This document shows, in pieces, positions 1-64,000 of a DNA stretch of 64,000 nucleotides. The stretch's first letter is position 1. Each line of letters starts with the position of its first letter. The notes under the pieces are model-generated. The model was not told the DNA's origin. It did not search any database and saw nothing but the letters and a program-made list of their open reading frames with translations. A program made the position numbers and the translations under genes. Source of the DNA: Squalus acanthias (lineage: Eukaryota). Location of the stretch: the NCBI GenBank assembly GCA_030390025.1, contig CM059432.1:9052001-9116000 (forward strand), read 5' to 3'.

Positions 1-2430
1 CAAGCAAGATTTTCCCTTTTGAAATCCATGCTGACTATTCATTACTATGTTTTTGGTTTCTAGATGTTCTTCTATTCTCTCCTTTAGTAGGGATTCCATT
101 ATTTTTCCTACCACCGCTGTTAAGCTGACTGGTCTATAATTCCCTGGACATGTTCTATCCCTCTTCTTAAATATAGATATTATGTTATCTATCTGCCAGC
201 CCTCTGGCACTACTACTTTTTCTAATGAATTATTAAATATGTGTAGTAATGCCTCTGCTATCTCTTCCCTAGATTCTTTTAGAATGCATGGATGCAATCC
301 ATCCAGACCAGGGGTTTTATCCTTTTTGAGTTTGATTAGTTTATTTAATATATCCCCTTTTTTAAATTACTAATTACTCATCTCATCATCCAATGTCATG
401 TCCACCTGTTTTATCTCCCTGGTAAACACCGAAGCGAAATAATGATTTAATATTTCTGCCATCTCCCTATCGTTACCTGTGGTGTTATCCTGTCCATCCC
501 TTAATGGCCCTATTCCCATCCCAACCTTCCTTTATTTATTGATGTGCCTGTAAAATATTTTGCTATTTTGTTTTATGTTCCTTGATAATTTCATTTCATA
601 GTTCCTCTTTGCCTTCCTAATTGTGTTTTTGATTTCTCTCCTAATCCCTTCATATTCTCCCTTATCATGCACTCCTCTGCTGTCTATGTACTTAATGTAT
701 GCCTCTTTCCTTACCCTCCATCATTTCCTTATGTCTTTATTCATACATGGAGTCTCATTATTGTTGAGTTTGTTCTTTCCTTTTAGCGGAATATATTTTT
801 CCCGCACTCTGTTGAACACCGTTTTAAATGTTTCCCATTGTCATTCTACATCGCTGTTTGCCAATCTTGTTGGCCATTTTATCTTCCCAAGTTCTATTCT
901 CAGCCCCTCAAAATCAACTTTTCGCCAATCTATTAACTTGGTTTTTGTCATTCTTATTTCCTTCTCTATTGTCATTTTTAAAAATTTGTTTATTGGATGT
1001 GGGCATCGCTGGCAAGGCCAGCATTAATTGCCCATCCCTCATTGCCCTTGAGAAGGTGGTGGTGAGCCGCCTACTTGAACCGCTGTTGTGAAGGTGCTCC
1101 CACAGTGCTGTCAGGTAGGGAGTTCCAGGATTTTGACCCAGCGACGATGAACGATTGGCAATATACTTCTAAGTCAGGATGGTGTGTGACTTGGAGGGGA
1201 ACTTGGAGGTGGTGGTGTTCCCTTGCGCCTGCTGCCCTTGTCCTTCTAGGTGGAAGAGGTCGCGGGTTTGGGAGGTGCTGCCGAAGAAGCCTTGGCGAGT
1301 TGCTGCAGTGCATCTTGTAGCTGGTACACACTGCAGCCACAGTACGCCGGTGGTGGAGGGAGTGAATGTTTAAGGTGGTGGATGGGGTGCCAATCAAGCG
1401 GGCTGCTTTGTCCTGGATGGTGTCGAGCTTCTTGAGTGTTGTTGGAGCTGCACTCATCCAGGCAAGTGGAGAGTATTCCATCACACTCTTGACTTGCGCC
1501 TTGTAGATAGTGGAAAGGCTTTGGGGAGTCAGGAGGGGAGACACTCGCCGCAGAATACCCAGCCTCTGACCTGCTCTTGTTGCCACAGTATTTATGTGGC
1601 TGGTCCAGTTAAGTTTCTGGTCAATGGTGACCCAGAGGATGTTGATTTTAAAGTGTATTATATTATTGTCACCATTGCCTATATGTTCCCCTACTTTTAT
1701 TTCTCTTATCTGCTCTGGCTCATTCGCCATAACTAGATCCAATAGCGAATCCTCCCTTGTTGGGCTTTTCACATATTGGGTTAGAAAGGAGTCCTGTACA
1801 CATTGTAGGAACTCCATTCCCTTATCTCCTTTACCTACCTCTTCTGTCCAATTAATATCGGGGTAGTTGAAATCCCCCATGATTATTATTCTATATTTTT
1901 TACTAATTTCTCTAATTTGTCTGTATAGTTTTTTCTCCACCTCCCTTCCACTATTAGGTGGTCTGTAGACTATGCCTATTAGTGTGATTGATCCTTTATT
2001 ATCTTTTATCTCTAATATGGATTCTATTTTTGTCTTGCTGATATCTACGTCCCTTTTTTCTACAGCCATTGTTATTCCTAATAAGTACAGTTACTCCACC
2101 TCCCCTTTTCCCTCTCTATCTTTTCCGAATATGTTATACCCTGCAATGTTTAATTTCCAGTCCTGATTTTTCTGTAGCCATGTCTCAGTAATCCCTATTA
2201 TGTCTGGTTCCTCCCAAAGCATGATTGCCTCCAGCTCCCCTGTTTTATTACAGACACTGTGTGCATTGCTGTACAGACAGTTTAACTCATTTTTAAAAGG
2301 ATTTCCTCTCACTTTATGTGTCACCATTTTTTAGACTCCTGTTCTATAACTCTATTTGCTCCCTTGCCGTCAATGTCCTCCCTTACTTTATTCTTTCCTA
2401 TGCTCACTTTTCCTGTTTTGTTTATATTTA
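1..2430 (-). mobile_element. Decayed CR1 LINE ORF2 fragment (APE endonuclease to RT N-terminus), interrupted at ~983-1644
   Basis: Minus-strand APE motifs YSNAHSV, IIGITETWL, GIVYRPP, MGDFNYPDINW, LLDLVMAN; RT-proximal CR1 sequence towards position 1. Confidence 0.85.
983..1644 (-). mobile_element. 3' fragment of a second LINE family inserted in the CR1
   Basis: VTIDQKLNWTSHIN...IYKAQVKSVMEYSPLAW RT C-terminus and 3' end; same family at 3420, 21945, 33445, 35965. Confidence 0.85.
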
Positions 2431-2497
2431 GGCTGCTTTTCAGAGAGCTGGCACAGGCACAATGGGCCAAATGGCCTCATGTGCTGTAAGAGTCTAA

Positions 2498-3389
2498 GGG
2501 GGAGAAATTCAGTATCGCCCCATTTGGGGCGCAATTATCGGCCGGGCGCAAAGATTAGCACCTGGCGCTAATTATCGCCACCGACTGCAAACTTGACTTT
2601 TATCGCCCCTGGAGGTGATTGGAGCGCTAAATCAGGCGCTTCACACCTGTCTTAAGGCGCAAAGGCCGAGGAGCGAGGCGCTACCTCAGAGCGCTGGCGA
2701 AGCTCATGTGATGTCAGTCAGCAGTGGAACACACACACAATGGCACGGCCAGTTCTTAAAGGGGATGGTTAATCTTGCTTTCGATCCACATCCTGCTCAT
2801 TGCAGCCTTGAATCTCGGCCTGGAGAGACCTGCACATCAAATCTGCTGGAAAGAACAATGGAGAGTACCAGGCAAAGAGCTCAGAGTGCAGCCCCCACAA
2901 TCTCTTCTAAATCGATACAAGGAATGGCAAATCAAAATGAACCTGCAAAGTGCTGCTCAGTACCCAAAACTCCTTCACACAGCATTGAATCTCTCCAGAA
3001 GTCTCTCTCTCTCTCTCTCAGAATGCGTGGTTCAAAAATTGCACCAACAATAAAAGGCAGGAAGCGGTCACCTCTAAATAGCGCTCCCCCAGTCCCTTCC
3101 TGACTGCAGAACGCTCCCCTCAACCTATCGTTGCTAGCGTCAGGCGGTAAGGCAGGGGGCGCCACTCAATTTCCGCTCCGGGGGGATACCGGGGCGTTGC
3201 GCACTCGAGTGACGTCACGATCTGCCGGCGCAGGAGATCGTGGTGGTAGTGTTTAGCGCCGCCGCAAAATGTCTAGTTAATTTCGCGAGCGGCGCAAACT
3301 TCGCCGCGCCTGGGCGCTAGATGCTTTGCGCCCCATTAGCGCCCTCTTAAGGCGCTAACGGGAGGCGCAACCAACTGAATTTTTCCCCC
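2498..3389 (-). mobile_element. Harbinger-derived MITE, copy 1 (892 bp, inverted relative to the autonomous element)
   Basis: TIRs GGGGGAGAAATTCAGT / ACTGAATTTTTCCCCC; TAA target-site duplication (TSD) at 2495-2497 and 3390-3392; colinear with both ends of 10201-14415. Confidence 0.93.
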
Positions 3390-3419
3390 TAAGATATTAT
3401 GATTCTATGGTTCTATGTT

Positions 3420-3710
3420 CTACCACCTAGAAGGACAAGGGCAGCAGGTGCATGGGAACACCATTCCCTCCAAGTTCCCCTCGAAGTCACACACCATCCT
3501 GACTTGGAAATATATCGGCCGTTCCTTCATCGTCGCTGGGTCAAAATCCTGGAACTCCCTCCCTAACAGCGTTGTGGGAGCACCTTCACCACACGGACTG
3601 CTGCGGTTCAAGAAGGCGGTTCACCACCACCTTCTCAAGGGCAACTGGGGATGGGCAATAAATGCTGGCCTTGCCAGCGATGCCCACATCCCTGGAACGA
3701 ATAAAAAAAT
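3420..3710 (+). mobile_element. LINE 3' end fragment (family of 983-1644)
   Basis: SFIVAGSKSWNSLPNS and the shared 3' terminus. Confidence 0.8.
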
Positions 3711-3954
3711 AATGAAATGTGGCTGAAGTATCTCACCAATTCTTCACTAGCTTAACATCCATTCTAAACGGGTGCTGCTAAAATGTTTAATTTATTTTAC
3801 CTTCATGGGCCCATCCTTCATAGAACCACCCTTATTTCTTCTCTTCTCTCTTTGCTTACAAAGGTCAATCATTGAAAGAGATTACTGTGCCCCATACAAC
3901 TGTGACTGGAAAAAAATGCAGGTTTTTCTAAAGGGTAGCCATCAGCCCTTCACG

Positions 3955-4357
3955 ACAATTTATATTTATATAGTGCCGTTAACGTAGTAAAACATCCCAA
4001 GGCACTTCACAGGAGCGATTATCAAACAAAATTTGACACCGAGCCACATAAGGAGATATTAGGACAGGTGACCAAAAGCTTGGTCAAGAGGTAGGTTTTA
4101 AAAGGCGTCTTAAAGGAGGAAAGAGAGGTAAAGAGGTGTAGAGGTTCAGGGAGGGAATTCCAGAGATTAGGGCCCAGGCAGCTGAAGGCACGGCCGCCAA
4201 TGGTGGAGCGATTAAAACCGGGGATGCGCAAGAGGCCGGAATTGGAGGAGCGCAGAGATCTCGGAGGGTTGTGGGGCTGGAGGAGGTTACAGAGATAGGG
4301 AGGGGGCGAGGCCATGGAGGGGTTTGAAAACAGGGATGAGAATTTTAAAATCGAGGT
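3955..4357 (-). mobile_element. L2 LINE 3' fragment
   Basis: PPYLCNLLQPHNPPRSLRSS...GGRAFSCLGPNLWNSLP, typical L2 ORF2 C-terminus; many copies in the window. Confidence 0.8.
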
Positions 4358-5294
4358 TACTCCTGAAATCTTAGCCCCCGCAACCTCGGCAAATGCCCAG
4401 TGCCTCGTGTTGCAAAAAAATCATCGTATTATGGAAGTGAGCTGACCTCCTATTAGTTCAGATGCTGCCTGACCTGCTGAGCATTGCCAGCATTTTCTGT
4501 ATTTTATCTCACATCAGTTCATTCGAGCACATGCCCAGGCCAGCACCTCAGGGGTAGTGTTCCCATGGTGATGCACCAGGACCCCTTTAGTCGGCCCCGT
4601 GGAATGACGAACAAGTATCAACTCATAAGGCGTTGCACTCCGCATGCTGCCAGGTCCAGGACTGTCTGCTACTATAGTCCCTTCTGTCTGGAGGAGGCTA
4701 TTCATCTGTTCCCTGGGGCCACTTAAACTGTTATCATGTATTAGCATAGCCCTGCAGTCTGGTGTGCTTATTCTTGTTTTACTTTGAATGAGTAGGCAAG
4801 GTATAGTCTGAAGTACTGCTTTTTTCCAAACCATTAAATACAGTCAGCGGAAAACAAGAAGTGTGTGAAATATATTTCAGACGTTAATTGAAGCTGGCCT
4901 GTGATTTTTACAATTGCTTTCTGTTTTGCAGTAATTGTACACAGCTTTAAATTATTAATCTGAAATGTATAAAGTCCAATTGCCGCTAATTCTAAAAGTA
5001 GTTTTTAGACTGTGCAGTAAATCCACTCATCATACTTCAATGTACATTGTGGTGGGGAGGCAATATCCAATTGTTTGGAGAAAACACTTCAATTTTGCTG
5101 TGCGAGAGTCTTCCATCGGTCCTCGACGGTTGGGGACCTCTGTAAGACCTTGTTTTTTTTTTCTTCATTTAATATTAATACTTCATTATTCATCATTCCC
5201 CACCGATAAGAGCAGACAAGTGTGTTGCTGGAATTAGGTTTCCGTCTTAAACTGTAAAATCATCTGGGGAGAACGTGTCAAAAAAATAAATAAA

Positions 5295-5605
5295 ATACGG
5301 GGGAGTTCAAAACTAAGGGCCATAAATATAAGATGGTCACTAATAAATCCAATAGGGAATTCAGGAGAAACGTCTTTACCCAGAGCGTGGTTAGAATGTG
5401 GAACTCGCTCCCACAGGGAGTGGTTGAGGCGAATAGCACAGATGCATTGAAGGGGAGGCTGGATAAGTACATGACGGAGAAAGGAATAGAAGGATATGTT
5501 GATGGGCTGAGATGAGGTAGGGTGGGAGGAGGCTCGTGTGGAGCAGAAACACCGACGCGGACCAGTTGGGCCGAATGGCCTGTTTCTGTGCTGTAAATAC
5601 TATGT
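5295..5605 (+). mobile_element. CR1 3' end fragment
   Basis: RRNVFTQSVVRMWNSLP...LKGRLDKYM followed by CR1 3' UTR. Confidence 0.8.
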
Positions 5606-5794
5606 AAAATCATATAAGTAAAAGACATAAGCCTGGAAATTAGGCCATATGATATTATTGTACAAGTGCTTAGCGTGCTTGTTTTGAAATTCTTTCTCCG
5701 CTATTTATTGGAGACACTCACCTATTTATTTGAACCCAATTATTTTAACCCCTAGTAAAATAGCAGATAAATAAATTTAATAAGAATACATTAA

Positions 5795-6590
5795 GGGGGT
5801 GCCTCGAAAATGTTAGTGCCCCTCCGCTGGAAATTCAGTAGTAGCGCCCCAAGCGGGAGGCGGGGCACTACTGGAAGCGCTCCACCTCCTTCTTGGGGCG
5901 CTACTACTGTAGATCGCGACGCTACGTGCAACAGCGCCACGCGCGGCGGCACATAGCACTGCGTCATTGCAGGCCTCCCTCCCCTGATTAAAGGGGAGGG
6001 GCCTAGCGCAGCACGCACCGGGACCCTGCTGATTCACCGGGGAGCGGGGTGCCGGGAAAAGAGCCCGGCACTCAAGAGATTCAATATTAGTCTTGAATCA
6101 CCTGCATTCGGACTGACACAAGATATGTTATAGGAATGCTGCTTTTGATGGAAATATATAGCACTCGATGCCAATTGACCGTTCGGAATGCCCAAGAGGG
6201 ATTTGGGAAGATGTGGTATGGACCAGATTTGACATAGTCTTGGAGTTAACACTGGGCATCAAGAGGAGTGCCGGGCTGAGCGATCGCCAAAATAAAAATA
6301 AAAATGGCCGCCCGCCACCTGCCCCTTTATGTACCGCCACTGCCGCGGCTGCAAAAACGCCCCCTGACCCTGTCGGACATATCGTCCGGCGATAGGTCAG
6401 GGGGCGCAAGGGAAGTTTGCGGCCGGGGCGCAAGCAGGGGCGCTGCGCACGGCGATGACGTAATCGCTGGCGGCGCAGGGCTGCGGGGTGCTACCGGCTA
6501 CCTGCTGCCGCTAAGCTCCCGCTGAGCTAACGAGCTCCCGGGGGCGCTAACGAGAGGCGCAAATCAACCCAAATTCCCCCCCCCCCCCCC
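5795..6590. mobile_element. GC-rich Harbinger-type MITE-like remnant containing a 180-bp insertion
   Basis: End 6541-6590 (GGCGCTAACGAGAGGCGCAAATCAACCCAAATTCCCCC) resembles the Harbinger terminus; internal inverted repeats at ~5836-5909 and 6062-6277. Confidence 0.6.
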
Positions 6591-6634
6591 GAAGTGTTCA
6601 TACAATATATTGCTCAGCATAATTTCCAGACAAT

Positions 6635-7397
6635 GGGCCAGAAATTCGGCTCTCCGGCTTCCTGCGGGTGCAAGGATCACGCGCGTACTTGCCCTACCGT
6701 GCCTGCCGTTGTGCTTCGGGCCCGCGTGGAATTCGGCTCCTGGGCCTCCTCCAGCTGCCGGCGCGCAGTGCTTGCGTATCCCAGGGGCGCAGTTAGTTCG
6801 AAGCGTCCCCTGGGATCACGTGGGCCATGGAGAGCCAATCGAACAGGGAATCTTCATTCATAGATTTTGACAGGAAGACCTGTCAAATCTATGAATAGAG
6901 ATCGGCCCCAAAACCACACTAAAACTTCAAATAAATAAAAAAAAAATCACATTTTTAAAATAATTATAAATTACATAAATTAACTACTTTAATCAAAAAT
7001 TTAAATTTTTGAAAAAATTAATTACACTTTTTAACGGTGCTAAAAATAAACTTACCTTTCTTTAAAGTATGTAAAAAAGATAAACCTGTTGAAAAATTTT
7101 TAAATTGTACTTAATTCACCACTTACCTTGTTAAAAGCAGGCCTTGCGCCTCCTTTTTTCCTGTGCAGCTTCTCCGTACTTACCCTCACGGAGAAACCTG
7201 AAAAAAAAAACCGAAGTTCGCTGCGTGCGCGCTGCCTCTCCGGCGCACGCGTTCGACCTCTGAACCCCTTCCTTCAGGGGAACGGAAGTTCCGGTTTCCA
7301 GCGCATGCGCAGTGCATGCACGAAACCGGCACTTTCGTTGGGTCTACGGGTGAGTACCCAGCGCGTACTCACCCGTGGAGACCCGAATTTCTGGCCC
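6635..7397. mobile_element. MITE, second family, with AT-rich core
   Basis: TIRs GGGCCAGAAATTCGG / CCGAATTTCTGGCCC; flanks AAT and ATT. Confidence 0.85.
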
Positions 7398-8299
7398 ATT
7401 TAATTTTTCACCCTTGCCAAAATGCCCATTGTTAACTCCAAGACTATGTCAAATCTGGCCCATATCACATCTTCCCAAATCCCTCTTGGGCGTTCCGAAC
7501 GGTCAATTGGCATGGAGTGCTATGTACTTCCATCAAAAGCAGCATTCCTAGAACATATCTTGTGTCAGTCGGAATGCAGGCGATTCAAAGACTAAAATTG
7601 TGCGTAGAGAGATTTTGCTTTCTTTTAGCTTCCCCTCAGAACATTACCTTACAGACCATTTTAAGAATAGAACCTTCCTGCCTTCCTGTCAAACTAACTC
7701 AGGACTCATCTTCGCTCCCAAGACAGTTAAATTCCCGAAGGGGAACGTGTCTCTCATATTGCAAACCGCTCCACCGGCACTCTGCAATTGATCCTGTTGA
7801 TATTCAGGGTAAAAACCTGCACCTCTTTTCCAATCAGAATTGAAGTGTGCCTTGGGTTTAAAGAAAAGATTAAAGAGCAGACACCTCAATAACGTTTTTT
7901 GATTACACAGACGACCTCTTTAGAAAATGCCACGGGATTGTGTTACAGCCAGTAAATGTCATGAAAGAAGAGCACAGGCAGCAATTTTTCAGCGATGTGG
8001 TAGTGCGTTGTCTTTTCAGAGCCACAGTTTACCCAAACAAAGAAAAATAATTACAAGCTTAACAATTCATTCAATGGAGCATCATGACTGGAGATCCTGA
8101 AAGGTATTCATGAAAAACTGCTCTTGACGTACCTATAAATAGGATACTATGAAAAGAATATGCATTTCCAAGATCACTCCAACACAACAGCCAACACACT
8201 TTGATTCAAGTAGTTGCATAACTGAGTCTCCATGACGTCTAACAGTACGAGTTGTTTGCTTCTCGCTGGAGAAAGAATAAAGCTGTAATATTTTTTTGT

Positions 8300-9190
8300 T
8301 ACTCATTCTTGGGATGCGGACATCACTGGAAAAGACGGCATTTATCGCCCATCCCTAGTCACCCCGAGAAGGTGGTGGTGGTGGGCCTTCTTCTTGAACC
8401 ACTTTGATACACATGAGACGCTTGTTGGGCCACTTCAAAGAGCAGTTTAGAGCAAAGCACCTTGTGTGGGACAACAACAACAACAACTTGTGTTTATACA
8501 GCGCCTTTAACGTAGTAAAACGTCCCAAGGCGCAGCACAGGAGTATTTTAAGACAAAAAATTTGACACCGAGCCACATAAGGATAACTTAGGGCAGGTGA
8601 CCAAAAGCTTGGTCAAAGAGGTAGGTTTTAAGGAGCGTCTTAAAGGAGGAGAGAGAGGTAGCGAGGCGGAGAGGTTTAGGCAGGGAATTCCAGAGCTTAG
8701 GGCCTAGGCAACAGAGGTTGAGCGATTAGAATCAGGGATGCTCAAGAGGGCAGAATTAGGGGAGTGCAGATATCTCGGGGGAGGTTGTGGGGCTGGAGGA
8801 GATTACAGAGATAGGGAGGGGGGTGAGGCCATGGAGGGATTTGAAAACAAGGATGAGAATTTTGAAATCGAGGCGCTGCTTAACCGGGAGCCAATGTAGG
8901 TCAGCGAGCACAGGGGTGATGGGCGGACGGGACTTGGTGCGTGACTGGAGTCACGTGTAGGTCAGACCGGTAAAGACGGCAGGTTTCCTTTCCTAAAGGA
9001 CATCAGCGAACCACTTGGGTTTTTACGACAATCCGACAGCTTCATGGTCACTTTCGATGATGCCAGCTTCTTATCTCCAGATTTTTTTTCGAACTCAATT
9101 CGAATTTTCAAACTGGCTCTGGCGGCGATTTGAACTCTCGTCCTCCCAGACCTCATGATTACTAGCCCGGTAACAACAGCCACTATAATA
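8300..9190 (-). mobile_element. tRNA-headed SINE with LINE-derived tail, split by an L2 fragment (~8471-8942)
   Basis: Matches the uninterrupted copy at 43297-43790; L2 tail (CAA)n starts at ~8471. Confidence 0.7.
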
Positions 9191-9292
9191 TTGTGCTCCT
9201 AAGAGTTAATGGAAGAACTAAATATCATTGGTGATCTCCAGCAAAGCAGTCAGTGTCACCGCCAGCTGCCGTTAACGGCCGCCCGAAATGGC

Positions 9293-9403
9293 CGCAGCGC
9301 TAACCGACCTAAGTTGGCGTGGGAGGCATGGAGGTTGGTGGCGCAGCGCTAACCGACCTAAGTTGGCATGGGGGGCATGGAGGTTGGTGGCGCAGCGCTA
9401 ACC
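9293..9403. repeat. 49-bp tandem repeat, ~2.2 copies
   Basis: GCAGCGCTAACC recurs at 9294, 9343 and 9392. Confidence 0.9.
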
Positions 9404-9708
9404 TTGGGTGCGACGCCGTCCTGGTGACATTGCACGAGGGATCCGGGACCAATTTGTAGTCCTGGTGCGTCTGTGTACGAGGCTGTGAAACTCACGATGC
9501 ATTGTGGGCATTGAGGAGCACTGAAATTTAAAGGGGCCATGCACACTGAAGCAAGGGGAAATAAAATGCACTGATTCAATACATTTTTCTGCCCTTTTCA
9601 CAAATATTCAATATTTTTAAAATGTTCCAAATGCGATTATTCAGCTCTTAAAGCTGAATTATCTCCCTAAACTGAACAAACGGGAAAACTGCCTCAGCAC
9701 TCACACAA

Positions 9709-9938
9709 ATGACTCAGCAAGCCAGGGAAGGGTCGCCCAGGGTCTCGCACGCAGCACTCCAGCTTTGTGCAGGGGGGTCAACACTGCAAGAGCGGCCCTC
9801 TACCCACAGGGGCCAGGAGGCCCTCCAGAAAGAAGGATGTGAGAGTACATCACCGAGGCCGTCACTGCCAGCAGTGTCACCCCCACCACCTGGCTCCAGT
9901 GCCCAAAGAAGCTTCATGATCTCAGACCACTAGTCAAG
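9709..9938 (+). pseudogene. Decayed Harbinger Myb/SANT exon 1 in an older element (~9255-10103)
   Basis: Starts MTQQAREGSPRVSHAAL, ends PKKLHDLRPLVK followed by GTCAGT donor, matching RKKFNDLTRVVR-GTGAGT of the intact gene; TIR-like GAATTTTTTGCCC at ~10090-10103. Confidence 0.65.
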
Positions 9939-10372
9939 GTCAGTGAATGTATCTTCAAAAGCCGTCTCCTACCAACTGCACCACGAGCCTCACACACTGC
10001 CGCTGCGGGGACCGCCTCCAGCTGGCGCAAGAGCGGCGGCCACCATTTTTTCGAGAATCTCTGGCGCTAACAGGTGGCGGTAAGTATATGAATTTTTTGC
10101 CCAAAAGCTCTCATATTTAAGTAGGGGCTCTGGGCGAGCAGTGATTTATGACTTCCTTGCACTATGCTCTTATCTGCCTTTGCTCTTTCATAGAGTCATA
10201 GGGGTAAAAATTCAGTTGGTTGCGCCTCCCGTTAGCGCCTTAAATGGGCGCTAATGGGGTGTTAAGGCGCTAACGCCCGGGCGCAGCGCTGTTTGCGCCG
10301 CTCGAGAACTTAACTTGAGATTGTGCGGCGGCGCTAAAACTTACCGCTGCGACCACCTGCGCGCGCAGATTG

Positions 10373-10517
10373 TGACGTCATTCCGTGGTGCAACGCCCTT
10401 GGGGCGCCCCGGAGCGGAAATTGAGTGGCGCCCCCTGCCTTACCGCCTGGCGCTTCCAACGACCGGAAGACTGGAACGTTATCAATCGGTGTGGGGCTGG
10501 GGGGGGCGCTATTTAAA
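10373..10517 (+). promoter_or_regulatory. Putative transposase promoter (CRE plus TATA-like box)
   Basis: TGACGTCA at 10373-10380, retained in all three MITEs; TATTTAAA at 10510-10517, retained in two (TATTTAGA in copy 1). Confidence 0.45.
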
Positions 10518-10712
10518 GAGGGCCTCTTCCTGTCTTTTTCTGTGGTCGACATTTATGCACCACTCGTTCTGAGAGAGAGAGAGAGATTTGGAGAGAGAGA
10601 GAGAGAGACTTCTACATTGACTCAACGCTTTGTGAGGTAGTTTTGCCTAGTTCATCCTAACTTTGCTGCTACTTTCGTTGCTGTACCTCATTACTTTTCT
10701 GGCAAAGAGAAT

Positions 10713-11873
10713 ATGGGGGCTGCAATGATTGGGGGCGTCGTCCTGCTCCAGCTCAATCGGAGGAGAGTGAGACGCAGACAGAGAGTGGCAATGATGGCCA
10801 GACGGAGGAGGGCCATCAGGCGCATGTACAGGAGAGCTTACCCTCCCAGGGTATATCGTGAACAGCTCTCCTACATCCACATGTCCGAGGAGCTGTGTTT
10901 GCGAAGGCTGCGATTCAGCAAGGAGGTGGTCACTGAGCTCTGCCACCTGCTGCAGCCAGATCTGCAGCCTCAGCTGAGGTCCAGGACGTCTCTGTCGGTG
11001 GCAGTGAAGGTCACAGTGGCTTTGAACTTCTACGCCACTGGCTCATTCCAAGCTGCTGTTGGGGACCTCGCCAATATCTCCCAGTTTGCGGTGCATCGCT
11101 GCATCCGGCAGGTCACCAATGCCCTCTTCACAAGGAGACGAGACTTCATCTCCTTCCCTATGACCCCAGACAAGCAGCATGACCGTGCTATGGGCTTTGC
11201 GAGGGTAGCGGACTTCCCCATGGTGCAGGGCGCCATTGACTGCACGCATGTGGCTTTGCGTGCTCCGCGAGAGAATGCAGAGGAGTTCTGGAACAGAAAG
11301 GGGTTCCATTCCTTGAATGTGCAGTTGGTCTGTGACCACAGACAGGTGATTCTCGCTGTCAATGCCCACTATCCGGGCAGCTGCCACGATGCTTTCATCC
11401 TGCGCCAGAGTACTGTGGCAGAAATTTTCGAGGCACCGCATCAGCCAGTTGGTTGGCTTCTGGGGGACAAGGGGTACGCATTGAGCACCTGGCTGATGAC
11501 ACCGCTCCGTGCGCGAAACACCCCTGCTGAGCTGCGGTACCAGGAAAGCCAACAAGCAACCAGGAACATTATTGAGCGCACAATCGGCGTGCTCAAACAA
11601 CGATTCCGCTGTCTGGACCATTCCGGAGGAGCCCTGCAGTACTCGCCTCAGCAAGTTTCCAAATTCGTAGTGGTGTGCTGCATGTTGCACAACATGGCAA
11701 TCCTCAGGACGCAGCCAATGCCACCAGGCCTTGCAGCACCACAAGAGGAGGAGGAGGAAGAGGAGGAACAGGCCGAGGACGATGATCAGCAGCAGCACCA
11801 AGGCAGGAGGGCGGCCCACAATGGTCAAACTGCAAGGGCCGTCCGTCAACGACTAATAGCAAGCCGCTTCTAG
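10713..11873 (+). CDS. Harbinger DDE transposase (HARBI1-like family), 386 aa, intact
   Basis: GAIDCTH, NRKGFHSLNVQLVCD, YPGSCHDAFIL, LLGDKGY, IERTIGVLKQRFRCL, CCMLHN; no stops; acidic tail. Confidence 0.95.
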   Translation: MGAAMIGGVVLLQLNRRRVRRRQRVAMMARRRRAIRRMYRRAYPPRVYREQLSYIHMSEELCLRRLRFSKEVVTELCHLLQPDLQPQLRSRTSLSVAVKVTVALNFYATGSFQAAVGDLANISQFAVHRCIRQVTNALFTRRRDFISFPMTPDKQHDRAMGFARVADFPMVQGAIDCTHVALRAPRENAEEFWNRKGFHSLNVQLVCDHRQVILAVNAHYPGSCHDAFILRQSTVAEIFEAPHQPVGWLLGDKGYALSTWLMTPLRARNTPAELRYQESQQATRNIIERTIGVLKQRFRCLDHSGGALQYSPQQVSKFVVVCCMLHNMAILRTQPMPPGLAAPQEEEEEEEEQAEDDDQQQHQGRRAAHNGQTARAVRQRLIASRF

Positions 11874-12167
11874 GGCCCCTGCCAGTGCTACAAACACGAA
11901 TCAACCCAGCACGCAACCCCTAAGCCGGCCAAGGCACCAATAATTCCAACCACCAGCCATGTATATTTTGAATACAGAAACTTATTTATTGTACAAACTC
12001 TGTGTGTGTCAATTCCTCATGACAAACTCATAGAAATAAACACAAAAAAACAGTCAATAACATAACTGGTTCTCACAACCTGGAGATAATGTCCAAAACA
12101 CTAAACAAAAGTTGGGCCATGAACCTCGGCCTTTAATAAAAAAATGACCAGCATTTTGGCACACCTC

Positions 12168-13215
12168 CTACTTTTTGCCCTTCGAGGGTGATCTCCTTCC
12201 CTTGCGTACTTCCCCCCTTCTAACCCTACTGCTCCTCCGTAATGGGACCTCAGTGGCTGCAGCAAGGCTGGTGGAAGGCTGCTGCTTGTCAGACCCTGAC
12301 ACTGCAGATGCCCCTGAAGGACGGCCTCGACCACTTCTGGGCCTGGAGGGCCCGGCTGCAGACTGCACCAACTCTGCATGGGCGGCAGCAGTCTGTCCTA
12401 CAGGCGGTGGCAAGTGCAGTGGAGAAGTGACAGTGTTGGCAGCAGGAATGCTGTCATCGTGAGAGAGGACAGCAACTCCCTGCTCGCCCGACACACTGGC
12501 ACTCCCACGGGGCAGCACTTCAGCATCCGGAGCAATTTGCCGGAGAACAGATTGCTGGCCTGCTGCGGCGCGGTGACAGCCCCGGGGACATGTGCACGAA
12601 CCATCGAGGATGGCAGCAGTCAGTGCTCGCGTGGCCTCAATCTGAGTCTGCATGAGAGCAGTCTCAGATGGGTTCCTGGCAGCCAGTGACTGAATTGCAG
12701 CAGTAAGCTTTAGTGTGGCATCCGCCTGTGCTACAGCGAAGTGCTCCACACTCCTTGCCAGTGCCTCAATGCATTCGGGCACCCTTCTCACTGCACCCAT
12801 GAGCTCAGTGTGCATGCCCACCGCCTGGCTGTTCATTTCTGCAATCAGCCGCTCCTCCTCTGCGTCCATTGCATTAGGAGTGTCTGGCATACTCTCCCTT
12901 CTTCCCTCCCCCCCCCATGGCGTGGCTGCAGCCCGCTGGGTCCTGGAACTTCACCATCATCAGCCCCTTCCCCCCTGCTCCCCCGTTCTTCCCTCCCCCC
13001 CCAATGGCGTTGCTGCAGCCCGCTGGGTCCTGGAACTTCACCATCATCAGCCCCTTCCCCCCTGCTCCCCTCCGGGGAAGGCGTGTTCCCAGTGTGGCCA
13101 TGGGCTTCCTCGTGAGAGGGTGGCACTGATGCTCCGGCTTCCTCTTCCTCCTCAGCTGCAGCATCACTCCCAGTGGCAGCTTCAGGGACCATCTCCTCAG
13201 CTGGTGAATCACCAT
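12168..13215 (-). CDS. Myb/SANT-like protein, exon 3, with an apparent 1-nt frameshift near 12908-12916
   Basis: TTTCAG acceptor puts it in frame with ORF 12845-13192; the C-terminal part is ORF 12168-12890 in another frame; a G9 run lies at the junction. Confidence 0.65.
12901..13070. repeat. 87-bp in-frame tandem duplication in Myb exon 3
   Basis: Unit starts at 12901 and 12988; SRGEGADDGEVPGPSGLQ occurs twice. Confidence 0.9.
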
Positions 13216-13374
13216 CTGAAAGCAGGGAGGTACAAGAGTGGCTTTAGCGTGAGGACAGGGTGGCAGTAAGGGAGGAATAAGTGCAGCGAGTTAGCAAGTT
13301 GGATTGAAAGTGTCAAAGGCTGGTATTGTGAGGGACAAGTGGAAGGACAGAGGACAAAAAGGTGATGACCTTAC

Positions 13375-13537
13375 CATTGCTGTCCACAACGGGGTCGGCG
13401 TCTCCAGTGGCGACGGGACCGATCACCCGGCTTGCCACAATCCTGTGGACGCGCTCCTCCAGATCGCTGAGGGGTTGCAGCTGAAGCCGCCCTCCACCCG
13501 TCCGTTGCTGCTGTCTCCGATTATGAGCCAGCTTAGC
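13375..13537 (-). CDS. Myb/SANT-like protein, exon 2
   Basis: Pyrimidine-rich CAG acceptor; AKLAHNRRQQQRTGGG...LSDLEERV; GTAAG donor, phase 1. Confidence 0.82.
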
Positions 13538-13564
13538 CTGCAAGAAAAAGGACAGCATCTGAGT

Positions 13565-13673
13565 CAATATACAGCCATGGTCTTGCCTGATGTGCCTCCC
13601 ATAGGTGAATAGCCCTTACAATATGCAGCCATGGTCTTGCCTGATGTGCCTCCCATAGGTGAATAGCCCTTAC
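13565..13673. repeat. 54-bp tandem duplication in Myb intron 1
   Basis: CAATATRCAGCCATGG...GCCCTTA at 13565 and 13619. Confidence 0.9.
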
Positions 13674-13821
13674 TGTATGCAAAGTGTGGAATGTGTGTGT
13701 GTGTTTGATGAAAGGGCCATAGGTGTTGCATGAGTGTTGTGCATTGGGGTTTTAAGACCCTCTGGCCATAGAGTGAGGTTGAGATGGAGGGATGGAGAGG
13801 TATTGAGAAAAAGCCACTCAC

Positions 13822-14058
13822 CCTGACGACCCGAGTGAGGTCGTTGAACTTTTTGCGGCACTGGACATGGGTCCTGGGCACCATGCTCCTGGAGGAGACG
13901 CTCTGAGCCACCTCCCTCCACACTCTTCTGAACTCGCGTGGCAAAGGCCTCCTGCCACTCTCCGGGAACAGCATGCATCGTCTGCGCTCCACTGCGTCAA
14001 CCAGAGCATCCAAGGCCCGCTCGGTGAAGCGATGAGCGCGTTCTCTCACCCTCTCCAT
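13822..14058 (-). CDS. Harbinger Myb/SANT-like DNA-binding protein, exon 1
   Basis: MERVRERAHRFTERALDALV...WREVAQSVS...QCRKKFNDLTRVVR then GTGAGT donor; 79 codons, phase 0. Confidence 0.88.
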
Positions 14059-14415
14059 GCTTGGCAGCAAAATGGATTACAGGTCTCTCCAGGCTGAGAT
14101 TCAAGGCTGCAATGAGCAGGGTGTGGCTGGGGAGCAAGTGGCCCCCCCCGCTTTAAGAAGTGTCCGGCGCCAGTGTGTCTGTGTTCCCTCGCTAACTGGC
14201 AGCAGCTGTGCTGCGCTCGTGCGCTGAGGTAGCGCCTCACTCCTAGGCCTTTGCGCCTTAAGAGAGGTGTGCAGCGCCTAATTTAGCGCTCCACTCACCT
14301 CCCGGGGCGGTAAAAGTGAAGTTTCCTGTCAGTGCCGATAATTAGCGCCAGGCGCTAATATTTGCGCGCGGACGATATTTGCGCCCCAAATGGGGCGCGA
14401 CCTAATTTCTACCCC

Positions 14416-15390
14416 ATAGAATCATAGAAATTTAAGGCGCTGAAGGAGGCTATTCGGCCCATCAAGTCTGTGCCGGCTGAAAAAGTGCTATCCGGCCTAA
14501 TCCCACTTTCCAGCTCTTGGTCTGTAGCCTGCAGGTTACAGCACTTCAAGGGCATATCAAAGTACTTTTTAAATGCGATGAGGATTTCTGCCTCTACCAT
14601 CCTTTCAGGCAGTGAGTTCTCAACCCCCACCACCCTCTGGGTGAAAACATTTCTCCTCAACTCCCCTCTAATCCTTCTACCAATTACTTTAAATCTAAGC
14701 CCCCTGGTTATTGACCTCGCTGCGAAGGGAAACAGGTCATAGAACAGTACAGCACAGTACAGGCCCTTCGGCCCTCGATGTTGTGCCGAGCATTGTCCGA
14801 GACCAAGATCAAGCTATCACACTCCCTATCACTCTGGTGTGCTCCATGTGCTTATCCAATAACCGCTTGAAAGTTCCTAAAGTGTCCGACTCCACTATCA
14901 CAGCAGGCAGTCCATTCCACACCCCAACCACTCTCTGAGTAAAGAATCTACCTCGGACATCCCTTCTATATCTCCCCCCATGCACCTTATAGTTATGCCC
15001 CCTTGTAACAGCTGCCTCTACCCGAGGAAATAGTCTCTGAACATCCACTCTATCTATCCCCCTCATCATCTATAAACCTCTATTAAGTCGCCTCTCATCC
15101 TCCTCCGGTCTAAAGAGAAAAGCCCCAACTCCCTCAATCTTTCCTCATAAGACCTCCCCCCCAAACCAGGCAGCATCCTGGTAAATCTCCTTTGCACTCT
15201 TTCCAATGCTTCCACGTCCTTCCTATAGTGAGGTGACCAGAACTGCACACAATATTCCAAATGTGGTCCTTCCTAGCCACTCTATCTAGGCCCCTCATAA
15301 TTTTATTCGCCTCATCTCAGTCTCCCCTCAGCCTCCTCTGTTCCAAAAGAAAGCAACCCCAGCCTGTCCAATCTTTCCTCGTAGCTAGTG
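14416..15390 (-). mobile_element. Nested CR1 3' fragments (second copy ~14738-15270)
   Basis: [40 protein letters not shown]-type tails. Confidence 0.85.
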
Positions 15391-15984
15391 CTCCTAAATA
15401 AGGTCTATGCGTCTGCAAGGAAGTGGAATCTGATGGCAGTAGGTCCCTAACGCCATCAGATCTATGGAGGTCCACACCTATGGAGGGTGGCACCAACTCC
15501 AGAGTCACTGTGCTTTTGCGGCTGATGGCGTTCCATCAAAGCCAAAGTGCCTAAAGTGTCTCCTTGCTCAATAGATGGGCACCTCCTGCCATTCTACCAA
15601 TAGAACGCTGGTTTGCTCTCATTAAGAAAGAAGGGAATGCCACGAATAAAAGTGAGCAGAAAAAAGTGATCAAGTAAAACAGCTGTAAAAATAATTTAAA
15701 GCTGCGTGATACCACAATTTGTTAATGGTTCATTTCCCCCAATTCGCCCTCCTCCTTTTCTCTCCCCCCGCTCTCTTCGAAGGCACAGATTCATGCTCGG
15801 CTACAGTTCCACAGCCACTGCAGACCTACAGTACCCCGCCCGAGGGGCTATTCTTCGTGAATCACAAAACTCCTTGTTCTTGCAATTTTGATCACGGGTC
15901 GTTATATTAAAAAAAGGTCTTCCCAATTTTTCATTGAAAGAGGAAGTTGAGGCCTTTCAGGTTTAGATGCGTTTGTTCCCTTAA

Positions 15985-16645
15985 GAAAAAGAAAAAGAAA
16001 GACTCGCATTTCTACAGCACCTTTCATGACCTCAGGACGTCCCAAAGCGCTTTACAGCCAATGAAGTACTTTTTGAAGTGTAGTCACTGTTGTAATGTAG
16101 GAAACGCGGCAGCCAATTTGTGCACAGCAAACTCCCACAAACAGCATTGTGGGTAATGACCAGATAATCTGTTGATTGAGGGATAAATATTGGCCAGGAC
16201 ACTGGGGAGAACTCACCTGCTCTACTTTGAAATAGTGCCATGGGATCTTTCACATCCACCTGAGAGAGCAGAGGGGGTCTCGGTTTAACGTCTCATCCGA
16301 AAGACGGCACCTCCGACAGTGCAGCACTCCCTCAGCACTGGGAGTGTCAGCCTAGATTTATGTGCTCAAGTCTCTGGAGTGGCACATGAACACTAACTGA
16401 TTGGCAGGCTGGGGGTCTGGACCACGGTTGTGATGTTTAGCTGCGAGGATGGAACTGCGCTTTAACTTGTCTCTTTCGAAGCCACTGCCAAACGACGGCA
16501 CCTCCGACAGCGCAGCGCTCCCTCAGTACTGGGCACTGGAGCGTCAGCCTGGAATTTTTGAGCTCGAGCCTCTGCGGGGGTGGGACTGAGAGCCCACAAC
16601 CTTCTGACTCAGAGGTGAGAAGTGCTGTCCACTGAACCACGGCTG
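15985..16645 (-). mobile_element. Deu-domain SINE (SacSINE1-like) plus a second head fragment
   Basis: Reverse complement of the Deu core GCTGCACTGTCGGAGGTGCCGTCTTTCGGATGAGACGTTAAACCGAG. Confidence 0.8.
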
Positions 16646-16799
16646 AGACGGAGACCTGATGGCACACCCTCAAACAAAAACTAGTCTGACGGCGAGGTCC
16701 TTTCAACTCTTGGTGGCCAGCTTGAAATTCTCTGCAATAACAACAGAAAACGCTGGAAAAACTCAGCAGGCCAGGCAGCATCCGTGGAGAGAGAAACAG

Positions 16800-16838
16800 A
16801 GTTAACGTTTCAGGTCGAAGACCTTTCGTCAGAACTGG
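16800..16838 (-). ncRNA. Minimal hammerhead ribozyme in a Penelope-type terminal repeat
   Basis: ccagtt-CTGACGA-aAGGTCttcGACCT-GAAA-CGTT-aact: intact core, stem II hairpin, palindromic ACGT stem III. Confidence 0.75.
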
Positions 16839-17699
16839 AAAAAAGCAGGAAATGAAATAGATTTAAAGCAAGGATAAAGCTGGGAAAAGGGGGAGGGGAT
16901 GAAAGAACAAAAGGAGAGATCAAGAGACACTGAGAGACGTTAAGAGATAATCAAGGCAAGAGGAGGTGTTAATGTGACAGGTAGAGGCTAGATGAAGTGT
17001 GAAATGCACTGGCAGAATGAAGGACAGCTGCCAGCTTCTGGGAGGGGAGAAAAAAAGGGGGGGGGCAAACAAAAGGGTGGATGAAAAAATAAAATAATGA
17101 AAATGAAATTCTCTGGCATCTGCTGGTAGATTTTCTTCGCCTAACACAAGAGGAAGTGCACCAATGTTCTCTAGGGATGCTCGCAAAGAGGAATCGGCAC
17201 TGCGCCTTATGAATACAGAACGAACACAGGCACCTGGCCTGGACAAATCAGTAAATGCACATCCCTACCTGTCCACTGGGAGATCAGCTGTTGCTTCAGT
17301 GATAGCTGTTTCATTTTATGTTTTCCTTCTAACATTCTGGGAATTTCCATTGGGATTCACAGATGTATTTGGAGGCTTTAACAAAGGGTTAATGTCTTCA
17401 GGGAGGATGCGAGTTGCTGAAGCATGTTTACTGTGAAAATACTGAGCTGTTGTGGTGCTTCTTTCTTTAACAAAAAAAGACACGGAACAGTTTGTGATGG
17501 GAAGCTAAATTTTTAATGCTGTATTTAAAATCGTAACACTTCATCCGTTGTGCCATTTATAAAACATAAATATTTATCTGCCTTAAAAATGAGAACTGGT
17601 TTTCAGGAGCTTGTAGGTTTAGCTCTGAAATCTCAAAAAATTATAAATTATGGCATCAAGCAAGTTTAAGTTATACATCATCCCCTTTGTCTCTTAATC

Positions 17700-18225
17700 T
17701 CTCCAGGTCAGGCAGCATCCGTGGAGAGAGAAACAGAGTTAACGTTTCAGGTCTGGGACCCTTCATCAGAACTGGAAAAAGTTAGAGATGGAACAGGTTT
17801 TAAGCAGGTGCAGAGGCAGGAAATGGGGGGGAGGGGAGGAAGGAACTAAAGGGACGGTTATTGCTAGGGTGGAAGGCAAGAGCGATTAAATGTTGCAAAT
17901 GGGGATGGCAGAATCATCAACAGCTTCCGCCTAAAAAAATGGGGGCAGGGGTTATAGTCTGAAATTGTTGAACACAATGTTGAATCCAGAAGGCTGTAAA
18001 GTGCCTAATAGAAAGATGAGGTGCTGTTCCTTGAGCTTACGTTAAGCTTCATTGGAACAGTGTAAGACTGGGAGAATGGAATAAATTCCTTACAGGAAGC
18101 GGGCTGGGAGGAAGTGTAGTCGAGGTAGCTGTGGGAGTCAGTGGGCTTGTAGTGGATGTTTGTCGATAGCCTATCGCCAGAAATGGAGACAGAGAAGTCA
18201 AGGAAGGGAAGGGAAGAGTCCCCTC
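17700..18225 (-). mobile_element. Penelope-like element fragment with hammerhead at 17737-17775
   Basis: RT-thumb LPFLDFSVSISGDRLSTNIHYKPTDSHSYL; C-terminus RKLKEQHLIFLLGTLQPSGFNIVF; CTGATGA...GAAACGTT. Confidence 0.8.
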
Positions 18226-18259
18226 ATAAATTTTGAACACCTCTATGAAATCTCTCGTT

Positions 18260-18590
18260 AACCTACAACCCTCCAAGATCTCTGCGCTCTGCCAATTCTG
18301 CCCTCTTGCGCATCCCCAGTTTTATTTCTCCACCATTGGCGGCCATGCCTTTAGCTGCCTGGGCCCTAAGCTCTGGAATTCCCTGCCTAAACCTCTCCGC
18401 CTCTCTACCTCTCTTTCCTCCTTGAGTCGCTCCTTAAAACCTACCTCTTTGGCCAAGCTTTTGGTCACCTGCTCCAATATCTCCTTATGTGGCTCGGTGT
18501 CAAACTGTGTTTGATAACGCTGTTGTGAAGCGCCTTGGGACGTTTTACTACATTAAAGGCGCTATATAAATGCAAGTTGTTATCGTTATT
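18260..18590 (+). mobile_element. L2 3' fragment
   Basis: GGHAFSCLGPKLWNSLP and L2 tail. Confidence 0.8.
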
Positions 18591-19489
18591 GTCTAAAGAT
18601 TTTATTCATGCATACAGTCACTGTGTCCTTCCATTTTCATTTCTACATCAATACATTTGATGCTGTTGTTTGGTATCCTTTCTTTTAAGGAGGGGATTGG
18701 TACAGATCTGAGTCAGGAAGGAATGCGATCAATAGGAAAAAAAATGCTATAAAGCTGAAAGAAAAATCGAAAATGCTGAAAAGCACAGCAGAACTGTGTC
18801 GGAAAGAAAAAGATAGGTTAGCATTTGGATGTGATTGTTTGACAAGCCTGGCATCAGTTCAGATGACTCAGATGATTCAAAAATACTCAGTGAGAATGGC
18901 GGTTAAAAACCTCTACTTACCCATAGTGCAAATTAAAAAGTGCAAAGAACATCTTAATACCACATACAGCAGCTCAAATGTTGTTATTTCTGTCCAGTTT
19001 CAAACCCATAAATCCACGCCAATGCTACATCAGAAACATTAACAGAAATGAGACTGAGAGGCAACCGAGCACACCTGCGGAAGAACAGAAAGAGAGAAAA
19101 TCACGAACAAAGCAATGGACTTCCAGAGATAGGCAGATAGACCAGACAGAAAGGAACAGTGAAAGACCGGGTTACATGGTGGACAGTAAGAGGAAACAGA
19201 CTTCAGCAGGAAAGTAAGAAAAGAATGGAAACTGTTCATTCAACCCATCTAACTTGCTTCATTGCTCAGATCCACTACAGGGCCCCCTCAGAACATCTTC
19301 ACGTCTCTCTTCCAAGACAACAAACCTATGTTCCCTATCGGGTCAGGCTAGGAACATAGCAACAGGAGGAGGCCATTCAGCCCCTCGAGCCTGTTCCGCT
19401 ATTCAATTAGATCATTGCTGATCTGTATCTTAACTCCATTTACTCGCCTGAGTTCCATAACCTTAATACCCTTGCCTGTAAAAAACTAT

Positions 19490-20372
19490 GGGGGAAAAAT
19501 TCAGTTGGTTGCGCCTCCCGTTAGCGCCTTAAGAGGGCGCAAAGCAACCAGCGCCCGGGCGTGGCGATGTTTGCGCCGCTCGCGAAATTAACTCGACATT
19601 TTGCGGCAGCGCTAAACACTACCGCCACGATCTCCTGCGCCGGCAGATCGTGACGTCAGTCGAGTGCGCAACACCCCGGTAGCGCCCCGGAGTGGATATT
19701 GAGTGGCGCCCCCTGCCTTACCGCCTGCCGCTAGCAACGACAGGTTTAGGGGAGCGTTTTGCAGTCAGGAAGGGACTGGGGGAGCGCTATTTAAAGGCGA
19801 CCGCTTCCTGCCTTTTTTTGTTGGTGACATTTTTGAACCACGCATTCTGAGAGAGAGAGAGAGAGAGACTTCTGGAGAGAGTCAACGCTGTGTGAAGGAG
19901 TTTTGGGTACTGAGCAGCACTTTGCAGGTTCATTTTGATTTGCCCTTCCTTGTATCGATTTAGAAGAGACTGTGGGGGTTGCACTCTGTGCTCTTTCCCT
20001 GGTACTCTCCATTGTTCTTTCCAGCAGATTTGATGTACAGGTCTCTCCAGGCCGAGATTCAAGGCTGCAATGAGCAGGATATGGATGGAAAGCAAGATTA
20101 ACCCTCCCTTTAAGAACTGGCCGGCGCCATTGTGTTTGTGTTCCATTGCTGACTGACATCACATGAGCTTCGCCAGCGCTCTGAGTTAGCGCCTCGCTCC
20201 TCGGCCTTTGCGCCTTAAGACAGATGTGTAGCGCCTGATTTAGCGCTCCAATCACCTCCAGGGGCGATAAAAGTCAAGTTTGCAGTCAGAGGCGATAATT
20301 AGCGCCAGGCGCTAATCTTTGCGCCCGGCCGATAATTGCGCCCCAAACGGAGCGATACCGAATTTTTCCCCC
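19490..20372 (+). mobile_element. Harbinger-derived MITE, copy 2
   Basis: TIRs GGGGGAAAAATTC / GAATTTTTCCCCC; TAT TSD; highly similar to copies 1 and 3. Confidence 0.93.
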
Positions 20373-20464
20373 TATAAATTTAAGTTTTGAAACGTTCAAT
20401 TTCTTTTCAAAGGATCTTTTTTCTCTTGTTGATCGGCGCTAGCATTCACAGGCACAATGGTTAC

Positions 20465-20955
20465 AGCTGCAGATGAAACAAAAGCTGATGAAGATAGTAG
20501 ACTCCGAAGCTGAACAGGATAGGCTACAGGAGGATTTGAATGCACTTGGACAGACAGGTGGCAGATGAAATTAAATTTAGAGAAATGCAAAGTGCTTCAC
20601 ACAGGGACAAAAAAAATCCAGGAAGGGACTATTAATTAAATGGAAAGAAAATAATGTGCACGGAAAATGAAAGAGATCCTGGGTTACTGATTGGCAATAA
20701 GCTGAAGCTGTCGCAACAACGCTCGGCGACAGTGAGTAAAGCAAATCAGACGCTGGGATGTATTAAAAGGTCAATAGTGAGCCGAAATAGTGAGGTAATC
20801 CTACCTACCACTTTATAAATCATTGGTGCGACCGCACTTAGAACACCGTGCACAGTTCTGGTCACTGCAGCACAAAAAGAATATTGCAGCTACTGAAAGG
20901 ATACAGAACAGAGAGCGACCAGAATGATCGAGGGGATGAAGGGATTGGATTATGA
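20465..20955 (+). mobile_element. Old CR1 RT C-terminal fragment
   Basis: ADETK (decayed FADDTK), LQEDL, WQMK...KCKVLH, LVRPHLE remnants. Confidence 0.7.
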
Positions 20956-20959
20956 TTAG

Positions 20960-21450
20960 GAGTCAGTCATGGCACAGTGGGCAGTATTCTCATATATGAG
21001 TCAGAAGGTCGTGGGTTCAAGTCCCACTTCCAAAGACTTGAGCAGAAAATCTAGGCTGACACTCCATGGGAGTGCTGCACTGTCGGAGGTGCCGTCTTTC
21101 GGATGAGACGTTAAACCGAGTCCCCGTCTGCTCTCTCAGGTGGACGTTAAAGATCCCAGGGCACTATTTCGAAGAAGAGCAGGGGGGAGTTCTCCCCGGT
21201 GTCCTGGCCAATATTTATCCCTCAATCAACATCACTAAAAACAGATTATCTGGTCATTATCACATTGCTGTTTGTGGGAGCTTGCTGTGCGCAATTTGGC
21301 TGCTGCGTTTCCTACATTACAACAGTGACTACACTTCATTGGCTGTGAAGCGCTGGTGGTCATGAAAGGTGCTTTATAAATGCAAGTCTTTCTTTCTTTC
21401 ATTGGCTGTAAAGTGCTTTGGGACATCCTGAGGTTGTGAAAGACGCTAGA
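20960..21450 (+). mobile_element. Deu-domain SINE with tRNA-like head
   Basis: B-box GGTTCAAGTCCC, Deu core, tail. Confidence 0.85.
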
Positions 21451-21944
21451 TTTAATTATTCTTTATTTAAACAAGTTGACCCTGCGATTTATGGTGGGGT
21501 CCGCACTACGCAATCAATTGGCCAAAACGCCCTTGGGGCACAAGACTGGAGTAAATGGCCCTATGGATTTTCTGGGCTCATATTCACTGCCTGCCATATT
21601 ATCTGTTTTTGCCACCTATATACATTTATAACTAAATCTTAGAGCTTATATATATCAGGGTTTTATTTGTATGTTAATAAAAATCATTACAATATGCCAA
21701 GTGGGCTAATGTTCCAGGCTGTGTCATGCGTTAGCTGCCATCCTTGAGCAGCAATGATATTGGGCTGCCCTCTATGACCAATTCCGACTCAAAGTGGGGG
21801 AAGCGCAGGACATGAGATTATTTCTTTCATTCTGATAATTGCTTTTCTGCTGATATAAAAATCATTAAAAACCATATTAACTAATGCGTTCCCATAATAA
21901 GGTAGAGAAATAGACTTCAGTTTTCATTTAAAAATACCCTTATT

Positions 21945-23267
21945 TTTTATTCATTCATTCACGGGATGTGGGCGTCGCTGGCCAGGCCAGCATTTATTGC
22001 CCATTCCTAATGGCCCTTGAGAAGGTGGTGGTGAGCCACCTTCTTGAACCGCTGCAGTCCGTGTGGTGAAGGTACTCCCACTGTGCTGTTAGGGAGGGAG
22101 TTCCAGGATTTTGACCCAGCGACGGTGAAGGATCGGCGATATACTTCCAAGTCAGGATGGCGTGCGACTCGGAGGTGGTGGTGTTTCCATGCGCCTGCTG
22201 CCCTTGTCCTTCTAGAGGTCGCGGGTTTGGGAGGTGCTGTCAGTTATTGGCAGGTTTACATTATTACAAATTCTGGACAAAGAACATAAGCACATAAGAA
22301 ATAGGAGCAGGAGTAGGCCATTCTGCCTCTCGAGCCTGCTCCGCCATTCAATAAGATCATGGCTGATCTTCAACCTCAACTCCACTTTCCTGAACTATCC
22401 CCATATCCCTGGATTCACTTAATATCCAAAAATCTATCGATCTCTGTCTTGAATATACTCAATGACTGAGCCTCCACAGCCCTCTGGGGTAAAGAGTTCC
22501 AAAGATTCACAACCCTCTGAGTGAAGAGATTTCTCCTCATCTCAGTCCTAAACAGCCGATCCCTTATTCTGAGACTGTGACCCCTGGTTCTAGACTCCCC
22601 AGCCGGGGAAAACATCCTCCCTGCATCTACCCTGTCAAGCCCTGTAAGAATTTTGTATGTTTCAATGAGATCACCTCTCATTCTTCTAAACTCTAAAGAA
22701 TATAAGCCTAGTCTACTCAATCTCTCCTCATATGACAATCCCCCCATCCCAGGAACTAGTCTGATGAACCTTCATTGCACTCCCTCTATGGCAAGTATAT
22801 CCTTCCTTAGGTAAGGAGATCAAAACTGTACACAATACTCCAGGTGTGGTCTCACCAGGGCCCTATATAATTGCAGTAAGATGTCTTTACTCTTATACTC
22901 AAATCCTCTTGTAATAAAGGCCAACATACCATTTGCTTTCCGAATTGCTTGCTGTACCTGCGTGTTAACTTTCAGTGATTCGTGTACAAGGACACCCAGG
23001 TCCCTCTGAACACCAACATTTCCCAATCTCTCACCATTTAAAAAATACTCTGCTTTTCTATTTTTCCTTCCAAAGTGGATAACTTCACATTTCTCCATAT
23101 TATATTCCATTTACCATGGTCTTGCCCACTCACTTAGCCTGTCTATATCCCCTTGAAGCCTCTTTGCATCCTCCTCACAACTTACATTCCCACCTAGCTT
23201 TGTATCATCTTCAAACTTGGATATATTACATTTGGTCCCCTCATCCAAATCATTGATGTAGATTGTA
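21945..23267 (-). mobile_element. LINE 3' fragment (21945-22237) and 5'-truncated CR1 (22280-23267)
   Basis: [50 protein letters not shown] tail. Confidence 0.88.
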
Positions 23268-24879
23268 TTCACAAACCAGACAAAAGCCATAAAACCAGAC
23301 AAACCCATTCAAAGACTAGATGGTTGGGTCCAAAACTGAATAGGTAGCACCTCTTAAATTAGGTATCAAATTCACCGCACCATCAACTTCAAAGACATCC
23401 TTTACTAATTAGTCTCTGCGCTAAAAATAATTTCTGTGCAATGCATTCGTAACATTGAACAATGATTTCCTGTTTGTTGTTATCTGCTGCTAAAAATATA
23501 ATGGAATGCATTATTCTCGCAGTTCGGTTCCACACAGTTGACTACAAGTTATCCAGCACAGGCATGACGGGCCAAATGGCCTCCTTCTACGCTGTATCAT
23601 TCTGTGATCCTGAGTGGGTGTCTCCCGCTGTGGAAGGGTTTGAGCATGACAGAGGAGCAATATCATGGGCTTTCAGTTACTGGACTAGCTGCCTGCCAGC
23701 AATAAAATGCCAAGCGCACGGGCTGATGACTTGAGAACTGTGAAGACACGAGTTTTTATTTCCACAAATGCCGTACTCCCCCCATGAGTGATGTGAGTAG
23801 CTGCTCCGGTGATGTGTGCAGCCGGAGCACATGATAGGAAATATCCGCCGAACAGTTCAGGACGACAACGCTGAATGCCTGGCTGATAATTGGCAGTTTA
23901 AGGGTAAGCACCCGCAATTCATTTCTGTGACATATATCTATGCCATCCCAAGGCAAGCCTGTGCCAATAGATCTCCTTCTGACAGAAAGATGAAACTGTT
24001 ATGCTGATAAATGAATTTTAGGAATGTCTCGAGCGTTTTTATTTGTTAAAGAGGCAACATTTGGAAACATCGCTTTCCTCGCCAGCAGCCTCCCACAATA
24101 CAGTGCTGCCGAACACGGAATAGAAGTGGTTCCTGATAATGACATGCAGAGTCACCGGTAACTCAAGCCTTTGTGTCCATTATTTCTTAATTATATTTTC
24201 AGCTTCTGTGCGAACGGCACCTTCAAGATAAGGCTGCCTATTTACGAGCCAGACACACAACAAGATTACGCCAGCTTGTATCTTAAAACCTAACGCTCTC
24301 AACCAACAATGAAGTGCTTGATAAGGTGGACCGCAGACAAAGCTGTGCGGCTTTGTGTTAACTTGAGGTGCTCTTGGCTTTCGGCCACCCTTCAAAAAAA
24401 GGGCCGATCACCTGCACTGGCACAACATTCATTCTCGGGTGAGGCCCGCGTAAATGCCACAAACTGCAGGTTTAGAATGAGCACGTTGCCAAAGCTCTCT
24501 GTCATCTGTGCCTGAAGTGCTCCGATAAAAGTTTTTATCCCGACAAACAGTGTTGTAAGTCTGTATGAATAATTAAATCTGAGGCATACAAGAGGGTTAG
24601 TTATTAAACAGAGTGATTAAAGGAGGATTACCGTAACTGACAATGGCAGAAGAATCAAATGGCAGACAACAAGTCAAGTGACTGAACCTACTTCATTGCT
24701 TTTTAATTCATGTGACAATCTGTTAATTATTCATATGCAACAAATTTGTTGATTTGCATGAAGAGGAGAATACAGTTAATCTTCTGAATGAATGTATCCA
24801 CATGACTCAATATCTGACTAAAATACGAGGTTTCAATTCGGCGATGTTCTGCTTCTTCATCGAATCGTAGAAACCGACC

Positions 24880-25650
24880 TTTGGGGAACACGACTGCAAA
24901 CCACCTCCCAGTCTGAAAAAACATCCACCTACCACCACACTTTGCTTCCAGTCACTGAGCCAATGCCATATCCCTACCGCCACTTGCCCCTTAATTCCAT
25001 GGGTTTCCACCTTCCTAATAAGCCTCCTGTGTGGCACTTTGTCAAATGCCTTCCAAAAGCCCATATATACAACATCTACGACACTACCTTGATCAACCTT
25101 CTCTGTTACCTCATCAATTAATTCCATCAAGTTAATCAGACACAATTTGCCTTTAACAAATCCATGCTGGCTGTCCTTAATTAGGCCATGCCTTTCCAAA
25201 TGAAAGTTTATTTTGTCCCTGATAATGGTTCCCAATAACTTCCCCACCACCACTGTTAGGCTGACTGGCCTATAGTTTCCCAGTTTATCCCTCTCCCCTT
25301 TCTTGAATAGTGGCATAACATTTGCAATCCTCCAGTTCTCCGGCACTACTCCTGTATCCAATGAGGATTGAAAGATTGTGACCAATGCCTCTGCTATTTC
25401 TACCTTTGCTTGTTTCAGCAACCAAGGATGCATTCCATCTGGACCAGGTGACTTACCAACTCTTCGCAATGCTAATCTTTTTAGTACATCTTCTCAATCT
25501 ATTATTATTCTGTCCATAACTTCCCTCTCCTCTTTTAGTGTAACCTTCACATCATCCGCTTCCTTTGTGAAGACAGATGCAAAGTACTCATTTCATACTT
25601 TAGCCATCTCCTCTGCCTCTACATGAAGATTTCCCTTTGGGTCCTTACTG
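24880..25650 (-). mobile_element. CR1 RT fragment
   Basis: KSPGPDGMHP, NYRPVSLT, QHGFVKGK, KAFDKVPH. Confidence 0.88.
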
Positions 25651-25961
25651 GGCCGAATATTTTGCATAGCTAATTTCTTACACTTTATGGGGGTGATTTT
25701 AGGCAGCGCGTTCAGGCATAAACGATCCTCAGAACGTCCCAAAGCGCTTTACAACCAATGACATACTTTTGAAGTGTAGTCACTGTTGTAATGTAGGAAA
25801 CACGCCAGCCAATTTGCGCACAGCAAGCTCCCACAAACAGCAACATGATAATGACCGGATAATCTGTTTTTAGTGATGTTGATTGAGGGATAAATATTGG
25901 CCCCAGGACACATTGCCTCCCTGGATATGTACTGTGTTAAGGTGTTGTGTTACAGTGTAAT

Positions 25962-28900
25962 GTGAGTGAGTGAGTGAGTGAGTGGATGAGTGAGTGAGTG
26001 AGTGAGCAGATGAGTGAGTGAGTGAGTGAGCGGATGAGTGAGTGAGTGAGTGAGCGGATGAGTGAGTGAGTGAGTGAGTGAGTGAGCGGATGAGTGAGTG
26101 AGTGAGTGAGCGGATGAGTGAGTGAGTGAGTGAGTGAGTGAGCGGATGAGTGAGTGAGTGAGTGAGCGGATGAGTGAGTGAGTGAGTGAGTGAGTGAACG
26201 AGTGAGTGAATGAGTGAGTGAGTGAGTGAGTGAACAAGTGAGTGAGTGGGGGAGTGAATGAGTGAGTGAGTGAGTGAGTGAACGAGTGAGTGAATGAGTG
26301 AGTGAGTGAGTGAACGAGTGAGTGAGTGAGTGAACGGGTGAGTGAGTGAGTGAGTGAGTGAGTGAACGAGTGAGTGAACGAGTGAGTGAGTGAGTGAGTG
26401 AGTAAGTGGGTGAGTGAGTGAGTGAGTGAGTGGGTGAGTGAGTGAATGAGTGAGTGAGTGAGTGAGTGAATGAGTGAGTGAGTGAGTGAGTGAATGAGTG
26501 AGTGAGTGAGTGAACGAGTGAGTGAGTGAGTGAGTGAATGAGTGAGTGAGTGAGTGAGTGAATGAGTGAGTGAGTGAGTGAGTGAGTGAATGAGTGAGTG
26601 AGTGAGTGAGTGAGTGAATGAGTGAGTGAGTGAGTGAATGAGTGAGTGAGTGAGTGAATGAGTGAGTGAGTGAGTGAGTGAGTGAGTGAGTGAACGAGTG
26701 AGTGAGTGAGTGAGTGAATGAGTGAGTGAGTGAGTGAGTGAGTGAATGAGTGAGTGAGTGAATGAGTGAGTGAGTGAGTGAGTGAGTGAACGAGTGAGTG
26801 AGTGAGTGAATGAGTGAGTGAATGAGTGAGTGAGTGAGTGAGTGAGTGAGTGAGTGAGTGAGTGAATGAGTGAGTGAGTGAGTGAGTGAATGAGTGAGTG
26901 AACGAGTGAGTGAGTGAGTGAGTGAGTGAGTGAGTGAGTGAGTGGGTGAGTGAGTGAATGAGTGAGTGAGTGAGTGAGTGAGTGAATGAGTGAGTGAGTG
27001 AGTGAATGAGTGAGTGAGTGAGTGAGTGAACGAGTGAGTGAGTGAGTGAACGAGTGAGTGAGTGAGTGAGTGAGTGAACGAGTGAGTGAGTGAGTGAGTG
27101 GGTGAGTGAGTGAGTGAGTGAGTGAGCAGATGTGTGAGTGAGTGAGTGAGTGAGTGAGCGGATGAGTGAGTGAGTGAGTGAGTGAGCGGATGTGTGAGTG
27201 AGTGAGTGAGTGAGTGAATGAGTGAGTGAGTGAGTGAGTGAACGAGTGAGTGAGTGAGTGAGTGAGCGGATGTGTGAGTGAGTGAGTGAGTGAGTGAGTG
27301 AGCGGATGTGTGAGTGAGTGAGTGAGTGAGTGAGCGGATGAGTGTGTGAGTGAGTGAGTGAGTGAGTGAGCGGATGTGTGAGTGAGTGAGTGAGTGAGTG
27401 AGTGAGCGGATGTGTGTGTGAGTGAGTGAGTGAGTGAGTGAGCGGATGAGTGAGTGAGTGAATGAGTGAGTGAGTGAGTGAGCGGATGAGTGAGTGAGTG
27501 AGTGAGTGAGCGGATGAGTGAGTGAGTGAGTGAGTGAGTGAGCGGATGTGTGAGTGAGTGAGTGAGTGAGTGAGTGAGCGGATGTGTGAGTGAGTGAGTG
27601 AGTGAGCGGATGAGTGAGTGAGTGAGTGAACGAGTGAGTGAGTGAGTGAGCGGATGAGTGAGTGAGTGAGTGAACGAGTGAGTGAGTGAGTGAGCGGATG
27701 AGTGAGTGAGTGAGTGAGTGAACGAGTGAGTGAGTGAGTGAGTGAGCGGATGAGTGAGTGAGTGAATGAGTGAGTGAGTGAGTGAGCAGATGAGTGAGTG
27801 AGTGAGTGAACGAGTGAGTGAACGAGTGAGTGGGTGAGTGAGTGAGTGAATGAGTGAGTGAGTGAGTGAGTGAATGAGTGAGTGAGTGAGTGAGTGAGTG
27901 AATGAGTGAGTGAGTGAACGAGTGAGTGAGTGAGTGAGTGAACGAGTGAGTGAGTGAGTGAGTGAGTGAGTGAACGAGTGAGTGAGTGAGTGAGTGAGTG
28001 AACGAGTGAGTGAGTGAGTGAGTGAACGAGTGAGTGAGTGAGTGAGTGTGTGAGTGAGTGAACGAGTGAGTGAGTGAGTGAGTGAGCGGATGTGTGTGAG
28101 TGAGTGAGTGAGTGAACGAGTGAGTGAACGAGTGAGTGAGTGAGTGAGTGAGCAGATGTGTGAGTGAGTGAGTGAGTGAGTGAGTGGATGAGTGAGTGAG
28201 TGAGTGAGTGAACGAGTGCGTGAGTGAGTGAGTGAGTGAGTGAGTGAACGAGTGAGTGAGTGAGTGAGTGAGTGAGTGAGTGAGCGGATGTGTGAGTGAG
28301 TGAGTGAGTGAGTGAGTGAGTGAGTGAGCGGATGTGTGAGTGAGTGAGTGAGTGAGTGAGCGGATGTGTGAGTGAGTGAGTGAGTGAGCGGATGTGTGAG
28401 TGAGTGAGTGAGTGAGTGAGCAGATGTGTGAGTGAGTGAGTGAGTGAGTGAGCGGATGAGTGAGTGAGTGAGTGAGTGAGCGGATGTGTGAGTGAGTGAG
28501 TGAGTGAGTGAGTGAGCGGATGTGTGAGTGAGTGAGTGAGTGAGCGGATGAGTGAGTGAGTGAGTGAGTGAACGAGTGAGTGAGTGAGTGAGCGGATGAG
28601 TGAGTGAGTGAGTGAACGAACGAGTGAGTGAATGAGTGAGTGAACGAGTGAGTGAGTGAGTGAGTGAACGAGTGAGTGAGTGAGTGAGCGGATGAGTGAG
28701 TGAGTGAATGAGTGAGTGAGTGAGCAGATGAGTGAGTGAGTGAGTGAGTGAGTGAACGAGTGAGTGAGTGAGTGAGTGAGTGAACGAGTGAGTGAGTGTG
28801 TGAGTGAGTGAACGAGTGAGTGAGTGAGTGAGTGAGCGGATGTGTGTGAGTGAGTGAGTGAGTGAGTGAGTGAACGAGTGAGTGAGTGAGTGAGTGAACG

Positions 28901-29563
28901 AGTGAGTGAGTGAGTGAGTGAGCAGATGTGTGAGTGAGTGAGTGAGTGAGTGAGTGGATGAGTGAGTGAGTGAGTGAGTGAACGAGTGCGTGAGTGAGTG
29001 AGTGAGTGAGTGAGTGAACGAGTGAGTGAGTGAGTGAGTGAGTGAACGAGTGAGTGAGTGAGTGAGTGAGCGGATGTGTGAGTGAGTGAGTGAGTGAGTG
29101 AGCGGATGTGTGAGTGAGTGAGTGAGTGAGTGAGTGAGCGGATGTGTGAGTGAGTGAGTGAGTGAGTGAGTGAGTGAGCGGATGTGTGAGTGAGTGAGTG
29201 AGTGAGTGAGTGAGCAGATGTGTGAGTGAGTGAGTGAGTGAGTGAGTGAGTGAGCGGATGTGTGAGTGAGTGAGTGAGTGAGTGAGCGGATGAGTGTGTG
29301 AGTGAGTGAGCGGATGTGTGAGTGAGTGAGTGAGTGAGTGAGTGAGTGAGCGGATGTGTGAGTGAGTGAGTGAGCGGATGAGTGAGTGAGTGAGTGAGCG
29401 GATGAGTGAGTGAGTGAGTGAGCGGATGTGCGAGTGAATGAGTGAGCGGATGAGTGAGTGAGTGAGTGAGTGAGTGAGTGAGCGGATGAGTGAGTGAGTG
29501 TGTGAGTGAGTGAGTGAGCGGGTGAGTGAGTGAGCGGATGAGTGAGTGAGTGAGTGAGTAAGT
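25962..29563. repeat. 3.6-kb interrupted (GAGT)n microsatellite
   Basis: Continuous GAGT with variant units GCGGAT, GCAGAT, GAAT, GAAC; flanked by a Deu-SINE fragment (~25728-25912) and an L2 fragment (~29610-29835). Confidence 0.98.
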
Positions 29564-30369
29564 GGAAAAAGAATAGCATGAAAAGTCATGCATGAGAGTG
29601 AATTCTGATACCCTAAGCTCTGGAATTCCCTGCCTAAACCTCTCCACCTCTCTACCTCTCTCTCCTCCTTTAAGACGCTCCTTAAAACCTCCCTCTTTGA
29701 CCAAGCTTTTGGTCACCAGTCCTAATATCTCCTTATGTGGCTCGGTGTCAAATTCTGTTTGATAACGCTCCTGTGAAGCACCTTGGGGCGTTTTACTATG
29801 TTAAAGGCGCTATATGAATGCAAGTTGTTGTTGTTGAGAGCTGTTTAGAGTGCTGGAGGCTGGGAAACATTGGTTTAAATCACGTAAGATGGCTAATTGC
29901 TTCCATTTGTTTGGCTGTAATGTTTCTGAGACCGATGCAAACTGTAAGTCTATTGTTCATGGCCTCTTCACTGCTGCTCAAGGTCAGCTTGAGAAATGAA
30001 TCAACTATTATGTGTATTGACAATTGAGGCTAAAGAGATATTTCAAAACTGTAGAAATTTTTTGAGATTTGGAAATGAAGAGCGACTTGGGTTAAAAAAA
30101 AAATCATGAGGCGCGATGAACAACATGTTCCGGAGCACTTCAAAGCGATCTGTTCACGGCAATAATCTGATGATCAGAGAAGAAAGGCTCCAGCACCAGT
30201 GAGTGGGTGGCGTATCCGGTGAGCCAGAGACTGGGAGATAGGTGAGAACTGGGAGATGATAACTTAACACATATTGTTGTAACTTGCAAACTCTGGGGGT
30301 GGGGGTGGGGGTGGTGGGGTAATACTTAGAACTAAATTAGATTTAATATGATACACGTTTTAATTCGGC

Positions 30370-30655
30370 TACCCTCTCAGGTAGAAGTAAAAGATCCCAT
30401 GACACTATTTCGAAGAAGAGCAGGGGAAGTTATCCCCGGTGTCCTGGCCAATATTTATCCCTCAATCAACATCACTAAAAACAGATAATCTGGTCATTAT
30501 CACATTGCTGTTTGTGGGACCTTGCTGTGCGCAAATTGGCTGCTGTTTCCCACATTACAACAGTGACTACACTTCAAAAAGTACTTCATTGGCTGTGAAG
30601 CACTTTGGGACATCCTGAGGGCATGAAAATCACTATATAAATACAAGTCTTTCTT
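30370..30655 (+). mobile_element. Deu-domain SINE, 3' part
   Basis: AAAGATCCCATG...GAAGAAGAGCAGGGG core and tail. Confidence 0.8.
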
Positions 30656-31234
30656 TCATCTGTTATTTTAACCTGGGGTATACATTTTTAAGTTAAATCC
30701 TATTCTCAATGTCAAGTGTAAGCACTAACTGGAACAATAATGAAGTCCCTCTGTGTTTCTTAGTTTGTTGCCTGGTAAACAAAGAGGTGGCTTTTGAGGA
30801 GCATCCTACAGGGAGAAAGGGAAGTCGAGAGAGAGAGGTTTAGGGAAAGAATTCCTGAGTGTGGGGCCTAAGCAGCTGAAGGCACAGCCACCAATGGTGG
30901 AGCGAAGGGAGTGGGGTTACACAAGAGAACAGAGTCTGAAGAACAGAGAGATTGGGCGCGGTGTAAACACACATGAAAGGTCTGGTGGCACTTTCTGGAG
31001 ATATTACATCACTTTTTACTCACATCTACTTTTTTCGAAGATATTTCAGCCCCTACATCTCTCTATGGTAGGAGACATTCACTGAGCAAAAGGGTGAGTA
31101 GCTATTCAGGCAACTTGCTGCTTAGGCTTCTGTCAATGCCTGTAACTGCTAGGGAACATGGTCTGACTAACACTCCAAATTTGCCTCTCTCTCTCCATGA
31201 AAGTCCCTTCTTACTGTTTAATGCTGCCTTCAGC

Positions 31235-31830
31235 ACAACAACAACAACTTGCATCTATAGAGCACCTTTAACATAGTAAAACATCCCAAGGCGCTTCACA
31301 GGAGCGATTATCAGAGAGAATTTGACACCGAGCCACACAAAGAGATAATAGGACAGGTGACCAAAAAGTTGGTCAAAGAGGTAAATTTTAAGGAGCGACT
31401 TAATGGAGGATACAGAGTTAGAGAGGCGGAGCGGTTTAGGGAGGCAATTCCAGAGCTTTGGGCCCAGGCCGCTGAAGGCCCAGCGCTGAAGGCACGGCCG
31501 CCAGTGGCGGAGCGACTGAAATCGGGGATGCGCAAAAGGCCAGAATTGGAGGAGCGCAGATGTCTCGGAGGGTTGTAGGACTGGAGCAGGTTAGGAGGGA
31601 CGAGGCCACGGAGGGATTTGAACGCAAGGATGAGCATTTTATAATTGAGGCGTGGCTTTAACAGGGACCCAACGTAGGTCAACATGCAGAGGGGGTGATG
31701 GGGAAACGGGACTTGGTGTGAGTTAGGATACGGGAAAGCAGTGTTTTGGATGAGCTGAAGTTTATGGAACGTGGAAGATGGGAGGCCGGCCAGGAGAGCG
31801 TTGGAATAGTCGAGTCTAGAGGTAACAACT
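31235..31830 (-). mobile_element. L2 ORF2 C-terminal fragment
   Basis: VTSRLDYSNALLAGLP...KLQLIQN. Confidence 0.85.
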
Positions 31831-34306
31831 GTAAGCAGGATTGAGGTTGTGGTGAGAATGCAGTCTGATGACTGCATAAACTCTTCAAGCTTTGCTATCA
31901 TCGTTGGTAACGTTACCAAATTACATTTCAAACTGTATCAGATGCCCATCCATCCTTTATTCCTTAATGTAATGCCGCAACTGGAAAAAAAAGTTAATTA
32001 AAAATAAACAGTAAAAAATATCACCGTTTCTGTGCTCGGTCCATCTTGTTGCCACGTACTTGACTATTACAAACCTTTCATTATAATAGACTTTTGCCCG
32101 GCTCCCTTCTGAAGTTCCGTTAAGTCAATGGCATCTAACCCCCAAAGTTCACGCGAACAAACACCCTCTCATAAGAAACAGATTAGCAATTTGTGCTTCC
32201 TCTGAGCCCTGTTGTGTCAAGTCTGAACAGCTGTAATTGTTTAGGTTTTCAAACAGAAGTTACTAATCCCATGGCATCTCCCGTCTGCAGTTTGAGTAAC
32301 AAACGCATCTATCGTATTCCTTTCAATGCCTTTTCTCGTAAGAACATAAGAATTATGAGCAGGAGTCGGCCATTCGGCCCCTCGAGCCTGCCCCGTCATT
32401 CAATAAGATCATGGCTGATCTTCAACCTCAACCAGTTCCCATGTCCCTTGATTCCTTTAGAGTCCAAAAATCTATCAATCTCAGCCTTGAATATACTCAA
32501 TGACTGAGCATCTTTGGGGCAGAGAATACTCACAACCCACTGAGTGAAGAAATTCCTCCTCATCTCAGTCTTAAAAGGCCCGGGCAGCAATGCGGTCGGG
32601 TGCTGATGCCCTGTGTCCTGTGCAGCTTCAGTTGATTGCGGAGAAAGGTTGGTATGGATGTTGGTGCTGCTGGTGTGCCCGGTGCTGCTGGTGTTGGGGC
32701 TGATCGTGGTGGGACTCTGAGGTCCAAGGTGAGATTTTTTCAAGGGTGCCGATGCTGATGGAATAGATGGCAGGTGAGGCTGAGATAACAGAAGCGATCT
32801 GTCAATGGTGAGAGAGGTTGTTCCATTGAGGTGACACTAGATAGAGAGTTTGCTCCAAACACTTGCTAGCTGCATAAAGCTCAATCTGGCTTCCAAATGC
32901 AGTAAGCAACAGCTTCTAACCTTGGAAAGTGAAGACCTCTGAAATGGGAGCTTTTATAGACCATTTGCAGCTGTCAAGTTAGTAAATCATCCCATGCTGA
33001 CACAACTCCCGACCTCCTGACCAAACGTGATCCCCGAGCAGCGGGGAAGCCGTTGGCGAACTCTAAAAATCTAAAGGTAAGCTTCAAATAATACTTAATT
33101 GCCTCTTAACAATTAAGCTAATGATCTAAATTGCTTCCCCCGCTGCTTGGTGTCGGGTCTGTTCAGCGCCGACAGACCCGACACCTGGGAGACTAGCGTG
33201 GAGGCGGGTTGAGCAGTGGGGTCCCGACCGGCTGTCAATCATTTCATATTTCCCAGCTGACCTGCCTCCGATCCCGTCCCCTCAGCGCCTGCAAAATTCC
33301 ACCCTCTGTGTTTCTTTTACTGGGACACCTAAATCTCTCTGAACACCAACATTTAATAGTTTCTCACCATTTAAAAAATAAGCTGCTTTTCTATTCTTCC
33401 TCCATTGCTTTCCACTCATGAAATCTTCTCTGTGGAGAATTAATTCATTCATGGGATGTGGGCGTCGCCTACAAGGCCAGCATTTATTGCCCATCCCTAG
33501 TTGCCCGTGAGACAGTGGTGGTGAGCCGCCTTCTTGAACCGCTGCAGTCCGTGTGGTGAAGATGCTCCCACAGTGCTGTTGGGGAGGGAGTTCCAGGATT
33601 TTGACCCAGCGACGATGAAGGAACGGCCGATATATTTCCAAGTCAGGATGGTGCGTGACTTAAGAGGGAACTTGGAGGTGGTGATGGTAATGCTGTTGAA
33701 TGTCAAAGGGCGGTGGTTAGACGCTCACTTGTTGGAGATAGTCATTGCCTGGCATTTGGCCATAACCCTTGGAAATTCCTAAGAATAAAGGTCCACGGAG
33801 ATGATTAGCTCTTGGCATCAAGATGGTGTCCGTTGACTGCAAGTCTCTGCTTCTTGCACTGAATCCAATGGAGCATAAAACTGGGCGCGTGTAAATTGGA
33901 CATCTGACCCGAACCTGCGCTGCACCCAGTGGCTGCATTAGGTTTAAACAGGGTGAATAATGTCGAGTGGAGAGTTTCAAGTTTAAGACTAAACAGTCGT
34001 GTTCCTACATATAGAGAGAGCAGCAGTCCCAAAATAATTCAGCAGCTGTATTGAACACTAACTGCTCATCAACAACATACCGTACACATCATGACAAGTC
34101 AACACCGAACTCTTCAAAATCAATGATGTTTTAAGTCATAATTCGAAGTTTCTTTAGTACTCCCACCACTTGGTCAGAACACGGCTGCATACTGCTCAAC
34201 CGAAAACTTTAAGCTCCGATCTAACTTCGTGTTCAATAGAGAGAAAAATCCCTCCAGTACCGAGTACAGAGCATCAAATTATCGTGAGTGTTATCAGACT
34301 CTCGTA

Positions 34307-34491
34307 GGCCTAGAAATTCGTCTCGGCAGCTGGTGCAAAGCGGGCGGTATGGGATCGGCCGCCCGTTATACACAGCGCCTGATATTCGGCTGCGTTGACT
34401 CCAATGGACTGACTATCAGGCGCTGTTTATAACGGGCGGCCGATCCGACAGCGCCCGCTTTGCACCTCCGCCCAAGACTAATTTCTAGACC
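34307..34491. mobile_element. 185-bp fold-back MITE
   Basis: ~78-bp arms GGCCTAGAAATT...GCGCCTGATA / TATCAGGCGC...AATTTCTAGACC. Confidence 0.8.
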
Positions 34492-35754
34492 GACTCCAAA
34501 CATCCACTTTGAAACTGATTTTTGCAATATCTTCTTGACAAAATGGCAAAGATGACGAAATCATGCTCATGGCCAGATACTGGAAGAATGTTCTGTGCAT
34601 GAGCTAGAAATAGTCATGCAACCATTCGGTGTTTAGTAAACAGAAATTATTCGTGCGCTAGAATCTATGATAGTCAGAGTAAGTACTTTTCTACATTATT
34701 AAGATACAAGCTCAATTAACGGGTACAGAAAATCTCTGCGGGGAATTTTTCTAAGTTTAGAACTCTTTACCGCCTTCTCCTGTTTTATTGCCATTAACAT
34801 GTCACAGCTACATCTACCGATTACCACATTCCAAATTAGCCCGGTGATTGACGGGAAACTGCTGTGGATAAACTGAGGGCTATTGACTCATAGGTTTTGC
34901 TGGTTTCATTGTGAAACAGAGGGACGCAGACACCCAAAAAAGAAATGATTAAAACCCTAACAGGGAGGGTTTCTATAAACCGCACCATATCTGGATCCGT
35001 ACCAGAGACTTTGTGACCTTTCGTACTTTCGTTTCAAAATGCCTGTTTTGTTCTTTTAGTTGCCTATAATGGATATGATGCCAACAAGTCTTTCAAGTTA
35101 ATAGCATTTCCTTTCCCGCAATCTTGCTGAACTTGAGACAAGAATCTAACTGTGTAACCTTAATGTATAGCCCGGCCCTGTGTGTGAAGTAATTGATTGT
35201 TGCGCGCAGCAGCCCTCCTGCACTATGCTGCTTTCTCATTCAGCGATTCAACATATTTTCCATGCCCTTTGTGGAAAAATTTGTCACGGTGAAAGAGATT
35301 GCAAAGCAAATAATTAACCCTTGGACTATTACCACCAAATAACAGTAAAGCCTCTGACATGTTGTATTATGAATGAAAGTTATGAGCAGGATGTACAATG
35401 GCAAGTATAGTTTTGTGTCTATTATACTGCCCTGAAAACACTAATCACCACACAATAATTTCTGAACACTCAGACATGCAACGATTAAAGGTTTACCGTC
35501 TGCACAAGCAGTAATTAATCACTAACTAAATGATTATGAATGATACAGTAGAAAAAGGGTAACTAATAAAACACACGTTATTCGTTCAATTACATGCTAC
35601 ATCCTGCTAAAAGTGCCTACATTTTTTTTTGCCGGGTAGGATCAGTATTTAATCAACAGAAGGTGCATATCATAGCTTGGATTGTAAAACCTTGCATTCA
35701 TTCTCACAAAGTCTTCTGGCAAACAGCACATTAGTTTATCATCAACAAACAACA

Positions 35755-36705
35755 GGAATTCTCTACCCCCAAAGGACTGCTCAATCGTTGAGTATGTTCA
35801 AGGCTGAGATAGATAGATTTTTGGACACTAGAGGAATCAAGGGATATGGAGATCGGGCGGGGAAAGTGGAGTTGATGCCTAAGATCAGCCACGATCTTAT
35901 TGAATGGCGGAGCAGGCTCAAGGGGCCGTATGGCCTACTCCTGCTCCTAATTCTATCTCCAACAAGCGAGTCTAACCATCTCCCCTTGACATTCAACGGC
36001 ATTACCATCGCCGAATCCCCCACCATCAACATTCTGGGGGTCACCATTGACCAGAAACTTAACTGGACCAGCCACATAAATACTGTGGCAACAAGAGCAG
36101 GTCAGAGGCTGGGTATTCTGCGGTGAGTGTCTCCCCTCCTGACTCCCCAAAGCCTTTCTACCATCTACAAGGCACAAGTAAGGAGTGTGATGGAATACTC
36201 TCCACTTGCCTGGATGAGTGCAGCTCCCAACAACACTCAAGAAGCTCAACACCATCCAGGACAAAGCAGCCCGTTTGATTGGCACCGCATCCACCACCTT
36301 AAACATTCACTCCTCCACCACCGGCGCACCGTGGCTGCAGTGTGTAACATCTACAAGATGCACTGCAGCAACTCGCCAAGGCTTCTTCGGCAGCACCTCC
36401 CAAACCCATGACCTCTGCCACCTAGAAGGGCAAGGGCAGCAGGCGCATGGGAACACCACCACCTCCAAGTTCCCCTCCAAGTCACACACCATCCTGACGT
36501 AGAAGTATATCGCCGATCCTTCATCGTCGCTGGGTCAAAATCCTGGAACTCCCTCCCTAACAGCACTGTGGGAGCACCTTCACCACACGGACTGCAGCGG
36601 TTCAAGAAGGCGGCTCACCACCACCTTCTCAAGGGCAACTAGGGATGGGCAATAAATGCTGGCCTTGTAGGCGATGCCCAGATCCCATAAGCGAATTAAA
36701 AAAAA
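35755..36705 (+). mobile_element. CR1 tail followed by a LINE 3' fragment (35965-36705)
   Basis: FKAEIDRFL; LGVTIDQKLNW...YKAQVRSVMEYSP. Confidence 0.85.
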
Positions 36706-37369
36706 ATGTCAGAGCTACCAAATATTGATGTTAGTAGTTTTAATGCTTCACATTAAACAGTCAAATTAATTTTATTTGTCTGCCTCGTTACCCAGTTTTG
36801 AACGTCTGGTGGTAACGCCCCTCGTAACTATATTTTAATTCAGGGAAAGCCGGTGGCTCCGAGCCACAAAGTACTAATTGCCCAATCAGAAGGCTCCAAG
36901 TTCAGAGGTCATTCCTGATGTACTAGTGAGCTCATCAACTGTCACTGGGGGACTTCCAATGATTCTAAGCCAGGCTGCCAGTTGGAACGCTTCACTGGTG
37001 CCAGAAGGGTCATCGACCTGGAACGTTAACTCTGTTTCTCTCTCCACGGATGCTGCCTGACCCGCTGAGAATATCCAGCATTTGTTATTTAAGACCATTG
37101 AGGTGTCAGGAATGCCGACAAGACTAGCACGTGTAATCGCCACGGGTGATTGGGTTTTACCGTTCAACGCTCACAAACACTGAGGTAGCAGAATCTTTCA
37201 GGCGGCCCGGACAGCGAAACACACTGGCCGCTCACTCGTTTCTGCTGGGGTGGTGGGGGGGAGGCGGGGGGGGGGGTGGCCCTATACAAAGAAAGACTCT
37301 CATTTATATAGCGCCTTTCACCACCTCAGGACATCCCAAAGCGTCTTACAGCCAATGAAGTACTTTTTT

Positions 37370-39641
37370 TGTTGGAGCCAACTGCCCGAATCAATTCGAA
37401 GGCTTCATTCCCATGCCGTCCTTTGGCCACAAACGGTGGTACAACCACAGCTCGCGCTGGTGTCAGGAGGCCCTGCCGGCCCATGGGTAGGTCCTGGGAG
37501 GTGGGGGAGTCGAAGCGGTGCTTATTCAGGTGGATTGTCCTCTTCCCAGTGACATTCTGCATGCTCCAGGTCCTCAGATGGACACAGAAGAAGGAAGGAA
37601 CGGGCACAGAAATGCTATGCAGAGGCTGACGATTAGCATCACCCAGAGAGTGGTGAGAATGTGGAACTCGCTACCACAGGGAGTGGTTGAGGAGAATAAC
37701 ATAGATGCATTTAAGGGGAAGCTGAGGGAGAAAGGAATAGAAGATATGCTGATAGGGTGAGATGAAGTAGGGTGGGAGAAGGCTCATGTGGAGCATAAAC
37801 ACCGGCACGGACCAGTTGGGCTGAAAGGCCTGTTTCTGTGCTGGAAATTCTAGGTTGCCTGAATGTGCGATTGCTTGAAGAAGCAGGAAAGGTACAAGTG
37901 TAGGCAGACACCCTACTGAGCATGGCCTCCAGCCCCGTCATTGCTGAATCTCCCCGATGATATGGAGCGCTTCCTCCTCCGTCTGGCTGTGGGCCTGGCC
38001 CTCCCCCAGTTCTGGTCCCCTCCCGGTTATCGCTCCTCTGGCAGATACTGAGGGAGAGGGTTCAGTGCGAGGCGGTTGTAAAGGGTTGGCGCAGACGTGT
38101 GGGACCACTCCATACAGCGCGCGTGCCGGCAGGGGTGAAGCAGCAAGCTGTGAGCAGAATGAGGAGGCGGTCGTGCGTGCGAATGTGGAATAATGTGAAA
38201 GGAGTCAGCGGGGGATGGGGAAGCTTTCCTTTGCAATCAGGTGAAAGCAGACTGCTGTTAGTGCCTGCTGTCAGGGCAGCAGCAGGCGAGTGTGTGATTG
38301 GAATGAGAAGGAGAGCTGGCTGAGTGTCCACCTGTGACTGGAGAAGAGGTGTGTGGAACGGCAGAGAGAGGTGGAGGATGTGCTGTGGCCAGTTGTAATG
38401 CAACAACAACTTGCATTTGTACAGCGCCTTTAACGTCGTAAAACGCCCCAAGGCGCTTCACAGGAGCGATTATCAAACAAAATTTGACACCGAGCCACAG
38501 AAGGAGAAGTTAGGACAGGTGACCAAAAGTTTGGTCAAAGAGGGAGGTTTAAGAAGAAGCTTCAAGGAGGAAAGAGAGATATAGGGACGGAGAGGGTTAT
38601 GGAGGGAATTCCAGAGCTTGGGCCTAGGCAGCTGAAAGCACGGCCGTCAATGGTGGAGCGATTAAAATACGGGATGCGTAAGAGGCCAGACTCGGAGGAG
38701 TGCGGAGATCGCGGAGGGCTGTGGGGCTGGAGGAGTTTACAGAGATAGGAAGGGGCGAGGCCATGGAGGGATTTGAAAACAAGGGTGAGAATTTTAAAAT
38801 TGAGTGCAGAGAAACGGAGAAAGGAAAGAAGGGGAAAAAAGAAAGAAAGAACTTGCATTTATAGAGCGTCTTTCACCACCTCAGGACTCCCAAAAGCCAA
38901 TGAGGAACTTTTGAAGGGTTGTCACTGTTGTAACGTAGGAGACTCAGCAACCAATTTGCAAGCTCCCAGAAAGAGCAATGATAGAATGACCGGGTAATCC
39001 AGTTTTTTTTAGTGATGTTGGTTGAGGGATAAATATTGGGGCAGGACACTGGGGGAGAACTGCCCTGCACTGCTTCCAAAGAGTGCCATGGGATCTTTTA
39101 TGTCTAACCATGTGAAGGCAGACGAGGCTTCCGAAAGACGGAGCAGCTCATGCTCAGCCTCACTGTCCGGGTCAGGTCACTGAAGTCTTTGTGGCACTGA
39201 GCCCGACGTCCAGGGGGGGTGATGGGTGCGGTCCACCATCTCCCTCCAGGCCTGTTGCTGCAGTGTCTGTTTAGGCACCTTCCTGCCACGTGAGAGGGAG
39301 CGGTACCTGCCTGCGCCCCCTCGCCTGCTCCAACCAGCACCTGCACTGCTGCGTCGGAGAAGCCAGGTCCTGAGACATGCCAACGTACAGGAAGCTGCCA
39401 GCATCAGCAATGATTTGCAGTGAGTCGAATGGCAGCTCTCCTAAAGTGGCACATTTGCTCTTTCAATGGGCAGCGGGCCCACTGTTCATCCCACCCTCCG
39501 ACTGGGCAGGCTGCCTGTCGAGGAGTAGCCAGCTATTTTAATGAGGCCCAATCGTCAAACCGGTGTGGGCCTCCGTCAGGCGACATTAACCGGATGGATC
39601 GATCACCTCGCCTGCAAACCTCCCACCGATGAAATCAGCCC
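37370..39641 (-). pseudogene. Fragmented Harbinger Myb/SANT gene remnant, interrupted by CR1, L2 and SINE inserts
   Basis: Exon-1-like AWREMV...QCHKDFSDLTRTVR (~39160-39420); exon-2-like NREGTRTGGG...TEEEALHIIGE (~37945-38040); TIR-like end at ~39641. Confidence 0.6.
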
Positions 39642-39669
39642 TTGTCTATCTTTGGGGATCTCGATAACT

Positions 39670-40610
39670 CCCCTCCAGCCCTGCAACCCTCCGAGATCTC
39701 TGCGCTCCTCCCATTCTGCCCTCTTGCGCATCTCTGATTTCTATCGCTCCACCATTGGCGGCCGTGCCCTCAGCTAGCTAGGCCCTAAGCTCTGGAATTC
39801 CCTCCCTAAACCTCACCGCCTCTCTACCTCTCTCTCCTCCTTTAAAACGCTCCTTAAAACCTACCTTTTTGATCAAGCTTTAGGTCACCTGTCCTAATAT
39901 CTCCTTATGGGGCTCGGTGTCAAATTGTGTTTGATAATCACACATGTGAAGCACCTTGGGTCATTTTACTACGTTAAAGGCGCTATATAAATGCAAGTTG
40001 TTGTTGCTAATTTATTTGCCTTGCGCCCATTTGGCCTTTATAGGACCTCCATTTCCTTCTAACTAGCTTCTGAGTGTCTCCTGACGACAGCGTGGCTGAG
40101 ATCAGGGTATTGGACCCACATCACACCAGTTCCCGATGGTGCACTGATCTACTGTGCTGCCATGGTCAGTTGTGGCTCAGTGGGTAGCACTCTCACCACC
40201 TAGAGTCTGAAGGTTGTGGGTTCTAGTCCCACTCCACGAGACTTGACTGCAAACATCTAGGCTGACACTCCAGTGCAGTGCTGAGGAATTGCTGCACTGT
40301 CGGAGGTGCCGTCTTTCGGATGAGACGTTAAACCGAGGCCCCGTCTGCTCCCTCAGAGTGGACGTAAAAGGGTCCCATGGCCACTATTTCGAAGAAGAGC
40401 AGGAGAGTTCTCCATGGAGCCCTGGCCACTATTTATCACTAAAACAGATTATCCAGTCATTATCGCATTGCTGTTTGTGGGAGCTTGCTGTGCGCAACTT
40501 GGCTGCTGCGTTTCCCACATTACAACAGTGACTCCACTTCAAAAGTACTTAATTGGCTGTAAAGCGCTTTAGGACGTCATGAAAGCCGCGCGATAAATGC
40601 GTGTCTTTCA
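39670..40610 (+). mobile_element. L2 3' fragment (39670-40005) and Deu-SINE (40165-40610)
   Basis: Same diagnostic sequences as the other copies. Confidence 0.8.
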
Positions 40611-40944
40611 TTTACCAGGCTGGCTCATAAAACTAGATTTTGAAAAAAACATTTTTTAGACATAATTAATATTGTAGAATCTGTAAACATTAACAGCTGC
40701 TGACATGGGCGCATAGAGCAAATGGGATTTGTAAAAGAAATAGCTGCCCGCTTTGCACATAAAATCGCATTTATAATAATTAATAACTGATTTTACTTTG
40801 CACATAATATAAATGGCATTCATACAAAAACTCACTGTCACAGTAGGCCGAGCAAAATAAATAATTAAAATTATATTGACTGCGCTGTTGGCCGATATAT
40901 AAAGTGCTACTTTCCTGCTTCCTGCTCCATAGACCACACGCTTC

Positions 40945-41614
40945 GGCCCTGATTTTAACCTTCTGCGTCCAGCATAAACGGGGGCGCAGGGTGGAGTTAT
41001 GATGCCCACTGGCCTGATCCTCACTGGCCTCGTTCCGCACCCAATTTTAACAGGCGCACTCTGGCCGGCCTGCGAGGGCCTTGCGCTAAGCAGGCGAGGG
41101 CCACGTCGCCGTACAGACGTCAGGGTCCGATGGCGTCATTCGGACCCCGACTCGATTTTAACCGCTGCCAGCCTCGCCAGGAGCACCGGGCGCAAAGGGG
41201 CGGCAGGCTCAGACCAGGTTAAGTTACATTTATTTTTTTAAACGTTTTTCTTGTGGGCCGGGAGGAGCAGGAGTGCTTTTTCTTCCGGACCCCACATGGA
41301 AAACCAAGGGCCCCAGGCTTTCCCCCTCCCCCGAGCGCGATTGCCTACCCCTCCCCCACCACCCCCCCCCCCCCCCGACCACTTACCGGACGTCCAGGAT
41401 CCGCCACCGCAAGTCCTCGACCACAACCTCCTGACACGGACGCCTCGGTCCCGCCCGTCAGCCCGTCGCCGGGTTCGGGCGGGAGTCGGGCCTGGCCTAG
41501 TTAAATAAAGGCCGGGAGTTAAAATAGCCTGGGCCTCATGTCAGCGAGAGGGGGTGAGCTTGCTGCTCGCCCCACGCTCTCCCCCTCAACCCCACCCCCA
41601 GTTAAAAGCGGGGC
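40945..41614. mobile_element. GC-rich MITE, third family
   Basis: Imperfect TIRs GGCCCTGATTTTAAC / GTTAAAAGCGGGGC; internal ATTTTAAC and GTTAAAAT motifs. Confidence 0.6.
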
Positions 41615-42354
41615 TTTCGTTCAGCACAGCACTCTAATTGTTGCCCCTTGGGGACATGTGACTCCTGCTCAGGAGGCTGGTCGGGAGGAACAGCTGAAGG
41701 ATTTTTGGAAGTCTGCTCAGTGCTTTACGGCATCAGTTACAGCCTCAATACTTGATACACTGATCCCTCGCTGCCCATTTACTGCTGCCGCTTCTATCAT
41801 TATTATATACATCAAAATATCTTTTCTGCCCTATTTACAACAATTACATTGATTGGCGGATGTGCACATACCATTCAGCAAATTGGACGACAAAATATAA
41901 GGTGGCATTCGTCTTAAGAGCCACGTTGAGTGCGGGATGTCCTCACGTAAATTAATCCCCACCTTGCCCGAACTAATGATCGAACGAAGCTCCCAGGTTT
42001 ATTTTAGATGGGAGCTTTCTGTGCGCATTTTTCCCCGACCTCAGAAATGCCCCGTGATGTGAGGTTCGGCTTAGCTGATCTCTTGTCGTTTCCCTGGTGA
42101 GGCCCAATCGATTCATGCGCATCAATCGGGTGGATCCAATCGGAAGATTCAGGCTCAAATCGCAGGTTCTCACTGTTTTACTGCAAATAGTTTACGTGTT
42201 GTGCTAAAATGCAGCTTTTAAAATGTTTCTATTTTTAAAGGAACTTAATGGGGCGTGGCTGGGTGTCCTCTGTTGCGACTGTTTATTTTCCTGAAGGCAA
42301 TTTGCAATCACTGTTTCGTGATAAAGAGGAGGTTCCCTGCTGTGAGTGTATTCA

Positions 42355-42865
42355 AGAAAGAAAGACTTGCATTTATATAGCGCCTTTTTATGGCCTCAGG
42401 CCGTCCCAAAGCGCTTTACAGCCAATGAAGTACTTTTTGAAGTGTAGTCACTGTTGTAATGTAGGGAAACGCGGCAGCTAATTGGCTCACAGCAAGGTCC
42501 CACAAACAACAATGTGATAAATGACCAGACAACCTCGTTTCAGTGATGGTTGATGGATAAATATTGGCCAGGACACCGGGGAGAACTCCCCCTGCTCTTC
42601 TTCAAAATAGTGGCCGTGGGATCTTTTACAGCTACTTGAGAGGGCAGACGGGGCCTCGGTTTAACATCTCATCCAAAAGACGGCACCTCCGACAATGCAG
42701 CACTCCCTCAGTACCGCACTGGAGTGTCAGCATGGATTAACTGGCTTTATAAAGAAGGAAAGGCGTGCATTTATATAGCGCCGTTTACGACCTCCGGCCA
42801 TCCCAAAGCACGTTACAGCCAATGAAGTACTTTTGAAGTGTAGTCGCTGTTGTAATGTAGGAAAG
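42355..42865 (-). mobile_element. Deu-domain SINE copies
   Basis: Reverse-complement Deu core and duplicated tail. Confidence 0.8.
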
Positions 42866-43296
42866 TGCTGTTATCTGAGTAAGTGTTGTCGCAGGTTTGG
42901 GGTTGGTGTTGTAACAAGTTTTACTTAAAGCAAATGATACTGAGAATCCCATATTTAGTGCATTCCCATTGCCAAACTAATAGTCAAACAAAGTTCTTGC
43001 ATTTTTTAGATGAGAGTTTTTTGTGCGAATTTTCCCTATCCTCAGAAATGCCTTGTGATGTGAGGTTTGGGTTAACTGATCTTTCATGGGCCTTTACGCC
43101 AGGCGATGTTATTTATTTATTTAGCCCCGAGCTCCATTATTGGCACCAGGGGTTTTGCTGACATATCTGGAGGAAAAGGGGACCAAGAGAAGGATGCCAG
43201 GCAGGTCAGGCTGCCCGCAACTGCACCCCAACATCATCCGCAGAGAGAGGTAACATACCTTGATGCCTTCAAGAGAGTGTTGGACCAGTTCTTTTT

Positions 43297-43790
43297 TTAA
43301 ATTCGTTCATGGGATGTGGGCGTCGCTGGCAAGGCCAGCATTTATTGCCCATCCCTAATTTCCCCTCCAGAAGATGGTGGTGAGCCACCTTCTTGAACCT
43401 CTGCAGTCCTTGTGGTGAAGGTATTCCCTCAGTGCTGAGTTTTTCGTAGCGGTTTTGTTACAACTGAGTGACTTGCTCGGCCATTTCAGAGGGCAGTTAA
43501 GAGTCAACCACATTGCTGTGGGTCTGGAGTCACATATAGGCCAGGCCGGGTAAGGATGGCAGATTTCCTTCCCTAAAGGACATTAGTGAACCAGATAGGT
43601 TTTTACGACAATCTGATAGTTTCATGAATCACCATTACTGATACTAGCTTTTTAAAAAATTCCAGATTTATTTAATTAAATTAAAATTCCCCAGCTGCCA
43701 TGGTGGAATTTGAACTCACGTCTCAACTGGATTATTAGTCCAGGCCTCTGGAGCACTAGTCCAGTAACATAACCACTATGCTACCGCACC
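43297..43790 (-). mobile_element. tRNA-headed SINE with LINE-derived 3' tail
   Basis: Head GGTAGCATAGTGGTTATG...GAGTTCAAATTCC; tail shared with the LINE family of 983-1644. Confidence 0.75.
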
Positions 43791-43999
43791 CCTAGGGCAG
43801 AGATTGCATCATAGAAATTTATGACACAGAAGGAGTGTTTCTGCCTCTTCCACCCTTTCAGGCAGTGAGTTCCAGACCCCCACCACCCTCTGGGTGAAAA
43901 GATTTCTCCTCAACTCCCCTCTAATCCTTCTACCAATTACTGTAAAAAACATGAGAAGTCGCACAACACCAGGTTATAGTCCAACAGCTTTATTTGAAA

Positions 44000-44037
44000 T
44001 CACAAGCTTTCGGAGCGGCTGCTCCTTCGTCAGGTGA
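44000..44037 (-). ncRNA. Minimal hammerhead ribozyme of a second Penelope-type family
   Basis: tcac-CTGACGA-aGGAGCagccGCTCC-GAAA-GCTT-gtga. Confidence 0.75.
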
Positions 44038-44530
44038 AGTGAAGAAATACAAACGGGCACAGCATATATAGACAGAGAACAATGCCTGTGCAGAGAACAA
44101 TGCCAGATGACTACAGTTAATCTTTCTAACTGCCCTTTATCAAAAAACATAGAATAGAAGGTAAGTGTCTTTATACATAACATTTGGTCCATGTGATCTC
44201 CTGGAATAGTTTTGATCATCTGAGGAGTTTGCAGAGGAAACTTCCAGAAATTTTTTTTCCTTATTGGCCCTGGGTTTTTTCTGTTTTTTGTTTGCCTCAC
44301 CCAGGTGGGGGCGAGGGACATGGGAGGGAAGAAGTGTCGAGTCATGATGCTCTGTGACATCACCTGTTGCCGCGTGGCCCTTGATTGGCCTGCTAAGCCC
44401 GCTGGGCAGGCTCAGCAAGGTCAATCAAGTGAAAATACAGTGGGTTGGCCACAAGTCGATGGAGGCGGGACTACAACCCAAAAAGTGGGAGTCCCGCCTC
44501 CATCCCATCCCCAGTATCAAAATCCAGCCC

Positions 44531-44849
44531 TATGTTTCGACTTACAATTTCCCTGGACCGATCACCCAGAGATAAAGGAGTATGTATGAAAGTCAGACAG
44601 AAGCTTAGATGTTGTTAAAGAGGTACTTTTATGTACATATGAATTGTTAAGGGGGGTACTTTTACGTACATTTGAATTAATAAGATAATTCTTTGAATCT
44701 ATTGCCAAAAGTGCTTCTATTCTGTGCACCCTCGAATTTTGAACTATAGTGTGAATAAAGACCAATTTTATTGATCACATCCTTGTCTGTCATTGTTAAG
44801 CTAATTTGTAATTCTCGAGGTCCGAACATTAGTAAGAGAAAGACTTACA
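44531..44849 (+). repeat. 5' LTR, upstream ~455 bp missing
   Basis: Aligns to 54369-54708 at about 95% plus a ~21-bp indel; ends CTTACA; AATAAA at 44754. Confidence 0.92.
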
Positions 44850-44854
44850 TAAAT

Positions 44855-44872
44855 TGGCGACCACGAAGGGAC
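44855..44872 (+). other. Primer-binding site, tRNA-Arg
   Basis: TGGCGACCACGAAGGGAC, 5 nt after the LTR end; complementary to the 3' end of vertebrate tRNA-Arg(TCG) as I recall it. Confidence 0.85.
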
Positions 44873-44900
44873 CTTGAGGGGGGAAAGCATTTTTATAACA

Positions 44901-47900
44901 ATGCCGGACAAGAAAGTGAGAAGTATGGAGGATTTGGTAGCAAAATATATTAGTTCAAAATTTGATACAGATAAACAATGGGTTAGAGATATTGTGCAGA
45001 ACGATGACCCTGTACAAAAAGCAAAGGAATGGACGGAAGGTCTGTTTGGAAAGGTGCCATGGTATAAAGCGATATGGCTGTTAGCCTATCAAAGACAATT
45101 AGTTCAAAATAAGAAAGAGATTGAGCAACTGAAACAAAAGGCGAGCGACAGGGAAGCGGTGGTGAACCATTTGCTAAAAGATTTAGAGGAATTAAAAGAA
45201 CAGAGACAAGCTGAGAAAGTGAAAGGGGAAAGTAACATAGAATACTTGCAGTGTCGGGTGACGGAGTATTGGCGAAGAGCTGATGAATGGGAGAAAGAAA
45301 GCCATAAGCAACAGCGGCAGGCAGCCTCGGCTGAGGAAGAGTTAAGCAATGTAAAAACAGCATCTAAGGTGTTGCAGCAACAGAAAGCAGGAGAAGCTGA
45401 TCACACTAAATGCTGAAAGAAAATTGAGTGATTGAAAGCTCGTCTATCGGTAGAGAAGGGCATAATATGCTTAATGACCCCAGAGGAAGGGGATATCGAG
45501 GGGGAAGGAAAGTGGTCTGATGATGGGCCACAATACGGGGAATTGAGACCCCCGCCAGAAGTACCAGAACCCCCGGTCCCACCGCCAATGAATCCTATGA
45601 GGCAGCAGAAATTTGGTCCCCCTGCAGGAGCACAGAATAGAGGGGTGTTACAGAGTGATTTTACCAGACCGTATAACATAAGAACATAAGAAATAGGAGG
45701 AGTCGGCCATTCGGCCCTTCGAGCCTGCTCCGCCATTCAATGAGATCATGGCTGATCTTCTGCCTCAATTCCATTCACCGGCCCTATCGCCATATCCCTT
45801 GATGCCTTTACTAGTCAGAAATCTATTGACTTCTGTTTTGAATATACCCAATGACTGAGCCTCCACAGCCCTCTGGGGTAGAGAATTCCAAAGATTCACC
45901 ATACTCTGTATGAAGAAATTTCTTCTCATCTCTGTCCTGAATGGCCTACCCTTTATCCTGAGGCTGTGGCCTCTGGTTCTAGACTCCCCAGCCAAGGGAA
46001 ACATTCTCCCAGCATCCACCCTAGCAAGCCCTGTAATAATTTTGTATGCTTCAATGAGATCCCCTCTCATTCTTCTGAATTCAAGAGAATACAGGCCTAG
46101 TTTAATCAATCTCTTCTCATACGACAGTCCCGCCATCCCAGGAATCAATCTCGTGAACCTTTGTTGCACTCCCTCTATGGCAAGTATATCCTTCCTTAAG
46201 TAAGGAGACCAAAATTGTACACAGTACTCCAGGTGTGGTCTCACCAAGGCCCTATATAATTGGAGTAAGACCTCTTTACTCCTGTACTCAAATCCTCTTG
46301 TAATGAAGGCCAGCATACCATTTGCCTTCCGAATGGCTTGCTGCACCTGCACATTCACTTTCAGTGACTCATGTACAAGGATACCCAGGTCCCTTTGAGC
46401 ATCTGCATTCCCAATTCTTTCACCATTTAGGAAATACTCTGCCTTTCTGTTTTTTCTACCAAAGTGGATAACTTCACATTTATCCACATTATATTCCATC
46501 TGCCATGTTCTCGCCCACTCACTGAGCCTGTCGAGATCCCCTTGAAGCCTCTTCACATCCTCTTCACAACTGACACTGCCACCTAGCTTTGTATCATCAG
46601 CAAATTTGGAAATGTTACATTTAGTCCCCTCATCCAAATCATTGATATAGATTGTGAATAGCTGGGGTCCAAGCACCGATCCTTGCGGTACCCCACTAGT
46701 CACAGCCTGCCAACCTGAAAAAGACCCGTTTATCCCAACTCTTTGTTTTCTGTTTGTTAACCAATTCTCAAGCCATGCTAGTATATTACCCCCAATTCCA
46801 TGTGCCCTAATTTTGTTCACCACCTCTTGTGTGGGACCTTATCGAAGACCTTCTGAAAATCCAAATACACCACATCTACCGGTTCCCCTTTGTCTACTCC
46901 ACTAGTTACATCCTCAAAGAACTCCAATAGGTTTGTCAAACAGGACTTCCCTTTCATAAATCCATGTTGACTTTGCCCAATCTTACTATTAGTTTCTAAG
47001 TGCCCAGTTATTGCATCCTTTATAATAGATTCCAGCATTTTTACAACTACTGATGTGAGGCTAACAGGTCTGTAGTTCCCCGTTTTCTCTCTCCCTCCTT
47101 TCTTAAATAGCAGGGTTACATTTGCTATCCTCCAATCTGCAGGAACTGTTCTAGAATCTATAGAATTTTGGAAGATGACAACCAATGCGTCCACTATCCC
47201 AATGGCCACCTCTTTCAAAACCCTAGGATGTAGGTCATCTGGTCCTTGAGATTTATCGACTTTTAGTCCCATTAATTTTGCTAGTACTATTTTTTTACTA
47301 ATAATAATTCCTTTAAGTTCCTCATTCTCACCACACCCTTGGTTTTCTCGTATTTCTGGGAGGTTTTTTGTGTCTTCCGCCATGAAGACAGAAACAAAGT
47401 ATTTATTTAATTTCTCGGCCATTTCTTCATTCCCCATTATAAATTCTCCCGTCTCTGACTGTAAAGGACCTACATTTACCTTCACCACTCTTTTCCTTTT
47501 CACATACTTTTACAATCCGTTTTTATATTTTTCACTAGTTTGTGCTCATATTCTATTTTCCCTTTCTTTATCAACTTCCTGGTCCCCCTTTGCTGATTTC
47601 TGAAAAGATCCCAATCCTCAGGCTGACCGCTTTTTCTGGCAACTTTATAAGCTTCCTCCTTTGACTTAATACTAGTTTTAATTTATTTTGTTAGCCATAG
47701 TTGGATCACTTTTCCTTTTGGGTTTTTATGCCCTAGAGGAATATATGTTTGTTGCAAATTATGCATTATTTCCTTGAATGTTAGCCATTGTATGTCCACC
47801 TTCATACCTTTTAGTGTAGTCTCCCAATCTACCATGCCCAACTTGTCCCTCATACCCTTGTAGTTTCCTCTGTTTAGATTGAAGACCTTCGTTTCAGATT

Positions 47901-50900
47901 GGACTACATCATTCTCAAACTTAATATAAAATTCAATCATATTATGGTCACTTGTCCCTAAAGGCCCCTTTACCACAAGATTATTGATTAGCTCTTTCTC
48001 ATTACACTGTACCAGATCCAGAATAGCCTGTTCCCTGGTTGGTTCCTCCACATACTGATCCAGGAAACCATCTTGCATGCATTCCAAGAATTCGTCCTCC
48101 ACACCATTAGTGATAATTTGATTTGCCCAGTCAATATGTAGATTAAAGTCCCCCATGATTACCGTATTGCCCTTGCTACATGCACTTCTCATCTCTTGAT
48201 TGATACTGTGCCGTACATTACCACTACTGATTGGTGGCCTATACACAACTCCCACCAATGTTTTCCGCCCTTTGCTGTTTCTTAGCTCCACCCAAACTGA
48301 TTCCAGTTCTACATCATGATCTGCCAAGCCAAGATCTTTTATCTCTACCGTACCGATCTCATCCCTTATTAACAGCGCTACGCCACCTCCTTTTCCTTTT
48401 TGTCTGTCCTTCCTAAATGTTGAGTACCCTGGAACATTCAGTTCCCAGCTTTGGTTACCCTGCAACCATGTCTCTGTAATGGCAATTGCATCATACCCAT
48501 TTACTTCTATTAGTGCCATTAATTCATCCACCTTGTTGGGAATGCTACGTGCATTTAGATGAAGTGCCTTCAACTTTGCCTGTTTAATATTTTTCCGCAC
48601 TTTGACCCTCTTTACTGTTGGCCTTTGTTTCTGCTCCCTACTAGTTTTGCTGACTACTTTTCTAACTTTCACTTCCAGCTTTGTTTCTCTCTGTTCTGGG
48701 CCCACACTTAGGTTCCCAGCCCCCTGACAAACTAGTTTAAATCCTTCCCAACAGCACTAGCAAACCCCCCTGCAAGGATATTGGTCCCAGTTCTGCCGAG
48801 GTGTAACCCGTCCAGCTTGTACAGGTCCCACCTTCCCTAGAATTGATCTCAATGCCTCAGGAACGTAAATCCCTCCCTCCTACACCATCTCTCCAACCAT
48901 GCATTCATCTGGTCTATTCTCCTATTTCTGCTCTCGCTAGCATGTGACACTGGGAGTAATCCTGAGATTACCACCTTTGAGGTCCTGCTTTTTAATTTAT
49001 TTCCTAGCTCCCTATATTCTGCTTGCAGGACCTCGTCCCTCTTTCTACCTATGTCGTTGGTACTGATATGGACTACGACCTCTGGCTGTTCACCCTCCCC
49101 CTTCAGAATGTCCTGCAGCTGCTCAGTGACATCCTTGACCCTGGCACCAGGGAAGCAACATACCATCCTGGAGTCACGTCTGCAGCCACAGAAACATCTA
49201 TCTGTTCCCCTTACGATAGAATCCCCTATCACTATTGCTCTCCCACTCTTTTTCCTCCCCTCCTGTGCAGCTGAGCAACTCGTAGTGCCACGGACTTGGC
49301 TCTTGCTTCATTCCCCTGAGAAATCATCTCCCCTAGCAGTATCCAAAACGGAAAATCTGTTGGAGAGGGAGATGGACCCAGGGAACTCCTGCACTACCTT
49401 CCTAGTTCTTTTACTCTGTCTGGCAGTCACCCATTCCCTTTCTGCCTGTGTACACTTTACCTGTGGTGTGACCACCTCATTAAACGTGCTATCCACGAAG
49501 ATCTCAGCCTCATGGATGCTCCACAGTGACTCCAGCCGCAGCTCCAGCTCCGAAACGCGGATTTCGAGTAACTGCAGCTGGAGACACTTCCTGCACACAT
49601 ATTTGCCCTGGACACCGAAAGTGTCCCTGACTTCCCACATAGCACAGGAGGAGCACTCCATGCTGCCGAGCTGCCCTGCCATGTCCTACCCTTAATTTAC
49701 TCCCTTTACTTCCTCTAAATTAAAGAATATTAAATACACTGGGGACCTTACTTCACTTTACACACTACTTACTCTAAACTAGAGACCTTACTTTTACTTT
49801 AATGACTGGACTGTAGAAATACTCACCAGGTCCTACTTACCAATCAGCTCCTTCCCTGGTTGTGACGTCACTTTAGCGGTTTTGCAGTTGTTGTTGTTGT
49901 TTGACTGCCCCTGCTCTCGGACTCTTTCCTGGGTGTAAAGTAAGAACCAATTCCTACAGAGTGAAAAGTTAGGGAAAGCAAAGGCGAAGCAAGGGAGCTC
50001 CTCCTTCCACTCCTCACCCACCTAACTCCCTCACTCACCCAACTCTCTGCACTCTGTGCAAACCGCACTCAGTGTAGATCGCACTGCAAAGCCTGTTTTT
50101 ATAGGCCTAGTTTTCCTAATTAACTTCCTTCAGCTGCTCTGAATTATCCTCTGCCTTCTCCGGGGCTGCCGACTCCTTTCAGTGATCTTAGTGGTGTAAC
50201 ACGATGCAATTGAAAGAAATGGTGGGTGATTTAGGGAAACTAAAAATGGGAGATGACCCGACAATTATGTTTCAGGAAGTAGCAGCTGCGGCCTCGATAA
50301 ATGAGTGTGATGAATCAGAGCACATTAAGATGTTACTATTTACGCTGTCAATATTGGTCTAAAGTGGCTCACCAGCCAGCACAAAAAGGGGTGCAGGAAG
50401 TTAAAAACCAAATCACGATAGCATTAGGGTACGGATCAGGTAATCCATTCGAACAGGTGGGCAAAACTAAGCAAAGACCCGGGGAGAGTCCTGAAAGTTA
50501 TGCAGAAAGGTTGTGGCCAGTATATAACACGGCCTGTGGAGGGATACTTGTTAGAGCTAACCTTGCAGCAGGGCCCCTGAATCATTGGCTGTGAGCATTA
50601 ATCGCCAATAGCCTGCCAGATATTAGAGCAGTGACAGAAGCATGGTATGACCCGCAAGGCGACCAGGCTGAGGTACAGACCTTGCGGAAAATGACCTTAG
50701 AGAAAGACAGGAAGTAGAGGGGGGCCTAATTAAGTCAAGACAAAAGGATAAGGTGTGTGAGACAAGGGGATGGAAACAGGAAGGAGATTACCCCCCTACG
50801 GAGGATAAGTGATGCTTTAATTGTGGAGGAAAGGGACATTTTGTTAGAGACTGCAGAAGACCCAGGATAGATAGAAATGAAGAACCGATTACAGGGCCCA

Positions 50901-51037
50901 CTGCGCCTACAGAGCAGACAAAGGCAACCGTAACCGATCAGGCGGCGCTGGCCTTAGTGGAAGCCCTGAAACAACTAGGGGTCACTGGGAAGGTAGATGC
51001 TGCAAAAGGAAGCGATACACCACTAAGATCACAATGA
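44901..51037 (+). pseudogene. gag with stops and frameshifts, interrupted by CR1 45679-50193
   Basis: N-terminal coiled coil, Pro-rich linker, MHR-like KQRPGESPESYAERLW, CFNCGGKGHFVRDC at 50813-50854, PTAP at 50897-50908, stop at 51035-51037. Confidence 0.88.
45679..50193 (-). mobile_element. Full-length CR1 LINE (~4.5 kb), inactivated
   Basis: 5' UTR; ORF1 from 49682 (CxxC...CxxC, coiled coil, IGDSIVRG esterase); ORF2 APE-RT ending at 45765 (GVPQGSVLGP, FADDTK); TSD GTATAACA/GTGTAACA. Confidence 0.95.
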
Positions 51038-51592
51038 AGGGGCCGCGCCCAGCCCGAGTACCTGTGTCCCCTCAGGTACGACAATTGGGGACAACCACGT
51101 GTGAAAGTAGAAGTAGAACACACAAACAGGACGTGTCTGGTGTCTGGTGGAGCCTCAAACACCGTGATTCACTCGGAATGTCCTGATAGTTCCCCATGGT
51201 CGTCAGGAACACCATCCGTGTTAGCCGGTTTCACGGGCAACCAAAAGGCAGGGGCCGTATCACGACCTTTAAAAGTTAAGGTAGGGGGACTAGAATCGAA
51301 GTGGGAATGTGTTCTTATGAATTGGGATAAGGAAGGGCATGGGGTGCTAGGCTCTGATTGGATGATGGCCCACAATGTGATCGTGGACCGGCATAATGAT
51401 TGTTTGTGGGGTGCAGCAGAAGAGGATAAATCAGGGGAGGTGCGGATAATCCCAAAGGGAAATAAAGGGAACGGTTGGAGCTGCATGATGCAACCGCAAG
51501 TGAGATATGACTGGGAGAATAAGTTGTGGAGGCAATTTAGGAAAAGGAAAAAGAAGGGGAAAATTAAAGTTTTACCTACACGAAGCTATTAG
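51038..51592 (+). pseudogene. Retropepsin-like protease region, in frame after the gag TGA
   Basis: PRVKVEV...CLVSGGASNTVI at the DTGA position, GFTG flap-like motif, GVLGSDWM. Confidence 0.75.
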
Positions 51593-52623
51593 TTTCTGTC
51601 CAAAACAAGTAAAACACAAGGTTTGCTGAGTAAAAGGATCAGAAAAGAATGCTGGAATCTCAGTTTGTGTGAAAGTGTGTGTTAAAAGTGTGGTAGTTTT
51701 CTGTCTTTGAAAGAAAATGTCTGGTGTGTTTGTTTCAGCTCCACCCACTTTTTCTGTACTGAGACCTTGAACAAGCGTGTGCTGTTATAAGTTTCTCAAT
51801 TGTTTTGCAAAAGAAAAGCTTCATCCTTGAAGTTAATGTGCCTGGAAGAAAATTAATTTGAACATTTACAAAGCATGTGTGAATGTTTCTTTGTTGGTGT
51901 GGCTTCTTCCTTTGTTTTTCAAGTGATACTGCTTAATTGAAAAATTTTGGTTTGAATTGAATTGGAGTTATTGAGGTTAATTAACCTATTAAAACCAGAC
52001 TTTTATTGCAGCCACGGTGAAATTCTGGTTGGTGTAAATTTGTGTGGAAGCTACTAGTTCCGGATATGTGGCAAAAACACGGCAACAATTTTTGGAAATT
52101 TTTGACTAATTGCAAGTATGGATGACCAGGAAAAAAATGAAGAAAATTATTATTGTGTGGAGTTGCTTCACAGAATGTTCAGGATATCTCATGTTTTTTT
52201 TTTACCTGCTAAAGTGAATCGATCAGGATCTTAACAAAGATTTTAAAGGTACAAAGACTTTGCAAAAGTAAAGATTTACTTGAAAGCTGTGAGAAGTTGT
52301 GTGACCAAACCTGACAGTGTGATTGATGACTGTGTTTGTCTTCTTTTGAAATGCAAAAGAAAGAAGTTCACTCTTTTCACAAGCAGCTGTGAACTCTGTT
52401 CTCTTAACTCCACAAGCAGATGTGGGTTCTGTAAACATTTTGGGCATTGTTAAATTTTTAAGTTTTAAACTTGAGTGGATGTTTCCCCATATTGATAGAA
52501 GGGGGTCGGAAATTGACGAATTAACCCATTTGGCTCTTCGGAAAGCCGCAATGGATTGTCGGTTGTTTTCTTTTAAGCAGGGGGCCAGATGAGTGTTGAT
52601 GGTGCAAGATTACCAACTCCAGG

Positions 52624-53769
52624 ATGGGGGAACTCCTGTCCGCATTGAGCGCTTTGATGTTCGTAGTGGATGGGATTGAACTATTGAACTATATCAGGAA
52701 TCACAGCAGCTCGGAAACAGCACCAAATGGAACCATAACCTCACTGGATACAGGGTTTTCTGTTGTAAATGAGATGAATGTAACAATTAAAAATCAAACT
52801 ATAACATGTCATAATTGGATGGTGAGGGTAACAGAGCAGAGGGTGCATGAGGGGCAAAGGATTTGTTTAAAATGCTCAAATGAGATTACCCCAAGCGGGA
52901 CGATCCTAGAACTCCGGTTTGCACCGGGTGAGACTACAAATAACCTGAGATTGAAGAAGGCAAGAGGAATCGTAGCTACCCCGTTAATTGATGGGACAAG
53001 TTACTGTTGGACAAATTTCTGGTCAAGTAATCACACAGGAGTATATATATGTGTGTAAACAGAAATTTCTCCCATGATGATCCTCAAATTAAAAATCATT
53101 ATGATAATATTCAATGTCCTGATCAGTCCAAAGAAGCCATTCAATTAAAGGCGAAAGAGAAACCAGTGCCACCCAATGAAGGGAGTGAAGAGTGCCCCAC
53201 CCCATCCCCTGCTTCGATTAACGGATTGATGTTGGTTCCAAGTGAGTTGTCAATGTTACATGATGTTGTGTTAGATGCAAGGGAGGTTATTATCAATATG
53301 TCTGGTATCTAACAATACTATGTGTATTAAACCTAAAAGGATGGTAAAAATCGGGAATAGGACTATTCCGCCTTGATGGATCAGAATCCAATGCATGTTA
53401 AGGCATCAATTAAGATAGATGATTTGGGGAAATACGTGTCCATTTTTGGATATGGGTTACCTTGGATGAATGAAAATCTCACTGAGTTTGTGAAAGGGAT
53501 TGGAGAAGTGGGAAGGACAGTCTCAGTATTAAAAGGGCGGAATGATGCTAATGCCAGAATAATAACCTCGTTAATGAACGAGGCGACTTCTTGGTGGGAT
53601 TTGGGATTTAATCGTATAGACTTAGCTCCGTGGACTGTGCTCACAAGCTCTGTTATGGTTACAGCTAGTGTGTGTGATCGTGCTTATGTGGGAGTGGGGA
53701 ATGCGGGCAAGACGTAACCAAAGAGAGAACAAGGGAAGACAATTTAGGCGTACGAGGGGACTGTTCTAG
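52624..53769 (+). pseudogene. env-like type I membrane glycoprotein with Ig-like domain, frameshifted
   Basis: Acceptor TTTTCTTTTAAGCAG ending at 52580; hydrophobic N-terminus; many NxS/T sites; WWDLG then ALLWLQLVCVIVLMW TM and basic tail. Confidence 0.75.
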
Positions 53770-53913
53770 GATTCGTAGGAATAATGTGAAATGGGGTATA
53801 GATATTGTATTATAGGGGATAAAAGGGGATTATGTCCGATTGGACTACATACTGCTCCAACTCTGGTGTAATGTCTGCACATGAATAAACATGAGAGACA
53901 TTTAAGGGAGGAC

Positions 53914-54708
53914 TGTAAGATTCTGAAAAGTGTAATAAAACTGCTGCTACCGTGTGGAGATCGAAATTGCGAACGAATTGTAAGATGATAACGGACGGAT
54001 TTAAAATGTAGGAAATCAGCAGGTGGTCTTTGTCTGTGAAGAGACAAAATGGCAGAAGTCAGAAGGGGTTCCTTTGCCTGGTGGTCAGCATGTGTTCTTT
54101 GTTTGAAAGGCCACCTGGGCAAGCAGGGAGAACATGATTGACAAGGAAGTCCCACCCCCACACATCTCACAGGAATGTCTCATGCAGAAGGAACTCCAAT
54201 CAGGGAAGGTTTGGAGTGAAACTGACCTATCAGAGGAAGGCAAAGAGTAATTTACGATAGAAGGGGCCTTTTCACAGAAATAACCCAGGAGCGAGAGTTT
54301 TTCAAGGTCACAGAAGGAACACAGAAGACAGAGCAGGACGAAGAATGAGCTGAGAAAGCTGGCCAGTCTATATTTCGACTTACAATTTCCCTGGACCGAT
54401 CACCCAGAGATAAAGGAGTATGTATGAAAGCCAGACATAAGCTTAGATGTTGTTAAAGGGGTGCTTTTATGTACATTTGAATTGTTAAGGGGGCTACTTT
54501 TATGTACGTTTGAATTAATAAGTTGCAGGCATATTTATTGGCGAGAATTCTTTGAATCTATTGCCAAAGGTGCTTCTATTCTATGTACCCTCGAATTTCG
54601 AACTATAGTGTGAATAAAGACCAATTTTATTGATCACATCCTTGTCTGTCATTGTTGAGCTAATTCGTAATTCTCGAGGTCCGAACAATAGTAAGAGAAA
54701 GACTTACA
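53914..54708 (+). repeat. 3' LTR (795 bp)
   Basis: TGTAAG...CTTACA termini; purine tract AAGGGAGGA at 53904-53912; AATAAA at 54613. Confidence 0.88.
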
Positions 54709-54810
54709 CATTACATGAGGAGGCCAAGTGCTGGGCTGGTCCATCGCTTCCCACAGACTCATGCCTGCATGCACGGGTCTCGTTCCCTTAATCCTGGCCT
54801 GCCACTTCTT

Positions 54811-56715
54811 CATAAGAACATAAGAACATAAGAAATAGGAGCAGGAGTAGGCCAATTGGCCCCTCGAGTCTGCTCCGCCATTCAATAAGATCATGGCTGA
54901 TCTGATCCTAACCGCCAATCTACTATCACAGAACCATCTCCTGAACCTAACAGAATTGGACACATGAAATAGGAGCAGGATCAGGCTACACGGCCCCTGG
55001 GCCCGCTACGCTACCCACAGGGCTATGACCGATCCGAACCTAGACTCATGTCCAAATTCCTGCCCGCTCCCCGTAACCCTTAATTCCCTTTACTTCTAGG
55101 AAACTGTCTATTTTTGTTTTAAATTTATGTAATGATGCAGCTTCTACAGCTTTTTGGGGCAGCATATTCCATGGACCTACCACCCTCTGAGTGAAGTAGT
55201 TCCTTCTCATCTCAGTTTTGAAAGAGCAGCCCCTTATTCTAAGACTATGCCCCCTAGTTCTAGTTTCACCCATCATCGGGAACATCCTCCCCACATCCAC
55301 CCGATCCAACCCCTTCACAATCTTATATGTTTCAATAAGATCGCCTCTCATTCTTCTGAACTCCAATGAGTAGAGTCCCAATCTACCCAACCTCTCCTCA
55401 TATGTCCATCCCCTCATCCCCAGGATTAACCGAGTGAACCTTCTTTGTACTGTCTTTTCTTAAGTATGGACACCAAAACTGTATGCAGTATTCCAGGTGC
55501 GGTCTCACCAATACCTTGTATAACTGAAGCAATACCTCCCTATTTTTATATTCTATCCCCCTAGCAATGAAAGCCAACATTCCATTGGCCTTCTTAATCA
55601 CTTGCTGCACCTGCATACTAACCTTTTGAGTTTCATGCACCAGGACCCCCAGATCCCTTTGTACTTCAGTACTTTCAAGTTTCTTGCCATTAAGATAATA
55701 ACTTGCTCTACTATTTTTCCTGCCAAAGTGCATAACCTCACACTTTCCAGTATTGTATTCCATCTGCCAAATCTCTGCCCACCTACTTAGCCTGTCTATG
55801 TCCCCTTGCAGATTTTTTATGTCCTCCTCACTCACTACTTTCCCTCCCATCTTAGTATCATCTGCAAACTTTGATATGTTACACTCGGTCTCCTCCTCCA
55901 AATCGTTAATATAGATTGTAAAGAGTTGGGGACCCAGCACTGACCCCTGCAGAACACCATTAGTTACTGATTGCCAGTCTGAGAATGAACCATTTATCCC
56001 AACTCTCTGCCTTCTGTTAGATAGCCAATCCTCTATCCATGCCAGAATATTACCCCCAATCCCGTGATTTTTTATCTTAAGCAATAATCTTTTGTGTGGC
56101 ACCTTGTCAAATGCCTTTTGGAAGTCTAAATACACCACATCCACTGGTTCCCCTTTATCCACCCTGTATGTTACTTCCTCAAAGAACTCCAGCAAATTTG
56201 TCAAACATGACTTCCCCTTCATAAAACCATGCTGACTTTGTCCTATTAAATTATGATTATCCAAATGTCCCGTTACTGTCTCCTTAATAATGGACTCCAA
56301 AATTTTACCTACCACAGATGTTAGGCTAACCGGTCTATAGTTTCCAGCCTTCTGTCTACTGCCCTTTTTAAATAAGGGTGTTACATTAGCAGTTTTCCAG
56401 TCTGCCGGGATCTTTGCTGAGTCCAGGGAGTTTTGGAAAATTATTACCAATGCATCCACAATCCCTACCGCCACTTCCCTCAAGACCCTAGGATGTAAGC
56501 CATCAGGTCCAGGTGATTTATCCGCCTTGAGTCCCATTATTTTGCCGAGTACCACTTCCTTAGTGATTTTGATCGTGTTTAGCTCCTCCCCCCCTATAGC
56601 CCCCTGTTTGTCCAGTGTTGGGATATTCTTAGTGTCCTCTACTGTAAAGACTGATACAAAATATTCATTCAGTGTATTTGCCATCTCCATGTTTCCCACC
56701 ATTAATTTCCCGGTG
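54811..56715 (-). mobile_element. 5'-truncated CR1 with a 434-aa open RT segment
   Basis: ORFs 55398-56702 and 55046-55417; (CATAAGAA)3 tail. Confidence 0.93.
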
Positions 56716-56959
56716 CCCCTCCAATGCCCCTCAATCTTGACAATGGTTGCTGATGGGCTAAGTCGCCAGCCCAGAAGCTTGCTAAAATTTTGTCTCCCTT
56801 CTTGCGATGTTCCCTTTAATTGTTCCCCATCCGTTTAAATTGGATTTACACACAATTTTGCTCTCCTACCAGTGGTGTCCTTCCGAGATCCATCTGTGTT
56901 TGCGGCTGAAGTTGTCAATAATTATGCAGATGATTTTAGACCAGCATTTAAGATTTAGG

Positions 56960-58440
56960 CAGGTGCCAGGTGTCCTGGCCAATAGTTATCCCTCAAACAA
57001 CATAACAAAAGACAGATGATCTGGTCATTATCACATTACTGTTTGTGGGAGCTTGCTGTGCTTAGATTGGCCACCGCGTTTCCTACATTACAACAGTGAC
57101 TACACTTCAAAAAAGTGCGTCATTGGCTGTAAAGCGCTTTGGGACGTCCTGAGGTTATGATAGGCGCTATAGAAATGCAGGTCTTTCTTTACAAACCATA
57201 TAGACCTGTTGAAGACATGAAGACGAAAATCACCCCCCCCCATTGTCTTTCACACAAGCTTTCACATGCGCTAACCCAATCTGTTGCTTTTTTGGACTGA
57301 GAACACTTTAGTGAGAAAAGGACAGATACGAATCATTAAAGCCATTTTATTTCACAGATTAAAGGTGAACGCACAAAGTAACAATTTTTAACAAATTTCA
57401 CCTTAGTCCAGCGTAACTTCAATTCGCTCCTCATGAACATCAAAAATAATAAAAATACAGTGATGCGTTTAGGAAGGAAGAAGGAGGAGAGGCAATATAA
57501 AGTAAATGGTTCAATTTTAAAGGGGGGTACGGAAAACAGAACGACCCGAGGTTTCACAGAAGCAAAACTTTGACTGTGGCAGGACAAGTTGATGAGGCTG
57601 TTAAGGATGGTTTGGTAGATGGCAGAGGAAATGTAAACGTCTGTCTTATGAAGGAACTTGGCAGAAGTCTTTGAGAGTGTGCGAAGCGTGGAAAAGCTGG
57701 CAGAGTGAGGTCCCAGTGGCCCGATGGAGCAAGAGGGCAGGAGATGCCAACCTTTCCTTCCACCATATTCCCGAGCCACTGGGTGCCAGATTTTCCATGC
57801 TTCCCACCCACTCCACAATTCTGCTGTAGCCACTCCCACATCCTCTGGGTCTTAGAAATACATTTTAGAAGAAGCAGAAAAATCATAGAAGTTTACGGCA
57901 CAGAAGGAGGCCATTCGGCCCATCGTGTCCGCGCCGGCCGATAAAGAGCTGTCCACCCTAATCCCACTTTCCAGCTCTTGGTCTGTAGCCCTGTAGGTTA
58001 CAGCACTTCAAGTGCATATCCAAGTACTTTTTAAATGCGATGAGGGTTTTTGCCTCTACCACCCTTTCAGGCAGTGAGTTCCAGACCCCCACCACACACT
58101 GGGTGAAAAAAGTTTTCCTCAACTCCCCTCTAATCCTTCTACCAATTACTTTAAAATGCTCTAATTTCTCGAATAAAATACCATTATCACTTCTGTCAAT
58201 GAGTCATCGCCTGTCCTCCACCTCATCACAGACCATTCCGTATTTTGTCTTTTTCTCCCCCTTTTCCCTGGCTCTATTTCTCCTCATAAGCTGTTCACCT
58301 GTGACATCACCCAGTTCCGATGAAAGGTCACGGATCTGAAACGTTCACCCAGCCTTCCTCCCTCCGCAGATGCTGCCCTGACCTGCTGAGTAATTCCAGC
58401 CTTTTCTGTTTGTATTTCAGATTTCCAACATCGGCCGTAT
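56960..58440. mobile_element. Cluster: Deu-SINE tail (56960-57190), CR1 fragments (~57440-57620, 57880-58155), Penelope-type terminus (~58200-58440)
   Basis: Matches to other copies in the window; degenerate hammerhead at ~58311-58350. Confidence 0.65.
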
Positions 58441-58541
58441 CACCAAGGAGTGCTCCTCCTCGCTCCGCAAAACAACTTTCGGCTGCTTTTGGCCTGGCGA
58501 GACCTGACCGTCGCCTTAATCGCTATCCCCCCCGTGGCATA

Positions 58542-60703
58542 CATAAGAACATAAGAAATAGGACCAGGAGTAGGCCATTCAGCCCTTTGAGCCTGCTCCG
58601 CCATTCAATGAGATCATGGCTGATCTTCTGCCTCAACTCCATTCACCGGCCCTATCGTCATATCCCTTGATGCCCTTACTAGTCAGAAATCTATCGACTT
58701 CTGTTTTGAATATACCCAATGACTGAGCTTCCACAGCCCTCTGGGGTACATAATTCCAAAGATTCAACACCCTCTGTGTGAAGAAATCTCTTCTCATCTC
58801 AGTCCTGAATGGCCTACCCTTTATCCTGAGGCTGTGGCCCCTGGTTCTAGACTCCCCAGCCAAGGGAAACATTCTCCCAGCATCCACCCTATCAAGCCCT
58901 GTAATAATTTTGTATCCTTCAATGAAATCCCCTCTCATTCTTCTGAATTCAAGAGAATACAGGCCTAGTTTAATCAATCTCTTCTCATATGACAGTCCCG
59001 CCATCCCAGGAATCAATCTCTTGAACCTTCGTTGCGCTCCCTCTATGGCAAGTATATCCTTCCTTAGGTAAGGAGACCAAAATTGTACACAGTACTCCAG
59101 GTGTGGTCTCACCAAGGCCCTATATAATTGGAGTAAGACTTCTTTACTCCTGTACTCGAATCCACTTGTAATGAAGGCCAGCATACTATTTGCCTTCCTA
59201 ATGGCTTGCTGCACCTGCACATTCACTTTCAGTGACTCATGTACAAGGACACCCAGGTCCCTTTGAGCATCTGCATTCCCCAATCTTTCACCATTTAGGA
59301 AATACTCTGCCTTTCTGTTTTTTCTACCAAAGTGGATAACTTCACATTTATCCACATTATATTCCATCTGCCATGTTCTCGCCCACTCACTGAGCCTGTC
59401 GAGATCCCCTTGAAGCTCTTCACATCCTCTTCACAACTGACACTGCCACCTAGCTTTGTATCATCAGCAAATTTGGAAATGTTACATTTAGTCCCCTCAT
59501 CCAAATCATTGATATAGATTGTGAATAGCTGGGGCCCAAGCACCGATCCTTGTGCTACCCCATTAGTTACAGCCTGCCATCCTGAAAAAGACTCGGTATC
59601 CCTACTCTATGTTTTCTGTCTTTTAACCAATTCTCAATCCATGCTAGTATATTACCCCCAATTCCATGTGCCCTCATTTTGTTCACCAACCTCTTGTGTG
59701 GGACCTTATCGAAGGCCTTCTGAAAATCCAAATACACCACATCTACCGGTTCCCCTTTGTCTACACCACTAGTTACATCCTCAAAGAACTCCAATAGGTT
59801 TGTCAAACAGGATTTCCCTTTCATAAATCCATGTTGACTCTGCCCAATATTACTATTAGTTTCTAAGTGCCCAGTTATTGCATCCTTTATAATAGATTCC
59901 AGCATTTTCCCAACTTCTGATGTGAGGCTAACAGGTCTGTAGTTCCCCGTTTTCTCTCTCCCTCCTTTCTTAAATAGCGGGGTTACATTTGCTATCCTCT
60001 AATCTGCAGGAACCGTTCCAGAATCTATAGAATTTTGGAAGATGACAACCAATGCGTCCACTATCCCAATGGCCACCTCTTTCAAAACCCTAGAATGTGG
60101 GTCATCCGGTCCTTGGGATTTATCGATGTTTAGTCCCATTAATTTTGCTAGTACTGTTTTTTTACTAATAATAATTACTTTAAGTTCCTCATTCGCGCCA
60201 CACCCTTGGTTTTCTAGTATTTCTGGGAGGTTTTTTGTGCCTTCCTCCGTGAAGACAGAAACAAAGTATTTATTTAATTTCTCAGCCATTTCCTCATTCC
60301 CCATTATAAATTCTCCCGTCTTTGACTGTAAAGGACCTACATTTACCTTCGCCACTCTTTTCCTTTTCACATACCTATAGAAGCTTTTACAATCCGTTTT
60401 TATATTTTTCACTAGTTTGTGCTCATATTCTATTTTCCCTTTCTTTATCAATTTCTTGGTCCCCCTTTGCTGATTTCTAAAAAGATCCCAATCCTCAGGC
60501 TGACCGCTTTTTCTGGCAACTTTATAAGCTTCCTCCTTTGACTTAATACTCACTTTAATTTATTTTGTTCGCCATGGTTGGATCACTTTTCCTTTTGGAT
60601 TTTTATGCTCTAGATATGTTTGTTGCAAATTATGCATTATTTCCTGAATGTTAGCCATTGTATGTCCACCTTCATACCTTTTAGTGTAGTCTCCCAATCT
60701 ACC
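58542..60703 (-). mobile_element. 5'-truncated CR1, same subfamily as 45679-50193
   Basis: Colinear and highly similar to 45679-47835. Confidence 0.93.
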
Positions 60704-61013
60704 AATGGTTGGAAGTTATGCTACAGTTGTATAAAGCTCTGGTAAGACCCAATCTGGACACTGCGTTCATTTCTGGGCACCGCACCTCAGGAAGGATATA
60801 TTGGCCTTGGAGAGGGTGCAACGTAAATTCACCAGAATGATACTGAGGCTTAAAAGGTTAAATTATGAAGACTGGTTGCATAGACTAAGGCTAGTATTCC
60901 CTTGAGTATAGAAGGTTAAGGGGTGATCTAATTGAAGTGTTTAAGGAGTTAATGGGGTAGATAGAGAGAAACTATTTCCTCTGGGGGGGAGTCCAGAACA
61001 AAGGGGATGTAAC

Positions 61014-61433
61014 ATAGAAACATAGAATCTAGGAGCAGGAGTAGGCCATTCGGCCCGTCAAGCCTGCTCCACCATTCAATACGATCATGGCTGATCATCC
61101 AAGTCCAGTACCCTGTCCCTGCTTTAATCCCCACAGTACACATATCCCACCCTACCCCCGTAACCCCACGTATTTAATTCCCCCTAACATATCCCATCCT
61201 ATCCCCATAACCCCACATATTTAATCCCCCCCAAACACTAAGGGTCAATTTATCATAGCCAAATCAACCTAACCCACACATTTTTGGACTGTGGGAGGAA
61301 ACCGGAGCACCCGGAGGAAACCCACGCAGACACGGGGAGAATGTGCAAACTCCACACAGACAGTCACCCGAGGTCAGATTCGAACCCGGGTCTCTGGCGC
61401 TGTGAGGCACCAGTGCTAACCACTATGCCACCG
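61014..61433 (-). mobile_element. Complete HE1-like V-SINE with CR1-type tail, inside a + strand CR1 fragment (~60705-61525)
   Basis: tRNA head (GGTTCGAATC), V-domain GTTTGCACATTCTCCCCGTGTCTGCGTGGGTTTCCTCCGGG, TSD TGTAAC at 61008-61013 and 61434-61439. Confidence 0.88.
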
Positions 61434-61796
61434 TGTAACCTTAATATTAGAGCCAGGCTGTTCACGGATGATGTCAGACAAAGGGTAGTGGAAATCTGGA
61501 ACTCTCTCCCCCAAAAATCTGTTGAGACTAGGGGGGAGAAATTCATTATAGCCCCTTTTGGGGAGATAAATTTTAAAAGTTTTGAAAAGTAGCACTAGGC
61601 ACTAATGTTTCTAAACTTAAAAAATTTGGTTTTGCGTTCCAAGAAGGAAGTGGAGCGCTAAATCAATGGACCGATTGGTCGTTTCCTGTCTGACGTTTCT
61701 GTATATGAAAATCAGTTGATCCAAAGTGCCGGAAGAAGACATAGCAGCACATAACAAATGAAGTCCTCGTAAAGGAATTGCTTTGGTTCACTGCAT

Positions 61797-62490
61797 TGCT
61801 GCACTGTCGGAGGTGCCGTCTTTCTGGTGAGACGTTAAACCGAGGCCCCGTCTGCTCTCTCAGGTGGACATAAAAGATCCCATGGCACTATTTCAAAGAA
61901 GAGCAGGGGAGTTATCCCCGGTGTCCTGGCCAATATTAACCCTCAATCAACACCTAACACAGATTATCTGGTCATTATCACATTGCTGTTTGTGGGAGCT
62001 TGCTGTGCGCAAATTGGCTGCCGCGTTTCCTACATTACAACACTGACTACACTTCAAAAGTACTTCAGATGGCAGACGGCAGCTGTTGATGATTCTGCTA
62101 TACCCATTGACACCTCCTCCAGACCCATCTTTTGTTTCTTTACTTGCCCCATTACCATCTCCTTTTGCTTTGCGCAATCATACCTTTTGTCATTTAATCG
62201 CTTCTGTCCTCCATCCTCGCACTGACCTTCCCTTTTGTTCTTTCCTCCCCTCCCCCCTTTCCCTGCCCCTTAAAACCTATCACATCTCGAACCTTTTCCA
62301 GTTCTGACGAAGGGTCACAGAACTGAAACGTTAACTCTCTTTCTCTCTCTCCACAGATGCTGCCTGACCTGCTGAGCATTTCCAGCATTTTCGGCTGTTG
62401 CTTCAAAAGTACTTCATTGTCTGTAAAGCCCTTTGGGACGTCCTGAGGTCGTGAAAGGCGCTATATAAATGCAAGTCTTTCTTTCTTTGG
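61797..62490 (+). mobile_element. Deu-domain SINE interrupted at 62068-62400
   Basis: Deu core; SINE sequence resumes at 62401. Confidence 0.85.
62068..62400 (+). mobile_element. 333-bp Penelope-type unit with hammerhead motif (62298-62336)
   Basis: 16-bp TSD CTTCAAAAGTACTTCA at 62052-62067 and 62401-62416; CTGACGA...GAAACGTT. Confidence 0.8.
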
Positions 62491-62700
62491 TTTGGGTTGT
62501 TTTGATTTTCTTAATGGACGATTCCATTGTTAATTTTCGTCCACTATAATATATGATGTGCATATCAGTTACAAATGTCTGTGCAAATGAAATAAAAATA
62601 CAACAAGATGAAATGCAGCTGGAATGAGATTTAGGCAAAGTGAACACTAGTATATTTATCGCTTGTTCATTAGTTAGATATTGGTAAAGTAAAAGTCCAT

Positions 62701-63592
62701 GGGGGAAAAATTCAGTTGGTTGCGCCTCCCATTAGCGCCTTAAGAGGGCGCTAATGGGGCGCAAAGCATCTAGCGCCCGGGCGCAGCGATGTTTGCTCCG
62801 CTCGCGAAATTAACTAGACATTTTGCGGCGGCGCTAAACACTACCGCCATGATCTCCTGCGCCGGCAGATCGTGACGTCAGTCGAGTGCGCAACGCCCCG
62901 GTATCGTCCCGGAGCAGATATTGAGTGGCGCGCCCTGCCTTACCACCTGACGCTAGCAACGACAGGTTGAGGGGAGCGTTTTGCAGTCATGAAGGGACTG
63001 GGGGAATGCTATTTAAAGGCGACCGCTTCCTGCCTTTTATTGTTGGTGCCATTTTTGAACCACGCATTCTGAGAGAGAGAGAGAGAGAGACTTCTGGAGA
63101 GATTCAACGCTGTGTGAAGGAGTTTTGGGTACTGAGCAGCACTTTGCAGGTTCATTTTGATTTGCCATTCCTTGTATCGATTAAGAAGAGACTGTGGGGG
63201 CTGCACTCTAAGCTCTTTGCCTGGTACTCTCCTTTGTTCTTTCCAGCAGATTTGATGTGCAGGTCTCTCCAGGCCGGGATTCAAGGCTGCAATGAGCAGG
63301 ATGTGGATGGAAAGCAAGATCAACCATCCCCTTTAAGAACTGGCCGGTGCCATTGTGTGTGTGTTCCATTGCTGACTGACATCACATGTGCTTCGCCAGC
63401 GCTCTGAGGTAGCGCCTCGCTCCTCGGCCTTTGCGCCTTAAGACAGTGAGGCGCCTGATTTAGCGCTCCAATCACCTCCAGGGGCGATAAAAGTCAAGTT
63501 TGCAGTCGGTGGCGATAATTAACGCCAGGCGCTAATCTTTGTGCCCGCCCGATAATTGCGCCCCACATGGGGCGATACTGAATTTCTCCCCC
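62701..63592 (+). mobile_element. Harbinger-derived MITE, copy 3
   Basis: TIRs GGGGGAAAAATTCAGT / ACTGAATTTCTCCCCC; CAT TSD. Confidence 0.93.
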
Positions 63593-63777
63593 CATTTGTT
63601 TTGCTAAATCTCATGCAAGTGGCTCAAACGGTTTATGCAGTTTTGCCTTTGAAGGATTCTGTCAGTTTTGCCTATTACCTTTCGGACTTTTGCTGTAACT
63701 CACCGATGTCAGCTTGAAGACGATAGAAATTGCTTCTGCCATGCGTGCAATTCTGTTCCACGTCATGCCTTGTTGCC

Positions 63778-63809
<32 letters not shown>

Positions 63810-64000
63810 GTGCAGGCTTCTGATGCCATGAGAGCAGGCTCAGAAACAGGGTCAACCTCCTCATCTCTATCTGCAGTGCATCCCAAGCTTCCTGAGCTGT
63901 CACCTGAGGTTGTCAGTCTCTGTTAAGAATGTATTTAATCAGTGGCCTTTAAGTTGCTCCGTCTGATCCAAGTTACAGTACTGTACATTGCACCTGCGAA

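What the first reader, a model, noticed from the sequence alone, without database searches (positions are those of the whole stretch)
44531..54708. Pol-less, env-bearing LTR element: candidate non-autonomous satellite of a lokiretrovirus-like family
Seen: after the protease-like ORF, ~1 kb of T-rich DNA (51593-52570) shows no YxDD, RNase H or integrase motif, yet PBS, PPT, LTR ends, gag and the env-like gene remain. The leader is very short (28 nt from PBS to ATG) and gag begins with a long coiled coil. Inference: it would need a helper for RT/IN. The spacer looks like replacement sequence rather than a simple deletion junction, suggesting a lineage that replicated in this form.
Basis: partly seen in the sequence, partly recalled or inferred. 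Interest (0 to 1): 0.7.

Follow-up and report, generated by a model that had tools for sequence, protein, structure and literature searches.

The report
Helper-dependent snakehead-like endogenous retrovirus
This is a decayed copy of a multi-copy retrovirus-derived element that lost its copying enzymes and most of its envelope gene and so must have spread by borrowing a helper virus's machinery, a known kind of genomic parasite, here related to snakehead fish retrovirus rather than to lokiretroviruses.

Summary
The element is real and lacks RT, RNase H and integrase. The loss is not private to this copy: in contigs of three organisms the sequence just past the end of pol homology is carried at about the depth of the protease, and spacer and third ORF are covered throughout. 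So a non-autonomous family is likely (0.7); a helper was not found. Three corrections. (1) Affinity is the snakehead-retrovirus (SnRV) clade, not lokiretroviruses: coiled-coil Gag with a CCHC knuckle, in-frame stop before protease, and protease neighbours whose RT is SnRV-type. (2) The true LTR is 795 bp (53914-54708); the 5' LTR is a 320-bp remnant, so no target-site duplication can be read; a 4.5-kb CR1 splits gag. (3) The 'env' is about 378 codons with signal peptide, a probable Ig-like head and a membrane anchor, but no furin site or fusion peptide: not a fusogen. Whether the spacer is replacement sequence is unresolved. Central-swap, trans-complemented ERVs are known (bovine ERVK D-type, ETn, RecKoRV); this is a new member.

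The parts
44530..44849 (+). 5' LTR remnant (3' part of U3, R, U5); 5' 454 bp of the LTR missing
   Evidence: 320 aligned nt to 54368-54708, 12 transitions, 5 transversions, one 21-nt indel, K2P 0.055
44855..44872 (+). primer binding site, 5 nt behind the LTR end; tRNA-Arg(UCG) type (identity recalled, and noted in earlier finding e1-7806816; not tested against a tRNA here)
   Evidence: sequence; SnRV PBS also starts TGGCGA
44901..45678 (+). gag, N-terminal part with coiled coil; two in-frame stops
   Evidence: aligns to SnRV Gag 144-222, 1 of 300 shuffles as good
45679..50196 (-). near full-length CR1-type LINE inserted in gag (ORF1 with esterase, endonuclease, RT), possible 5-nt target duplication
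   Evidence: Pfam Lipase_GDSL_2, Exo_endo_phos, RVT_1; junctions; 95% copy at 58541-60704
50197..51037 (+). gag, capsid to nucleocapsid part, several frame breaks; CCHC knuckle near 50810-50860; ends in TGA in frame with pro
   Evidence: Pfam zf-CCHC 4e-6; major-homology-like and CCHC pieces align to SnRV Gag, 1 and 0 of 300 shuffles; first capsid piece not significant, 95 of 300
51038..51592 (+). protease ORF read in frame behind the gag stop; catalytic motif degenerate in this copy; pol homology ends at about 51470-51520, the last 25-40 codons are unrelated to Pol
51520..52580 (+). non-coding AT-rich spacer in place of RT/RH/IN; two short stretches (bins 51585-51739 and 51895-52049) are shared with far more abundant sequences; 14-nt palindrome at 51974-51987 (chance 183 of 2000); best splice-acceptor-like site at 52580
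52624..53760 (+). third ORF in env position, about 378 codons in at least four pieces in different frames: signal-peptide-like start, probable Ig-like domain (about 52800-53055), proline-rich stalk, short ectodomain remnant, membrane anchor near 53632-53690; no R-x-[KR]-R site, no fusion peptide
   Evidence: no homolog found
53904..53912 (+). polypurine tract
   Evidence: sequence directly before TGTAAG
53914..54708 (+). complete 3' LTR, 795 bp, TGTAAG...CTTACA, AATAAA at 54613
   Evidence: depth step at bin 53910 and 30 contigs leaving 54708 into unlike flanks, agreement 0.36

Best explanation
An old, now dead copy of a non-autonomous endogenous retrovirus family of the SnRV clade (clade Huo / class III-like). 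An ancestor lost pol from just behind the protease; about 1 kb of non-coding DNA stands in its place and ends in the splice acceptor of the env slot. The family kept what works in cis (LTR ends, PBS, PPT, probably packaging signals) and was copied by RT and integrase supplied in trans by a related autonomous virus, being packaged in the helper's particles or in mixed particles with its own Gag-PR (made by readthrough of the in-frame stop). Its env is most likely an internally deleted SnRV-type Env that kept the signal peptide, the Ig-like head, the stalk and the membrane anchor but not the fusion machine, so entry, if any, also came from the helper. After integration this copy took stops, frameshifts, a CR1 insertion in gag and a deletion of the 5' LTR's front part. 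Shown: anatomy, absence of pol, SnRV-like gag/pro, multi-variant coverage of pro, spacer and ORF3 in three organisms. Inferred: mobilisation in trans, readthrough, splicing, the Ig fold, the env-deletion origin of ORF3, the host class (cartilaginous fish).
For: No pol in spacer: Pfam 6 frames, tblastn of 11 protease hits and a 12-sequence Pol profile, SnRV Pol Smith-Waterman 96-240 of 300 shuffles as good in all 6 frames, combined profile. Family-wide: contigs of organisms A, B and D cover 30 of 30 bins; at 51540, past the end of pol homology, 9, 6 and 8 contigs give depth 215, 1143 and 108 against 135-214, 682-1141 and 134-214 at four protease places 51412-51470; in run X9 a contig has 88 letters on either side of 51540, i.e. 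reaches from protease into the T-rich spacer; 32, 21 and 16 contigs at spacer place 52490; 30 contigs leave the LTR end into unlike flanks. Eight organism codes hold 0.16-0.28 of the words (only A, B, D laid). SnRV clade; SnRV has an in-frame stop before pro (PMC13517186 passages). ORF3: 193 codons from Ig-like end to anchor against 888 in the SnRV env frame; no furin motif; Ig-type leads at 0.84-0.88, below the tool's reliable level; the SnRV env frame also starts with a weak V-set-like stretch (Pfam E 0.07).
Against: No whole genome was held, so no second full-length locus with the same junctions and other flanks was seen; no listed contig spans the element, and depth sums are not copy numbers (only 40 of 386 letter rows, 15 of 109 joints, 18 of 1422 loose ends and 24 of 9709 pieces were shown). 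In organism D the post-protease depth is only 0.5-0.8 of the protease depth. The unlike LTR flanks may come from solo LTRs or other families that share the LTR ends. No helper was found. The raw-read run X22 gave 0 reads. ORF3 pieces do not align significantly to SnRV Env (13-934 of 300-1000 shuffles as good); AlphaFold models were unusable (pLDDT 33 and 39). No listed contig formally bridges the presumed internal join of ORF3 and run X2 has no depth at 53358 and 53369.
Confidence: 0.7

Rival explanations
1. Simple deletion: the spacer is the native non-coding stretch before env of the autonomous parent, and pol was merely cut out; nothing foreign was put in. The family may still have spread in trans.
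For: The 3' half of the spacer has the depth of ORF3 and holds its splice acceptor; spacer and ORF3 are 1.5-4 times deeper than gag/pro in 3 of 3 covered runs, so other elements carry them behind something else. The spacer keeps the G-over-C skew of the sense strand.
Against: In SnRV pol and env overlap with no gap; two short spacer stretches are shared with sequences 10-60 times deeper than their neighbours, which looks like a patchwork from other repeats; no integrase tail is left.
Confidence: 0.35
2. The pol-less form amplified passively (segmental duplication, or one old insertion inherited by several species) and was never mobilised in trans.
For: Junction-bearing copies were never seen with their own flanks; the LTR pair is 5.5% diverged, old enough to predate several species.
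Against: Up to 32 distinct contigs at one spacer place and up to 26 in ORF3 within one run; LTR ends leave into many unlike flanks.
Confidence: 0.12
3. A lokiretrovirus derivative, as the first reader proposed (a Bhikhari-like element with more genes kept).
For: Coiled-coil Gag is reported for the loki-related Bik-1 (10.1101/2024.03.25.586437, passages); F-like env slot; non-autonomous loki families exist.
Against: Protease neighbours lead to an SnRV-type RT; gag and pro align to SnRV; CCHC knuckle present, absent from the loki Gag text seen; loki found in 0 of 3 chondrichthyan genomes. No direct comparison with loki proteins was run.
Confidence: 0.08
4. ORF3 is not a shortened env but a captured host immunoglobulin-superfamily membrane gene that replaced env, as nectin3 did in CrocERV31.
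For: Layout signal peptide - Ig-like - stalk - anchor; Atlas leads are eukaryotic V-set proteins; precedent in PMC4299795 (passages).
Against: No host homolog among candidates of 143-455 aa; SnRV's own env frame begins with an Ig-like stretch; earlier notes report full-length Ig-headed F-type Env in this genome (not checked here).
Confidence: 0.12
5. The spacer holds an inverted, heavily decayed RT piece (52129-51839, minus strand).
For: 7.2 bits against the frog Pol profile; 0 of 190 reported shuffles, 1 of 800 Markov controls and no other non-protease tile of 126 reached it.
Against: No match to SnRV Pol (240 of 300 shuffles as good), 0.3 bits with a mixed profile, no Pfam or PDB RT hit; catalytic motifs absent; strand skew not inverted.
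Confidence: 0.1

Closest known systems
Snakehead retrovirus (SnRV) and its ERV clade (clade Huo, PMC6001957; CmiERV lineage I of elephant shark, PMC4422223)
   Same: Coiled-coil Gag with one CCHC knuckle, in-frame stop before protease, protease and linker similarity, PBS starting TGGCGA, env slot behind a splice acceptor, Ig-like stretch at the env start (weak in both).
   Different: No RT/RH/IN; TGA instead of TAG; 28-nt leader without SnRV's signal-peptide exon; third ORF about a third of the SnRV env frame and not significantly alignable; no accessory ORFs seen.
Trans-complemented central-swap ERVs: bovine ERVK[2-1-LTR] D-type, mouse ETn/MusD, koala RecKoRV (PMC10924933, passages)
   Same: LTRs and gag- and env-side flanks kept, centre replaced by poorly alignable sequence, many copies, no own RT/IN.
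   Different: Other retroviral clade and host; helper not identified; origin of the spacer unknown; protease ORF retained.
Bhikhari (Bik-1, Bik-2) non-autonomous lokiretrovirus relatives of zebrafish (10.1101/2024.03.25.586437, passages)
   Same: Pol-less LTR family with a coiled-coil Gag.
   Different: Bik has gag only, with a glycine-rich end; this element has CCHC, protease and a third ORF, and points to SnRV.
Lokiretroviruses (PMC7947760)
   Same: Aquatic-vertebrate LTR element with env slot; coiled-coil-like Gag start.
   Different: Loki Env is about 500-560 aa with RxKR and fusion peptide and no Ig head; loki RT motif differs from that of this protease's neighbours.
CrocERV31 (ERV4) with nectin3 in place of env (PMC4299795, passages)
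   Same: Ig-type membrane ORF in the env slot.
   Different: CrocERV31 ORF is a recognisable host gene; ERV4 lacks the Gag zinc finger; no host homolog found here.

Membership tests
Lokiretroviruses | RT groups as sister to all other retroviruses | not testable with these tools
   The element has no RT and no helper was found.
Lokiretroviruses | Proxy: Pol linked to the nearest proteases is loki-type | tested here: not met
   P0005 RT 105 of 208 identical to SnRV, SnRV-type motifs; loki rows read PFGYAN, 18 occurrences. One full Pol among 5 hits.
Lokiretroviruses | Env with RxKR site, fusion peptide, coiled coil, F-glycoprotein likeness | tested here: not met
   No R-x-[KR]-R in three ORF3 pieces, no fusion-peptide-like window, no Pfam or PDB F hit; may be due to deletion.
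Lokiretroviruses | Tether plus RNase H, CGIN1-like integrase | not testable with these tools
   Domains absent from the element.
SnRV clade (clade Huo) | RT groups with SnRV | not testable with these tools
   No RT; only the protease proxy.
SnRV clade (clade Huo) | Gag with N-terminal coiled coil and one CCHC knuckle, colinear with SnRV Gag | tested here: met
   3 of 4 gag pieces align in order, 0-1 of 300 shuffles as good; Pfam zf-CCHC in both. Coiled-coil and CCHC matches are generic features.
SnRV clade (clade Huo) | gag stop in frame with pro (readthrough layout) | tested here: met
   TGA 51035-51037 in frame; SnRV TAG (PMC13517186). Shared with gamma- and epsilonretroviruses; no stable downstream fold (z -0.15).
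SnRV clade (clade Huo) | Protease similarity | tested here: met
   0 of 300 shuffles; only locus hit among 106 loci, E 4e-4.
SnRV clade (clade Huo) | Env homologous to SnRV Env | tested here: inconclusive
   Best local alignments partly colinear but none significant.
ERV4 (Chong et al. 2014) | No zinc finger in Gag | tested here: not met
   CCHC present; feature from Table 1 of PMC4299795.
Non-autonomous, trans-complemented ERV | Lacks RT and integrase | tested here: met
Non-autonomous, trans-complemented ERV | Keeps cis signals (PBS, PPT, LTR ends) | tested here: met
   PBS, PPT, both ends of the 3' LTR and the U5 end of the 5' LTR; the outer 5' end is lost in this copy.
Non-autonomous, trans-complemented ERV | Same internal junctions in many copies | tested here: met
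   Indirect: place 51540 and spacer places in 3 of 4 runs laid.
Non-autonomous, trans-complemented ERV | Junction-bearing copies at different sites with target duplications | not testable with these tools
   No genome; contigs too short.
Non-autonomous, trans-complemented ERV | Autonomous helper sharing LTR ends and PBS | tested here: inconclusive
   None fetched; loose ends at 51034 and 51081 and LTR joints show diverged sister families of unknown gene content.
Immunoglobulin-like domain (ORF3 N-part) | Ig fold with two cysteines about 55-75 residues apart and a G-x-Y-x-C strand | tested here: inconclusive
   Recalled, post hoc pattern matches, 0 of 100000 shuffles; Atlas 0.84-0.88; no Pfam hit; models unusable.

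The most novel reading that the evidence does not exclude
A helper-dependent SnRV-clade family, shared by several related host species, that was selected to keep Gag-PR and a fusion-less mini-Env (Ig-like receptor-binding head on a membrane anchor). Such a protein could act as a receptor decoy against the helper's kin or as an attachment module on helper particles, and the spacer would be a packaging signal moved from the leader to the pol slot, which would explain the 28-nt leader.
Probability: 0.15. Interest if true: 0.7.

Novelty: new member of a known kind. Interest (0 to 1): 0.38.

Why it matters
It extends the central-swap, trans-complemented type of ERV, described from cattle, mouse and koala, to a deep retroviral clade and probably to cartilaginous fishes, and such families are invisible to RT-based screens. 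If the short third ORF proves to be family-wide and under purifying selection, it would be a natural split of the Ig-like head from the F-type fusion machine and a direct handle on what that head binds. As it stands, this copy is dead and the type is known; earlier notes of this scan already describe other pol-less families and Ig-headed envelopes in this genome.

Tried and rejected
Whole-genome search: no genome held. Homolog searches with ORF3 C-part (400-2000 aa), gag N-part (456-2000 aa) and ORF3 N-part (143-455 aa): 0 hits; length-limited, weak evidence. Atlas with ORF3 C-part: no usable hit. PDB sequence searches of ORF3 pieces: nothing under E 0.3. AlphaFold single-sequence models pLDDT 33 and 39; the fold search on the second gave best Z 4.2, meaningless. 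Viral and metagenome contig scans with protease, gag N-part, frog Pol and PBS: no relative (L001 shares only the 18-mer and gave no hit); of 106 loci only L003 (SnRV by length 10,688 and RT text) held a retroviral Pol. No RNA holder listed. X22 raw reads: 0 laid, no test. No tRNA gene in the window. Rfam 40000-56000: 2 sub-threshold matches, a GP_knot2 match inside the protease, not at the stop; taken as chance. Readthrough structure behind the gag stop no more stable than shuffles (79 of 200). 14-nt palindrome in the spacer not beyond chance (183 of 2000). Antisense RT-like signal: kept as a minor rival only. My first reading of P0005 as loki-like (dual RNase H, 'NYNRIN-like' name) was dropped: both traits fit other retroviruses and the RT motifs are SnRV-type. 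I recalled gag-env pol-less ERVs from monotremes; passages of PMC10152393 did not show it, so it is not cited. Earlier-finding look-ups by sequence: 0 look-alikes in 3 of 3. Literature searches for a loki element in sharks and for an Ig-headed SnRV-type Env listed nothing to the point; the library lacks most subscription papers and Repbase, and bioRxiv supplements were closed.
Full report
Setting. The window is repeat-rich animal DNA: several CR1-type LINE pieces, a Harbinger-type transposon and a 3.6-kb simple repeat. No whole genome was held, so copy evidence comes from one lay of public contigs. That the host is a cartilaginous fish is taken from earlier AI notes on the same genome and from my recall of the CR1 tail; I did not test it.

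Anatomy. The 5' repeat 44530-44849 aligns only with 54368-54708: 320 aligned nt, 12 transitions, 5 transversions, one 21-nt indel, K2P 0.055. There is no purine tract at 54368, but there is one at 53904-53912, followed by TGTAAG, the exact inverse of the CTTACA that ends both repeats; and contig depth rises about tenfold at the 53910 bin in 3 of 3 covered runs. The LTR is therefore 795 bp, and the 5' LTR has lost its first 454 bp, which are nowhere else in the window. No target duplication can be read. With the rate assumed in PMC4422223 (2.2e-10 per site and year, which its author calls uncertain) the LTR distance gives about 125 million years; with the mammalian rate quoted there, about 13. 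The PBS lies at 44855-44872, 28 nt before the ATG. Gag is split by a near full-length CR1 on the minus strand (45679-50196) and has stops and frame breaks on both sides. It ends in TGA in frame with the protease ORF, whose catalytic motif is degenerate in this copy.

Absence of pol. Protease homology is firm to about 51470-51484 and loose to about 51520. Behind it, six-frame scans found no Pfam pol family, no YxDD-, RNase H- or integrase-like motif, nothing on the plus strand with a profile of 12 frog Pol proteins and nothing with SnRV Pol (96-240 of 300 shuffles as good). One result goes against a clean negative: a minus-strand stretch (52129-51839) scored 7.2 bits on the frog RT, reached by 0 of 190 reported shuffles and 1 of 800 Markov controls. 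It is not repeated by SnRV Pol, a mixed profile (0.3 bits), Pfam or PDB, and the spacer keeps the sense-strand G-over-C skew; I give it 0.1.

Is the pol-less form a family? Twenty of 24 listed runs hold part of 50200-54708, eight organism codes at 0.16-0.28 of the words. I laid 4 runs on 50190-54812 at 80% likeness; three contig sets (organisms A, B, D) cover 30 of 30 bins, the raw-read run gave nothing. At 51540, past the end of pol homology, 9, 6 and 8 contigs give depth 215, 1143 and 108; four protease places at 51412-51470 give 135-214, 682-1141 and 134-214. So in A and B about all, in D half to four fifths, of the sequence like this protease runs on as in the window rather than into RT. 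One X9 contig has 88 letters on either side of 51540 and so reaches from protease into the T-rich spacer. Spacer place 52490 is in 32, 21 and 16 contigs. Thirty X9 contigs leave the LTR end into unlike flanks (agreement 0.36). Limits: the tool warns that summed depth is no copy number; no listed piece spans the element; only 40 of 386 letter rows, 15 of 109 joints, 18 of 1422 loose ends and 24 of 9709 pieces were shown; the flanks may belong to solo LTRs or sister families.

The spacer. Its 3' half has the depth of the third ORF and ends in the best splice-acceptor-like site of the region (52580). Spacer and third ORF are 1.5-4 times deeper than gag/pro, so other elements carry them behind other sequence. 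Two short stretches (bins 51585-51739 and 51895-52049) match far more abundant sequences. This fits a patchwork from other retroelements, or conserved cis signals such as a packaging signal, which a 28-nt leader has little room for (inference). It fits equally a native non-coding stretch left by a plain deletion, although SnRV itself has overlapping pol and env. Unresolved.

Affinity. A search of 1.84 billion representatives with the protease gave 5 hits: an unnamed JGI piece (47%), coelacanth, an unnamed Logan piece, sea turtles and a full frog Pol. That Pol's RT carries the motifs of the SnRV row in the supplement of PMC7947760, while loki rows read PFGYAN. A motif scan fetched a 10,688-nt record, L003, whose length (PMC12193657) and RT text identify it as SnRV; the frog RT core is 105 of 208 identical to it. 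Three of four gag pieces and the protease align to SnRV in order (0-1 of 300 shuffles; the first capsid piece does not, 95 of 300). Both have one CCHC knuckle and an in-frame stop before pro. Loki Gag text seen in the supplement shows no CCHC (4 records, seen in part), and loki was found in 0 of 3 chondrichthyan genomes, while SnRV-like ERVs are known from elephant shark (PMC4422223). No quantitative comparison with loki proteins and no RT tree were possible. I reached the SnRV reading before seeing that earlier notes agree.

The third ORF. About 378 codons from ATG 52624, in at least four pieces. It has a hydrophobic start, 8 N-glycosylation sequons in three pieces, a proline-rich stretch and a hydrophobic anchor, but no R-x-[KR]-R site and no fusion-peptide-like window. 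Its N-part drew Ig V-set-type leads at 0.84-0.88, under the tool's reliable level, and fits a recalled, post hoc Ig pattern (0 of 100000 shuffles); Pfam, PDB, homolog searches and AlphaFold gave nothing. The SnRV env frame also opens with a weak V-set-like stretch (E 0.07). From Ig-like end to anchor there are 193 codons here and 888 in SnRV; loki Envs in the supplement are about 500-560 aa with cleavage site and fusion peptide. Earlier notes describe a 2352-nt Env with Ig head, stalk and F-like core in this genome (unchecked); that suggested the reading that ORF3 is such an Env with its centre deleted, the join lying near 53310-53375. Direct alignments to SnRV Env were partly colinear but not significant. 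Depth runs on across that region in B and D (15 and 11 contigs at 53358), but no listed contig bridges it by the tool's 31-letter rule and run X2 has no depth at 53358 and 53369. I put a family-wide short form at about 0.6.

Mechanism. Shown: cis signals kept, enzymes gone, many variants in three organisms. Inferred: the RNA was packaged, reverse transcribed and integrated by a sister virus, as for bovine ERVK D-type, ETn and RecKoRV, which share exactly this swap of the centre with gag- and env-side flanks kept (PMC10924933). Loose ends at 51034 and 51081 and LTR joints show diverged sister families sharing the gag-stop segment and the LTR ends; they are candidate helpers of unknown gene content. 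The element could not have supplied a fusogen.

Papers seen: PMC7947760 (parts 1-2 of 4 and supplement passages); PMC4422223 (part 1 of 2); passages only of 10.1101/2024.03.25.586437, PMC12440569, PMC11089739, PMC10152393, PMC8672886, PMC4299795, PMC13517186, 10.1101/2024.03.17.585361, PMC12193657, PMC10924933, PMC6001957. Supplements of the bioRxiv papers were closed and could hold relevant family lists.

Verdict. Observation partly confirmed; interpretation partly supported. New member of a known kind; interest 0.38.

Noticed in passing
L003 about 6230-6430: The SnRV env frame begins with an Ig-like stretch (two cysteines, a tryptophan between; Pfam V-set E 0.07). If real, the Ig head noted on shark-type Envs is also on the exogenous virus.
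   Followed up: partly
window 51035-51076: The 42 nt starting at the gag stop are tandemly repeated in contigs of runs X5 (7 contigs) and X9 (5 contigs) and make a depth peak in all three covered runs.
   Followed up: no
window 51895-52049: Deepest bin of the whole element, deeper than the LTR; 6 X5 contigs leave at 52045 into other sequence that holds an ATG, possibly the leader of another family.
   Followed up: partly
window 54233-54610: Contigs share both LTR ends but differ in the middle (joints skipping about 370 nt in X5; 19 loose ends at 54242 in X9): LTR subfamilies or recombinants.
   Followed up: no
window 45679-50196: Near full-length CR1 with esterase-bearing ORF1; a 95% identical partial copy at 58541-60704.
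   Followed up: partly
window 10641-14076: Harbinger-type transposon: 410-codon open DDE transposase (Pfam 6e-38) and an opposite-strand Myb/SANT ORF.
   Followed up: no
window 25962-29564: 3.6-kb GTGA-type simple repeat array, stop-free over more than 1200 codons on the minus strand.
   Followed up: no
window 44220-44529: GC-richer sequence that abuts the truncated 5' LTR, with a CCAG shared with the 3' LTR at the break; no copy elsewhere in the window.
   Followed up: no
window 54450-54516: 33-bp tandem duplication inside the LTR, present in both LTR copies.
   Followed up: no
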